Assembly (NCBI GenBank): GCA_001275005.1
Contig: JWZX01002415.1
Coordinates: 1 to 34,267 of the forward strand
Direction of reading: 5' to 3'
DNA: 34,267 nucleotides
DNA from: Chrysochromulina tobinii
Lineage: Eukaryota
In this document: piece after piece, positions 1 to 34,267 of the stretch
How positions within the stretch are numbered: the stretch's first letter is position 1
How the letters are laid out: each line of letters begins with the position of its first letter
Notes under the pieces: model-generated
The model's database searches: none
What the model saw: the letters and a program-made list of their open reading frames with translations, nothing else
Told to the model about the DNA's origin: nothing
Position numbers and translations under genes: made by a program

Positions 1-2
1 GC

Positions 3-3000
3 GAACAACGCGCACAAATCGCATGGAATCGCTCGAACGCGGAGTTTTTTCTCGAGGACTCAAAGTGCGGAAAAATGTTACCAAGTGCTGGAAAAGTTTT
101 GACAGGGGGTTTAAAGATTGCTGGGGAATGCGACAATTGCGCTGACGAGCGTCGTGCTGATGCAAACGCACCCATCCCACTCGTCGACTGCGAGGCTGAT
201 TGCACGCTTGCTGGATTGACAGCAAAGGGCGACAGCGAGACTGCAGCAGGGGAGGAGTGCGCCGGAACGAGTGGACAGAGCTCGAGCATCAGTGAGCGCG
301 CCGCGGTCCTTGACACGGCTGCGGAGAAGCACGAGGCGCACGCGGAGCTCAACGGCGACGACATGGAGACCGAGCTCGACGTAAGCGGCGAGGCGGCGGA
401 TCTGCGGGGCGTGCAGACGGATGAGCAGCGCGCGCAGCGACGGCGCGACATTGAGGATCGGCTATGGCGCGACAGGCTCCGCTCAGTCATCGACGCGACG
501 GATGCGTCTGAGGGCGACAAGGACAGGGTTTATGAGTACTGGACCGGCGAATACCAGTTGGAGTTCAATGAGACCGGCGAGAAGTGCACCGACCGGCGAG
601 TGCTTGAGTTGCTGCAGCGCGTGCTTACACCCGAACGGGTGATGCAACTGTCCAAGTCCGTTAAGGAGAAGCTGGCGACCGGGCTCGATGAGTTTAACGT
701 GGTGCTCGTCAAGCAGGGCGGGCCTGAGCTCGCGAAGCTCTTCGCTGAATCCATTGCGATTGAGGTGGCGACTTTTTCCTTTCCGACGAGCTGGACTACG
801 TGGCATGCGACGTTGATTCCGAAGCCCGGCAAGGATAGGTGCAAGCTAAGCGGCTGGCGAGAAATATGGATCCAGGCACACCTGTGGAAGTTGGTGGTCG
901 GCGCCATCTTGCCGGAGTGCGCCGAGGTCATCGCGCACACCGGCCGTGGTGCAACGCGGGTTTCGAGCCCGGGCGCGGCTGCCCGGAACAATCTGCGGCA
1001 CTGCGGGCAAGGTTAGAATTGCACATGCGGCTGCGACAGCCCCTCCACATCTACTTCCAGGACTATAGCGTCTTCTTCCCCTCCATCTCAAGACAACTTG
1101 TCGCCTTCATCCTACACGAGCTCGGCGTCAATACCATCTCGGTCCAGATCTTACTCGAAGTTCAGGATCAAGTTATGGGCGCGTTCAAGACGGCGGGCGG
1201 TCCCACTGAGCTGGCCCCGATGCTGAGAGGCGAGCCCATCGGCGGCGTCGAATCGCCGTTGTTCTCGCTGCCTGTGGCGGCGCTCATACAGCGCGCACTC
1301 GAGAACTACGTGCCGGGCAGCCCACTGCCGGATCGGCGCGAGCTGCGCGTCGCGGCGCTACAGCTTTGGTACGCCGACGACGGCGCACTTGCTGACGCCG
1401 TCGAGGGCATCATTCAGACTGCTGTGGACATCATGATCTTGCTGTCGGAGGATATCCTGGGGCTCAAGGTCGGGCACGACGCGGCCGAGGCGTCCAAGTC
1501 GGCGTCGCTGTCCTGGACATGGGACAAGTCGCGCAACGAGTTCATTCGCGGCGACGGCAACAAGTTCAAAGTACCGCTGGGCAGCTCCCGCGAGGATATC
1601 GAGCTGGCACGGGCAATCTCCTATCGATACCTGGGCATTGACTTCGACCCTGAGCTCGACATGACCAAAGTGGAGGAGTCTTACCGCGCACGGGCCAGCG
1701 CCATCGTCACCATGATCAATAACTTGGGCGGTGGCAGCTGCGATCAGCTGTCGCTTGCAATCAATACGGTCTGGCAAGGTATCTTCATCTTTCCGGCGAG
1801 GACTATTCCGTTCACTGAGAAGGTTGCCAAAGCGCTCGACGCCAAGGCCACCAAGGTCTTATGCAACCACGGCAACCGGCTACGGCACTCCAAGATTGTG
1901 GGAGCCTTTATCTCGGGCAAGTGCGGAGGGCTTGGGCTGCGGCCAGTGCAGTCTACGATGGCGGCGGGCTTCATCGACGAACGGGCGCGCGCGTTTGGCG
2001 GCCGGCGGGGCGAGCCCGCACGCGCGGTGCAGCTCGCGGCGCACTTAGCCTTTGCTGCAAGCCTCGGCTGGGACGGCCCGTCGCACGAGGCACCTACGGC
2101 CTTCGACTTCGTGATCTCGGAGCGTTGGCTACCGTTCTTACGGCTCGACGTGCCGAGCGAGTGCGTGGCGCTGCATCTGGCAAAGCTTGGGCTTAATTGG
2201 CGCGGCACCTGCGTGGCAGAGTGCGCGGCTGATGCACGGCGAGCAGCTGCTCGCGGCGAGCAGACGGCAACCAAGGTGCGGCTCATCAACATGATCAACG
2301 TCACGCCCTCGCTGCGTCTGCACGGGCTCGGAATCAATAGCCTCGACGAGCTACACGCGGGCTGTGGCGAGCTGCTGAGCGCCGAGCGAATCGAGCTCAT
2401 CTACGCGAGGCCTGGATGGGTCTGGAGCGATATTGACAAGGCGCACGTGCGACGGCTGTTGCGCGAGGTTGCCGGCGACGCGCGCGCGATGGTTGCGCTC
2501 GGCGATTGGCGAGAGCGTGGCGTTCGGATGGAGGGCGAGATCGCGCTCACTGAGCTGATCAACGTGGGCAGGCGCAGGGCGCTGAGCATGCTCTCGCGGA
2601 TTGCGGGGATTCTGTGGTGCAAGGACGCTGGCGGTGGTCGGCTCGACGAGCGCTCTTACGAGGTGATCTTTTGCGGCGCTCGGCGGCGCGACGCGGTCTG
2701 GCTCACACGGGCGCAAGTGTTGGAGGGCGCGGCTAGGCGTGACGCGGCGAGACGCGATGCGACGACGGCAGTGAGCTCGTGCGGTGCGTCGGCCGAACAC
2801 GTTGAGCCCAATGAGACTGATGAGGTGATCGCGTGGATGGACGAGGCAGACGTCTCGAGATGGGAGCCGAACACGTTCAACTGCTTCCTGCACCGGCTGC
2901 GAGGGCCGGCGCGTGCTGCTGCGTTTCTCGCCGCGGCCGGACGTTCTGCTGGCATTGAGCCGCGCGCGGCGGCTGCGCGCATCGAGCTCATCGACCTCCT

Positions 3001-6000
3001 GCTGCTCGATTACGCGGCGTTACGCGCCAAGGGCGTCTGCGCCAAAGAGGTCAACTTGCGAGAGGACAGGGCTGCGGATAAGGCCGGCAAGCACGCGGCC
3101 GGCGCGCACACGACGGCGTGGTCAGCAACGTGCGCTGCCGAATTACGACGGGCGAATGGCTTCGAGAATCGCGTGGCGGCGATACGTGTGCTGCCTGCGC
3201 CGCGTGACGCTGACGGGGCGAAGTTCACGGATGCACTCGTCGAGGCCCGGTACGATGGCGTCGCGTGGAACAATGGGCGGAGTAACGGCAGCTTATGGCG
3301 AGGGTGGCGCACAGCGGCGCACGTGCCTTCTCACTTTGAGCGCGCTCCGATGGCGTTCGCGTGCGCCGTCACGCGGAGCTTTATGCGCGATCGCGAGGCG
3401 GAGTGCGCGGACGAGGGGGCGCTCTTTGCGAACGCGTACGGCGAGCCGTTGAAAGTGCGCATTGCGCGCGACGAGGCGGCGCTCATCGCCACGGACATCA
3501 ATTTGGCGCTCATGGGCGAGATTGGCAAGATCGAGGTCGCCTGCGTTGCACGCGGACGCGGCGGTTTCCTTCTCGTCGCGGCTACGGACGGCGCGTTCGT
3601 CAGGGCCAAGACGCTCAGCGCGCGCGAGGCGCTGCGTTACGCTATGGCGAGCGACGAGGAGCGGAGCAGCTTGCGCTTGCGCGCGCCGTACGAGCCGCCG
3701 CAGGTGGCGAGCGGTGTCTTTTATGGTCTGCAGCCGATAGGCAGCGCATGCCCGGTGCTGGAAGGGCGGCGGCTGCCGGCGCACTACGACAACAATCAAG
3801 CCGAACTCGACGGGCTCATCCTCGCGCTGCGCCGGCACGTGGCGCTCCTGACTGGCCTCACGGTTCACGAGGTCCTCCAGCAGAGAGCAGTTGCTGCTCG
3901 ACTGCGAGCTCGTCACCGGGCCTGCGGCGAGTGCTGACGAGGACGCTGACGACGGTGCTGGTCTCTGTGCGGAGGGCAGCAAGAATAGGGCACCCAGTGG
4001 CGCGCGCGACCTGCTCGTCATCATCGACAGCGAGAACATATGCGACTTTTTCGAGCGCGCGTGGCGCTACGGCGACGTGAGACGGCTGCGCGGTGAGACT
4101 TACGGTCTGCGCATGGAGGAGGCGCTGCTGCTACGCAGATGGCTGCAGATGTTGGATGCCGAGGTGCACACGCTGCGCCTGAGCTCGCATTGCGGGTTCA
4201 TTCCCAATGTCTGGGCTGATGCGGTCGCCAACGCGGCGCGGCTGCTCGCTCTCGACGGTGAGCCGCCTCTGGTCGTGCGGCGCACGCTGGCCTTCCTGTG
4301 CAAGGTAGGCGGCGCAGGCATGACATGGGGTCCGTCATCGACGTGCTCTGATCAGGCTGAGGGCGCGAGGTCGGCGGCGGAGCTCGACTCGAGGCTGTCC
4401 AAGAAGGTGCGCGCGCTCGCCGACACTTGCGCGGTGCAGCTGCTCATCAGGGAGGGGGTCAAGGTGTGGCAGATCTTTCGACGGGGGCGCGAGGCGCGGA
4501 CCGAGATCGAGGAGCTCGTCTTTCTGGTCAAGGAGGGGCCGGTTAGTGACGACGAGATGACGGGGGAGGGCCGAGCGGGCAGGGATGCGCGGGCAATGTT
4601 TGAGCAGGCGCAGCGCGATCTTCTCTGCGCAGTCGACGGGACGGCCTCGCCGGAGCTGCTCGAGGGGCGCCTCTTCGCCACTCCCTTCTTTGACTTCGAG
4701 GGCGAGGGCTTGGACGTCACCAAGGGGCAGCAGCTGTTCGATCGGCGGATCCAGGGCGCTCTCTCGATTCAGAGAGGCGGTGGCTACGGTAGCCAAGTGG
4801 AGCTCACGAGGGTGGGCATGCGCCACATCTTGCGGAACTTCGCTCAGAGCGTGCTACCCGAGCTGGGCGAGGGCGTTGCGTCGAGCACGCCGACCGAGGG
4901 CGAGACGCTGCCCCTCTGCATCTGCCCGGCGTGCCACGCTGAGTGTCGTTGCGACTTTTTCCACTTCTTCGAGTGCGCGAGCGGCATCAGCGAGGCAGCC
5001 AGGAGCGCGTGCTGCAGGGCTCTCGAGCAGCACGCGACGATGCTCGACGTGCCGAGCGCGGAGGACGGCGAGGGTGAGGGCGACCTACACCTCGAGCTGG
5101 CATGGGCGAGAGTGGCGCTGCTGGCGAAGCGGCAGCCGGGCGAGCTGGGGAGGTACCGCAGATATTTAGCGGCCAAGGCGCTGTGCGGCGCGTTCGCGAT
5201 GCCCTCGGCGGCTTCGGTCCGAGCAGCGGCGATGGCCGACTGCTGGCAGTGCGAGTCCTCGCGGCAGGAGTCTACGGCGGAGGCCGCGGCCAACGACGAC
5301 GACGACGAGCTGGACGAGCTCGAGTGCGAGGAGGCGCGGCCGCGGAGCGAATTTGACTACATGCGGCTTGCGGAGGCGCGACGCAAGTTCAACAAATGGT
5401 ACGTCGCACGGGCCATCGCGCTCAACACGGTGGTTATCGATCATCTGCGAGCCGAGTTCGGCGATTGGCTGGGGCGCATGAAGCGAGGGCATGCGGGGCT
5501 GCGCGGAGCGTACGGCGGCGACTACCAAAGGCACTATACCGGCGGGCGCGGGCGCGTTCTCGACGAGCAACTTTGCGGCATGTTTTATCCGGCCAATGGC
5601 AGTGCAGGCGTGCCGATGAGCGAAGCTGACTTTGACAAGGGCATCGCGGCGGAGCTGCAGCCGGGGCGTTTTGTGCGCGTCGTGGGCGGCGAGACGCTCG
5701 TGCGTACGCACGGCACGGCTGACGCGCGGCGCGAGGAGCTCCGCAAGAAAAGGGATGAGGGCAAGGAACGGGAGCGGTTGAGAGCTGAAGAGGGCCGGTT
5801 CAAGTATGCTCGGCTCGAGCAGGAGCGAGAGCTTGGCGAGCTGCTCGAGAGGCGCATCGAGCGCGGCTTCGAGGGTCTGTCGGAGCCGGACGAAGAGGAG
5901 AGCGCGCTGCTCGCCGACGGTGGCCGAGAAAGGGCGCTGCGGCTCATGCGCGAAGCGTCGGCGGTGGGCGCGCGCGCGTGGCTGATGCCGGATGGCGGCG

Positions 6001-6890
6001 AGGCGATGAGGGCAGCGCGGGCTATTGGCGGCGCAGACGAGCGCGCAGATGAGGGCGGCGTTGGCGTGGCGCCGGCTCACATGGATGGCGATTTCGACGA
6101 GATGATTGTTGATGATGTGGCAGCGCCTCTACTTCAGGCGACGCAGCTGTATGGCACGGTGAATGAGGACATCGAGGAGGAGTCCGAGGTCGACGAGGCG
6201 GTGCGCCGAGCCCCCTTTTGTCAGGCGACTCAGCAACACGGTGTGTCGCTGGCCGGCGAGGATGCTGTTGACGACGACGACGAGGCGGTGCAACGGTGCG
6301 GCTGGTTTGACGCGCGGCTGGCAGAGAGCACAAAGGGCCTCGCCGCGAGATGGGCGGCGTGCGGACTTGAGATGAATGATGAGCTCACGGGCGAGCTGAG
6401 CGCGGCGAGAGAGGTTGCCGAGTGCATGAGTGAGATGGCGTCTGACGACGTTCATGATGAGCTGATGTGTAGCATGGATGTAGTAGCGGAGGTGCATGCA
6501 CAGGATGCAGAGAGGGAGCAGCAGAGTGAGGGGGTGTCTGTAGGGTGCGTCCGGCATGACGGCGACGGCGTGAGCGGCGGCAACAGCGCTGATGGACGAG
6601 GGCTCGAGGGCGAAGACGGCGGCGACATGGGCTGCGAGAGTGCCGACGGCGTCGAGCAGGGGGCGTCGATGGCGGCGTGCGAGGCGGAGGACAGCGACGA
6701 GGACGAGGCTATGGTGGGCAAAGAGAACGCGTCGATGCAGCGCGCAGAGTACGGCGGCGGCGCGGCTGGGGACATCAAGAAGAGGAAGCACAAGCGGTGC
6801 ATGAGGAAGGGCAAGGGTCATCGGAAACGGTTGGCAATGGCGAGGGCTAATGATCTACGACTGGCGGCGGACGAGGCGAGCGTGAGCTGA
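3..6890 (+). CDS. LINE ORF2-like polyprotein (about 2,300 aa visible, 5'-partial), interrupted by two frameshifts near 938 and 3884
   Basis: The frame of ORF 75..1016 is open from base 3. RT motifs: LIPKPGKD..WREIWI, NAGFEPGRGC, QDYSVFFPSI, RGEPIGGVESP, YADD (1370-1381), YRYLGIDF, GGLGL. RNase H motifs: TDGA (about 3584), NNQAELDG (about 3791), IIDSE (about 4019), SSHCGFIPNVWADAVA (about 4182-4230). Knuckle CPAC..H..C at about 4923-4976. The motifs run in order across ORFs 75..1016, 839..3937 and 3891..6890. Confidence 0.8.
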
Positions 6891-7260
6891 GCCGAACGGT
6901 GCGAGGGCGAGGGTTCCGAGTCTGTGTTGCTCATGCGACTGCGGGACGGGCCCTCTCCCTTGTGCTGGTAATCTCGGTGAGCGTGACGCGGCGCCGACCG
7001 GCCTCGAGCTCCTCGGTCGAGCAGGCGCTTATGTCCCTCCCTCTTTCTCTCCCCAATCCCTTCTCTCTATCTATTCTCTTCGATCTCTACCTGTACTCGA
7101 GGGCACGCAGGCTAGCACCCTGTGGCGTGTCTCCTCCTGGTCTCCCTCCCGTTCGTGCTCCTTCCGTTGTGTCTCACCATCTCCGTCGACTCTCACCCCC
7201 ACTGCTAGCCTCGAGAGCACATTCGATAGGCTTCCGTTAGGTTGTCTGTTGTTTATGAAG

Positions 7261-7280
7261 TAACTTAACTTAACTTAACT
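7261..7280 (+). repeat. (TAACT)4 microsatellite, probable 3' tail of the LINE
   Basis: Read directly from the sequence; it lies about 370 nt after the ORF stop. Confidence 0.8.
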
Positions 7281-7386
7281 GGAGACTTTGGAGGCTAACG
7301 CTTTGGACTGCAGCTTTGGACGACCCATTCATGACCCTCGTCTGCCCCCGGTCGACGCCACCGTCTCAAAGTAAATTGTTTAAAAC

Positions 7387-7413
7387 CACCGGGGGGAGCC
7401 GGGACACACACGG
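7387..7413. repeat. Dispersed motif CACCGGGGGGAGCCGGGACACACACGG, copy 1
   Basis: The same motif occurs at 12101-12139 in the same orientation. Confidence 0.75.
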
Positions 7414-7670
7414 GCCACACGGATCACACAGTCACAGACAATCTCAGTACCTCACAACCGACCCTCCCGACCCACCACCCACCACGAGAACGCTCCCACT
7501 GAGAGCCGCACAGGCCGGGCACACGCTTGCAAAACACGCAGCGAATAGTTGACCACGTCACGACCCCGGAGCTGACCAGCCTGTTCAAATAGCCGCGTCG
7601 GAGTAAAACAATGAAGGCGCGCGCTGCAGACGCGTAGCGGCTCTAAGTACCGGCTCTAAGTATCCGCAGC

Positions 7671-10600
7671 TCAAATCCGCAGCTCAAAGCCAGCCTTTCC
7701 TTGCACTGCGTTACGAATGGAGGCCTTCCCTTCGCTGTCAATGCTGTTGTAGTTGAGGTTGCACTCGGTTAATGAGCTTGTGACGGCCACCATGGCCGCC
7801 ACTGACTTTGCTCCCACTGGACCAATGCTGTTGTCCTTGAAGTTGAGCGACGCGAGTTTCGTCTCCTTGTTGCTCTGGATGGCCTCGCAGACTGCGCTTA
7901 CGCCCTCATCCTTGAGGCTGTTAGAGGACAAATCCAGGGCTGTCAGCCCGCCATTGACTCGCAGAGCGTCGGCAATCGCTGTGATGCCCTCTGCAGTGTA
8001 GGTGCCTGTGTCACTGCCGAATGTCAACTGAACTCCGCAGAGTGCGTTGTTGGAGAGGTCCAGGCTTGTCAGCGAGCTATTGACGCGCAGAGCGTCAGCG
8101 ACGGCTGTGATGCCCTCCGCGTTGTAAGTGCCTGTGGGCATGCCCTTGTGAAACCAGACACCACAGAGGCGGGTGTTTGTGAGACTCAACTGCACAGGCT
8201 AAGAAACAAACGGGTCAGGAAAGAGGGGTCATGCGGATGTGGGCTGATAAGGAAACGTAAGGAAACTTACCTTCCTGAGCGAGCTGTTGACACGCAAGGC
8301 GTCGGCGACCGCTTTGGCACCCTTCCCACCAAGGTAGTTGCCCTGCAACCTGCAGGCACAAACACCAGAAAGCACACGGTACGAGTGGGTGCCGAAAGAG
8401 CTCAGGTGCTGGCAACGAGTTGTCCACATTCGGTAAGTACGAGTCGGGGGGGACGTACTCTATTTGAGTCAGCGAGCTATTGATGGCAAGTGCCTTAGCC
8501 AATGCGGTCGCTCCCTTTGGGCCGAAAATGGTTGATGAAACCGAGTTGCTCAGGTCAAGCTTGCTGAGGCTCATACTCTGCTCGATAGCAACTGAGAGCG
8601 CCTCCACACCTTCGTCGCCCAGCTTTATGTTATCAACAAGCGAGAGGTGTGTCAGCGCGCCTGTGACACCGGCCTGTGACAGGTCCGACGCCAGCAGCAT
8701 CGCATCGGGCGGCTTGAGGCTCTGCTTGGAGAAGTCAGCGGTGGTCTGGCTGCGCTGGATGCCGCAGAGCGAGATACCCTTCTGCTTGGCGACTTCAGCG
8801 AGCATCTTGGCGGACTCCGCATCAAGTTGATTGTGCAGGAGGTCAGTCACCTTCAGCGAACCTGTGACAACGGCCTGTGACAGGTCCGACGCCAGCAAGA
8901 TTGCATCGGGTGGCTGGAGGCCATTGCCGAAGAAGTCAGCGTTGGTTTGATCGCGCCGGATGCCGCAGAGCGAGATACCCTTCTGCTTGGCGACCTCAGC
9001 GAGCGTCTTGGCGGACTCTGCATCAAGCCGATTGCCCAGGAGGTTGACCACCGTCAGCGCGCCTATGGCAAGGTCCGACGAAATGAGGATGGCGTCTGCT
9101 GGGCCGAGGCCCAGGTTGGCAAAGTTGGCCTCTTTCTGATCGCGCTTGATGCCGAACAGCATGGTGCCTTTTTCGTTGCCGATCTTGGCGAGCTTTTTCG
9201 CTGACTCGCTGTCCAAGAAGTTTCCGCGGACATTACACTCCGTCAGCGTGCTTGTGACAGCCACCATGGCCGCCACAGACTTTGCTCCCACTGGACCGAT
9301 GCCGATTTGGCCCATGTTGATCGTTGCGAGCTGGGTCTCCTTATTGCTCTGGATGGCCTCGCAGATCGCACCAACTCCCTCATCACCAACGTGGTTGCCA
9401 TAAATAGACAACTTTATCAGCGCACCTGTGACACCAGCCTGTGACAGGTCCGACGCAAGCAGGATCGCATTACCCTCTCTGAGACCCTGGTTGGAGAAGT
9501 CAGCGGTGGTTTGATCGCGCTGAATGCCGCAGAGCGAGATACCCTTCTGCTTGGCAACCTCAGCGAGCATCTTGGCGGACTCCACATCAAGCTGATTGCC
9601 CAGGAGGTTGGCCAACGCCAGCGAGCCTGTGACGCTCGTGCGGAGCGCCTCGGCGATCAACTTGACACCAGCAGGGCCGATGTTCTCGGAGGATGCGTCC
9701 ATAGACATGATCTTGCTGTCCTTGTTGCCGCAGATGGCGGCAAAGATGGCACCCCAGCCCTCGTCCCCGAGCTTGTTGCCCCTGAGCTTGACGGACGTCA
9801 ATGCGCCATTGATGCGCAGAGCCTCCGCAATTGCTGTGATGCCCTCTTCAGTGTAGGTACCGCTGACCGTGCCAAATAGCCCTTTGACCACTCCACAGAG
9901 TGCATTGTTGGAAAGGTCCAGGCTCGTCAGCGCGCCGTCGACGCCAAGAGCTGCTGCGAGCTCCTTGATGCCCGTCATGTCCCTGCCAGAGTCGGTGAGA
10001 TGATTTCCGGACATGTTGATGCTCGTCAGCCCGCCTGTGACAACGGCCTGTGACAGGTCTGACGCCAGAAGGATCGCATCGGGCGGCTTGAGGAATTGGT
10101 CGGAGAAGTCAGCGGTGGAGAAGTCAGCGGTGGTCTGGTCACGCTGGATGCCGCAGAGCGAGATACCCTTCTGCTTGGCGACTTCAGCGAGCATCTTGGC
10201 GGACTCCGCATCAAGTTGATTGAGCAGGAGGTTGGCCACCGTCAGCCCGCCATTAACGCGCATGGCGTCGGCGATTGCAGTGATGCCCTCGGCGGTGTAC
10301 GTTCCCCTCAACGTTCCCCGGCCCCAAATGTCCACACCGCACAGCATGTTTTTGGAGAGGTTGATAGTCGTCAGCGCGCCGTTGACGCCGATCAGCGAGG
10401 CGATCACGATGGCAGAGGCAACACCGAGGCGCTTGTTTGAGAGGTCGAGGGACTCGACTGGCTCGGTGCCCTTGAGCTTCTTGATGGGCAGCGCATAACC
10501 GTCGAGGTTAACCTGAATGCAAAGAGCGCAAGCTGTCAGCTCAGAACAGGTCACAATTTGTGGTCCAAACACGCTGGGCCAGCGTACCTCCGTCAATGCG

Positions 10601-11746
10601 CCATTGATCGGAAGCATCATGGCAAGAAGCCGAGTGGCCACGTGCCCAAGGTGACAATCCCGGAGATCGAGCTCCTTGACGCTACCCTCACGTAGCTGCT
10701 GCACCGGAATGCCGCCGATGGTCCCGCTCGCTGCCAACGCGACGGCAGCCAGGAGCAGCTTCTGTGGCACCTCCCCTTCCTCCGGTGCAATGCATGCACG
10801 CAGGGCCTCTTGACAAAGTACTCTTGACAAAGTATCTCGAACATCATGATCCTCATCATGATCCTCGTCGCCTTCCCCCTCAGCTCCCAGTTCTGCTTGC
10901 CGGACAGCTGCGACGTCCACTGTGAAGCCGTAGCCAAGCAGCTTAGTAAGTCCGGGAAGCATCTGCCCGGCCGCGGCAACCTCCCACGGACAGCCTTCGC
11001 CGATGAGGTACTCCACGTCGATGGCTGTGACATCCTCACGACGCTTTGGCACTGTCGCTGGCCGACCCGCGTCGTCGAGGGGCCGAGCCGCGAGCGGACA
11101 CACACGAGAGCAGAGTTGGTGGCGTGCGCGTAGTTTCCATGCGCTGCTCACCGCCTTCAATGTGCGCAGCAGCGCAGTGGGAGCGTACTCGAGCGCGGCT
11201 CGGATGGCGTCCTCGGAGCCAAGTTGGCTAGCAACGGAGTGACGGAGTGGCGGTGGGGCGACCATGCTCGAAGACGACTCCTTGTCGTCCTCCTGTGAAC
11301 TTTCCTCTGGGGCCCCATCGCCCTCGGGCTCGAAGAGCGGCTCTGCGAGCATCAATGCGTGGGCCGTCTGGGGAATGGTCTCCTCGTTGCGCACGCAGAA
11401 CATCTCACACAACGCATGAACATCCAGGCCGTCAGCACGGCGGAAGAGCTCCGTGGCCAGAACCTTGAAGGCTTCAGAGGCGTAGAGGTAGTTTGCTGCC
11501 TCCATGGCGCACACGAGCTCTTCGAGCGCAACGTCAGCGAGAGGCAAAGAAGCCCGTGCTTGCAAGCTGGGCGATCACCAAAGAGACCGGTGGTGCAGCG
11601 CGCTCCACTCGGAGGACGTTGCCCTCGGTGTGCTCTATCATGTCCTTGAGAAATCCGGCGCGCCTCACCGCATCTCTTGAGAATTGGAGCTCCTCTCCAT
11701 CGGACGTGCAGATCGTGAATGACTCGACCTCGCGAGTGTGCTGCAT
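7671..11746 (-). CDS. Skp1-like + F-box-like + LRR (ribonuclease-inhibitor/NLRC3-like) protein. Exons about 11746-10588, 10512-8459, 8349-8271, 8189-7671, with one frameshift near 11538
   Basis: N-terminal TSDGEELQFSRDAVRRAGFLKDMIEH and EELVCAMEAANYL..ELFRRADGLDVHALCEMFCVRNE resemble Skp1. EDAIRAALEYAPTALLRTLKAVSSAWKLRAR resembles an F-box. Many LTSLDLSxN..G..A.A.AL..N repeats follow. GT-AG introns at 10513-10587 (75 nt), 8350-8458 (109 nt) and 8190-8270 (81 nt) keep the LRR frame. Confidence 0.8.
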
Positions 11747-12100
11747 GATTGTGATCGGCGACGCGGCAGAGTCGAACTGTAGGGCTGTCGAAATGTTATG
11801 CCAGGATTGTGCGAGCGCTGCTCGTTTGCCTCCTGCGTGCGTGCAAAACGAAAAGAGAGGCGCTTCACCACATCTCCACGCTTGCTCGGGGTTGCGGACG
11901 TCCCGGTTCACACCAACTTTGTTGTGAACGACGTTCGTCATAAATGTGAATTAATCGTACTTGGAAGTACGATGTATCCGTGAGTGTGCTTTGGGGGTCA
12001 GGCTCAGAAAGCAGTACGCTAACACGATTGGAAACTTCGTTGTCGCGTCATCCGTCAAAAGTAAAAGACAAAACTTACATGTTAAGTCAAAACACCGGCA

Positions 12101-12139
12101 CACCGGGGGGAGCCGGGAAAAGAGCCGGGACACACACGG
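12101..12139. repeat. Dispersed motif copy 2, with an internal duplication of GAGCCGGGA
   Basis: CACCGGGGGGAGCCGGGA-AAA-GAGCCGGGACACACACGG matches 7387-7413. Confidence 0.75.
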
Positions 12140-12569
12140 AACATAAATAAACGTAACCGGTACTTCTACGTGCTGATGCTGTTCACACAACGCGCCGACG
12201 ACGTCTACATATAACATAAGATTGAGATCATTGTAGATTCAAGACGAGACACGGTAACCAAAAACCACGGAAAGTCATTCGTGTTTTGCGTCCGCTTGCC
12301 CCAGCCGTGCTTGGCACGTTTTTTGTGTCAATATTTCCAGCTCAGAACCCGCGCTCCTGAGGAGGGGCGGAGCGACGAGAGCTCCCCGAGCGTCCGCCAG
12401 CACGCACACAGCACATACACACACACTTTAAACACAGCACTCCGGGACAATCCATGTAAGTTGTAGCTGTTTGCAGAGGCCACGGCCGCCTTGAGCGTGC
12501 AGCCTCGTGCGAGGACCTCGTGCGGCGCCACCACGGCCGACTCTCACGCGCGCATGTGCGTGCTCGCGC

Positions 12570-12653
12570 TCAGAGGCCGCTCAGGATTCGTCAGAGGCCG
12601 CTCAGGATTCGTCAGAGGCCGCTCAGGATTCGTCAGAGGCCGCTCAGGATTCG
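12570..12653. repeat. Four exact copies of a 21-bp unit equal to the last six sense codons plus stop of ubiquilin (RILSGL*)
   Basis: TCAGAGGCCGCTCAGGATTCG starts at 12570, 12591, 12612 and 12633. Confidence 0.95.
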
Positions 12654-13445
12654 CTCGACGGCGGCGTTGACGTTTCCGCCGGTGGCGGTGAGCGCGCGCA
12701 GGTTGGCTTCTGCATCAAGGAAGCCCATGTCATGCAGCTGCGAGTTCTGCGAGGCGAACCTGACGGCAGGGTCGACGGGTGCGACGGGTGCTGCCGGGTT
12801 GCCCAGCATGCCTGTCGCCGCTGGGTTGCCCAGCATGCCTGCAAGCAGGTTGTTGACCATCGCGGGGTCGAAGGCGGCCGGGGCTCCTCCCACTGCCCCA
12901 GGAGGTGATGCCCCAGGAACAGCGGCGGCGGCGCCGGGCGCGGTGGGAGGCGGCGCCGGCAGTGCAAGCGGGCCGCCCATTAGGGCCTGCAGGACCGCCG
13001 GGTTCATGCCGCCCATGCCTGCCATGCCGCCCATGCCGCCGCCGCCCGCAGCACCCATCGCGGCCATCTGTCGTTGCATCATCATCTGGAGGAAGTTCGG
13101 GTCGGCCATCATCGCGCCCATGGCCTGTTGCATCGCCGGGTTGCGCATGATCGTCTGCATCGAGTTCATGAGCGCCTGTGGGTCGGCCCCGCCGGGCTGG
13201 TGCATCGCCATCATAGTCTGCTGCATGGAGGCCATCGCTTGAGGGTCGGTCATCATGGCCTGCATCATCTGCTGCACGCCCGGGTTCTGCATCATCTGCA
13301 TCATCACCTGTGGGTCCACCTGCATGCCGCCAAGGCCACCCATGGCACCGCCCATCATCGGATTGGCGAGCGGCATGCCCCCGGCGCCGCCGGCGCCGCC
13401 ACCCATGCCACCGCCCATCAGCGCCGCCATCATCGCTGGGTTCAT

Positions 13446-13477
<32 letters not shown>

Positions 13478-13478
13478 C

Positions 13479-13509
<31 letters not shown>

Positions 13510-13841
13510 GCGGCGGGACCACCCATGCCACCGGCGCCAAAGGCAGGCGCAGGAGGCGCAGCAGGCGCGGCAGCAGGCGCCCCCGCGGTCGGCACCGCCG
13601 GAGCGCCAGCAGGTGGAGGTCCCTTGACCATGTGAACCGTGTGGCCCTCCTGCACGTTGTACGACGCAACTGTCTCAGGGTCCTTGAGTACTTTTCCCGA
13701 GTAGATGAGGCGCTGCTGGATAGCAGGCACGCCGGAGGCCACCGCCACAACCTCCTTGAGCTCCTTGACCGTCTGTGTGGGTTCCACCTCGATTGCAATC
13801 GTCGAGCCCGACGCTATCTTGATTTGAAGCTTGAGCGGCAT
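12633..13841 (-). CDS. UBQLN: Ubiquilin/Dsk2-like UBL-STI1-UBA protein
   Basis: N-terminal UBL ([25 protein letters not shown]), M/Q-rich STI1-like repeats (MMQNP, MMADPN) and C-terminal UBA ([33 protein letters not shown]). Start taken at the ATG at 13841. Confidence 0.92.
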
Positions 13842-14149
13842 GGATAGGAGGGAGCGAGCGCAGAGAGACGTCTCGTCGGCTTCTGGAAGAAACTCGAGCT
13901 GTTTGTTCAGAACTATATTCACACTGTTGGCATCGCACGAAGGCCCCCCCTCTAATTAGCGAAAACCGGCGCTCCTATCCCCCTCTACGTCAGTCCTCTT
14001 GCGGCCATGTCAGCCGTGGCGCGCATGAAGCGAAGCATGCATGTGCATTTGTGAACAAAAATCCCAAAAGAGATCACACGTCTCGCCGCGGTCGAAAGAT
14101 CGCGACGAGAACCACACGACGCCTGTCTCTGAAGCTTTCTGCAGCCGAG

Positions 14150-15955
14150 ATGGCCTGGGATGGATTGGACTTCACGGACTCTCTCGACGACGAGTCTTCC
14201 GATGGCTTATCCGATGGCATGTTCGAAGCCACTGCCCACTTGCACGCCGAGCGCCACGACACCACGCCGTCGCCCAACCCCGTCGTCACCACAACATCGC
14301 CGATGGCGATGCCTCGGCCATCTTCACGGGGTGCTGCACCTCACATTGATGCTCCTGCGACCACTCCATCGAAGCGCCGCAAGCTCGTTGCCGCGGCAGC
14401 AAAACTGATGCTCACCGATGATGACGACGCAGACGATGAGGAAGACACCACTTCTCCACCCCTCGCCCAACGCAAGCCATCCCGTGCCTGCTCCCAGGTG
14501 CCAGTCGTCAGGTTTGCTTCTGAGCAGGCGCGGGCGACGCTCGAGAGAAGGGGTGTGAAGGTGGCACCAACGGGAGTGCGCAAGATACGCGTCGGAAGCC
14601 AGTACCAGGCAATCCTGCCGAGATACCTGCCGAGCCTGCCACTCTCCATGTTGGGCAGTCCGCCGACAGGTGGGTCGATGCCACGGATGCCAGCACCGGC
14701 ACCGGTACCAAAGGCGCAGCCTCGGCTGCTGCACGTGCTGTCGAGCGAGTCGACCATCTTTTCATCCTCGGCGACTCCGAGCCCGCGTCCTGACCACGAG
14801 GACATGCTTAGCGCGTTTGATGTCGCGGATCGGGGCCTTGTATCCGGCAGCATCGGCCGGGGCGCTGTCGCAGTCGTGAGCGGCGACGCCGGCTCGGGCA
14901 CGCACAAGCGGCCGCCCGGCGCGGCGCCCAAGGGTGCCAACGGGCTCAGAATGACGTGGAGCACGACCATCGGCAAGTGGCAAGAGAGCATCCACCTGCC
15001 TTCCGCTTCCCACGTGCCAGCTGCCGATTCCAAGAAGACGCTCGATCGGCTCCGGCGGTTCAACCAACCGCTCGACGACGCAGGCGAGCGCAAGGAGGAG
15101 CCGACTCTCATCCAGAACGGCGAGGTGTGCCGGATGCTCGCGGTGAGCGCGGCATGCCGAGTGCTCGGCGACCGGCACGCGCACGAACTGGACAGCGAAG
15201 ATGAGCTCGAGCTCCAGAGGGCTTGGAACACGGCCGCTGCTGCGTCCAGCATGCACAAAGAGGCCCGCCGCGTGGAGTCGTACTCGATCGTCGACGAGGA
15301 CGAGTCAGAGGAGTCGGACGAGCACGAGTCGGACGCGCTTCAGGTCACGCTCAAGGCGGAGCTGGACGTGGGTGGGGAGAGCGACGTTGAGAGTGACGTG
15401 CCTTCCACTGAGCCCTCCAACGACCTGCCCTCACGTGAGCGCGTCGTCAGTGCCGTCGACAGCGTCGCCGAAAGCAGGTGCGGCTCGCAGTGCGGCTCCG
15501 TACTGCTAGCTTCGCCGATGAGCACCCGCCTACACACCTGCCATGGGCCAGCGAGCCGTCCTCTTCAGGCTCCCTTTCACTCGGAGCTGCCGCTCGACCC
15601 CTCGCTCGATCCCACGGCACGCAAAGTGGCAGCGGTCTCGGCGGCTGCAGCACGCGCGGTGGCAAAGAGCACCGCGGCCATGCACACTGTGCAAGCCGTC
15701 AAGACTGTCGCCAAGACGGTTACCATGACGGTGGATAAGGGCGTGCAGACCGTGCCGCTCTCGTTGAGCCCGACGCCCGAGCCGCTCGAGTCTCGTTACG
15801 ACGAAGACTACCGGTACCAAGCCAGCCAAGTGCTCGGCCGCATCGAGGCAGCCCTCAGCGGGATGGTCGGCACACGCCTGTCGTCGCTCGCCCAACAACT
15901 GGAGGAGATCGAGAAGATGACTTTGACACGCGCGCATGGCCAACGGTCGATCTGA
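14150..15955 (+). CDS. Hypothetical low-complexity nuclear protein with an ELM2-like motif
   Basis: Long ORF containing KIRVGSQYQAILP (ELM2 N-terminal-like), a basic KRRK patch and acidic tracts. Start taken at the first in-frame ATG (14150). Confidence 0.6.
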   Translation: MAWDGLDFTDSLDDESSDGLSDGMFEATAHLHAERHDTTPSPNPVVTTTSPMAMPRPSSRGAAPHIDAPATTPSKRRKLVAAAAKLMLTDDDDADDEEDTTSPPLAQRKPSRACSQVPVVRFASEQARATLERRGVKVAPTGVRKIRVGSQYQAILPRYLPSLPLSMLGSPPTGGSMPRMPAPAPVPKAQPRLLHVLSSESTIFSSSATPSPRPDHEDMLSAFDVADRGLVSGSIGRGAVAVVSGDAGSGTHKRPPGAAPKGANGLRMTWSTTIGKWQESIHLPSASHVPAADSKKTLDRLRRFNQPLDDAGERKEEPTLIQNGEVCRMLAVSAACRVLGDRHAHELDSEDELELQRAWNTAAAASSMHKEARRVESYSIVDEDESEESDEHESDALQVTLKAELDVGGESDVESDVPSTEPSNDLPSRERVVSAVDSVAESRCGSQCGSVLLASPMSTRLHTCHGPASRPLQAPFHSELPLDPSLDPTARKVAAVSAAAARAVAKSTAAMHTVQAVKTVAKTVTMTVDKGVQTVPLSLSPTPEPLESRYDEDYRYQASQVLGRIEAALSGMVGTRLSSLAQQLEEIEKMTLTRAHGQRSI

Positions 15956-16861
15956 GGCCCCCGTGCACGGCCCCTACACGGCCCCTACACGGCCCCCGCG
16001 CCTCTCGTCTTCGGGGGCAGTGGGGTGGCATAGCCTCAACACGCAGCCTGCACGTCGCGTACCGTAGTTCTGCCACACATGGACGATGGAGCGTCAGTTG
16101 GAGTGTGCGCGAACGCACCGTCGGCTGAAATCAGTTGTACAGCCAACGAGCAACGAGAGTTAATGGACATGCGAATGCGGAATGGAAGAGGGGACGGGGC
16201 AGACGAGATGGACTGAGATTCGGATCAACAAGCGGCGCCGGGCGCGGCGCCCGGCGCCGGCGGCACTGAGAGTGTGCACTGTGGCAGCTGGAAGTGGAAC
16301 TCCGACTGGTTGTGGCCAATGCGCACGCCACGTGGTCGGATGTAAACAGTAGGAACGGAAGGGGGTCTGGGCTCCGTGCTGTGGCGCTATTGGCACCGCG
16401 CCGCGCCGCGTGCCTGCTGTCTCCGCACCCCGATCCCGCGCCTGATGTCTTACGGTGCGACCCGGTGTGTCCTGGTTCACCTGCGTTGGCGTGCCGGTGA
16501 GCTGCACTTCATGGACATGGTCCATGCGATGCACTCCATGGCGGAGGTGACGAGAAAGGTTAAGGTAATAAGTTTAATAGACTCCTCCGTCTACAATGAA
16601 GAATTACCTCGCGACCCTCGTGCCAGCCTAATTGTAATATTGTATCCTAATCGGCATCGGCTAATGATTGAATGCGGCCATTCTCGTCGGTCTGAGACTA
16701 CGTGGTCGCGCGCCGATCCACACGAGCTGCAGTGACTCATTGAGCACGCGGCCGCGAGTCAGAGCAACAAGAATCAGCGCTGGCTGTCGACACGTAATCA
16801 GAGATCATCATCATGGCATGAGCTCGGTTACTTCAGAGCTCGGTTTCGTGAGCGCTGATCA

Positions 16862-19800
16862 TCACACGTGGTCAAGTGATGCGCGGTTCGCCGCGGAGTT
16901 GCCTTGCGCCCCTACGCCCAATGCATTTCCCCACAGGAGTCCACGAGTGCGGGAGGGCTTGGATGGGTCGGGTGAGCCGCCCGAGGGCTTCTCACGCTCG
17001 AGCCGCGCGTGCAGCGTCGCAACGGCGGCGCGCAGGTCAGCGTCGGTCGGGCCGTGGGGACGTGGGGCTAGGAGCCCCTCGACACGCTCCATCTGCTGCC
17101 CCAAGCGTTCGTCCAGCGCGCTCAGCTGCGCCTCGACGCGCTTGAGCAGCGCCTGAGGGGTGGCGCCCGCTGCGTCGGTGCCCGCTCGGTCATGGAGCAG
17201 GAAGCGCTGCACGTACCTGTGGGAAGGGAGGCGCCGTGGTGAGCACATGCATGCTGTGGGCGCCCGCGGTCATGGAGCAGGAAGCGCTGCACGTACTTTT
17301 TGGAGACGGGGGTGCGCGAGATACGCTGGTTGAGCGGGCGCGCGGCCGCGAGCTTGTGCAGCTTCTCGACGCCGAGCTCGGCGAGGGAGATGTCCGTCCG
17401 GCACATGTAGCGCCGGAGCGCGGCGCCGATCTCAGCGAGGAGTTTCGTCAGGAGCAGCGGCAGCGAGAAGGGAGGCGGGATGGCGGCGATGACGTGGTTG
17501 TGCTCAAAGATGGGCAGGAAGCGCTGGTAGTGGTACTCGACTTCGGCATTGCCCTTGATGCGCGCGTACGTGTCGGCAAACATGGCGATCAATAGGTTGA
17601 CGAGCACCACGTTGATGACCATCATCAGCACATACATGAGCGGCAGGGCAAAGGGGATCGACGAGAATCGTTCGGTCTCGAGGTCGGTGAACATGGCCCA
17701 GAGCGGCAGTGCGAGCAGCGGCAGCGAGCCGTCCGCATCCGCTTCGTCATCTGCGCCCGTGCCACGTAGCATGCGTCCGAGGGCAGCGGCGGAAGACGCC
17801 TTAGAGGCGGCGAGGATGGAGGCGATGGAGTCGGAGGTGATGGGGGTGAGGGGGGTGAGGGGGGTGGTGCCCGCGGCAGGCGACCCGACGAGCAGAGGCG
17901 CAGGATCGTCGTTGGAACCCCACAGCCAGTTCCACAGCATGGTCGTCGGCTCGTCGGAGAGCCGATGCGTCGAGGTCTCGGAGAGGCCGAGAAGGGCACC
18001 GCTGAAGCCCAGCAAGATGACTGCAAAGAAGACGAGGAAGAGGGAGAGGTCGACCAGCATCTGCTCCATGATGATCGTGAGCACACCAAAAGAGAGCGAC
18101 GGCCACCTGTGGGGAGGGGAGGGCGACGTGGTGAGCACTTGCATGCCGAGCCGTGGTGCAGCAGGGTTCAAACGAGAGCGACGGCCACATGAAATTGAAG
18201 AGCTCGATGCTGATGGGCACCGCGTCCATTGACACGAGGGTCTGGTAGAGCAGATAGCACGAGTGCTGTAGCGGCAGCGCCACGTCCGCATACTCACTCG
18301 GCACCGGCGCGACCGAAAGGAGACGCACCCCGATCGCCAGCGCCAGGAGCGCATACGCAAATTGCACGATGCCCTGGACAGGCATCGTGGCCGTCAGTCC
18401 GAAGCCGCGCATGCTCACGTGCAGATGCCACTGCTCGAGCCCCAGGGTGAGAGACCACACGATGAAGAGCCCCTCGGTTGGGTTGAGAGGCGGCAGCGAG
18501 AGGCCCGCGTCGCCGGCCGCGAGGGTCGCGAGCTGGTCGGCAGTGAGCAGGTGCGTGAGCTCATACGCATACAGCGCGAGGAAGGCGAGTTGCCAGAGCG
18601 CCCGCACCCAGAACTTGACCAGAGGCACCCTATAGAACGACACGAAGGCCGATGGAGGTTGGGCGCCTGCCGGCAACTCTGCGTTCAAGAGAATGATCCG
18701 GCGCGCTCCCCGAGGTGTGCCGAGGTGCATGCTGCCCTTGGTCTGTGCTCGGCGCACGCGCGCGGCCACCCAGGAGGCATCCTGGGCGACGATGTCCATG
18801 CCCTCGAGATGATGCACTGCGCCCTCGGCCTTGGGCTCCGAACTGTCCTCCAGCATGTCATTCATGCTCTTCGTGCGCACCGTGAAGAGACTCTGGTGCT
18901 TCAATGCATCGGGTTTGTCGGGCGAGGAGACGCTGTTCGCCGTCTTGGCGCGCGCGACTGTGGAAGCCATCTTAAGGTTCGCCGAGCCCTTGGCCGCAGA
19001 TCGCTCTCGGGAAGAGAGGCGCAGCGCCTGCGCGAGCGCCCCGTAGAGCAGATCCTCGAGCTGCGCGGTCGTGCGCACGTTCTTCATGTCTTTGTGGTCC
19101 TCCGCCATCTGGAGGTACGGGTTGAGGAAGGGCAGCACGATGTACGCACAGAGCGAGAAGGCGTTCTGGTCGGCCGAGAGCAGGCAGAACGAGCCTGGGT
19201 AGCCGCCACGCCACCACAGGTCCATGAGAGACTGGCAATGCCGGTGCGCCAAAAAGTTCTTGCGCTCCATGTGAAGAGCGAGCTCGACGAGCGCTCCCAT
19301 ATGCCATTCGGGCACGTTCTGCGACAGGATGACGTGCGCGACCTCCTGAGGCTCAACACCACCCTCGAGCATGCAGGTGGGTCAGCATGCAATGCGAATG
19401 CGGGAGGGCCATCAACCTGCCATCAGTCGCAATCAGCATGCAACGCGAATGCGGGAGGGCCATCAACCTGCCATCCGTCGCAATCCCACCTGCTCCTCGA
19501 CACCGTCGAGCACGGAGATGGCCCAGCGCTCCAGAGTCTCATGTGCCTCTTTGACCTTCGCCTTGCCCCAGCTCACCTTGCCGTGCATCTTCTGCAGCAG
19601 GTGGCTCGCGATCAGCGCGCAGTGTAGCGGGTTCTCCACGTGCGCCCAAAGTTCACGTGCCAGGTGCACGTTGCCCATGAAGACTGCCCAGAAGAACAAA
19701 TCGACCTCCGACGCGCGCCGCTGATGCGAGACTGCCGCGTAGAGCAGGGGCGAGGCCGAGCGCAAAAAGGGGCCTACTACCTCGAGGTAGAGCGAGTAGC

Positions 19801-22800
19801 TCAGGTTGCGTGCGACCGAGCCGTCAGCGAGTCGCTGATCGAGACGCTCTTGGAGCTCAACGTCGGCGCGCAGAAAGTTGTACGGGTCTTCCTGCAGGTA
19901 CAGCTGGCACAGGTTGACCTGTGGATGGATGGAGAAGCCATGTGAAAGGCAATTAAGGCGTATGGTGGCGTATGGAGGCGTATGAAGGCGTATGGAGCAA
20001 TCGGAGGCCATTCGAGACCATTCGAGATCATTCGAGATCATCCGAGATCATCAGAGGTCATCAGTGGCCATCAGAGCCAGTTCGAGGCCATCAGCGGTCA
20101 TCAGAGGCCATCAGAGGGCCACCAGATGCCATCAGAGGTCGTCAGAGGCCAACATAGCCAATTCGAGGCAAATTGCGTACCTGGTCGATCTTGGAGCCCG
20201 GTCGCTCGAGCAGCAGCTTGACAATCTCTGTGTTCTGGTACTCGAGCGCATGCTGGAGCATCTTGCGCAGCGGGCGCGAGTAATCCTCGGTGGACGGCAG
20301 CTCCATGAGCATGCGGCGCGCGAAATCGGGCTGCGGAAGAGGGGAGGAGACAAAGCTCATCAGAGGCACTCCGAGGTACTCCGAGGCACTCCGAGGCACT
20401 CAATGATAGTCCAGGGCCATCCAGGGCCATCCAGGGCCATCCAGGGCCATCCAGGGCCATCCAGGGCCATCCAGGGCCATTCAGGGCCATTCAGGGCACG
20501 CACCTGGTTCCATTTGACGGCAAGCAGCAGCGCGCGTTGCATATGGTCATGCCGACGACTCTCATTCTTCTCAGCGAGCTGCACGACGCGAACGAGCTTG
20601 GTGGTGCTGAGCGATGACGGTGTCGGTGCACTACGCGACGCTTTCATAGACGAACCCTGAGTCGCCGAGCCGTCGAAGAAGGATGCATGCTCGAGGTCAG
20701 CATGCAATGAGGGAGGGCCATCAGCATGCAATCAGTCGCCATCACACCTGCTCGAGGGCGTGATCGCCCGAGCTCTGGTAGAACATGAGGTTGCGGAAGA
20801 GGCAGCGGAGCAGCGCCGTGGCCATCGTCTCATCCGTGGCCTCATCCGCGAGCTGAAGGCAGGAGAGCAGCGTGCCATTTGTCAGAGACCATTAAAGACC
20901 ATCGGAGGCCATCAGAGGCACTCATCAGAGGCCATCAGAAGGCAATCATCAGAGACCTTCAGAGGCAATCCTCAAAGGCAATCATCAGAGGCCACCAGAG
21001 GCACTCGGCGTGCCTGAAAGAAGGAGAGGAGGGTGCCCTCCCGCGCCTCGTTCATCTGACGCAGCGTCTCAAGCTTCGCCTCCGACTCGAGAAAGGCGCC
21101 GTCTTGAACGCTCCCAATCCCGCGCTCGCAGTACTGCCAGAGCGCCGTAGCCGCGCCGCCACTGTCCGCGAGCACGAGGAGGGGCGAGCCCTGCTCGGCC
21201 GACGCAAGCATCATGTCGAGGGTGCCCGGGCCGCCCTGCACTACGAGCAGCACGACGGGCACGCCCTTCATCTTCGCGTACGTGTGCTCGAGATCGGCTC
21301 GCATCTTCACCTGAGGAGGGAGGCAATCAGCATGCACTCAGAGACGCAATCAGCAATGCAATCAGGCACGGGGAGCTCGAGATCGGCTCGCATCTTCACC
21401 TGAGGAGGGAGGCAATCAGTAATGCACTCTGAGACGCAATCAGCAATGCAATCAGGCACGGGGAGCTCGAGATCGGCTCGCATCTTCACCTGAGGAGGGA
21501 GGCAATCAGCATGCACTCTGAGACGCAATCAGTGGCGTCATCAGCGGCGGCACTCGAGAGAGGTCTTCACCTCATGTCCCCAAGCGATGGAACCCTCATC
21601 GTATTGCCGGTGGCCGTCGACGAGGATCTGGTGCGTGTGGTACGGATTGAGGCGCGCTGCGTGCGGGCCGCTCTGGCCGCCGGCGCGATACACGCGCGTG
21701 TCGCCCTTGCAGCCGTGCATGCCCTGTCTGCCCAACACGGCGCCCCAGGGGGCGACCCCGACTAAGGGAACGTCGAGACCATACTTATGTATCGCCTCGC
21801 CCACGAGCTTCATCACGCCGCTGTCCGTGCCGCCGGTGAAGATCCACGCGTTGGTCATCGCGGCCGCCGTCGCGAGGCCGCGGTCGAAGACGCGCTGCAG
21901 GTTGGCGGTGAGGGTCAGGGTCGCTGCAGATCCCGTCACCGAGATGAGCACGTCAGGGCGCGGCAGCCGCCAAAACTTTTCGAGGAAGTGTGAGAGCGCC
22001 GCGCACGACGTCGTGTCTGAGACGCGGATGAAGCGCGCCACGCGTGAGCCCGACAGGAACGAGACCATCCCAAAATCGGACATGGAACCGTCCTTGTTGG
22101 CGAACATCATCGGACCGTACGCCGCGTACATCGCACTGTGCTGCCGGTACCATCGCTGAATCTTGAGGCACGCGCGGTCGCGCCTGGACGCATCCGGCTT
22201 CTCGAGCTTGGCGCTCAGCTCTTTGATGGTCTTCCCACGCTTGACCGCCGCCGCCGCAGTCTTTAGGATCGTGCTCGAGCTCCTCGGAGATTGGCTGGAG
22301 ATGCTGCATCTCGGATTGGCTGACGCCGCAGACGACGCACCGGCAGACGACGCACCGGCAGACGACGCACCGATCGGTGGCCGCGACGGCTGCGGCTGCT
22401 GCAGTGCAGCCGCGGACGCGCACGTCGGCACTGAAGTGGGCGCAGTAGATGGCACGCACGCTGACTTGTCTGAACGAGCCCCGAAGCCGAACGAGGCCGA
22501 ACGAGGCCCGGGAGTGGCAGTAGCAGCAGCGGCGGCAGGAGCGGCCACAGGCTTCGGCGGCTCGGGCTCCGGCTGCCGAGGCTCGTCCGCGAAACGCACG
22601 TACGAGCTGCAGCCCATGGCGCGGCCGAGGGTCCCAGGCAAGAGACGGCTAAATGGTTCTGAAGCCAATGACGAGGCGCAAGCTGGCCTGTGGGCAGGCC
22701 CGGGTGTTGCCGTAGGCGGCGAAGGTGCCGGAAGCGGCTCTGGCTGCAGAGGCTCGTCCGTGAGTCGCTCGTATGGCATGGAACCGATGGCGCGGCCGAG

Positions 22801-22863
22801 GGTGCCAGGCTCGAGACGGCTAAAGGGCTCCAAGTCGTCGCTCCACCTCGCTTTGCGACTCAT
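16862..22863 (-). CDS. TRPM-family cation channel, 9 exons. Introns at about 21311-21570, 20853-21013 (GC-AG), 20690-20747, 20331-20503, 19919-20180, 19346-19489, 18107-18188, 17217-17296
   Basis: SLOG/MHR motifs WRLPRPDVLISVTGSA, AWIFTGGTDSGVMKLVGEA, LNPYHTHQILVDG and VPVVLLVVQGGPGT. Also LFFWAV..LARELW, FLAHRHCQSLMDLWWRG, FYRVPLVKF, and S6/TRP region NVVLVNLLIAMFADTY with IPPPFSL. Joining at the listed splice sites gives a continuous frame. The intron 3 acceptor (GAG) and the start codon are less certain. Confidence 0.88.
19957..20170. repeat. Degenerate about 10-nt intronic repeats (CGTATGGAGG, CATTCGAGAT, CATCAGAGGC types)
   Basis: They fill most of TRPM intron 19919-20180. Confidence 0.85.
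20411..20497. repeat. (CCAGGGCCAT)7 plus variant copies, intronic minisatellite
   Basis: Seven exact 10-mers at 20411-20480 inside intron 20331-20503. Confidence 0.95.
21286..21533. repeat. Tandem 89-90 bp units, each containing a splice acceptor and the first 25 nt of the next exon
   Basis: Minus-strand CCTCCCTCCTCAG|GTGAAGATGCGAGCCGATCTCGAGC occurs three times, with junctions at 21490, 21400 and 21311. Confidence 0.92.
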
Positions 22864-23006
22864 CGGCCAAGACGGCCAACTCCACCGCGAAAGAAAATTC
22901 ACACGTTTTGAAAAAGAGCGTCGTCGTGGCGTAATCGAAAGTACGCGCGCGTTGTGACATGAACAGCACAGCAGCAGCACCTACTTCGGCAGCCAAAACA
23001 CTGACT

Positions 23007-23957
23007 CTACAACCGACTCCGGGCACCGATGCGCGCCCGGCACCATTCGACGACATGCTGCCTCGCCTCCTCCGCGTCGAGTACCTCGTGCAGCAGCCCC
23101 GCAAAGACGCGCATCTCCTTGTCTGGCTGTGGGGACTTGGCCATCAGGGCGTCGCACGCGCTGCGCGGGCAGAGCTCATCGGCGCCCCCGTGCACGAGCA
23201 AGAACGGGAAGCCCCTGCCCGACACGGCGCTTCCAAAGTGGGGCAGGAGCGCCTGGCAGGTAGCCCGCATGTCGAGCAACGCGAGCGCCGTGCGGTTCTG
23301 GATCCAGCCGTGGTAGTTGAGAGGGTCGGCCCACTTATCGGCCGCGCGCTCCGGGAACGAGGTCAGCTCCGAGGGCGACGGAATCGGGGCCGCCGGCCCG
23401 GTGGGCTGCGTCTTCGCCAGCTGGGCGCAAATGGTACGGATGACGCTCGGCATCGCCCGCAACACCGGGATCAGAAACTTGAGCCCAAAAGGAGGGGAGA
23501 TGCTGTCCATCGCAAACCCTGAGAGCACAACCATCGCGGGCCTTGGGAGGGACGGATCTGTCGCCAATCGGTGCGCCACGATCATCGCCATCATGCTGCC
23601 GAGTGAGTGGCCAAGCACGATTAGCGGCAACGAGGCGCGGGCCGTGTCCTGCACCAGCGCGATCACGTCGGACACCGCGCCTTCGACGGTGCCAAAATCG
23701 CCACGCTCGCCTGCACTGTTACCGTGCCCGCTGAAGTCGACGGCGTGGACCTCGACGCCGACGGCACCGAAGGCGGCGGCGAGCTTATCGTAGCGGCCAG
23801 AATGCTCGTGGGTACCGTGGCAAAGGTAGAGCTGCGCCTTGACCTGTTTGGAATTGGGGCAAGCCCAGAAGCGGCGGCAGCGGCGCGCAGTGCCTTCGCC
23901 AACATTCGTGCATGTGGATGGTGACGACGACACCGACCCGGTGACCACCACCTTCAT
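23007..23957 (-). CDS. Alpha/beta hydrolase, monoglyceride lipase/lysophospholipase-like
   Basis: HGTHEHSGRY, AVDFSGHGNSAG, nucleophile GHSLG, LVHGGADELC and GLLHEVL. Start codon uncertain. Confidence 0.88.
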   Translation of the reverse strand: MKVVVTGSVSSSPSTCTNVGEGTARRCRRFWACPNSKQVKAQLYLCHGTHEHSGRYDKLAAAFGAVGVEVHAVDFSGHGNSAGERGDFGTVEGAVSDVIALVQDTARASLPLIVLGHSLGSMMAMIVAHRLATDPSLPRPAMVVLSGFAMDSISPPFGLKFLIPVLRAMPSVIRTICAQLAKTQPTGPAAPIPSPSELTSFPERAADKWADPLNYHGWIQNRTALALLDMRATCQALLPHFGSAVSGRGFPFLLVHGGADELCPRSACDALMAKSPQPDKEMRVFAGLLHEVLDAEEARQHVVEWCRARIGARSRL

Positions 23958-24094
23958 CACCACAAGCGCCCGACGAAGACAACCTGAGCCCTGAGCCCTG
24001 GAGACGAAACTGTCAGTTCAGAGTGCGTAAAGATAAAAACCCAAGTCACCTAAACGTAAATTTGGATAAAGAAAACCACCCCTTGAGCCGCTGG

Positions 24095-24142
24095 GGAGCC
24101 TCCTTGACTTGAACTTGACTTGACTTGACTTGAGGAGCCTCC
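24095..24142. repeat. (TTGAC)n tract flanked by a 9-bp direct repeat, GGAGCCTCC
   Basis: GGAGCCTCC at 24095-24103 and 24134-24142 surrounds TTGACTTGAACTTGACTTGACTTGACTTGA. Confidence 0.85.
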
Positions 24143-24228
24143 GCTCGCTTTTTGTGCAAATTCTTCTCGAGCCACTGCTGCTGCCCGAGGCGGCCGCCAC
24201 GTTTGCGGTCACATCCGTCGTCAGTCCC

Positions 24229-25769
24229 ATGGGTTCCGTCCTCGGCACGTGCTTCGGCTCGTGCCTAGCCTCGTGTGCAACGTCGGCCATATGCAGTCTC
24301 ACGGGCTGCGCATGCATGATGTCGCCCAAATGGGCCAACATGATGTACGTGATCTTCATCACCATGACCGTCATCGTGAGCCTCTCACTCAAGTACTCTG
24401 GCAAGGACCTGAACATCGGCTACGAGGTTGGCATGCCGACGTCGACGCCCTCGGTCTGCGTCCCATCCCCCGCCGAGGCCGCCGTTGTTGTCGCGGGCGT
24501 TGTCATCAAGCCTGCTGTACCTGCCAACAACTGCGACAACCTCGCCTACGATATGTGCAATTCCACGAGCTGCCAGGGCATGTGGGCCGTCTACCGCCTG
24601 ACATTCTCGCTCGCGGGCTTCTTCCTCGTGATGCTGCTGCTCACCTGCACAAAGACGAGCTTCTCCACGACCATGCACCGCGGCTTCTGGTTCGGCAAGG
24701 GCCTTGGGCTCACCGGGGTCGTCATCGCGTGCCTCTTCGCGCCCAACGACCTTTTCGCCGGGTTCGCATGGTTCGCTCGCATCGGCGCGCCCCTGTTCGT
24801 CATCTACCAGGTGGTCTGTTTCATCGATTTCGGATACACCTTCAGCACGAAAGTCGTTGAGAAGGACGAACGCGAGGACAACTTCTTCGGCCTCACCAAC
24901 CACGGTGGCAAGTACAAGGGCTTCATGCTGTTTGTACGCGCGCGCGCCGCCCATTCCCAGCCCTCGATCGGTGCCCCCCTTCTGCCCGCTCCTTGGGCGC
25001 TCCATCGTGGGCGCACCCTCGCCACGCCGCCGACGCCGACGTACGTGTGCTGTGTGCTGCGCGCTGGCTGCAGGTGTGCTTTCTCCTTGTGGTCGCCGCG
25101 TTCGCGGCGACCGCGGTGCTCTACAGCGTCTACCCGAGGGAATGCGCATTCAACAACGCGGCCGTCACGACGTCGCTCCTTTTCTCGCTGATCAACTTCG
25201 GCATCACGATCTCGCCCATCGCTGAGCATGGCTCCATCCTTGTCGCCTGCCTCGTCTGGTGCTACTCGACGTACCTCGCCTTCTCGGCCATCTCCGCCTT
25301 CCCAGAGCCGAGCTGCAATCCCTATGTGGAGACCAAGGAGGGGGACACTCTCTGGCTGGTCATCTCGGTGGCGATCGCGGCCGCCTCGATCGCCTGGATG
25401 GCCTACCAAAACGGCGCGCGCCAGATGGGTGGCAACGCTATGGATGGCAAGGAGCAGGTGCCCACGACAGCGTCCAACGACACTGTCGCTGTCGTGGTGC
25501 GCGTGGATCCTATCGTCGGCAGCGGCGCCGCCGAAGCGGCCACGGCAGACTCGTACGTCTCGTACCACCTCGTCATGTTCCTCGCGTCGCTGTACGCCGC
25601 CATGCTCGTCACCGATTGGGGCGCGGAATCGACCACCACAGGCTCTACGAGGGAAAACCTAGGCTACCCATCGGCCTGGCTCTTGCTAGGATCCATGTGG
25701 GTTTGCCAGCTCATCTACTTTTGGACCCTGATCGCGGCGCGCGCGTGCCCGGACCGAGACTTCTCCTAA
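24229..25769 (+). CDS. SERINC: Serine incorporator (Serinc/TMS1) family membrane protein; exons 24229-24933 and 25074-25769
   Basis: MG start with Cys-rich N-terminus, CQGMWAVYRLTFSLAGFF, MHRGFWFGK, IDFGY, YHLVMFLASLYAAMLVTDW and C-terminal WTLIAA..PDRDFS. A 140-nt GT-AG intron joins the two ORFs in frame. Confidence 0.93.
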
Positions 25770-26561
25770 ATCCTCTCTCGAGCGCTTCCCCGACGGCCCA
25801 CTTTTCGCGGGCCTAACGAGGGCCGTACTGACCGTCATAGGGCACTTGGGGGCATGATGAGGGTGCAGGCGCTCGGGGCGGCGCTCTCGCCGCGGTCTCG
25901 AGGGCCGATCTTTGGGCCTCGCCTCTCGTGCTCTGAACCTTGAGCTTATTATGCCCTGTACTGCAACTGCAAACTGCGCTGGTAGAAGTGTGCTATCGGC
26001 GCGGAAACGGAGCGCACACTGTCACCGACAAGCGGCCCGAACGTTGCTCTACTGTAATGTGGGTGACTGTGGCGAAACTGTGGCGTGTGTGTGGACGGCC
26101 TGGACGTCGGCGTCGTCCGGCGGTGGGGCGTCGCGGTTAGTACAAGGCGAGTAGCCGCGCCCACGCCGGCTCTGCGGGCCTCAGGTAGAAAGGAGGTCGA
26201 GTCCGCGCCGGCGCGCGGTCAGGCACTCGCCAAGCGCAGCATACTTGATACTAAAAGCGCGTCCCGCGTTCGTGGACGCCGTACATGTTTACAGGTGAAG
26301 ATACAACTCAGTTGACGCACGGTTACGCCACTATACGAGCTGAATGAAACATCCTATGCTCTCGCGCGTCCGCGTCCTCCATCTTCACGATCGTCGATCG
26401 ATACTTCGATAGTCTAACTTACAGCGGTAAGCCGAATCCGGACGGCCACGCGCGCCGACCCCCGGCGGAACGCGGAGACGTGCCGCTCGGCCACGCGCCC
26501 GCTCGGGCATGCGCCTCATCCGCATCGGTGTTGCTGAACGCTCACAGGCCTGGCAACGTCG

Positions 26562-27857
26562 TCACTGGGCTCGGCTTCGGTATTTCGCTGCTATGGCAGC
26601 GCCGGGCGTGAGGCCACCCAGCCTCTGCACATTCTTCTGGTGCTGTTCCCACAGGGTCTTGGCACGCCGTTCGTTCTCGTCGAGGAAGATGCGCCCTTCG
26701 CGGCGCGCGGCGTCGGCCTCGCGCCGCCACTCCTGCTGCGCCTTTGCATGCTCGTTGAGCTCAGCGACCACCGTCGACTCCTTTCGCCGCTGAAGGTCCT
26801 CCGCATGTAACCGCTGGCATTGCGCCAGACCCTTCTTGCCGGCGGCCAGCCGGCCGCGCATCTCCGCAAAGGTGCCGTACTCGACGACGTCGTGGATGCG
26901 CCTCGCCAGGTACGCCTCACCCTCCTCTTTGCTGTGAACGGCCCTCGTCGACTCTTCCCACAGATCCAACTCCGGATTGTAGAGGCGGCTGGCGGCTGGC
27001 GGCTGCGACGTGAAGAGGTTGCGACGCTCGAGCACCTGCTGTACCGAGGTGGCGAGCTGCCACGGGCGCTCGTGCTCGCGCGCCTCGCGCGCCTGCGCGT
27101 CCGCTGCGGGCACGCGCACCTCGTGTCTCTTGAGGATCTCCACTGCAAAAGGCTTGTACTCGAGCTCGCCGTCGCGCGCGAACTTGGCGAAGAGGCCCGC
27201 CACGAGCGGGCGCATCCGATCGGAGGGTGGCACGGTGGTGATGCAACCAAGCTTGGCGAGGACTTTGGTGAAGCCCTCGAGAGTCACCGTGCCCATCTGA
27301 GCCGCGTCGTAGTACGTGAACGCGCGCGTGAGCGTCTTCAGGGCGCCCGTCTCTTCAATGCCGCCGAGCGGCGTGCGTGCGATGAGCTTCTGCACCAAGA
27401 TGGCCTCGAACTCGTCGACCGCGCGGCGTTGTATGAAGGCCGCGCGCGCGGCCTCGCGATCGGCCGTTGAGGGTCGTGGCGGCGGCGGCGGCGGGAAGTC
27501 GCGCAGTGTGCTCGTAGTCTCGGCCAGCGAGGCGCTCGCGGGTCTGCCGGCCATCTGCTGCTTGAGTTGCTGAAGCTCGCGCTCGAGCTGCGCAGCCTTC
27601 TCCTGCAGTGTCACGTTGGAGCGCTGCGAGGTGGCTGCGTCGGCCTCCGGAGCGGGCCCACCCTCAGCGCCGACCGTCAACTTGCCAGAGGGTGGCCGTC
27701 CACGCCCGCGGCCGCGGTCGTCTCTGCCGGTCGGCCGCGGCGGCCAGCCAGACTGCCCAGGGACTGGCAGCGGCTTTGGCGGCGGCGCGGTGCCCAACAC
27801 CTTCTCGTTGAGCGATTTGCCGTCGCGCTGCGCCATGGCCACGCTGCTAATCGGCAT
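26562..27857 (-). CDS. EF-hand-containing protein with coiled-coil regions
   Basis: LTRAFTYYDAAQMGTVTLEGFTKVL is EF-hand-like, followed by a degenerate second hand (LFAKFARDGELEYKPF) and a charged helical C-terminus. Confidence 0.65.
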   Translation of the reverse strand: MPISSVAMAQRDGKSLNEKVLGTAPPPKPLPVPGQSGWPPRPTGRDDRGRGRGRPPSGKLTVGAEGGPAPEADAATSQRSNVTLQEKAAQLERELQQLKQQMAGRPASASLAETTSTLRDFPPPPPPRPSTADREAARAAFIQRRAVDEFEAILVQKLIARTPLGGIEETGALKTLTRAFTYYDAAQMGTVTLEGFTKVLAKLGCITTVPPSDRMRPLVAGLFAKFARDGELEYKPFAVEILKRHEVRVPAADAQAREAREHERPWQLATSVQQVLERRNLFTSQPPAASRLYNPELDLWEESTRAVHSKEEGEAYLARRIHDVVEYGTFAEMRGRLAAGKKGLAQCQRLHAEDLQRRKESTVVAELNEHAKAQQEWRREADAARREGRIFLDENERRAKTLWEQHQKNVQRLGGLTPGAAIAAKYRSRAQ

Positions 27858-28026
27858 GGCTCGCTACGGTTGGCCCGCACGAGAGTTCGCACAAGCGCCG
27901 CAAAAAGTTGGAGAGACAGTCGAGGGTACTTGTACGTGGTTCCTCTTGTGCGCGTCATAACCGCTCAGCTCCTAGGGGTTCGAAAAAGTTCGCGCTCGGC
28001 ACAGCGCGAGTTCTGCGGCGACGTCA

Positions 28027-29144
28027 ATGGTGCGAACTCTTTTCCCGGGCGCGGGCAGAACCCCGCCGTCGCAGCCCGTCCATTCCACCTCTGACTGCGC
28101 TGCTTCTCTTGTCTCCTTACCCGCAGGCGTCACAGCATGTCGCGGGCATCCCGCGCAGCGGCAAGATGCTGGTACGCGCATCCTCGACTCTTGCTGTGCT
28201 GCGGCCTGTCTGCGCCTGCGCGCCCATGGCGCAGCGTTCGCCTGACTACTTCGCTCACGAGCATCCTTTCCGTCCGTCCGCAGGCGCTCATCAATTACCG
28301 CATGCGCGTCACCATTCAGGACAGCCGCATGTTCGTCGGCAAGTTCATGGCCTTTGACAAGTACATGAACCTCATCCTATGCGACTGCGAGGAATTCCGG
28401 AAAGTAACCGTCAAGGGCAAGAAGGAGGAGCGTGAGGAGAAGCGCACGCTTGGCCTCGTGCTCATCCGTGGTGAGACGGTTGTCTCCATGTCCGTCGAGG
28501 GCCCGCCGCCGCAGGACGATCGGCGGCGCGCGGTCGTGGGTGCAGCCGGGGGCCCAGGCTCGGGCAAGGCGGCGGGCCGTGGTATGGCCATCGGTGGGCC
28601 GATGAGCGCGCCGGCTGGCCTGTCGGGGCCCGTACGCGGCGTCGGCGGGCCCGGCGCGGCGTCGATGCTGCCGAGCGCTGGCCGTGGCGTCGCCGCGCAG
28701 CCGCAGATGTACGGCGGCCCTCCGCCTGGAGGTCCACCCCCGGGCATGCCGCCGCCCGGGATGCCGCCGCCATCGGGCATGCCGCCTCCGGGCATGCCGC
28801 CGCCGGGCATGCCGCCGCCCGGCTACCCGCCGCGCGGCCCGCCACCGCCGGGAATGCCGCCGCCGGGCATGCCGCCGCCCGGCATGCCGCCGCCCGGTTA
28901 TCCGCCCCGCGGCCCTCCGCCGGGGGCGCCGCCGCCGGGCATGCCGCCGGGCATGATGCCGCCGGGCTATCCGCCGCGCGGCCCGCCGCCGCCGGGGATG
29001 CCGCCACCCGGCGCGCCGCCGCCCGGCTATCCGCCGATGATGCCTCCGGGGTATCCGCCGCGCGGCCCGCCGCCACCAGGAATGCCGCCACCCGGATATC
29101 CGATGCCACCAGGCATGCCGCCACCCAGGCCGCCGGGGCAATGA
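28027..29144 (+). CDS. SNRPB: Small nuclear ribonucleoprotein SmB/B'; exons 28027-28029 (ATG only), 28127-28171, 28284-29144
   Basis: Spliced product [72 protein letters not shown] with a PPPGM repeat tail. GT-AG introns at 28030-28126 and 28172-28283. Confidence 0.95.
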
Positions 29145-29546
29145 GCAGATCTCGAGCACTGCGCGCGCACGGATCCTCTGGCGGGTATTGGCGGTCCCGG
29201 CGGCCCCGGGAGTCGGCAGCGTCAGCCTTCGCTGAGCGGCGGCAACAGGTTTGTCGACGGCTCGCCCGGCGGGCGCTCAGGCTCATGTGGCAGGTGGAGG
29301 AGCCGCGACGCACGATGGCGACTCTTCGCCGGGGCAGCACGGAGCACGGTGGTGTTATCTCGCCCCCCGCGACCACTCCATGGCCCCTGTCCCACGCAGT
29401 ACCAGTAGAACCCTGGCCCACCACGGAGACACGTTCGCCGAACCAACCTGTAGAACTGTATCATGGATTGCAACAGAATGCTGTTTAGAGATGACAACGC
29501 TGGGCACCTATGAAAACTTTACCTGAGTGTACCCTACCATCTCTCA

Positions 29547-29885
29547 TCACTGGGCTGCCCTCATCGAGGGCGAGCCCTTGGGCGCGAGGCCCGTTGTCTC
29601 GTCGACAATCGCAGGCTTCTTGCCCTTGTACAGACCTGTCTTCATGTCCCAATCGGGGTCTGGGCCGACATCTTTGCTGCCCGTGTTGAGGTACACGCCG
29701 CGCCGCACCTCGCCAGAGGATAGCGGCCGCTCGGAGGCCACCATCGGCACGTTTGATGTCAGCCGCCGGTGCCGCTGCTGCAACAGCAGTGGGACAGCCG
29801 CCATGAGCGACGTGAAGCCAACCAGGCCGAGCACGAGAGGCCAGTTCCGTGGCGGCGGCGGTCGAGGCGGCAGCTTGCTGGCCAT
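29547..29885 (-). CDS. Small single-pass membrane protein of unknown function
   Basis: ATG-initiated 112-aa ORF with one hydrophobic segment (WPLVLGLVGFTSLMAAVPLLL) and an ordered-looking motif RRGVYLNTGSKDVGPDPDW. Confidence 0.65.
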   Translation of the reverse strand: MASKLPPRPPPPRNWPLVLGLVGFTSLMAAVPLLLQQRHRRLTSNVPMVASERPLSSGEVRRGVYLNTGSKDVGPDPDWDMKTGLYKGKKPAIVDETTGLAPKGSPSMRAAQ

Positions 29886-30130
29886 GATGCTGTCCTGGCT
29901 CACTCACGGTGGTCCTACCAACACACAGGCTCTTCGACACACAGGCTCTTCGCGACGAGGGAAACCCTCCAGACTGCGTTCACAGCGACAAGAGTAGAAC
30001 GTGAGATATCAAGGAGGCGCGCGTGTCGACGCCACGGCCGGACAACGCCGCCAATTCTTCATTGATAAAGTTCCGCTTTGAGTTCAATAATTCACAGCCC
30101 AAGTCGACACACGGCACCGAAAATCGCTAG

Positions 30131-31843
30131 GTGCCGACCACTCCAAGAGACCTCTTCGGCGCCGCGCCGCCATCGGTGCTCGCCATCCTCCTCAAGCTCA
30201 CGTCCAACATTCTCTCGTCGCCCGACGAACCCAAGTACCGCACGCTCAAGCGCTCGAACAAGGCGATCTCCTCCAAGGTCCTCTCAAACCCCGGCGGCGC
30301 CGCATGGCTTGCTGCGCTTGGCTTTGTGGGCGATGGCGATGAGCTCGCGACCGCCATCGCCGATCCGGTGTTGACGGCCGTGCACGCCGCACTGAATGCC
30401 GCGGTGGCCGCCACGCGTGTCACGCGCGTGTGTGGCGCGCAAGGTTGGGTGGTGCACGGGCTGGCACTCGAGTTTGGCGACGGCACGCGGAGCGGCGCAT
30501 TCCTCGAGAACGACAGCCGGCGCATGAACCTCATGGATGACCACGGTCTCCTTCGGCGCGGCGGCAAGGTCGAGTTCCTCCAGCCGGGAGAGCGCATCGT
30601 CGCCGTCCGCGGCCACCACTCGAGCATGGGGTACCTGTGTGGAGGCATCACGCTTCTTCTCTCATCGAATCGCACGATCGCCTTTGTCGGCGAGAATGCC
30701 AACGTGTTCGGCGCACCATTTGAGTTCGCAGTGCCGCCCGACGATGAGCTCTCCGATGTGCGCTTCGCTGACGGCAAGTGCGTCGGCGTTGTGCTGCGCT
30801 CGGAAGTTACGGCGGTGGCGACCCCTGCGACACCCTCTCCGGCCAGCGGCGCCGCCGCCGCTGGCGGCACCGGCCCGCCTCCGCGGGTGCTCAACTCCGT
30901 CCGGGAGCTGCAGGTGTGGGATCCCGCGACAGCGTCCGAACCGCCGGTGGTGCGCCCGCCCTCGGCGCCCAGAGCGCCCCTGCCCACCCGGCCGCGTGTG
31001 CTCCACTGTCACGACTGCCGTGGGGGCTACAACGACTGCGCCGACGGCAAGTACCTTCGCTGCTTCAGTGGCTGGGACGCGACGGACGCGTTCTGCTACT
31101 TTGGGCACAATTTGGTCTCGATGCCGCCGGCGGTGTGGGTGGCGGCGTGCCATGCGCGTGGGGTGCCTTGCCTGGGGACCTTGATCACTGAAGGGGGTGG
31201 CGAGGCAGCCGATGAGCAAGCTCGACTGCTCGCCGACGTGGATACGTGCGTGGACAAGCTGTGCGCACTGTGCGAGCACTTCCAATTCGATGGCTGGCTG
31301 GTCAACTTCGAGAGCCCGCTCCGGGGCGGGCGCGCCCAGACGGCCGCCGTCGTCGACTTTCTGGCGACCTTGAGCATCTGCCTGCGGCAGCGGCTCGGCG
31401 CGCAGTCCCTCGTGATCTATTACGATGCCCTGGACGCCGACGGGCAAGTGCGCTATCAGAATGCACTCACGCCAGCCAACCGCCCGTTCTTCGACGCGTG
31501 CGACGGCATCTTCACCAACTATTGGTGGGGGGCGCCGCAGCTGCAGCAGTCTGCCGCGCAGGCCGCGGCCGCAGGCGCCGCCGTGGGCGTGGGAGGACGC
31601 CAGCACGACGTGTTCTGCGGCGTCGATCTCTTCGCGAGGAATACGTCGTACGGCGCGGGACCCGCGTGCGCCGTGCCGTGCCGCGCCGCAAGGGCCGCCG
31701 GCCTCTCGCTCGCCCTCTTCGCCCCCGGATGGTCGGTCGAGTGCGGGGCCGCGGCCCAGTGTGACACAGACGCCGAGGCCGCGGCTGCGGACGAGCAGTT
31801 TTGGGCGGCGCTCGGCGTGAGAGCGCTCTTTCGTCCATCGTAG
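30131..31843 (+). CDS. PUB domain + jacalin-like lectin + GH85 endo-beta-N-acetylglucosaminidase fusion; start codon unresolved
   Basis: PUB: LLKLTSNILSSPDEPKYRTLKRSN..LAALGF. Jacalin-like: GWVVHGLALEFGDG..LQPGERIVAVRG..ITLLLSSNR. GH85: HCHDCRGGY, FCYFGH..PP..W..ACH..GVPCLGTLITE, FDGWLVNFE, YYDA, DGIFTNYWW, GVDLFAR, ALFAPGW. Confidence 0.87.
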   Translation: MPTTPRDLFGAAPPSVLAILLKLTSNILSSPDEPKYRTLKRSNKAISSKVLSNPGGAAWLAALGFVGDGDELATAIADPVLTAVHAALNAAVAATRVTRVCGAQGWVVHGLALEFGDGTRSGAFLENDSRRMNLMDDHGLLRRGGKVEFLQPGERIVAVRGHHSSMGYLCGGITLLLSSNRTIAFVGENANVFGAPFEFAVPPDDELSDVRFADGKCVGVVLRSEVTAVATPATPSPASGAAAAGGTGPPPRVLNSVRELQVWDPATASEPPVVRPPSAPRAPLPTRPRVLHCHDCRGGYNDCADGKYLRCFSGWDATDAFCYFGHNLVSMPPAVWVAACHARGVPCLGTLITEGGGEAADEQARLLADVDTCVDKLCALCEHFQFDGWLVNFESPLRGGRAQTAAVVDFLATLSICLRQRLGAQSLVIYYDALDADGQVRYQNALTPANRPFFDACDGIFTNYWWGAPQLQQSAAQAAAAGAAVGVGGRQHDVFCGVDLFARNTSYGAGPACAVPCRAARAAGLSLALFAPGWSVECGAAAQCDTDAEAAAADEQFWAALGVRALFRPS

Positions 31844-32169
31844 GGGGTTCGTCAGAGTCCGCGCGCGCGCTTAATGACGCTGGTCCGGGTGTTTTGTCAG
31901 TGTTTTGGGTTTTTGATTTTTCATGTCCGGCGCGAACGTCGGCAAAATGCGCTATCCCGTATCCGCTCAATCCGCTCTCGCCGCTCTGTTGTCTGTAGAG
32001 AGCGAGTACGCAGACCGAGTTCACGGCGCGCAGGATGCATACCGCCACACGACAGCCGATGTGGGCTGGTGGGGGGGGCAGAGGGCACGCCGCATACATG
32101 TAGGCCCCCCGTGTCCCATCCCACCGAGGTGATCGCACCGTGGGCCGGTGGGCGGAAGCACACTCGACA

Positions 32170-33998
32170 TTGTGAATTCAAGGATCCGCCGCCGCACGCG
32201 CACCTCGCCCACCTCAAGGGCATCCGCCAAATTGGCCAAACAGCAGACCACCGTGGCCAAGGTCAAGGACGAGTTGCCACTCTCGCCAACCTAATGCGCC
32301 AGTATAGCTGTATAGGCAGTTGCGCGGCAATGACATCGTGAACGGTGAAGGAGGCAAGGAGCTCGTGGAAGAGATAGCTTCCACCTTGATCTCCACTTCC
32401 GCTGCCTCCGCTTCCAGTACCAGACGGTGGGCCACCCGGTGCAAGTCGCGGCCAAGATCATTCGCGAGGTTAGCATGAAAATTCAGCCGGACATGACGCC
32501 CTACGGCTACTCCATCCTCTTGCTCGCCTCTGAGCTCATCGACAAGGACTGCCCGAAAGCGAGGTCCGGCGGGGCCTCCCTTGCGGCAGTCCCTCGTCCT
32601 CGAGGTCCCGCCAGAAACAATCGTCGACAGGTTGAAGGATGCCGAGCAACTCTTTGCGAAGGAGGTGCCAATCACGTGGTTAAACGCCACGAAACCGAGG
32701 ACTGGCAGATGCAACCGCAGAACCGACGCGTGCCAAACCGGATATCGGCGCTGCAAAGGCGACGAAGAGAAGCAGCGGCTTGAGCGTGTCCAAGGCGGGC
32801 AGGAACAAGAGCGGCTCCCAACAACACTGCATCCTACTAAAGAGCACGAGCTCAAGGAGCAGACTTCAGGTTGCCACGAGCGTCAACCTCAAGTTGCTGA
32901 CGAGGGTTGTGGCGAAAGCCACATCCAAGGCTGCTCAAAGATCGTTTCGCGGACAAGCGCAGGACGCCTTCGAGTCTTCCAGCCTCTTCACCGCACTGAA
33001 CCGGGTACTGGATGACACTCACCAAGAGTTGGCGCGAGAGGTGCGCCTGGAAAATGCAACCGAGCACCCGCTTCGCAAATCCAGGCGAGGGTCGCGCACC
33101 GTCCCAAGCCACCACCACCCGCGCTTGGTGCGGGGCACTGCCCCGCCGCCCAGCCGCACCCCAAAGGTAGAAAGAGAGCGAGGTGAGAAACTTCAAGATC
33201 GACACCAGCACGAAGGTGCTCCACGAGATCATCGCCACGTGTTCAGGAGCCACCGCGGATGCCATCAACGTTGTACACGCCGGGCATGTACTTTCCAACG
33301 GTGACCAGAAAATCAGTGAGACATCCCTGGACCGCGCGACCGAGGATCGCCAAAGAGTGCACGTGGTGGCGATCAACAAGGCGGCGGTACACAAGGCGGC
33401 TGGAGATCACAATGAAGAGCCTCGACGGCGCTCAATGCATGCCAGCACGCCGCCGCCAGCAGCCCAGCCAGCAGCCCAGCACAGCAGTGGCCGCAGAACC
33501 TCCAGCAGGCGGGGTCGGCGTTCAAGCATGGGCGCAAGCCACCCGGCTCTAAAAGCCAGAATATCTGTACGGTGGTGTTCAAACGAGGGAAAGACGGGCT
33601 GCAGGGTAATGGTGCAGCTGCTCCAGCATTGGTTAACGGCGCGCGCGGTGCCGCAGACGGTGGCTTTGCTGGCGCGGGTGTACGTTACGTTTGGGTCAGC
33701 AGGGGTCGTGAGGCAGGAGGTCATTGACGATGAGTGAGAGAATGACCTAATGTGCCGGGCCACCTCCGGCTTGTGGACCTCCTCAGCCACGTACCCTCCC
33801 CAATCCGATCCGATCCTGGGCTGCTTCATCAGCGGCATGGATTCGGCGACCCATAGCTTCATCGTGATGCGCGCAGTGCCGGGCCTGTTCAACGGCGCCG
33901 AGCGCTGCACACCGTCGACCCAGTTCACAATAGGTCACCAGACGCGAGACGGCGGCACGACAACAGTTCACAGAACTCCAGAAGTCCACGACTCGTAG
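32170..33998 (+). pseudogene. Decayed coding region, possibly transposon-borne, with a ubiquitin-like fragment at about 33183-33380
   Basis: Protein-like segments switch frame repeatedly (ORFs 32427, 32581, 32780, 33183). FKIDTSTKVLHEIIATCSG..INVVHAGHVLSN..ISETSL..VHVV resembles a ubiquitin fold. Confidence 0.4.
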
Positions 33999-34267
33999 AA
34001 CCAGCCCTACTTTCAAACCGCATCTCCCCGCCAACCCCCCCCCCCTTCCCCCATCCCCCACATTTGCGCAATGCATGCGTCCGCGGCCGAGACGGCGCGT
34101 GACCTCTCGAGCACTCGCGAAACATGCGCCTCTTTGTAGGCCGGCGCAAGGCGGAGCAGCCGCCCGCGCCCGAGCCGGGCTTTCTCGCGCAGACGCGACG
34201 CAACCTCAAGACGCTCAACATGGACGAGTGCAAGACGGCCCTCTACAAGGCGACGACCGACGACCGG

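What the first reader, a model, noticed from the sequence alone, without database searches (positions are those of the whole stretch)
11113..11746. Skp1-like domain and F-box in one polypeptide ahead of an LRR array
Seen: both halves of a Skp1-like sequence (about 11730-11380), an acidic linker, an F-box-like motif (about 11223-11113) and then many LRRs. Known: in SCF ligases, Skp1 and the F-box protein are separate chains that bind each other. Inference: this may be a self-contained adaptor-receptor that docks directly on Cullin1, or a decoy. The Skp1 C-terminal half, F-box and LRRs share one ORF; only the POZ half depends on correcting the frameshift near 11538.
Basis: partly seen in the sequence, partly recalled or inferred. 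Interest (0 to 1): 0.75.

Follow-up and report, generated by a model that had tools for sequence, protein, structure and literature searches.

The report
Single-chain Skp1–F-box adaptor family of haptophytes
The alga Chrysochromulina and many unnamed relatives carry a gene family that joins a Skp1 adaptor domain and an F-box-like motif, normally two separate proteins, in one chain ahead of interchangeable binding domains, which likely makes ready-assembled receptors for the cell's protein-destruction machinery; the copy in this window has lost 11 bases, which cuts off the front half of Skp1.

Summary
The fusion is real. The gene is Chrysochromulina tobinii KOO29439 (annotated 'nlrc3'). In C. 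parva and lake-type metagenome alleles, one ORF holds a full-length Skp1 domain, a linker, an F-box-like motif and RI-type LRRs. The Skp1 assignment is strong: family profile E 1e-22 against PDB Skp1, model Z 14. The F-box assignment is moderate: no direct profile hit for this subfamily, but the model's best matches among 48,161 chains are F-boxes and distant members pass Pfam's F-box cut-off. The window's 'frameshift' is a real 11-nt deletion at 11555/11551, found in DNA and RNA contigs, so this allele likely makes a short POZ peptide and a POZ-less LRR protein. The module defines a large family (69 further clusters at 50% identity cover both parts) with LRR, BspA-LRR, ankyrin, HEAT or E2/UEV tails. 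Skp1:F-box-facing positions are nearly invariant; likely cullin-facing ones are not. Best reading: self-paired receptors that dock on a cullin as BTB proteins do; cullin binding is untested. Ten literature searches found only an engineered Skp1-TIR1 fusion. New variant of a known kind; interest 0.72.

The parts
11555..11746 (-). Skp1 N-terminal (POZ) half, residues 1-64 of the intact protein; ATG at 11746. In this allele the frame runs on to a stop at 11536-11534 (70-aa peptide).
   Evidence: Translation; Pfam Skp1_POZ E 0.014, 16 bits, cut-off 21.9; matches residues 1-64 of intact alleles
11551..11555 (-). Site of a net 11-nt deletion relative to intact alleles; shifts the frame
   Evidence: DNA alignment to L001/L002; 4 nt stand where intact proteins have 5 residues; confirmed in DNA and RNA contigs
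11323..11550 (-). Skp1 C-terminal half (intact residues 70-145), the F-box-binding helices; the internal ATG at 11505 is the annotated start of KOO29439
   Evidence: Profile to PDB Skp1 E 1e-22; VIA Z 14.2, model 7-143 on Skp1 1-160; E139 invariant in 118 of 118 rows
11227..11322 (-). Acidic, Ser-rich linker (intact residues 146-177); low confidence in the model; a few residues long in some relatives, and holding ankyrin repeats in P0085
11101..11226 (-). F-box-like three-helix motif (intact residues 178-219)
   Evidence: Helices 182-189, 194-200, 205-219; best structural match an F-box, Z 5.2, rmsd 1.7 over 43 residues; profile bridge to Pfam-positive F-boxes
10702..11100 (-). Conserved middle domain (intact residues 220-352), confidently folded, no named match; possibly degenerate LRR-like cap (inference)
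   Evidence: pLDDT mostly over 90 apart from an acidic loop; conserved in the LRR-bearing subfamilies; barely tested
7671..10701 (-). RI/NLRC3-type LRR array over four exons, ending at TGA 7673-7671
   Evidence: Pfam LRR_6 and LRR_1; exon mapping of P0004
10513..10587 (-). Intron 1 (75 nt, GT-AG, in frame and stop-free)
   Evidence: from the gene model, no RNA contig crosses it
8350..8458 (-). Intron 2 (109 nt, GT-AG)
   Evidence: gene model
8145..8270 (-). Intron 3 as annotated (126 nt); an earlier acceptor at 8190 would keep one more LRR strand in frame (inference)
11822..11880 (-). Likely transcript 5' end region
   Evidence: RNA-library contigs of X11, X12, X13, X14 end at 11871, 11827, 11822, 11880 while DNA contig X9 goes on; a weak hint

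Best explanation
The intact gene encodes a full-length Skp1 domain, an F-box-like motif and an LRR array in one chain; the F-box is predicted to pack on the chain's own Skp1, so the protein likely acts as a ready-assembled substrate receptor that would dock on a Cul1-type cullin without the shared Skp1, as BTB proteins do on Cul3. Shown: the one-chain architecture, the Skp1 homology, the family and its swapped tails (RI-LRR, BspA-LRR, ankyrin, HEAT, E2/UEV). Predicted: the F-box fold and the internal Skp1:F-box pairing. Inferred: cullin docking, substrate binding by the tail, ubiquitylation. The C. tobinii allele in this window carries a recent 11-nt deletion. It likely yields a 70-residue POZ peptide and, by restart at ATG 11505, a 1174-residue protein without the cullin-binding half of Skp1, so it is likely a loss-of-function allele of one member of a redundant family.
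For: One chain: 9 stored proteins of the two closest clusters start at the same Met and run in frame (P0003, P0020-25, P0027, P0029); L001 and L002 at DNA level. Skp1: 29 of 30 PDB hits of profile A1; E 1.1e-22 with A2; all 50 VIA rows Skp1, top Z 14.2, rmsd 2.6, 135 aligned; 13 of 83 family members pass a Pfam Skp1 or Skp1_POZ cut-off. F-box: 16 of 50 VIA rows and 5 of the top 6 are F-box chains, matched on model residues 1-63 (chain identity read from titles and ranges); 8 of 83 members hit F-box or F-box-like at E 0.02 or better, 2 above cut-off; the subfamily profile A3 finds those two at 26 and 45 bits, 0 of 18 reversed controls. Pairing: model pLDDT 89.5, pTM 0.86 over 407 residues; split halves scored 0.59 against best control 0.26, runs agreeing in at least 90% of contacts, partner pLDDT at least 79: weak support; that mark was reached by 51 of 78 solved complexes and 2 of 108 mismatches, but at 0.60 or under by only 5 of 78 and by all 4 passing mismatches (of 180), and likeness to solved Skp1:F-box complexes may drive it. 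Near-invariant residues on both halves (E139 118, L91 114, K201 116, W207 113, L197 112, L200 111 of 118). Receptor logic: constant module, variable repeat tails, and four UQ_con fusions, one of them in a 16-member cluster. Precedent: an engineered Skp1-TIR1 fusion depletes targets in fission yeast (PMC8229956, passages). Window versus L001 over the module and middle domain: 4 synonymous, 0 non-synonymous changes, so the deletion is recent.
Against: No test of cullin binding. Positions that I recall as Cul1-facing are poorly kept: the Skp1 Asn-Tyr pair is intact in the window copy but Asn plus aromatic in only 23 of 118 rows, and the F-box proline position holds Pro in 1 of 118; the acidic residue two places on is kept in 107 of 118. 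The F-box profile of the close subfamily finds no F-box among PDB sequences, Foldseek gives no significant hit for the F-box model, and VIA Z of 5 is in the range that common helical arrangements reach. No member passes both Pfam cut-offs. Some relatives have only about five residues of linker, which may force pairing between two chains. Three of four E2-type tails lack the catalytic Cys (motif recalled). No RNA contig links the F-box exon to the LRR exons.
Confidence: 0.55

Rival explanations
1. Cullin-independent module: Skp1 and F-box have closed on each other into a stable folding unit or scaffold that no longer binds a cullin; the tails do the work (recognition, or ubiquitin binding in the UEV forms).
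For: Conservation is highest where Skp1 and F-box would face each other and lower at recalled cullin-facing positions: F-box Pro 1 of 118, Asn plus aromatic 23 of 118. The Skp1 domain is only 12-19% identical to solved Skp1. Skp1 has a cullin-free role in yeast CBF3 (entries listed; role recalled). A POZ-less allele is tolerated and transcribed in culture.
Against: The POZ half, which binds Cul1 in SCF (PMC4403949, passage), is kept across the family with its fold intact; the tails are typical receptor domains; E2 fusions tie the module to ubiquitin transfer.
Confidence: 0.25
2. Decoy or inhibitor: the chain binds Cul1 or substrates but does not lead to degradation, titrating cullin or shielding targets.
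For: Overexpressed engineered Skp1-AtTIR1 inhibits yeast growth (PMC8229956, passage); three of four E2-type tails are catalytically altered; the window allele would bind substrate without a cullin arm.
Against: A large, diverse family with many different tails fits receptors better than one inhibitor; RNA contig depth is low (2-6.5; a poor measure of level).
Confidence: 0.1
3. An ordinary F-box-LRR protein that binds free canonical Skp1; the fused Skp1-like domain is a passenger or a dimerisation domain.
For: F-box plus LRR is the common FBXL layout (PMC7729025, passages); the window allele without POZ is still transcribed.
Against: The fused Skp1 keeps all its F-box-binding helices to the C-terminal end with near-invariant residues; the F-box carries family-specific invariant residues (K201); the model packs the parts as one rigid unit.
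Confidence: 0.07
4. The three-helix motif is not an F-box; the protein is a Skp1-like BTB adaptor with a 3-box/BACK-like helical extension acting with Cul3.
For: No direct sequence hit to solved F-boxes; low Z.
Against: The top 60 PDB rows of profile A2 list Skp1 and LRR proteins, no BTB protein; structural hits for the motif are F-boxes, and distant members pass Pfam F-box.
Confidence: 0.03

Closest known systems
SCF (CRL1) Skp1 adaptor plus FBXL-type F-box/LRR receptor (Skp1-Skp2, ASK1-TIR1)
   Same: Full Skp1 fold over residues 1-160; an F-box-like three-helix motif matching Fbw7, Skp2 and FBXL2 F-boxes; LRR tail.
   Different: One chain instead of two; Skp1 identity only 12-19%; F-box proline absent; RI/NLRC3-type LRRs after a 133-residue middle domain; tails also ankyrin, HEAT, BspA-LRR, E2/UEV.
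BTB adaptors of Cul3 (KLHL, SPOP, Keap1)
   Same: Adaptor and receptor function in one polypeptide with a Skp1/BTB/POZ fold at the front (PMC4403949, section 8): the best model of how it works.
   Different: The front domain is Skp1 by profile and structure, with the F-box-binding C-terminal helices and its own F-box; no BTB protein among the top 60 rows.
Engineered Skp1-TIR1 fusion of the fission-yeast i-AID degron system
   Same: Skp1 fused to an F-box-LRR protein in one chain, active in degradation (PMC8229956, passages).
   Different: Artificial, with canonical Skp1; here natural, divergent and expanded into a family.
Plant FBL11 (At2g36370), BTB/POZ protein with F-box
   Same: A POZ-fold domain and an F-box in one natural chain (PMC8882727, passages; its LRRs are recalled).
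   Different: BTB rather than Skp1; function inferred only; not compared by sequence here.
Lineage-specific Skp1 paralogues with lineage-specific cullins in trypanosomes
   Same: Divergent Skp1 copies that work with their own cullins and LRR receptors (10.1101/2023.07.24.550360, passages).
   Different: There Skp1 paralogue and receptor are separate proteins; the passages seen mention no fusion and no haptophytes.

Membership tests
Skp1 family (PF03931 + PF01466) | Sequence homology over both halves | tested here: met
   Profile A2 to PDB Skp1 E 1.1e-22, profile 14-142 on chain 3-143. The window copy alone stays under Pfam cut-offs; 13 of 83 relatives pass one.
Skp1 family (PF03931 + PF01466) | Skp1 fold including the C-terminal F-box-binding helices | tested here: met
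   VIA Z 14.2, rmsd 2.6, 135 aligned, model 7-143 on Skp1 1-160; Foldseek probability 1.0. Model of intact allele P0029.
Skp1 family (PF03931 + PF01466) | Free-standing adaptor shared by many F-box proteins | tested here: not met
   Fused to linker, F-box-like motif and tail in all full-length members.
Skp1 family (PF03931 + PF01466) | Binds Cul1 | not testable with these tools
   No haptophyte cullin sequence was obtained. Recalled Cul1-facing Asn-Tyr pair intact in this copy, Asn plus aromatic in 23 of 118 rows.
F-box (PF00646 / PF12937) | Profile match above cut-off | tested here: inconclusive
   None for the window copy or for profile A3 against PDB sequences; 2 of 83 relatives pass, 8 of 83 hit at E 0.02 or better, and A3 links to them.
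F-box (PF00646 / PF12937) | Three-helix F-box fold | tested here: met
   Best match 5ibk_E, Z 5.2, rmsd 1.7, 43 aligned; 1fs1_C rmsd 2.2 over 41 of 41; 16 of 50 rows F-box chains. Z is low because the motif is short.
F-box (PF00646 / PF12937) | Conserved N-terminal proline (recalled as needed for Cul1 contact) | tested here: not met
   Pro in 1 of 118 rows at intact position 181; acidic residue at 183 in at least 107 of 118.
F-box (PF00646 / PF12937) | Binds a Skp1 domain | tested here: inconclusive
   Weak support for binding its own Skp1-like domain: 0.59 against best control 0.26; whole-chain pTM 0.86.
BTB-Cul3 adaptors | BTB domain (not Skp1) with 3-box/BACK | tested here: inconclusive
   No BTB Pfam hit in 85 proteins and no BTB protein among the 60 rows shown; Skp1 fits far better. 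BTB proteins do appear as fold relatives in the viral library.
NLRC3 / NLR receptors (database name) | NACHT domain before the LRRs | tested here: not met
   No NACHT hit in P0001 or relatives; matches to NLR proteins cover the LRR part only.

The most novel reading that the evidence does not exclude
Haptophytes have turned SCF's two-part adaptor into a portable one-chain cassette, a third class of self-contained cullin receptors beside BTB proteins. The cassette has its own fast-changing cullin face, probably matched to a lineage-specific cullin, is shuffled onto LRR, HEAT, ankyrin and even E2 domains, and feeds a very large, recombining LRR repertoire that serves as a degradation-based recognition system, for example against giant viruses.
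Probability: 0.2. Interest if true: 0.88.

Novelty: new variant of a known kind. Interest (0 to 1): 0.72.

Why it matters
SCF ligases depend on many F-box proteins sharing one Skp1. A natural family in which each receptor carries a private Skp1 removes that competition and lets the Skp1:F-box and Skp1:cullin surfaces evolve separately, which is what the conservation pattern suggests. It offers a natural test of how BTB-like one-chain adaptors can arise from SCF parts, and of which surface residues a cullin really needs. The E2/UEV fusions put a conjugating-enzyme fold at the place of the substrate domain, a layout I did not find in print. The family hides in databases under 'nlrc3', 'RanGAP' and 'hypothetical protein', so haptophyte ubiquitin-ligase inventories are likely to miss it.

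Tried and rejected
Sequencing or assembly error at the break: rejected. Small intron that restores the frame: no RNA contig skips bases there, and intact alleles differ by 11 extra bases. Single-sequence searches: window pieces give no PDB Skp1 or F-box hit and only a sub-cut-off Pfam POZ hit. F-box-only profile against PDB sequences: two chance Cdc25 rows. Foldseek with the F-box-plus-middle model: nothing at E 0.001; 4 of 19 weak rows are F-box complexes. The middle domain has no listed structural match but was barely tested and was not folded alone. Viral origin: no relative in viral contigs for A1 or P0189; alignments A2 and A4 could not be used there; viral fold hits are Skp1 or BTB proteins aligned over about one domain. 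ESM Atlas: no usable hit for P0003 1-220; a second query got no answer. No whole genome was held, so the family was not counted in this genome and no cullin was found. Joining of N-terminal and LRR exons in RNA: no contig covers 10554-10707 in the four runs, so this stays open. A tree of the Skp1-like domain (FastTree, 58 family rows of 114 plus two canonical Skp1; P0191 left out) groups the E2 forms and the BspA forms, but deep nodes are weak and two outgroups cannot show a single origin; the first tree script failed. PF27087, precomputed on many members, is not in the Pfam copy here; it is absent from P0008-P0010 and P0012-P0019, which hold the whole module but almost no LRR, so it likely marks the LRR part. 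The paper on the F-box proline (PMC2779159) is not held, and a search for the Skp1 interface residues gave nothing usable, so those residue roles are recalled.

Full report
Identity of the gene. The finding lies at the 5' end of a minus-strand gene running from ATG 11746 to a stop at 7673-7671. The window's own annotated product is P0004, 1174 aa, KOO29439.1 'protein nlrc3' of Chrysochromulina tobinii, on a contig of 34,267 bases; the species is a haptophyte. P0004 starts at an internal ATG (11505) and maps to four exons. The 'nlrc3' name rests on the LRRs; no NACHT domain was found.

The break. The frame from 11746 gives 70 residues and stops at 11536-11534; the frame that holds the rest of Skp1, the F-box-like motif and the LRRs is open from 11574. 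Nine stored proteins of the two closest clusters carry both parts in frame, among them the C. parva gene model P0027 (1258 aa), whose residues 85-1258 equal P0004 at 1174 of 1174 positions. Of five near-identical DNA loci, two (L001, L002) have 11 more bases at window 11555/11551 and three (L003-L005) equal the window. DNA run X9 (contig 10480-12100, depth 46, no differences; may be the source of the window) and RNA-library contigs of 4 of the 6 runs laid (X11, X12, X14, X16) cross the site unchanged; X13 and X15 do not cover it. RNA contigs cover much of 10746-11880 at depth 2-6.5, none lies in the intergenic stretch 11940-12324 in the four runs, and four end at 11822-11880. So the gene is probably transcribed, and the deletion is a real property of this strain. 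These runs are mixed cultures, probably of the same strain, so they do not speak for the species. Window and L001 differ by 4 synonymous and no non-synonymous changes over the module and middle domain: the lesion is recent.

Skp1. Alone, the window pieces score weakly (Skp1_POZ E 0.014; no PDB hit). A profile of 11 N-terminal regions hits Skp1 in 29 of 30 PDB rows (best E 1.1e-5); a profile of 118 family members reaches E 1.1e-22 over nearly the whole of Skp1. An AlphaFold2 model of the intact allele P0029 (pLDDT 89.5, pTM 0.86) matches Skp1 by Foldseek (probability 1.0) and by VIA-align (Z 14.2, rmsd 2.6, 135 residues, model 7-143 on Skp1 1-160; all 50 rows Skp1). The domain includes the C-terminal helices that grip an F-box.

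F-box. The evidence is weaker and mixed. Against: no Pfam hit for the window copy, no F-box among PDB sequences for a 31-row profile of the close subfamily, no significant Foldseek hit. For: in a search of 48,161 chains with a model of window 11232-10591 (pLDDT 90.3), the best match is an F-box (5ibk_E, Z 5.2, rmsd 1.7, 43 residues); 5 of the top 6 and 16 of 50 rows are F-box chains by title and range. Z of 5 is low, but the enrichment is plain. Among 83 family members scanned (85 proteins less two canonical Skp1), 8 hit F-box or F-box-like at E 0.02 or better and 2 pass the cut-off (P0218, P0227); 13 pass a Skp1 cut-off; none passes both, though P0121 misses each by about one bit or less. The subfamily profile, built without those Pfam-positive rows, finds all 16 family proteins tested, including P0218 (26 bits) and P0227 (45 bits), and neither the two canonical Skp1 nor any of 18 reversed controls.

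Pairing. Folded as two chains, residues 6-146 and 176-222 scored 0.59 against a best control of 0.26; runs agreed in at least 90% of contacts, partner pLDDT at least 79. The tool calls this weak support: its mark was reached by 51 of 78 solved complexes and 2 of 108 mismatches, but at 0.60 or under by only 5 of the 78 and by all 4 mismatches that passed (of 180); and a pass may reflect likeness to solved Skp1:F-box complexes. In the 118-row alignment the best-kept positions lie in the C-terminal Skp1 helices and the F-box (E139 118, L91 114, L120 107, K201 116, W207 113, L197 112, L200 111). Positions that I recall as facing Cul1 are looser: the Skp1 Asn-Tyr pair is intact in this copy but Asn plus aromatic in 23 of 118, and the F-box proline position holds Pro in 1 of 118.

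The family. Profile A1 found 48 proteins of 434 residues or more, 43 with precomputed LRR families, and 315 representatives at 50% identity (107 at E 1e-10 or better; the tail includes ordinary Skp1); 69 of the 143 new ones among the best 150 cover both Skp1 and F-box parts. Tails differ: LRR_6 above cut-off in 11 of 83, BspA-type LRR_5 in 5, ankyrin behind the module in 2 (and inside the linker of P0085), HEAT in 3 (weak in 5 more), and UQ_con in 4; many others are short metagenome fragments. One E2 fusion has a 16-member cluster. Only P0197 keeps a Cys at the catalytic position (motif recalled). Named members come only from C. tobinii (KOO29439, KOO33077, KOO27707) and C. parva (three full modules: P0027, P0065, P0253) among the 25 clusters looked up. 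L006 has the same layout with an intron. The wider taxonomic range is unknown; 'haptophyte' for unnamed members is an inference. The LRR array varies between alleles: L001 and P0003 carry a 65-residue LRR block that the window and C. parva lack, and LRR segments recruit DNA contigs to summed depths near 5,000 against 46 for the unique part, so related LRRs are very numerous in that sample.

How it most likely works. In SCF the N-terminal part of Skp1 binds Cul1 and its C-terminal part binds the F-box (PMC4403949, passages); BTB proteins do both jobs in one chain for Cul3 (same paper, section 8). Here Skp1 and F-box are in one chain and likely paired, so the protein would reach the cullin ready-assembled, with the tail choosing the substrate. 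An engineered Skp1-TIR1 fusion works this way in fission yeast (PMC8229956, passages). I put this at 0.55; a cullin-free scaffold at 0.25; a decoy at 0.10. The window allele lacks the POZ half on its LRR-bearing product and is likely non-functional as a receptor.

Novelty. Ten full-text searches (listings seen, and passages of eleven papers) found no natural Skp1-F-box fusion family; the library lacks most subscription journals, and no supplements were read, so domain-architecture tables could hold it. The nearest natural cases seen are plant FBL11 (BTB with F-box; PMC8882727, passages) and trypanosome Skp1 paralogues with their own cullins (10.1101/2023.07.24.550360, passages). Unchecked notes of this scan describe other protist Skp1 fusions, so fusing SCF parts may recur in protists; that lowers uniqueness somewhat and was not tested. 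Verdict: observation confirmed, interpretation partly supported, new variant of a known kind, interest 0.72.

Noticed in passing
window 839-3937 and 3852-6890 (+): Two overlapping ORFs of about 1,000 codons with no Pfam hit. Their translations show motifs that I recall from the reverse-transcriptase C-terminus and RNase H of non-LTR retrotransposons; probably a divergent, broken LINE-like element.
   Followed up: partly
window 12633-13955 (-): Ubiquilin/Dsk2-type gene (ubiquitin-like domain, Met/Gly/Gln-rich middle, UBA) directly upstream on the same strand; the order is kept in L001 and L002. Four 21-nt tandem copies span its stop codon (12570-12653).
   Followed up: partly
window 30131-31843 (+): PUB domain followed by a GH85 endo-beta-N-acetylglucosaminidase domain in one ORF: a p97-binding domain on an ENGase rather than on PNGase, where I recall it usually sits.
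   Followed up: no
window 21541-22980 (-): SLOG-in-TRPM (LSDAT) domain, E 9.7e-33: a TRPM-like channel or free SLOG protein in a haptophyte.
   Followed up: no
window 23007-24017 (-), 24124-25769 (+), 28095-29144 (+): Serine aminopeptidase S33 hydrolase; Serinc gene found in two overlapping frames (intron or frameshift); LSM protein with a Pro/Gly-rich tail, like SmB.
   Followed up: no
window 8652-10259 (-): Four copies of a roughly 200-nt LRR super-repeat, 74-86% alike, and a 65-residue block present in L001/P0003 but absent here: signs of unequal recombination in the array.
   Followed up: partly
P0189, P0191, P0181, P0197: Skp1-F-box module fused to a ubiquitin-conjugating-enzyme domain; three lack the catalytic Cys, P0197 keeps it. 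P0104 has a PFU ubiquitin-binding domain in front of the module.
   Followed up: partly
P0085 / P0266 (C. tobinii KOO27707): Family member with ankyrin repeats inserted in the linker between Skp1 and F-box, and a long insert inside the Skp1 domain.
   Followed up: partly
window 19956-21532: Runs of 10-nt repeats and a 90-nt tandem repeat, probably intronic or intergenic.
   Followed up: no

What the first reader, a model, noticed from the sequence alone, without database searches (positions are those of the whole stretch)
17187..18188. Intron-creating insertions: a shared acceptor cassette plus a 15-30 bp duplicate of the exon edge
Seen: intron 17217-17296 starts with an exact 30-nt copy of the downstream exon start (GTACGTGCAGCGCTTCCTGCTCCATGACCG). 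Intron 18107-18188 starts with a 15-nt exact copy (GTGGCCGTCGCTCTC, then one mismatch and TTTG). Both end in nearly the same cassette of about 40 nt: GCATGCA(A/T)GTGCTCACCACG(G/T)CGCC..TCCC..CCCACAG. The donor GT therefore comes from duplicated exon sequence and the acceptor from the inserted cassette, so splicing restores the coding sequence exactly. Known: described introners are mostly non-autonomous DNA transposons with short fixed target-site duplications and usually terminal inverted repeats. Inference: long variable duplications without inverted repeats point to another intron-gain route, such as target-primed reverse transcription or templated repair of staggered breaks.
Basis: partly seen in the sequence, partly recalled or inferred. 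Interest (0 to 1): 0.85.

Follow-up and report, generated by a model that had tools for sequence, protein, structure and literature searches.

The report
Introns built from borrowed intron ends
In the alga Chrysochromulina tobinii many introns (likely thousands) consist of a copy of the next exon's first 15-45 bases joined to an end shared with other introns, likely pasted in during repair of a DNA break, a route of intron birth for which a published survey of this genome lists no family.

Summary
Both minus-strand introns of this TRPM-like channel gene start with an exact exon copy (30 and 15 nt) and end in a shared ~40-nt branch-point/acceptor cassette. RNA contigs skip intron 1, their edges fit splicing of intron 2, and a DNA contig holds both. 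The pattern recurs across related contigs: 138 of 185 distinct cassette copies carry a copy of the downstream exon (controls 20 of 909), 113 starting at exon base +1, median end +30. There are no inverted ends or poly(A) tails (0 of 97 each). New here: cassettes resemble neighbours in the same gene more than chance, some carry sequence native to a neighbour's exon, and one intron absent from a 98%-identical relative shares its last 50 bases exactly with the intron 447 nt downstream. A second cassette and a mirror-image class exist. Best reading (0.6): microhomology-guided templated insertion copies one end of an existing intron into an exon and duplicates the target. RNA versus DNA template is unresolved. 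The 2025 introner survey lists 0 families for this genome.

The parts
16862..22863 (-). Host gene: TRPM-like cation channel (SLOG + TRPM2-like domains), 9 exons, 1582 aa
   Evidence: 1582 of 1582 residues match KOO29445.1, which has 8 extra residues; exon blocks follow a 2927-nt RNA contig of X15
17217..17296 (-). Intron 1 (80 nt, phase 2, GT..AG)
   Evidence: 80-nt skip in RNA contigs of X15 and X18
17267..17296 (-). Intron 1: exact 30-nt copy of the downstream exon start; supplies the GT donor
17255..17266 (-). Intron 1: 12-nt filler, source not found
17217..17254 (-). Intron 1: cassette A (38 nt); predicted branch A at 17240, C-rich tract, CAG acceptor
   Evidence: A at core position 15 invariant in 70 of 70 non-seed copies; the branch role is inferred
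17187..17216 (-). Exon start that is duplicated in intron 1
18107..18188 (-). Intron 2 (82 nt, phase 2, GT..AG)
   Evidence: RNA contig edges 18106/18174 in X13 and X14
18169..18188 (-). Intron 2: exon copy, 15 nt exact (18174-18188), 20 nt with one mismatch; the mismatch makes a second GT that the public gene model uses
18147..18168 (-). Intron 2: 22-nt filler; its last 7 nt are shared with a copy in L009
18107..18146 (-). Intron 2: cassette A (40 nt); predicted branch A at 18132
18087..18106 (-). Exon start that is duplicated in intron 2
21311..21570 (-). 260-nt intron: tandem array (period 90) of a 25-nt exon-start copy plus a second acceptor cassette (B); only 7 nt of exon copy at the donor itself
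   Evidence: the 5' end is not significant on its own (p=0.40)
20853..21013 (-). Mirror-type intron (GC..AG, 161 nt): its last 24 nt copy the upstream exon end (19 of 24) and supply the AG
   Evidence: 0 of 1000 controls
19346..19489 (-). Mirror-type intron (144 nt): 3' part resembles the upstream exon end (25 of 36); skipped in RNA contigs
   Evidence: 0 of 1000 controls
20657..20747 (-). 91-nt intron whose 5' half resembles the repeat unit of intron 19346-19489 in the same gene
   Evidence: exon-copy test not significant

Best explanation
These introns consist of a copy of the downstream exon start joined to a ~40-nt acceptor end shared by many introns, and they likely arise when repair of a break or stalled fork in an exon copies the end of an existing intron, often one in the same gene, and duplicates 15-45 bases of the target. 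Shown: the anatomy, its recurrence, the strand bias, same-gene kinship and one empty site. Inferred: a DNA end anneals through a few matching bases to the template intron, synthesis runs through branch point, C tract and AG, and the strand rejoins the gene about 30 nt behind where it left. The product splices cleanly only if the duplicate begins at a donor-like GT/GC or right after an existing acceptor, so selection keeps those. The mirror event copies a donor end and takes the AG from a duplicate of the upstream exon. Each new intron can serve as the next template, so the shared cassette would spread serially without being a transposon. The template is slightly more likely pre-mRNA (about 55:45) than nearby DNA; this was not resolved.
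For: Exon copy in 138 of 185 distinct acceptor-type cassettes vs 20 of 909 swapped controls; 113 of 138 start at exon +1 (ungapped 132 of 185 vs 6 of 917). Copy length varies (10-47 nt) and trades off against filler (rho -0.65), so introns stay 57-102 nt. The insert has a fixed 3' end at AG and a ragged 5' end. Same-gene kinship: near-identical cassettes in 23 of 170 same-strand pairs within 4 kb vs 353 of 15414 between contigs, 0 of 29 beyond 4 kb and 0 of 18 on opposite strands. Permutation p=0.0002 by pair and 0.016 by contig (7 of 29 contigs). Borrowed exon tags: the intron at L067:12571 carries 6 nt native to the exon copy at L067:10042, joined at a 5-nt match; the intron at L060:9083 carries a stretch native to the exon at L060:7253; each tag occurs before a cassette on no other fetched contig. 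Empty site: L118 has an 81-nt intron with a perfect 33-nt duplicate; L015 lacks it to the base at 97.9% flank identity. The last 50 nt of that intron equal those of the intron 447 nt downstream in the same reading frame of L015. Full-length homologues at about 50-69% identity have no insertion at either window site, some as single ORFs on contigs of 7.8-17 kb (intron-less DNA is inferred). The same design occurs with a second cassette and in mirror image.
Against: Only 33 of 109 copies with a same-strand neighbour have a significantly close one, and the two window cassettes are not close siblings (edit distance 6 vs median 8). Many copies share an upstream stretch across contigs, so copying between genes also happens, or a master element exists. 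Most fillers have no local source (mean match 7.6 vs 6.3, p=0.22). Microhomology lengths come from pairs picked for shared sequence, so they are biased upward. One tag (L067:15864 to 17664) also occurs in L018 and L086 and was discounted. There is only one clean empty site, with no outgroup; recombination between 33-nt repeats could also delete an intron precisely. No enzyme or intermediate was identified.
Confidence: 0.6

Rival explanations
1. SINE-like target-primed reverse transcription in trans: a retroelement enzyme nicks DNA, copies an intron RNA from its free 3' end, truncates early and leaves a long target-site duplication.
For: Fixed 3' end, ragged 5' end and variable duplication. A longer shared upstream sequence occurs on several contigs, and 3 of 185 copies carry their own family donor. 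Non-LTR introners are about 5% of classified cases in PMC12130899 (passages).
Against: No A5/T5 run in 97 inserts. 161 of 185 cassettes are followed by GT or GC, and 205 of 210 close neighbours share orientation, whereas random insertion should leave many intergenic and antisense copies. The mirror class has its precise junction at the 5' end. Same-gene kinship.
Confidence: 0.2
2. Aborted intron loss: an older introner family sat at these sites, and break repair later replaced one half of each intron with exon sequence copied across the splice junction.
For: It explains both mirror classes with one process. Full-length introns with their own donor exist (L012, L063). Copies of exon edges also turn up inside existing introns (L048 vs L009). 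Spliced RNA can template break repair in human cells (PMC12065846, passages).
Against: Only 3 of 185 copies keep a family donor within 45 nt, while 32 of 94 duplicates are still perfect. The empty site in L015 and exon tags borrowed from other introns point to gain at new sites. Homologues appear to lack both window introns.
Confidence: 0.13
3. Ordinary non-autonomous DNA transposon (MITE-type introner).
For: A repeated sequence that supplies the acceptor while the target duplication supplies the donor is the logic of Symbiodinium and Polarella classes 4/5 (10.1101/2020.10.14.339549, parts 1-2 of 4). Some introners lack inverted ends (PMC9860276).
Against: 0 of 97 inserts have inverted ends. 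Duplications run 10-47 nt and vary, against fixed 3-8 nt in those classes. There is no fixed 5' end.
Confidence: 0.04
4. Assembly artefact or chance repeats.
For: Short-read assemblies; repeats can be mis-joined.
Against: An unbroken DNA contig crosses both introns, controls give about 2%, duplicates carry their own substitutions (62 of 94 imperfect), and RNA skips intron 1.
Confidence: 0.01

Closest known systems
Introners that take the donor from the target duplication (Symbiodinium; Polarella glacialis classes 4/5 and 6/8/10; 10.1101/2020.10.14.339549; PMC9860276 Fig. 2B)
   Same: Repeated insert supplies the acceptor, the duplicated target supplies the donor, and the mRNA is restored exactly.
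   Different: Their duplications are fixed at 4 or 8 nt, and the Symbiodinium elements have inverted ends. Here the duplication is 10-47 nt and makes up about a third of the intron, there are no inverted ends, the 5' end is ragged, and nearby introns act as sources.
Introners of marine Chrysochromulina MAGs (PMC9860276 Fig. 2C)
   Same: Same genus label, no inverted ends, one splice site co-opted from the target.
   Different: 4-bp duplication, and they carry the donor. No match to these cassettes in the held supplement (file cut when stored), so kinship is untested.
Intron gain by staggered break repair in Daphnia pulex (PMC4202315)
   Same: A direct repeat of the adjacent exon end at the opposite end of a new intron; complex internal repeats.
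   Different: Repeats of 4-12 bp and AT-rich inserts of mostly unknown source. Here the repeats are longer and the insert is the end of another intron.
Same-gene intron duplication and reverse-splicing transposition (fungi, Oikopleura; PMC3609843, PMC4122922, PMC3443670)
   Same: A new intron resembles another intron of the same gene.
   Different: Those are near-identical whole introns and few (82 in 24 fungi). Here usually one end is copied, with a long target duplication, at large scale.
Tandem genomic duplication of an AGGT segment (PMC3443670)
   Same: Duplicated exon sequence becomes intron and gives a splice site.
   Different: Both sites come from the duplicate there. In the two window introns the upstream exons end in AAA and CAT, so the AG and branch point come from the insert.

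Membership tests
MITE-type DNA-transposon introner | Terminal inverted repeats | tested here: not met
   0 of 97 inserts with 7 of 8 complementary ends; whole introns fold no better than shuffles
MITE-type DNA-transposon introner | Short fixed-length target duplication (3-9 nt) | tested here: not met
   10-47 nt, median 27, in 94 simple introns
MITE-type DNA-transposon introner | End-to-end similarity of copies | tested here: not met
   only the 3' ~40 nt are shared; 3 of 185 carry a family donor
Introner in the broad sense (repeated sequence that makes introns on insertion) | Many related copies at unrelated exonic sites, one splice site carried and one co-opted | tested here: met
Introner in the broad sense (repeated sequence that makes introns on insertion) | Presence/absence polymorphism | tested here: met
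   one case, L118 vs L015
Introner in the broad sense (repeated sequence that makes introns on insertion) | Derived from a transposable element with an autonomous partner | not testable with these tools
   no whole genome is held for this window
Non-LTR / SINE retrotransposition (TPRT) | Variable-length target duplication with fixed 3' end and truncated 5' end | tested here: met
Non-LTR / SINE retrotransposition (TPRT) | Poly(A) or simple-repeat tail | tested here: not met
   0 of 97 inserts with an A5 or T5 run
Non-LTR / SINE retrotransposition (TPRT) | Insertion in either orientation and outside spliceable sites | tested here: not met
   205 of 210 neighbours under 300 nt share orientation; 161 of 185 followed by GT/GC
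Non-LTR / SINE retrotransposition (TPRT) | tRNA/5S/7SL-derived head | tested here: inconclusive
   no Rfam match in 16800-23000; a head could be lost by truncation
Staggered-break intron gain (Daphnia type) | [quoted passage not shown] | tested here: met
Staggered-break intron gain (Daphnia type) | Repeat of 4-12 bp, non-repetitive insert | tested here: not met
   vs PMC4202315 passages
Tandem genomic duplication (AGGT) | Both splice sites come from the duplicated segment | tested here: not met
   no shared letters before the donor in either window intron; 20 of 94 with none
Intron transposition by reverse splicing | Whole intron copied seamlessly, no duplication | tested here: not met
   138 of 185 carry an exon copy; one near-whole copy at L060:9083

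The most novel reading that the evidence does not exclude
Spliceosomal introns in this alga reproduce without any transposon: break repair reverse-transcribes the donor end or acceptor end of an intron from the gene's own pre-mRNA into a nearby exon, the 15-45-nt repair scar supplies the missing splice site, and serial copying has made a large share of the genome's introns and is still running.
Probability: 0.35. Interest if true: 0.92.

Novelty: new variant of a known kind. Interest (0 to 1): 0.78.

Why it matters
Where new introns come from is a long-standing question, and current surveys credit large-scale gain to transposon-derived introners. The 2025 survey lists 0 introner families for this genome, plausibly because only half of each intron is shared (inference). 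If the reading holds, there is a second mass route to new introns that such screens miss. Each intron keeps a record of its target (the duplicate) and often of its parent (the borrowed end), so parent-daughter chains can be traced in a cultured alga with a 59-Mb, likely haploid genome (PMC4580454). The duplicates also mislead annotation: the public model adds 5 duplicated residues at intron 2.

Tried and rejected
No whole genome is held for the window and the metagenome records could not be extended, so copy number is only estimated. Post-insertion tuning of the donor was rejected: mismatch rate 24 of 470 at positions 3-7 vs 92 of 1523 further in, p=0.5, and the exon copy has the same donor-like consensus. 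Selective loss of AG/GT in the duplicate was not seen clearly (AG 15 lost vs 13 gained; GT 13 vs 7). Age coupling between duplicate and cassette divergence: none (rho -0.02). A local source for fillers in general: not significant (p=0.22). Special RNA structure: none (z -0.6 to 1.2); no Rfam match. Microhomology at the acceptor junction of sibling pairs is only slightly above background (2.7 vs 2.0 nt, p=0.02, pairs not independent), so it does not separate DNA from RNA templates. DNA run X19 did not hold the locus, and the joined form in other runs was not given. The 2 hits in prokaryote genomes lack the acceptor tail and look like chance; the 1 viral-contig hit was too near the contig end to test. 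The family-B control is inflated by tandem copies (62 of 610 at score 12 vs 70 of 130 observed). The donor-motif search and the 31-row mirror list hold many false rows (paralogous repeats, acceptor-acceptor pairs), so no ratio of the two classes is given. Paper searches found no description of this architecture in haptophytes. Subscription papers, bioRxiv supplements, files 13-14 of PMC12130899 and the cut part of the PMC9860276 file were not seen and could bear on novelty.

Full report
Observation. The sequence is as described. On the minus strand, intron 17217-17296 is a 30-nt exact copy of the next exon start, 12 nt of filler and a 38-nt cassette ending CAG. Intron 18107-18188 is a 15-nt exact copy (20 nt with one mismatch), 22 nt of filler and a 40-nt cassette. 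The upstream exons end in AAA and CAT, so the AG cannot come from the target.

Host gene and organism. The introns lie in a TRPM-like channel gene (SLOG and TRPM2-like domains). Removing eight introns gives 1582 aa; keeping either focal intron truncates it. All 1582 residues match KOO29445.1 of Chrysochromulina tobinii, recorded on a contig of the window's length. That model adds 3 residues at one junction and a duplicated 5-residue stretch at intron 2, where it uses a second GT 15 nt inside the duplicate. Homologues lack those five residues.

Splicing. RNA contigs of X15 and X18 skip exactly the 80 nt of intron 1. They differ from the window by SNPs, so an intron-less allele is not excluded. 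For intron 2 no joining contig was listed. RNA runs X13 and X14, identical to the window, both break at 18106 and 18174, while a DNA contig of X1 runs through 16800-19423 unbroken. A restart at 18174 is what the 82-nt intron predicts; the annotated donor would give 18172 (my inference from the letters at the branch). X15 also holds unspliced intron 2 with 0 differences.

Scale. A 20-nt cassette pattern hit 139 stretches of metagenome contigs before the scan stopped at its limit, 1 viral contig and 2 prokaryote contigs that lack the acceptor tail. In 721 kb of loci plus the window there were 291 cassettes; 222 were acceptor-like with enough flank, and 185 distinct. Away from seed hits there were 13 inexact copies in 204.5 kb, and the window has 2 in 34 kb. 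Scaled to the 59-Mb genome (PMC4580454, passages) this is roughly 3,500 or more copies, a rough estimate, against about one intron per gene in 16,777 genes.

Anatomy across copies. 138 of 185 carry a copy of the downstream exon within 150 nt upstream, against 20 of 909 swapped controls; 113 of the 138 start at exon base +1 and the copy ends at a median of +30. Ungapped: 132 of 185 vs 6 of 917, with 105 starting GT and 6 GC. Of the 21 others, 9 follow an AG, several at what looks like an older acceptor. I dropped 17 tandem or long cases from the 111 GT/GC copies to leave 94 simple introns: duplicate 10-47 nt (median 27), filler median 7, intron 57-102 nt, duplicate and filler lengths anticorrelated (rho -0.65), 32 of 94 duplicates perfect. 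Both copies share a donor-like consensus (mostly GTGCG or GTACG), and 103 of 132 follow a G. The A at core position 15, about 28 nt from the end, is invariant in 70 of 70 non-seed copies; its role as branch point is inferred from the YTNAY motif, which I recall from general knowledge. There are no inverted ends and no A/T runs in 97 inserts.

Where the cassette comes from. Near-identical cassettes (edit distance 3 or less) occur in 23 of 170 same-strand pairs within 4 kb (15 tandem pairs excluded), in 353 of 15414 pairs between contigs, in 0 of 29 same-strand pairs beyond 4 kb and in 0 of 18 opposite-strand pairs. Permutation gives p=0.0002 by pair and p=0.016 by contig (7 of 29); restricting to one series of long contigs gives 20 of 155 vs 110 of 8038. 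Some fillers carry sequence native to another intron's exon. L067:12571 has 6 nt from the exon copy at L067:10042, joined at a 5-nt match. L060:9083 carries a stretch that belongs to the exon at L060:7253, 2 kb downstream. Parents lie on either side. Against this: only 33 of 109 copies have a significantly close neighbour, the two window cassettes are not siblings, one apparent tag recurs on other contigs, and a longer upstream sequence is shared between contigs, so copying between genes also occurs.

Empty sites. All-against-all comparison gave a handful of overlapping loci from different assemblies; five pairs were aligned. L118 has an 81-nt intron with a perfect 33-nt duplicate, and L015 lacks it to the base at 97.9% identity (L056 shows the same split match). 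The last 50 nt of that intron are identical to those of the intron 447 nt downstream in the same open frame of L015; no other fetched locus matches exactly, and one matches with 2 changes. That favours recent gain from the neighbour, though there is no outgroup and the neighbour was not seen in L118 itself. L033 vs L071 differ by one tandem unit, and L009 vs L048 by duplications inside introns. For the window gene, homologues at 69% and about 50% identity show no insertion at either site; P0053, P0007 and P0008 are full-length on contigs of up to 7.8, 17 and 10 kb (cluster members included), which suggests intron-less DNA if those are unspliced gene calls.

Wider system. A second acceptor cassette shows the same design (70 of 130 vs 62 of 610, control inflated by tandem copies), including the array at 21311-21570. 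A mirror class starts with a repeat-rich donor end and finishes with a copy of the upstream exon end: clear cases include L016, L028, L039 (two with the same 5' end, 393 nt apart), L040, L041, L062 and window introns 20853-21013 and 19346-19489. Of the eight introns of this gene, four pass an exon-copy test at an end and four do not.

Mechanism. The simplest account is a templated insertion with two strand switches: leave the gene about 30 nt after a donor-like site, copy an intron end through a short match, and return behind the exit point. Selection keeps products that splice. Sense-only copies, kinship limited to about gene length, and occasional spread between genes fit a pre-mRNA template; transcript-templated break repair is shown in human cells (PMC12065846, passages). 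Direct-orientation DNA template switching plus selection fits nearly as well. No enzyme was identified.

Comparison with the literature. Described introners have 3-9-bp duplications and often inverted ends (PMC9860276, passages; 10.1101/2020.10.14.339549, parts 1-2 of 4; PMC11282704, passages). Daphnia new introns have 4-12-bp exon-edge repeats (PMC4202315, passages). Same-gene intron copies are known but few (PMC3609843, passages; PMC3443670 and PMC4122922, passages). Fungal sister stwintrons insert without duplications (PMC8469720, passages). Repeats of 4-30 bp near splice sites are reported broadly (PMC11782384, abstract). C. tobinii appears only in the genome list of the held 2022 supplement (file cut) and with 0 introner families in the 2025 one (PMC12130899). 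Ten searches found no description of this architecture. An earlier AI note on the same genome (e1-2577349) reports the same footprint and reads it as a mobile sequence; it is not independent evidence, and its listed summary does not mention same-gene copying or the mirror class.

Verdict. Real, repeated and apparently undescribed: it works like an introner but fails the tests for MITE-type and SINE-type elements. New variant of a known kind, interest 0.78.

Noticed in passing
window 18169-18188 and 21005-21013: The public gene model KOO29445.1 has 5 duplicated residues at intron 2 and 3 extra residues at the GC-donor intron relative to the junctions supported by RNA contigs and homologues.
   Followed up: yes
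window 21286-21532; L002, L012, L033, L053, L063, L069: Tandem arrays of [exon copy + cassette], as expected from unequal exchange between the two duplicates; unit number differs between L033 and L071.
   Followed up: partly
window 19919-20180, 20331-20503, 20853-21013: Introns filled with 10-nt repeats rich in CTGAT-type words, which resemble branch-point motifs; one bin has about 900-fold the summed DNA contig depth of single-copy sequence. Origin unexplained.
   Followed up: no
L014:1010, L069:4531, L093:342, L063:10970, L098:219 and 284: Duplicates that do not start with GT begin right after an AG, so a new acceptor seems to have been added at the end of an older intron.
   Followed up: partly
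L019:2433, L029:3397, L059:178, L103:347, L124:339, L129:186: Patchwork introns that switch between exon copy and cassette fragments at short matches, like repeated template switching.
   Followed up: no
L012:4805-4952 and 10510-10578; L063:18584; L053:7931; L040 near its end: A ~70-nt full-length intron with its own donor plus cassette A; a possible founder of the family.
   Followed up: partly
L001:3001-3048: One cassette copy lies in a contig filed as viral; host contamination or a virus-borne copy is not distinguished.
   Followed up: no
window 7700-11574 (-): Long leucine-rich-repeat ORF with DNA-level repeats of 126 and 201 nt.
   Followed up: no
window 12570-13955 (-): Ubiquitin-like plus UBA protein with proline/methionine-rich repeats, followed by four exact 21-nt repeats after the stop.
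   Followed up: no
window 28095-29485 (+): LSM-domain protein with a long proline/glycine-rich repeat tail, like Sm B (name recalled).
   Followed up: no
window 23010-24017 (-), 24124-25766 (+), 30131-31840 (+): Alpha/beta hydrolase, Serinc-family protein, and a PUB domain in the same frame as a GH85 glycosidase.
   Followed up: no
window 839-3934 (+) and 3852-6887 (+): Two stop-free frames of over 1000 codons with no Pfam match.
   Followed up: no

What the first reader, a model, noticed from the sequence alone, without database searches (positions are those of the whole stretch)
21286..21570. Intron built from tandem CAG|GTGAAG units: candidate recursive splicing
Seen: TRPM intron 1 (260 nt) is made of units of 81, 90 and 89 nt. 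Each begins GTGAAGA and ends CCTCCCTCCTCAG. The last two begin with an exact 25-nt copy of the next exon, and the first with a decayed copy. Every internal junction is an acceptor immediately followed by a possible donor. Stopping at an internal acceptor leaves 179 or 89 extra nt, both frameshifting. Inference: the spliceosome must skip two perfect decoy acceptors or remove the units stepwise as zero-length exons, which is known mainly from very long animal introns.
Basis: partly seen in the sequence, partly recalled or inferred. Interest (0 to 1): 0.7.

Follow-up and report, generated by a model that had tools for sequence, protein, structure and literature searches.

The report
Intron grown from copied exon starts
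An intron in an ion-channel gene of a freshwater alga is a stack of three short units, each a copy of the next exon's start plus a splice acceptor; the spliced RNA seen joins the outer ends, likely in one step, and many introns of this alga share the build, which points to a likely copy-and-patch route of intron birth.

Summary
In detail: a 260-nt intron of 81, 90 and 89-nt units in a haptophyte (Chrysochromulina) TRPM-like gene. DNA depth and three other assemblies confirm three units; a 0.6%-diverged allele has two. Recursive splicing is not supported: RNA contigs show only the 21571-21310 joint (3 of 4 runs), no intermediates, though depth is low and contigs drop rare forms. The locus is one of many. 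Of 163 distinct acceptors of two repeated families in related loci, 92 have an upstream copy of the next exon's start (swapped controls 6 of 652) and 27 have internal acceptor-plus-copy junctions; 5 of these 27 lack GT/GC at the junction, one in STT3, so decoys can likely be skipped without recursion. One 91-nt intron of this build is absent from a 0.7%-diverged allele. Best reading: 'mirage'-type decoy stack on an intron born by duplication of 12-60 exon bases plus a shared acceptor cassette. Mirages and introners that take their donor from a 3-9-nt duplication are known; long, variable duplications were not found in print (10 searches). The scan noted this intron family before on another piece of this genome.

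The parts
21311..21570 (-). Intron 1 of the TRPM-like gene, 260 nt, GT-AG, three units
   Evidence: RNA joint skipping exactly 260 nt in X14, X16, X17
21490..21570 (-). Unit 1 (81 nt): working donor, decayed copy of exon-2 start, acceptor cassette; inferred founding intron
   Evidence: present in both alleles
21400..21489 (-). Unit 2 (90 nt): exact 25-nt exon-2 copy, 21-nt filler, acceptor cassette; one such unit is missing in allele L038
21311..21399 (-). Unit 3 (89 nt): exact 25-nt exon-2 copy, filler, and the acceptor that is used; last 43 nt differ from unit 1 at 1 place
21465..21489 (-). Exon-2 copy in unit 2, directly behind decoy acceptor 1
21375..21399 (-). Exon-2 copy in unit 3, directly behind decoy acceptor 2
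21311..21330 (-). Family-A acceptor cassette (20 nt; also at 21400-21419 and 21490-21509), a high-copy intron end of this alga
   Evidence: 105 loci with the exact 20-mer, 103 kept as this alga; summed DNA depth 24,549 against 36 in this bin
21014..21310 (-). Exon 2 (297 nt), second part of the SLOG domain; its first 25 nt (21310-21286) are the copied segment
   Evidence: PF18139 profile positions 156-220; RNA contigs
21571..22863 (-). Exon 1 (1293 nt from the ATG), first part of the SLOG domain
   Evidence: PF18139 profile positions 1-145
18107..18188 (-). Intron 7 (82 nt): starts with a 15-nt exact copy of the next exon, ends in family-B cassette
17217..17296 (-). Intron 8 (80 nt): starts with a 30-nt exact copy of the next exon, ends in family-B cassette
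16862..22863 (-). TRPM-like channel gene, 9 exons, 1582 codons without internal stop
   Evidence: Pfam LSDAT_euk and TRPM2 on the matching protein P0056

Best explanation
The intron is a stack of three duplicated 'exon start plus acceptor' units that is likely removed in one step from the donor at 21570 to the last acceptor at 21311, with the two inner acceptors likely acting as tolerated decoys, and it likely arose by a copy-and-patch mutation that is common in this alga. Shown: three real units, unit number differs between alleles, the only spliced joint seen is the outer one, and the same build recurs in many other introns. Inferred steps: (1) unit 1 was born when a stretch of exon starting with GT was duplicated and a shared branch-point/acceptor cassette was patched in between the copies, so the first copy supplies the donor; (2) a second event re-copied the last ~43 nt of the intron and 25 nt of exon 2 with a 21-nt filler; (3) slippage or unequal exchange between the 25-nt repeats changed the count between two and three units. 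I commit to repair-type template switching on DNA as the patching step (about 0.5), ahead of reverse transcription of intron RNA (about 0.25). How the last acceptor is chosen is not shown; recognition of the true exon, or decay of frameshifted products, would both fit.
For: Splicing: single joint 21571-21310 in X14 (depth 3.7, an unbranched 51-nt junction contig), X16 (13.2, 1726-nt contig, 187 letters on the short side) and X17 (11.3), 3 of 4 runs; no other joint listed. Homologs are collinear across the junction with no 10-residue repeat (19 of 19 that show the junction, a 20th reads into the intron; P0056). Decoys need no regenerated donor: 6 of 41 internal junctions, in 5 of 27 stacked introns, are AG followed by neither GT nor GC, including one in an STT3 gene held in both alleles L015 and L056; in L057 two inner acceptors have decayed. 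Origin: 64 of 118 family-A and 28 of 45 family-B acceptors have an upstream copy of the next exon's start, against 4 of 472 and 2 of 180 swapped pairs and 4 of 29 other acceptor-like sites; a stricter first pass gave 37 of 68 against 3 of 408. Of 73 units, 49 have no acceptor before the first copy, 43 of these starting GT or GC; copy length 12-60 nt (median 25), unit length median 80, copy and filler lengths anti-correlated, rho -0.60. A 91-nt intron with a perfect 17-nt copy is present in L066 and absent from L053 (0.67% diverged, frame open, next intron retained). Whole units come and go between alleles at seven loci, this one included. Relatives whose proteins were called unbroken on 9-34-kb contigs have Ile, not a GT-starting Val, at this site, which fits a gain here.
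Against: Frameshifted products would likely be degraded and so be invisible. Units are intron-sized (39 of 41 longer than 60 nt) and 34 of 41 junctions are AG|GT, as stepwise removal would need. Splicing of the five non-GT stacked introns was not checked in RNA, and GC donors inside a unit could offer other routes. The direction of the L053/L066 difference is not shown: direct repeats also favour precise loss. Acceptors were defined by motif, without RNA, in loci fetched for carrying the cassette (about 465 kb non-redundant), so the fractions are not genome-wide. That relatives lack the intron rests on unbroken protein calls, not on their DNA. For 21 of 27 single-unit introns the best filler match lay in another locus, but fillers are low-complexity, so the donor of the patch is not identified.
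Confidence: 0.68

Rival explanations
1. Stepwise (recursive or nested) removal: each 81-90-nt unit is excised as its own short intron with zero-length exons between, in either order, and this is the main route.
For: Both inner junctions are CAG|GTGAAGA with the same first 7 bases as the working donor. Units genome-wide are intron-sized. No stable fold hides the inner acceptors (z=+1.17), so nothing obvious stops the first acceptor being used. Recursive lariats occur over a range of human intron sizes (PMC10156609, passages).
Against: No intermediate joint in 4 of 4 RNA runs. No excess of GT/GC at inner junctions (p=0.56); five stacked introns cannot ratchet at the junction. The regenerated junction would equal the final exon 1-exon 2 junction for 25 nt, yet exon-3 contigs are unbroken in 3 of 3 RNA runs, giving no sign of exon-2 loss by re-splicing (weak). 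In mammals the exon junction complex represses such re-splicing (PMC6224609, abstract), and short introns favour conventional lariats; neither is tested in haptophytes.
Confidence: 0.17
2. Leaky acceptor choice: the inner acceptors are used at an appreciable rate and the products are either destroyed (frameshift) or rescued as in-frame 30-nt micro-exons, adding one or two 10-residue repeats to the SLOG domain.
For: Units 2 and 3 each hold a GT 30 nt in, giving in-frame micro-exons and 60/59-nt GT-AG introns. The three acceptors are identical over 20 nt.
Against: No micro-exon joint in 4 of 4 runs; no repeat at this place in any homolog; the micro-exon donor context (CCC|GTGCCT) is unlike the CAG|G context of five other introns of the gene.
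Confidence: 0.08
3. Plain local repeat instability only: old introns gain tandem copies of their boundary ('mirages'); no intron is born, and introns that start with an exon copy come from loss or overwriting of the old 5' part, for instance by partial conversion with spliced cDNA.
For: Units 2 and 3 reuse the last 43 nt of unit 1 (1 mismatch). Donor-side boundaries are duplicated too (L011, L022, L096). These introns are full of 10-nt arrays that vary between alleles. This does explain units 2 and 3.
Against: It does not by itself explain 49 of 73 units with no acceptor before the first copy, 13 of them sharing no base with the acceptor end at the donor, the intron-less allele L053, or unbroken relatives. 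One unit sits antisense to intron-type repeats and starts CG (L079).
Confidence: 0.2
4. Assembly artefact: one unit tripled by the assembler.
For: The window's possible source runs are among those found, so identical assemblies are not independent.
Against: Unit-specific variants, 2.1x depth on the shared part and 1x on the unique part; an independent two-unit allele with 20 differences in 3244 nt.
Confidence: 0.02

Closest known systems
Amphioxus 'mirages' (Adh3, globins BflGb6 and BflGb9; PMC3087553, passages)
   Same: Tandem copies of intron 3' end plus next exon start; unit number differs between haplotypes; normal splicing is reported unaffected; proposed there as a route to new introns.
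   Different: Here the first unit starts at the working donor, so the whole intron is made of such units; the acceptor part is a genome-wide family sequence; the build is seen in 27 of 163 family introns of a unicellular alga with ~80-nt introns.
Introners that carry the acceptor and take the donor from the target-site duplication (Symbiodinium, Polarella classes 4/5 and 6/8/10; bioRxiv 10.1101/2020.10.14.339549 sections 4-5; PMC9860276, passages)
   Same: Shared 3' end with acceptor; the first copy of a direct repeat supplies GT/GC; precise splicing; presence/absence between close relatives.
   Different: Their duplications are fixed and short (3-9 nt); here 12-60 nt and variable, the shared part is only 20-40 nt plus variable short arrays, and units stack at one site. 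The Chrysochromulina family shown in PMC9860276 has a 4-bp duplication and carries the donor, the opposite arrangement.
[quoted passage not shown]
   Same: Direct repeats flank the new intron; filler of outside origin; duplication of exon sequence supplies a splice site.
   Different: Tandem duplication needs AGGT in the duplicated exon; here most new donors lack a preceding AG (31 of 49 share at most one base) and the acceptor comes from a recurring cassette.
Recursive splicing at ratchet points / zero-length exons (PMC5126111 and PMC10156609, passages)
   Same: Internal YAG|GT junctions behind a pyrimidine tract.
   Different: No intermediates seen; junctions are recent, polymorphic by-products of copying a GT-starting exon; the intron is 260 nt.

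Membership tests
Recursive splicing | Internal acceptor directly followed by a donor (YAG|GT) | tested here: met
   Two CAG|GTGAAGA junctions
Recursive splicing | Splice intermediates joining the upstream exon to the internal site | tested here: inconclusive
   None in 4 of 4 RNA runs, but contigs of depth 3.7-13 drop rare forms
Recursive splicing | Lariats for the sub-introns, or saw-tooth nascent coverage | not testable with these tools
   Only assembled contigs were offered
Recursive splicing | Internal site kept by selection | tested here: not met
   One junction absent in L038; no excess of GT/GC at inner junctions, p=0.56
Mirage minisatellite | Tandem repeat spanning an intron-exon boundary | tested here: met
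   Period 90, 2.8 copies across 21286-21532
Mirage minisatellite | Unit number varies between alleles | tested here: met
   Three units in the window, two in L038
Mirage minisatellite | Regular splicing to the authentic boundary persists | tested here: met
   Direct joint in 3 of 4 RNA runs
Introner (transposon-derived intron family) | Many introns at unrelated sites with similar sequence | tested here: inconclusive
   118 and 45 distinct acceptors share two 3' cassettes, but likeness is limited to the last 20-40 nt plus short arrays
Introner (transposon-derived intron family) | Short target-site duplication of family-specific fixed length | tested here: not met
   12-60 nt, median 25, in 73 units (repeats under 12 nt were below the threshold of that scan)
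Introner (transposon-derived intron family) | Presence/absence between close relatives | tested here: met
   L066 against L053 (91 nt) and L055 against L070 (67 nt)
Introner (transposon-derived intron family) | Terminal inverted repeats | not tested
   No search made; the 5' ends of the inserted parts vary from intron to intron
Introner (transposon-derived intron family) | An autonomous partner element | tested here: inconclusive
   Reverse-transcriptase-like frames at 3-3937 gave no Pfam or PDB match; no whole genome held
TRPM-like channel (host gene) | SLOG (LSDAT) and TRPM helical domains | tested here: met
   PF18139 E=1.3e-44 and PF25508 E=1.8e-10 on P0056

The most novel reading that the evidence does not exclude
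This alga runs an ongoing, self-feeding intron factory without a classical transposon: a short acceptor cassette copied from existing introns (perhaps from intron RNA) is patched in behind a 12-60-nt duplication of the target, in modules of about 80 nt; because most cassettes are followed by GT(A/G)C the patch tends to land on donor-like sites, and repeated hits stack modules into multi-unit introns, some of which may be removed unit by unit, which would make them a natural short-intron test of recursive splicing.
Probability: 0.3. Interest if true: 0.8.

Novelty: new variant of a known kind. Interest (0 to 1): 0.5.

Why it matters
Most new introns have no identifiable origin. Here the footprint is fresh, frequent and polymorphic, so birth, stacking and decay of introns can be read from population genomes of one cultured alga. 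Stacks of two to six identical acceptors within 150-500 nt also give a natural series for asking how a short-intron spliceosome picks the last acceptor. Practically, the exon copies mislead gene prediction: the public protein for this gene repeats five residues at intron 7 relative to my model and to homologs.

Tried and rejected
No whole genome is held, so all counts come from 105 fetched loci plus the window; L071 and L105 (AT-rich, unrelated) were dropped before counting. Mis-assembly: rejected. RNA structure hiding the decoys: folding is no better than shuffles, z=+1.17. Known RNA families: none at E<=1 in 16800-23000. Selection for in-frame units: lengths modulo 3 are 12/15/14 of 41, no bias. 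Local neighbour as source of the filler: best match was in the same locus for 6 of 27 single-unit introns, elsewhere for 21; low complexity makes this uninformative. The first lay (90% likeness, with a DNA run) listed no joint for intron 1 among 15 of 27 rows; X15 was seen only there and shows none. The tree (22 proteins) places the gene with P0002 among relatives with unbroken calls, but the backbone is open and no one-clade test was run, so it is only context. A nearby reverse-transcriptase-like frame could not be confirmed. The two passes at family A gave 68 and 118 acceptors because the fuzzy search was run differently; both give 54% with a copy. Searches held wrong coordinates for three other introns, corrected. 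Paper searches found no description of long exon-start copies in haptophyte introns; supplementary family lists of the introner papers were not seen and may hold one.

Full report
1. The observation. The minus strand holds a 260-nt GT-AG intron at 21570-21311 made of units of 81, 90 and 89 nt. Each starts GTGAAGA and ends CCTCCCTCCTCAG; units 2 and 3 open with an exact 25-nt copy of the next exon, unit 1 with 7 exact bases and a decayed remainder. The array scores 471 in Tandem Repeats Finder. Use of an inner acceptor meets a stop after 60 or 30 codons. The host gene has nine exons and 1582 codons without internal stop; the intron interrupts the SLOG domain between profile positions 145 and 156. 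The protein collection lists a matching Chrysochromulina tobinii TRPM protein, P0056, so the organism is a freshwater haptophyte.

2. Is it real? In DNA run X7 (1 of 12 DNA holders; it may be the window's source) unique contigs have depth 35.6-36.9, the stretch common to units 2 and 3 has 76.9 and the unit-2-specific stretch 35.8. L017, L076 and L080 carry the identical intron; L038, with 20 differences in 3244 aligned bases, lacks exactly one 90-nt unit and has a GTGAGG donor. The units are real and their number varies.

3. How is it spliced? Five of six RNA runs were laid, all as assembled contigs that also hold unspliced sequence. At 99% likeness one joint is listed, skipping 260 nt with GT-AG ends, in X14, X16 and X17; X13 lists none but its exon-2 contig stops at 21312, where that joint would branch. 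X15, seen only, shows none among 15 of 27 rows displayed. No joint to 21489 or 21399 and no micro-exon joint appears in 4 of 4 runs. Homologs are collinear across the site. This shows the product, not the path: depth is 3.7-13, contigs drop rare forms, and stepwise removal ends in the same joint.

4. It is one of many. The 20-nt acceptor end matched 105 metagenome loci, 37 distinct places, one of them (2 loci) unrelated and dropped. In about 465 kb of non-redundant sequence I defined by motif 118 acceptors of this family (A) and 45 of a second (B, also in introns 7 and 8 of this gene). An upstream copy of the next exon's start was found for 64 of 118 and 28 of 45, against 4 of 472 and 2 of 180 swapped pairs, and for 4 of 29 other acceptor-like sites. 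In 27 of 163 the intron has at least one inner acceptor followed by the exon copy, up to five. These loci were fetched for carrying the cassette, so the fractions describe the families, not all introns.

5. What the family says about recursion. Of 41 inner junctions 34 are AG|GT, 1 AG|GC and 6 neither. GT/GC is as common behind other family acceptors (117 of 136 against 22 of 27 introns, p=0.56), so it is explained by copying exons that start with GT. Five introns have inner acceptors that cannot regenerate a donor; one is in STT3, in both alleles seen. Elsewhere inner acceptors have decayed (L057). Folding gives no special structure. From papers: the exon junction complex represses re-splicing at regenerated donors in mammals (PMC6224609, abstract) and short human introns favour conventional lariats (PMC10156609, passages); neither is tested in haptophytes. 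I put direct removal at about 0.7 and stepwise removal as main route at about 0.17.

6. What the family says about origin. Of 73 units with a copy scoring 12 or more, 49 have no acceptor before the first copy, and 43 of those start GT or GC, so the copy is the donor. Copies are 12-60 nt, units centre on 80 nt, and copy and filler lengths trade off (rho -0.60); 31 of 49 such donors share at most one preceding base with the acceptor. L066 has a 91-nt intron with a perfect 17-nt copy that L053 lacks precisely, with an open frame and the next intron retained. Several relatives have proteins called unbroken across the present site on 9-34-kb contigs and encode Ile there, which suggests gain in this lineage; this is inferred from protein calls, and the tree is only context. 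Inferred history of this intron: unit 1 born by duplication of a GT-starting exon stretch with a cassette patched between the copies; a later copy of its last 43 nt (1 mismatch) plus 25 exon bases and a 21-nt filler; then a change between two and three units. Repair-type template switching is my first choice for the patching step because variable duplications with fillers occur on the donor side and in antisense too; reverse transcription of intron RNA fits the fixed 3' end and ragged 5' end (recalled properties of non-LTR insertions) but no enzyme was confirmed. Overwriting of old introns remains open.

7. Comparison with what is known. Units 2 and 3 meet the three features of amphioxus 'mirages' (PMC3087553, passages; the lead came from earlier scan notes). 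The single-unit introns work like introners that carry the acceptor and take the donor from the duplication (bioRxiv 10.1101/2020.10.14.339549, sections 4-5; PMC9860276, passages) but fail their short fixed duplication, so I do not file them as members. They also resemble repair-born introns with direct repeats (PMC3443670, passages; PMC11782384, abstract). Recursive splicing membership rests on the motif alone (PMC5126111, passages). The species' genome paper mentions 'intron' once (PMC4580454, passages); PMC12130899 does not name the genus in its main text (passages). Ten searches found no account of this build in haptophytes; supplementary family lists were not seen. An earlier scan note (e1-2577349) reports a repeat-flanked intron family on another piece of this genome; my counts were made before reading it, and it is not independent support.

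8. Verdict. Observation confirmed; recursive splicing unsupported but not excluded; the locus is a mirage-type stack on an intron of a family likely born by long duplication plus a shared acceptor cassette. New variant of a known kind; interest 0.5, resting on the family, not on this intron alone.

Noticed in passing
window 17217-17296 and 18107-18188 (-): Introns 8 and 7 of the same gene start with 30- and 15-nt exact copies of the next exon and share a second acceptor cassette (family B). The public protein repeats five residues at intron 7, which would follow from a donor placed after the copy.
   Followed up: partly
window 20853-21013 (-): Intron 2 likely uses a GC donor at 21013: RNA contigs break at 21014 in 3 of 3 runs and not in DNA; the public protein is three residues longer here.
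   Followed up: partly
L066 - strand near 7460; L053 - strand near 283: Precise presence/absence of a 91-nt intron with a perfect 17-nt exon copy in a second TRPM-like gene; the same pair differs by a 72-nt added unit elsewhere.
   Followed up: yes
L055 + near 670-735 against L070: A 67-nt family-B intron in an ABC-transporter-like gene is present in one allele and absent in the other, with no exon copy.
   Followed up: partly
L062 against L089: A 162-nt intron with two inner acceptor-like ends is missing exactly at GT..AG in L089 (0.0% other difference); L089 may be a transcript contig, not determined.
   Followed up: no
L036 - 2659 and 3430, L002 + 11558, L043 - 12434: Stacks of four to six units of the same build as the finding, better test objects than this locus.
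   Followed up: partly
L011, L022, L096, L030: Copies of the previous exon's end plus donor also occur inside introns, with cassette-type arrays between the copies.
   Followed up: no
window 3-3937 (+): Two overlapping frames carry motifs that recall a non-LTR reverse transcriptase (recalled, including a YADD-like motif), followed by a 1012-codon frame at 3852-6890; no Pfam or PDB match.
   Followed up: partly
window 22604-22650 and 22782-22826 (-): The 5' end of the TRPM-like gene holds a dispersed duplication of about 60-70 nt (two similar start regions); homolog P0002 has one.
   Followed up: no
window 7671-11574 (-): Long leucine-rich-repeat gene with 126- and 201-nt internal repeats.
   Followed up: no
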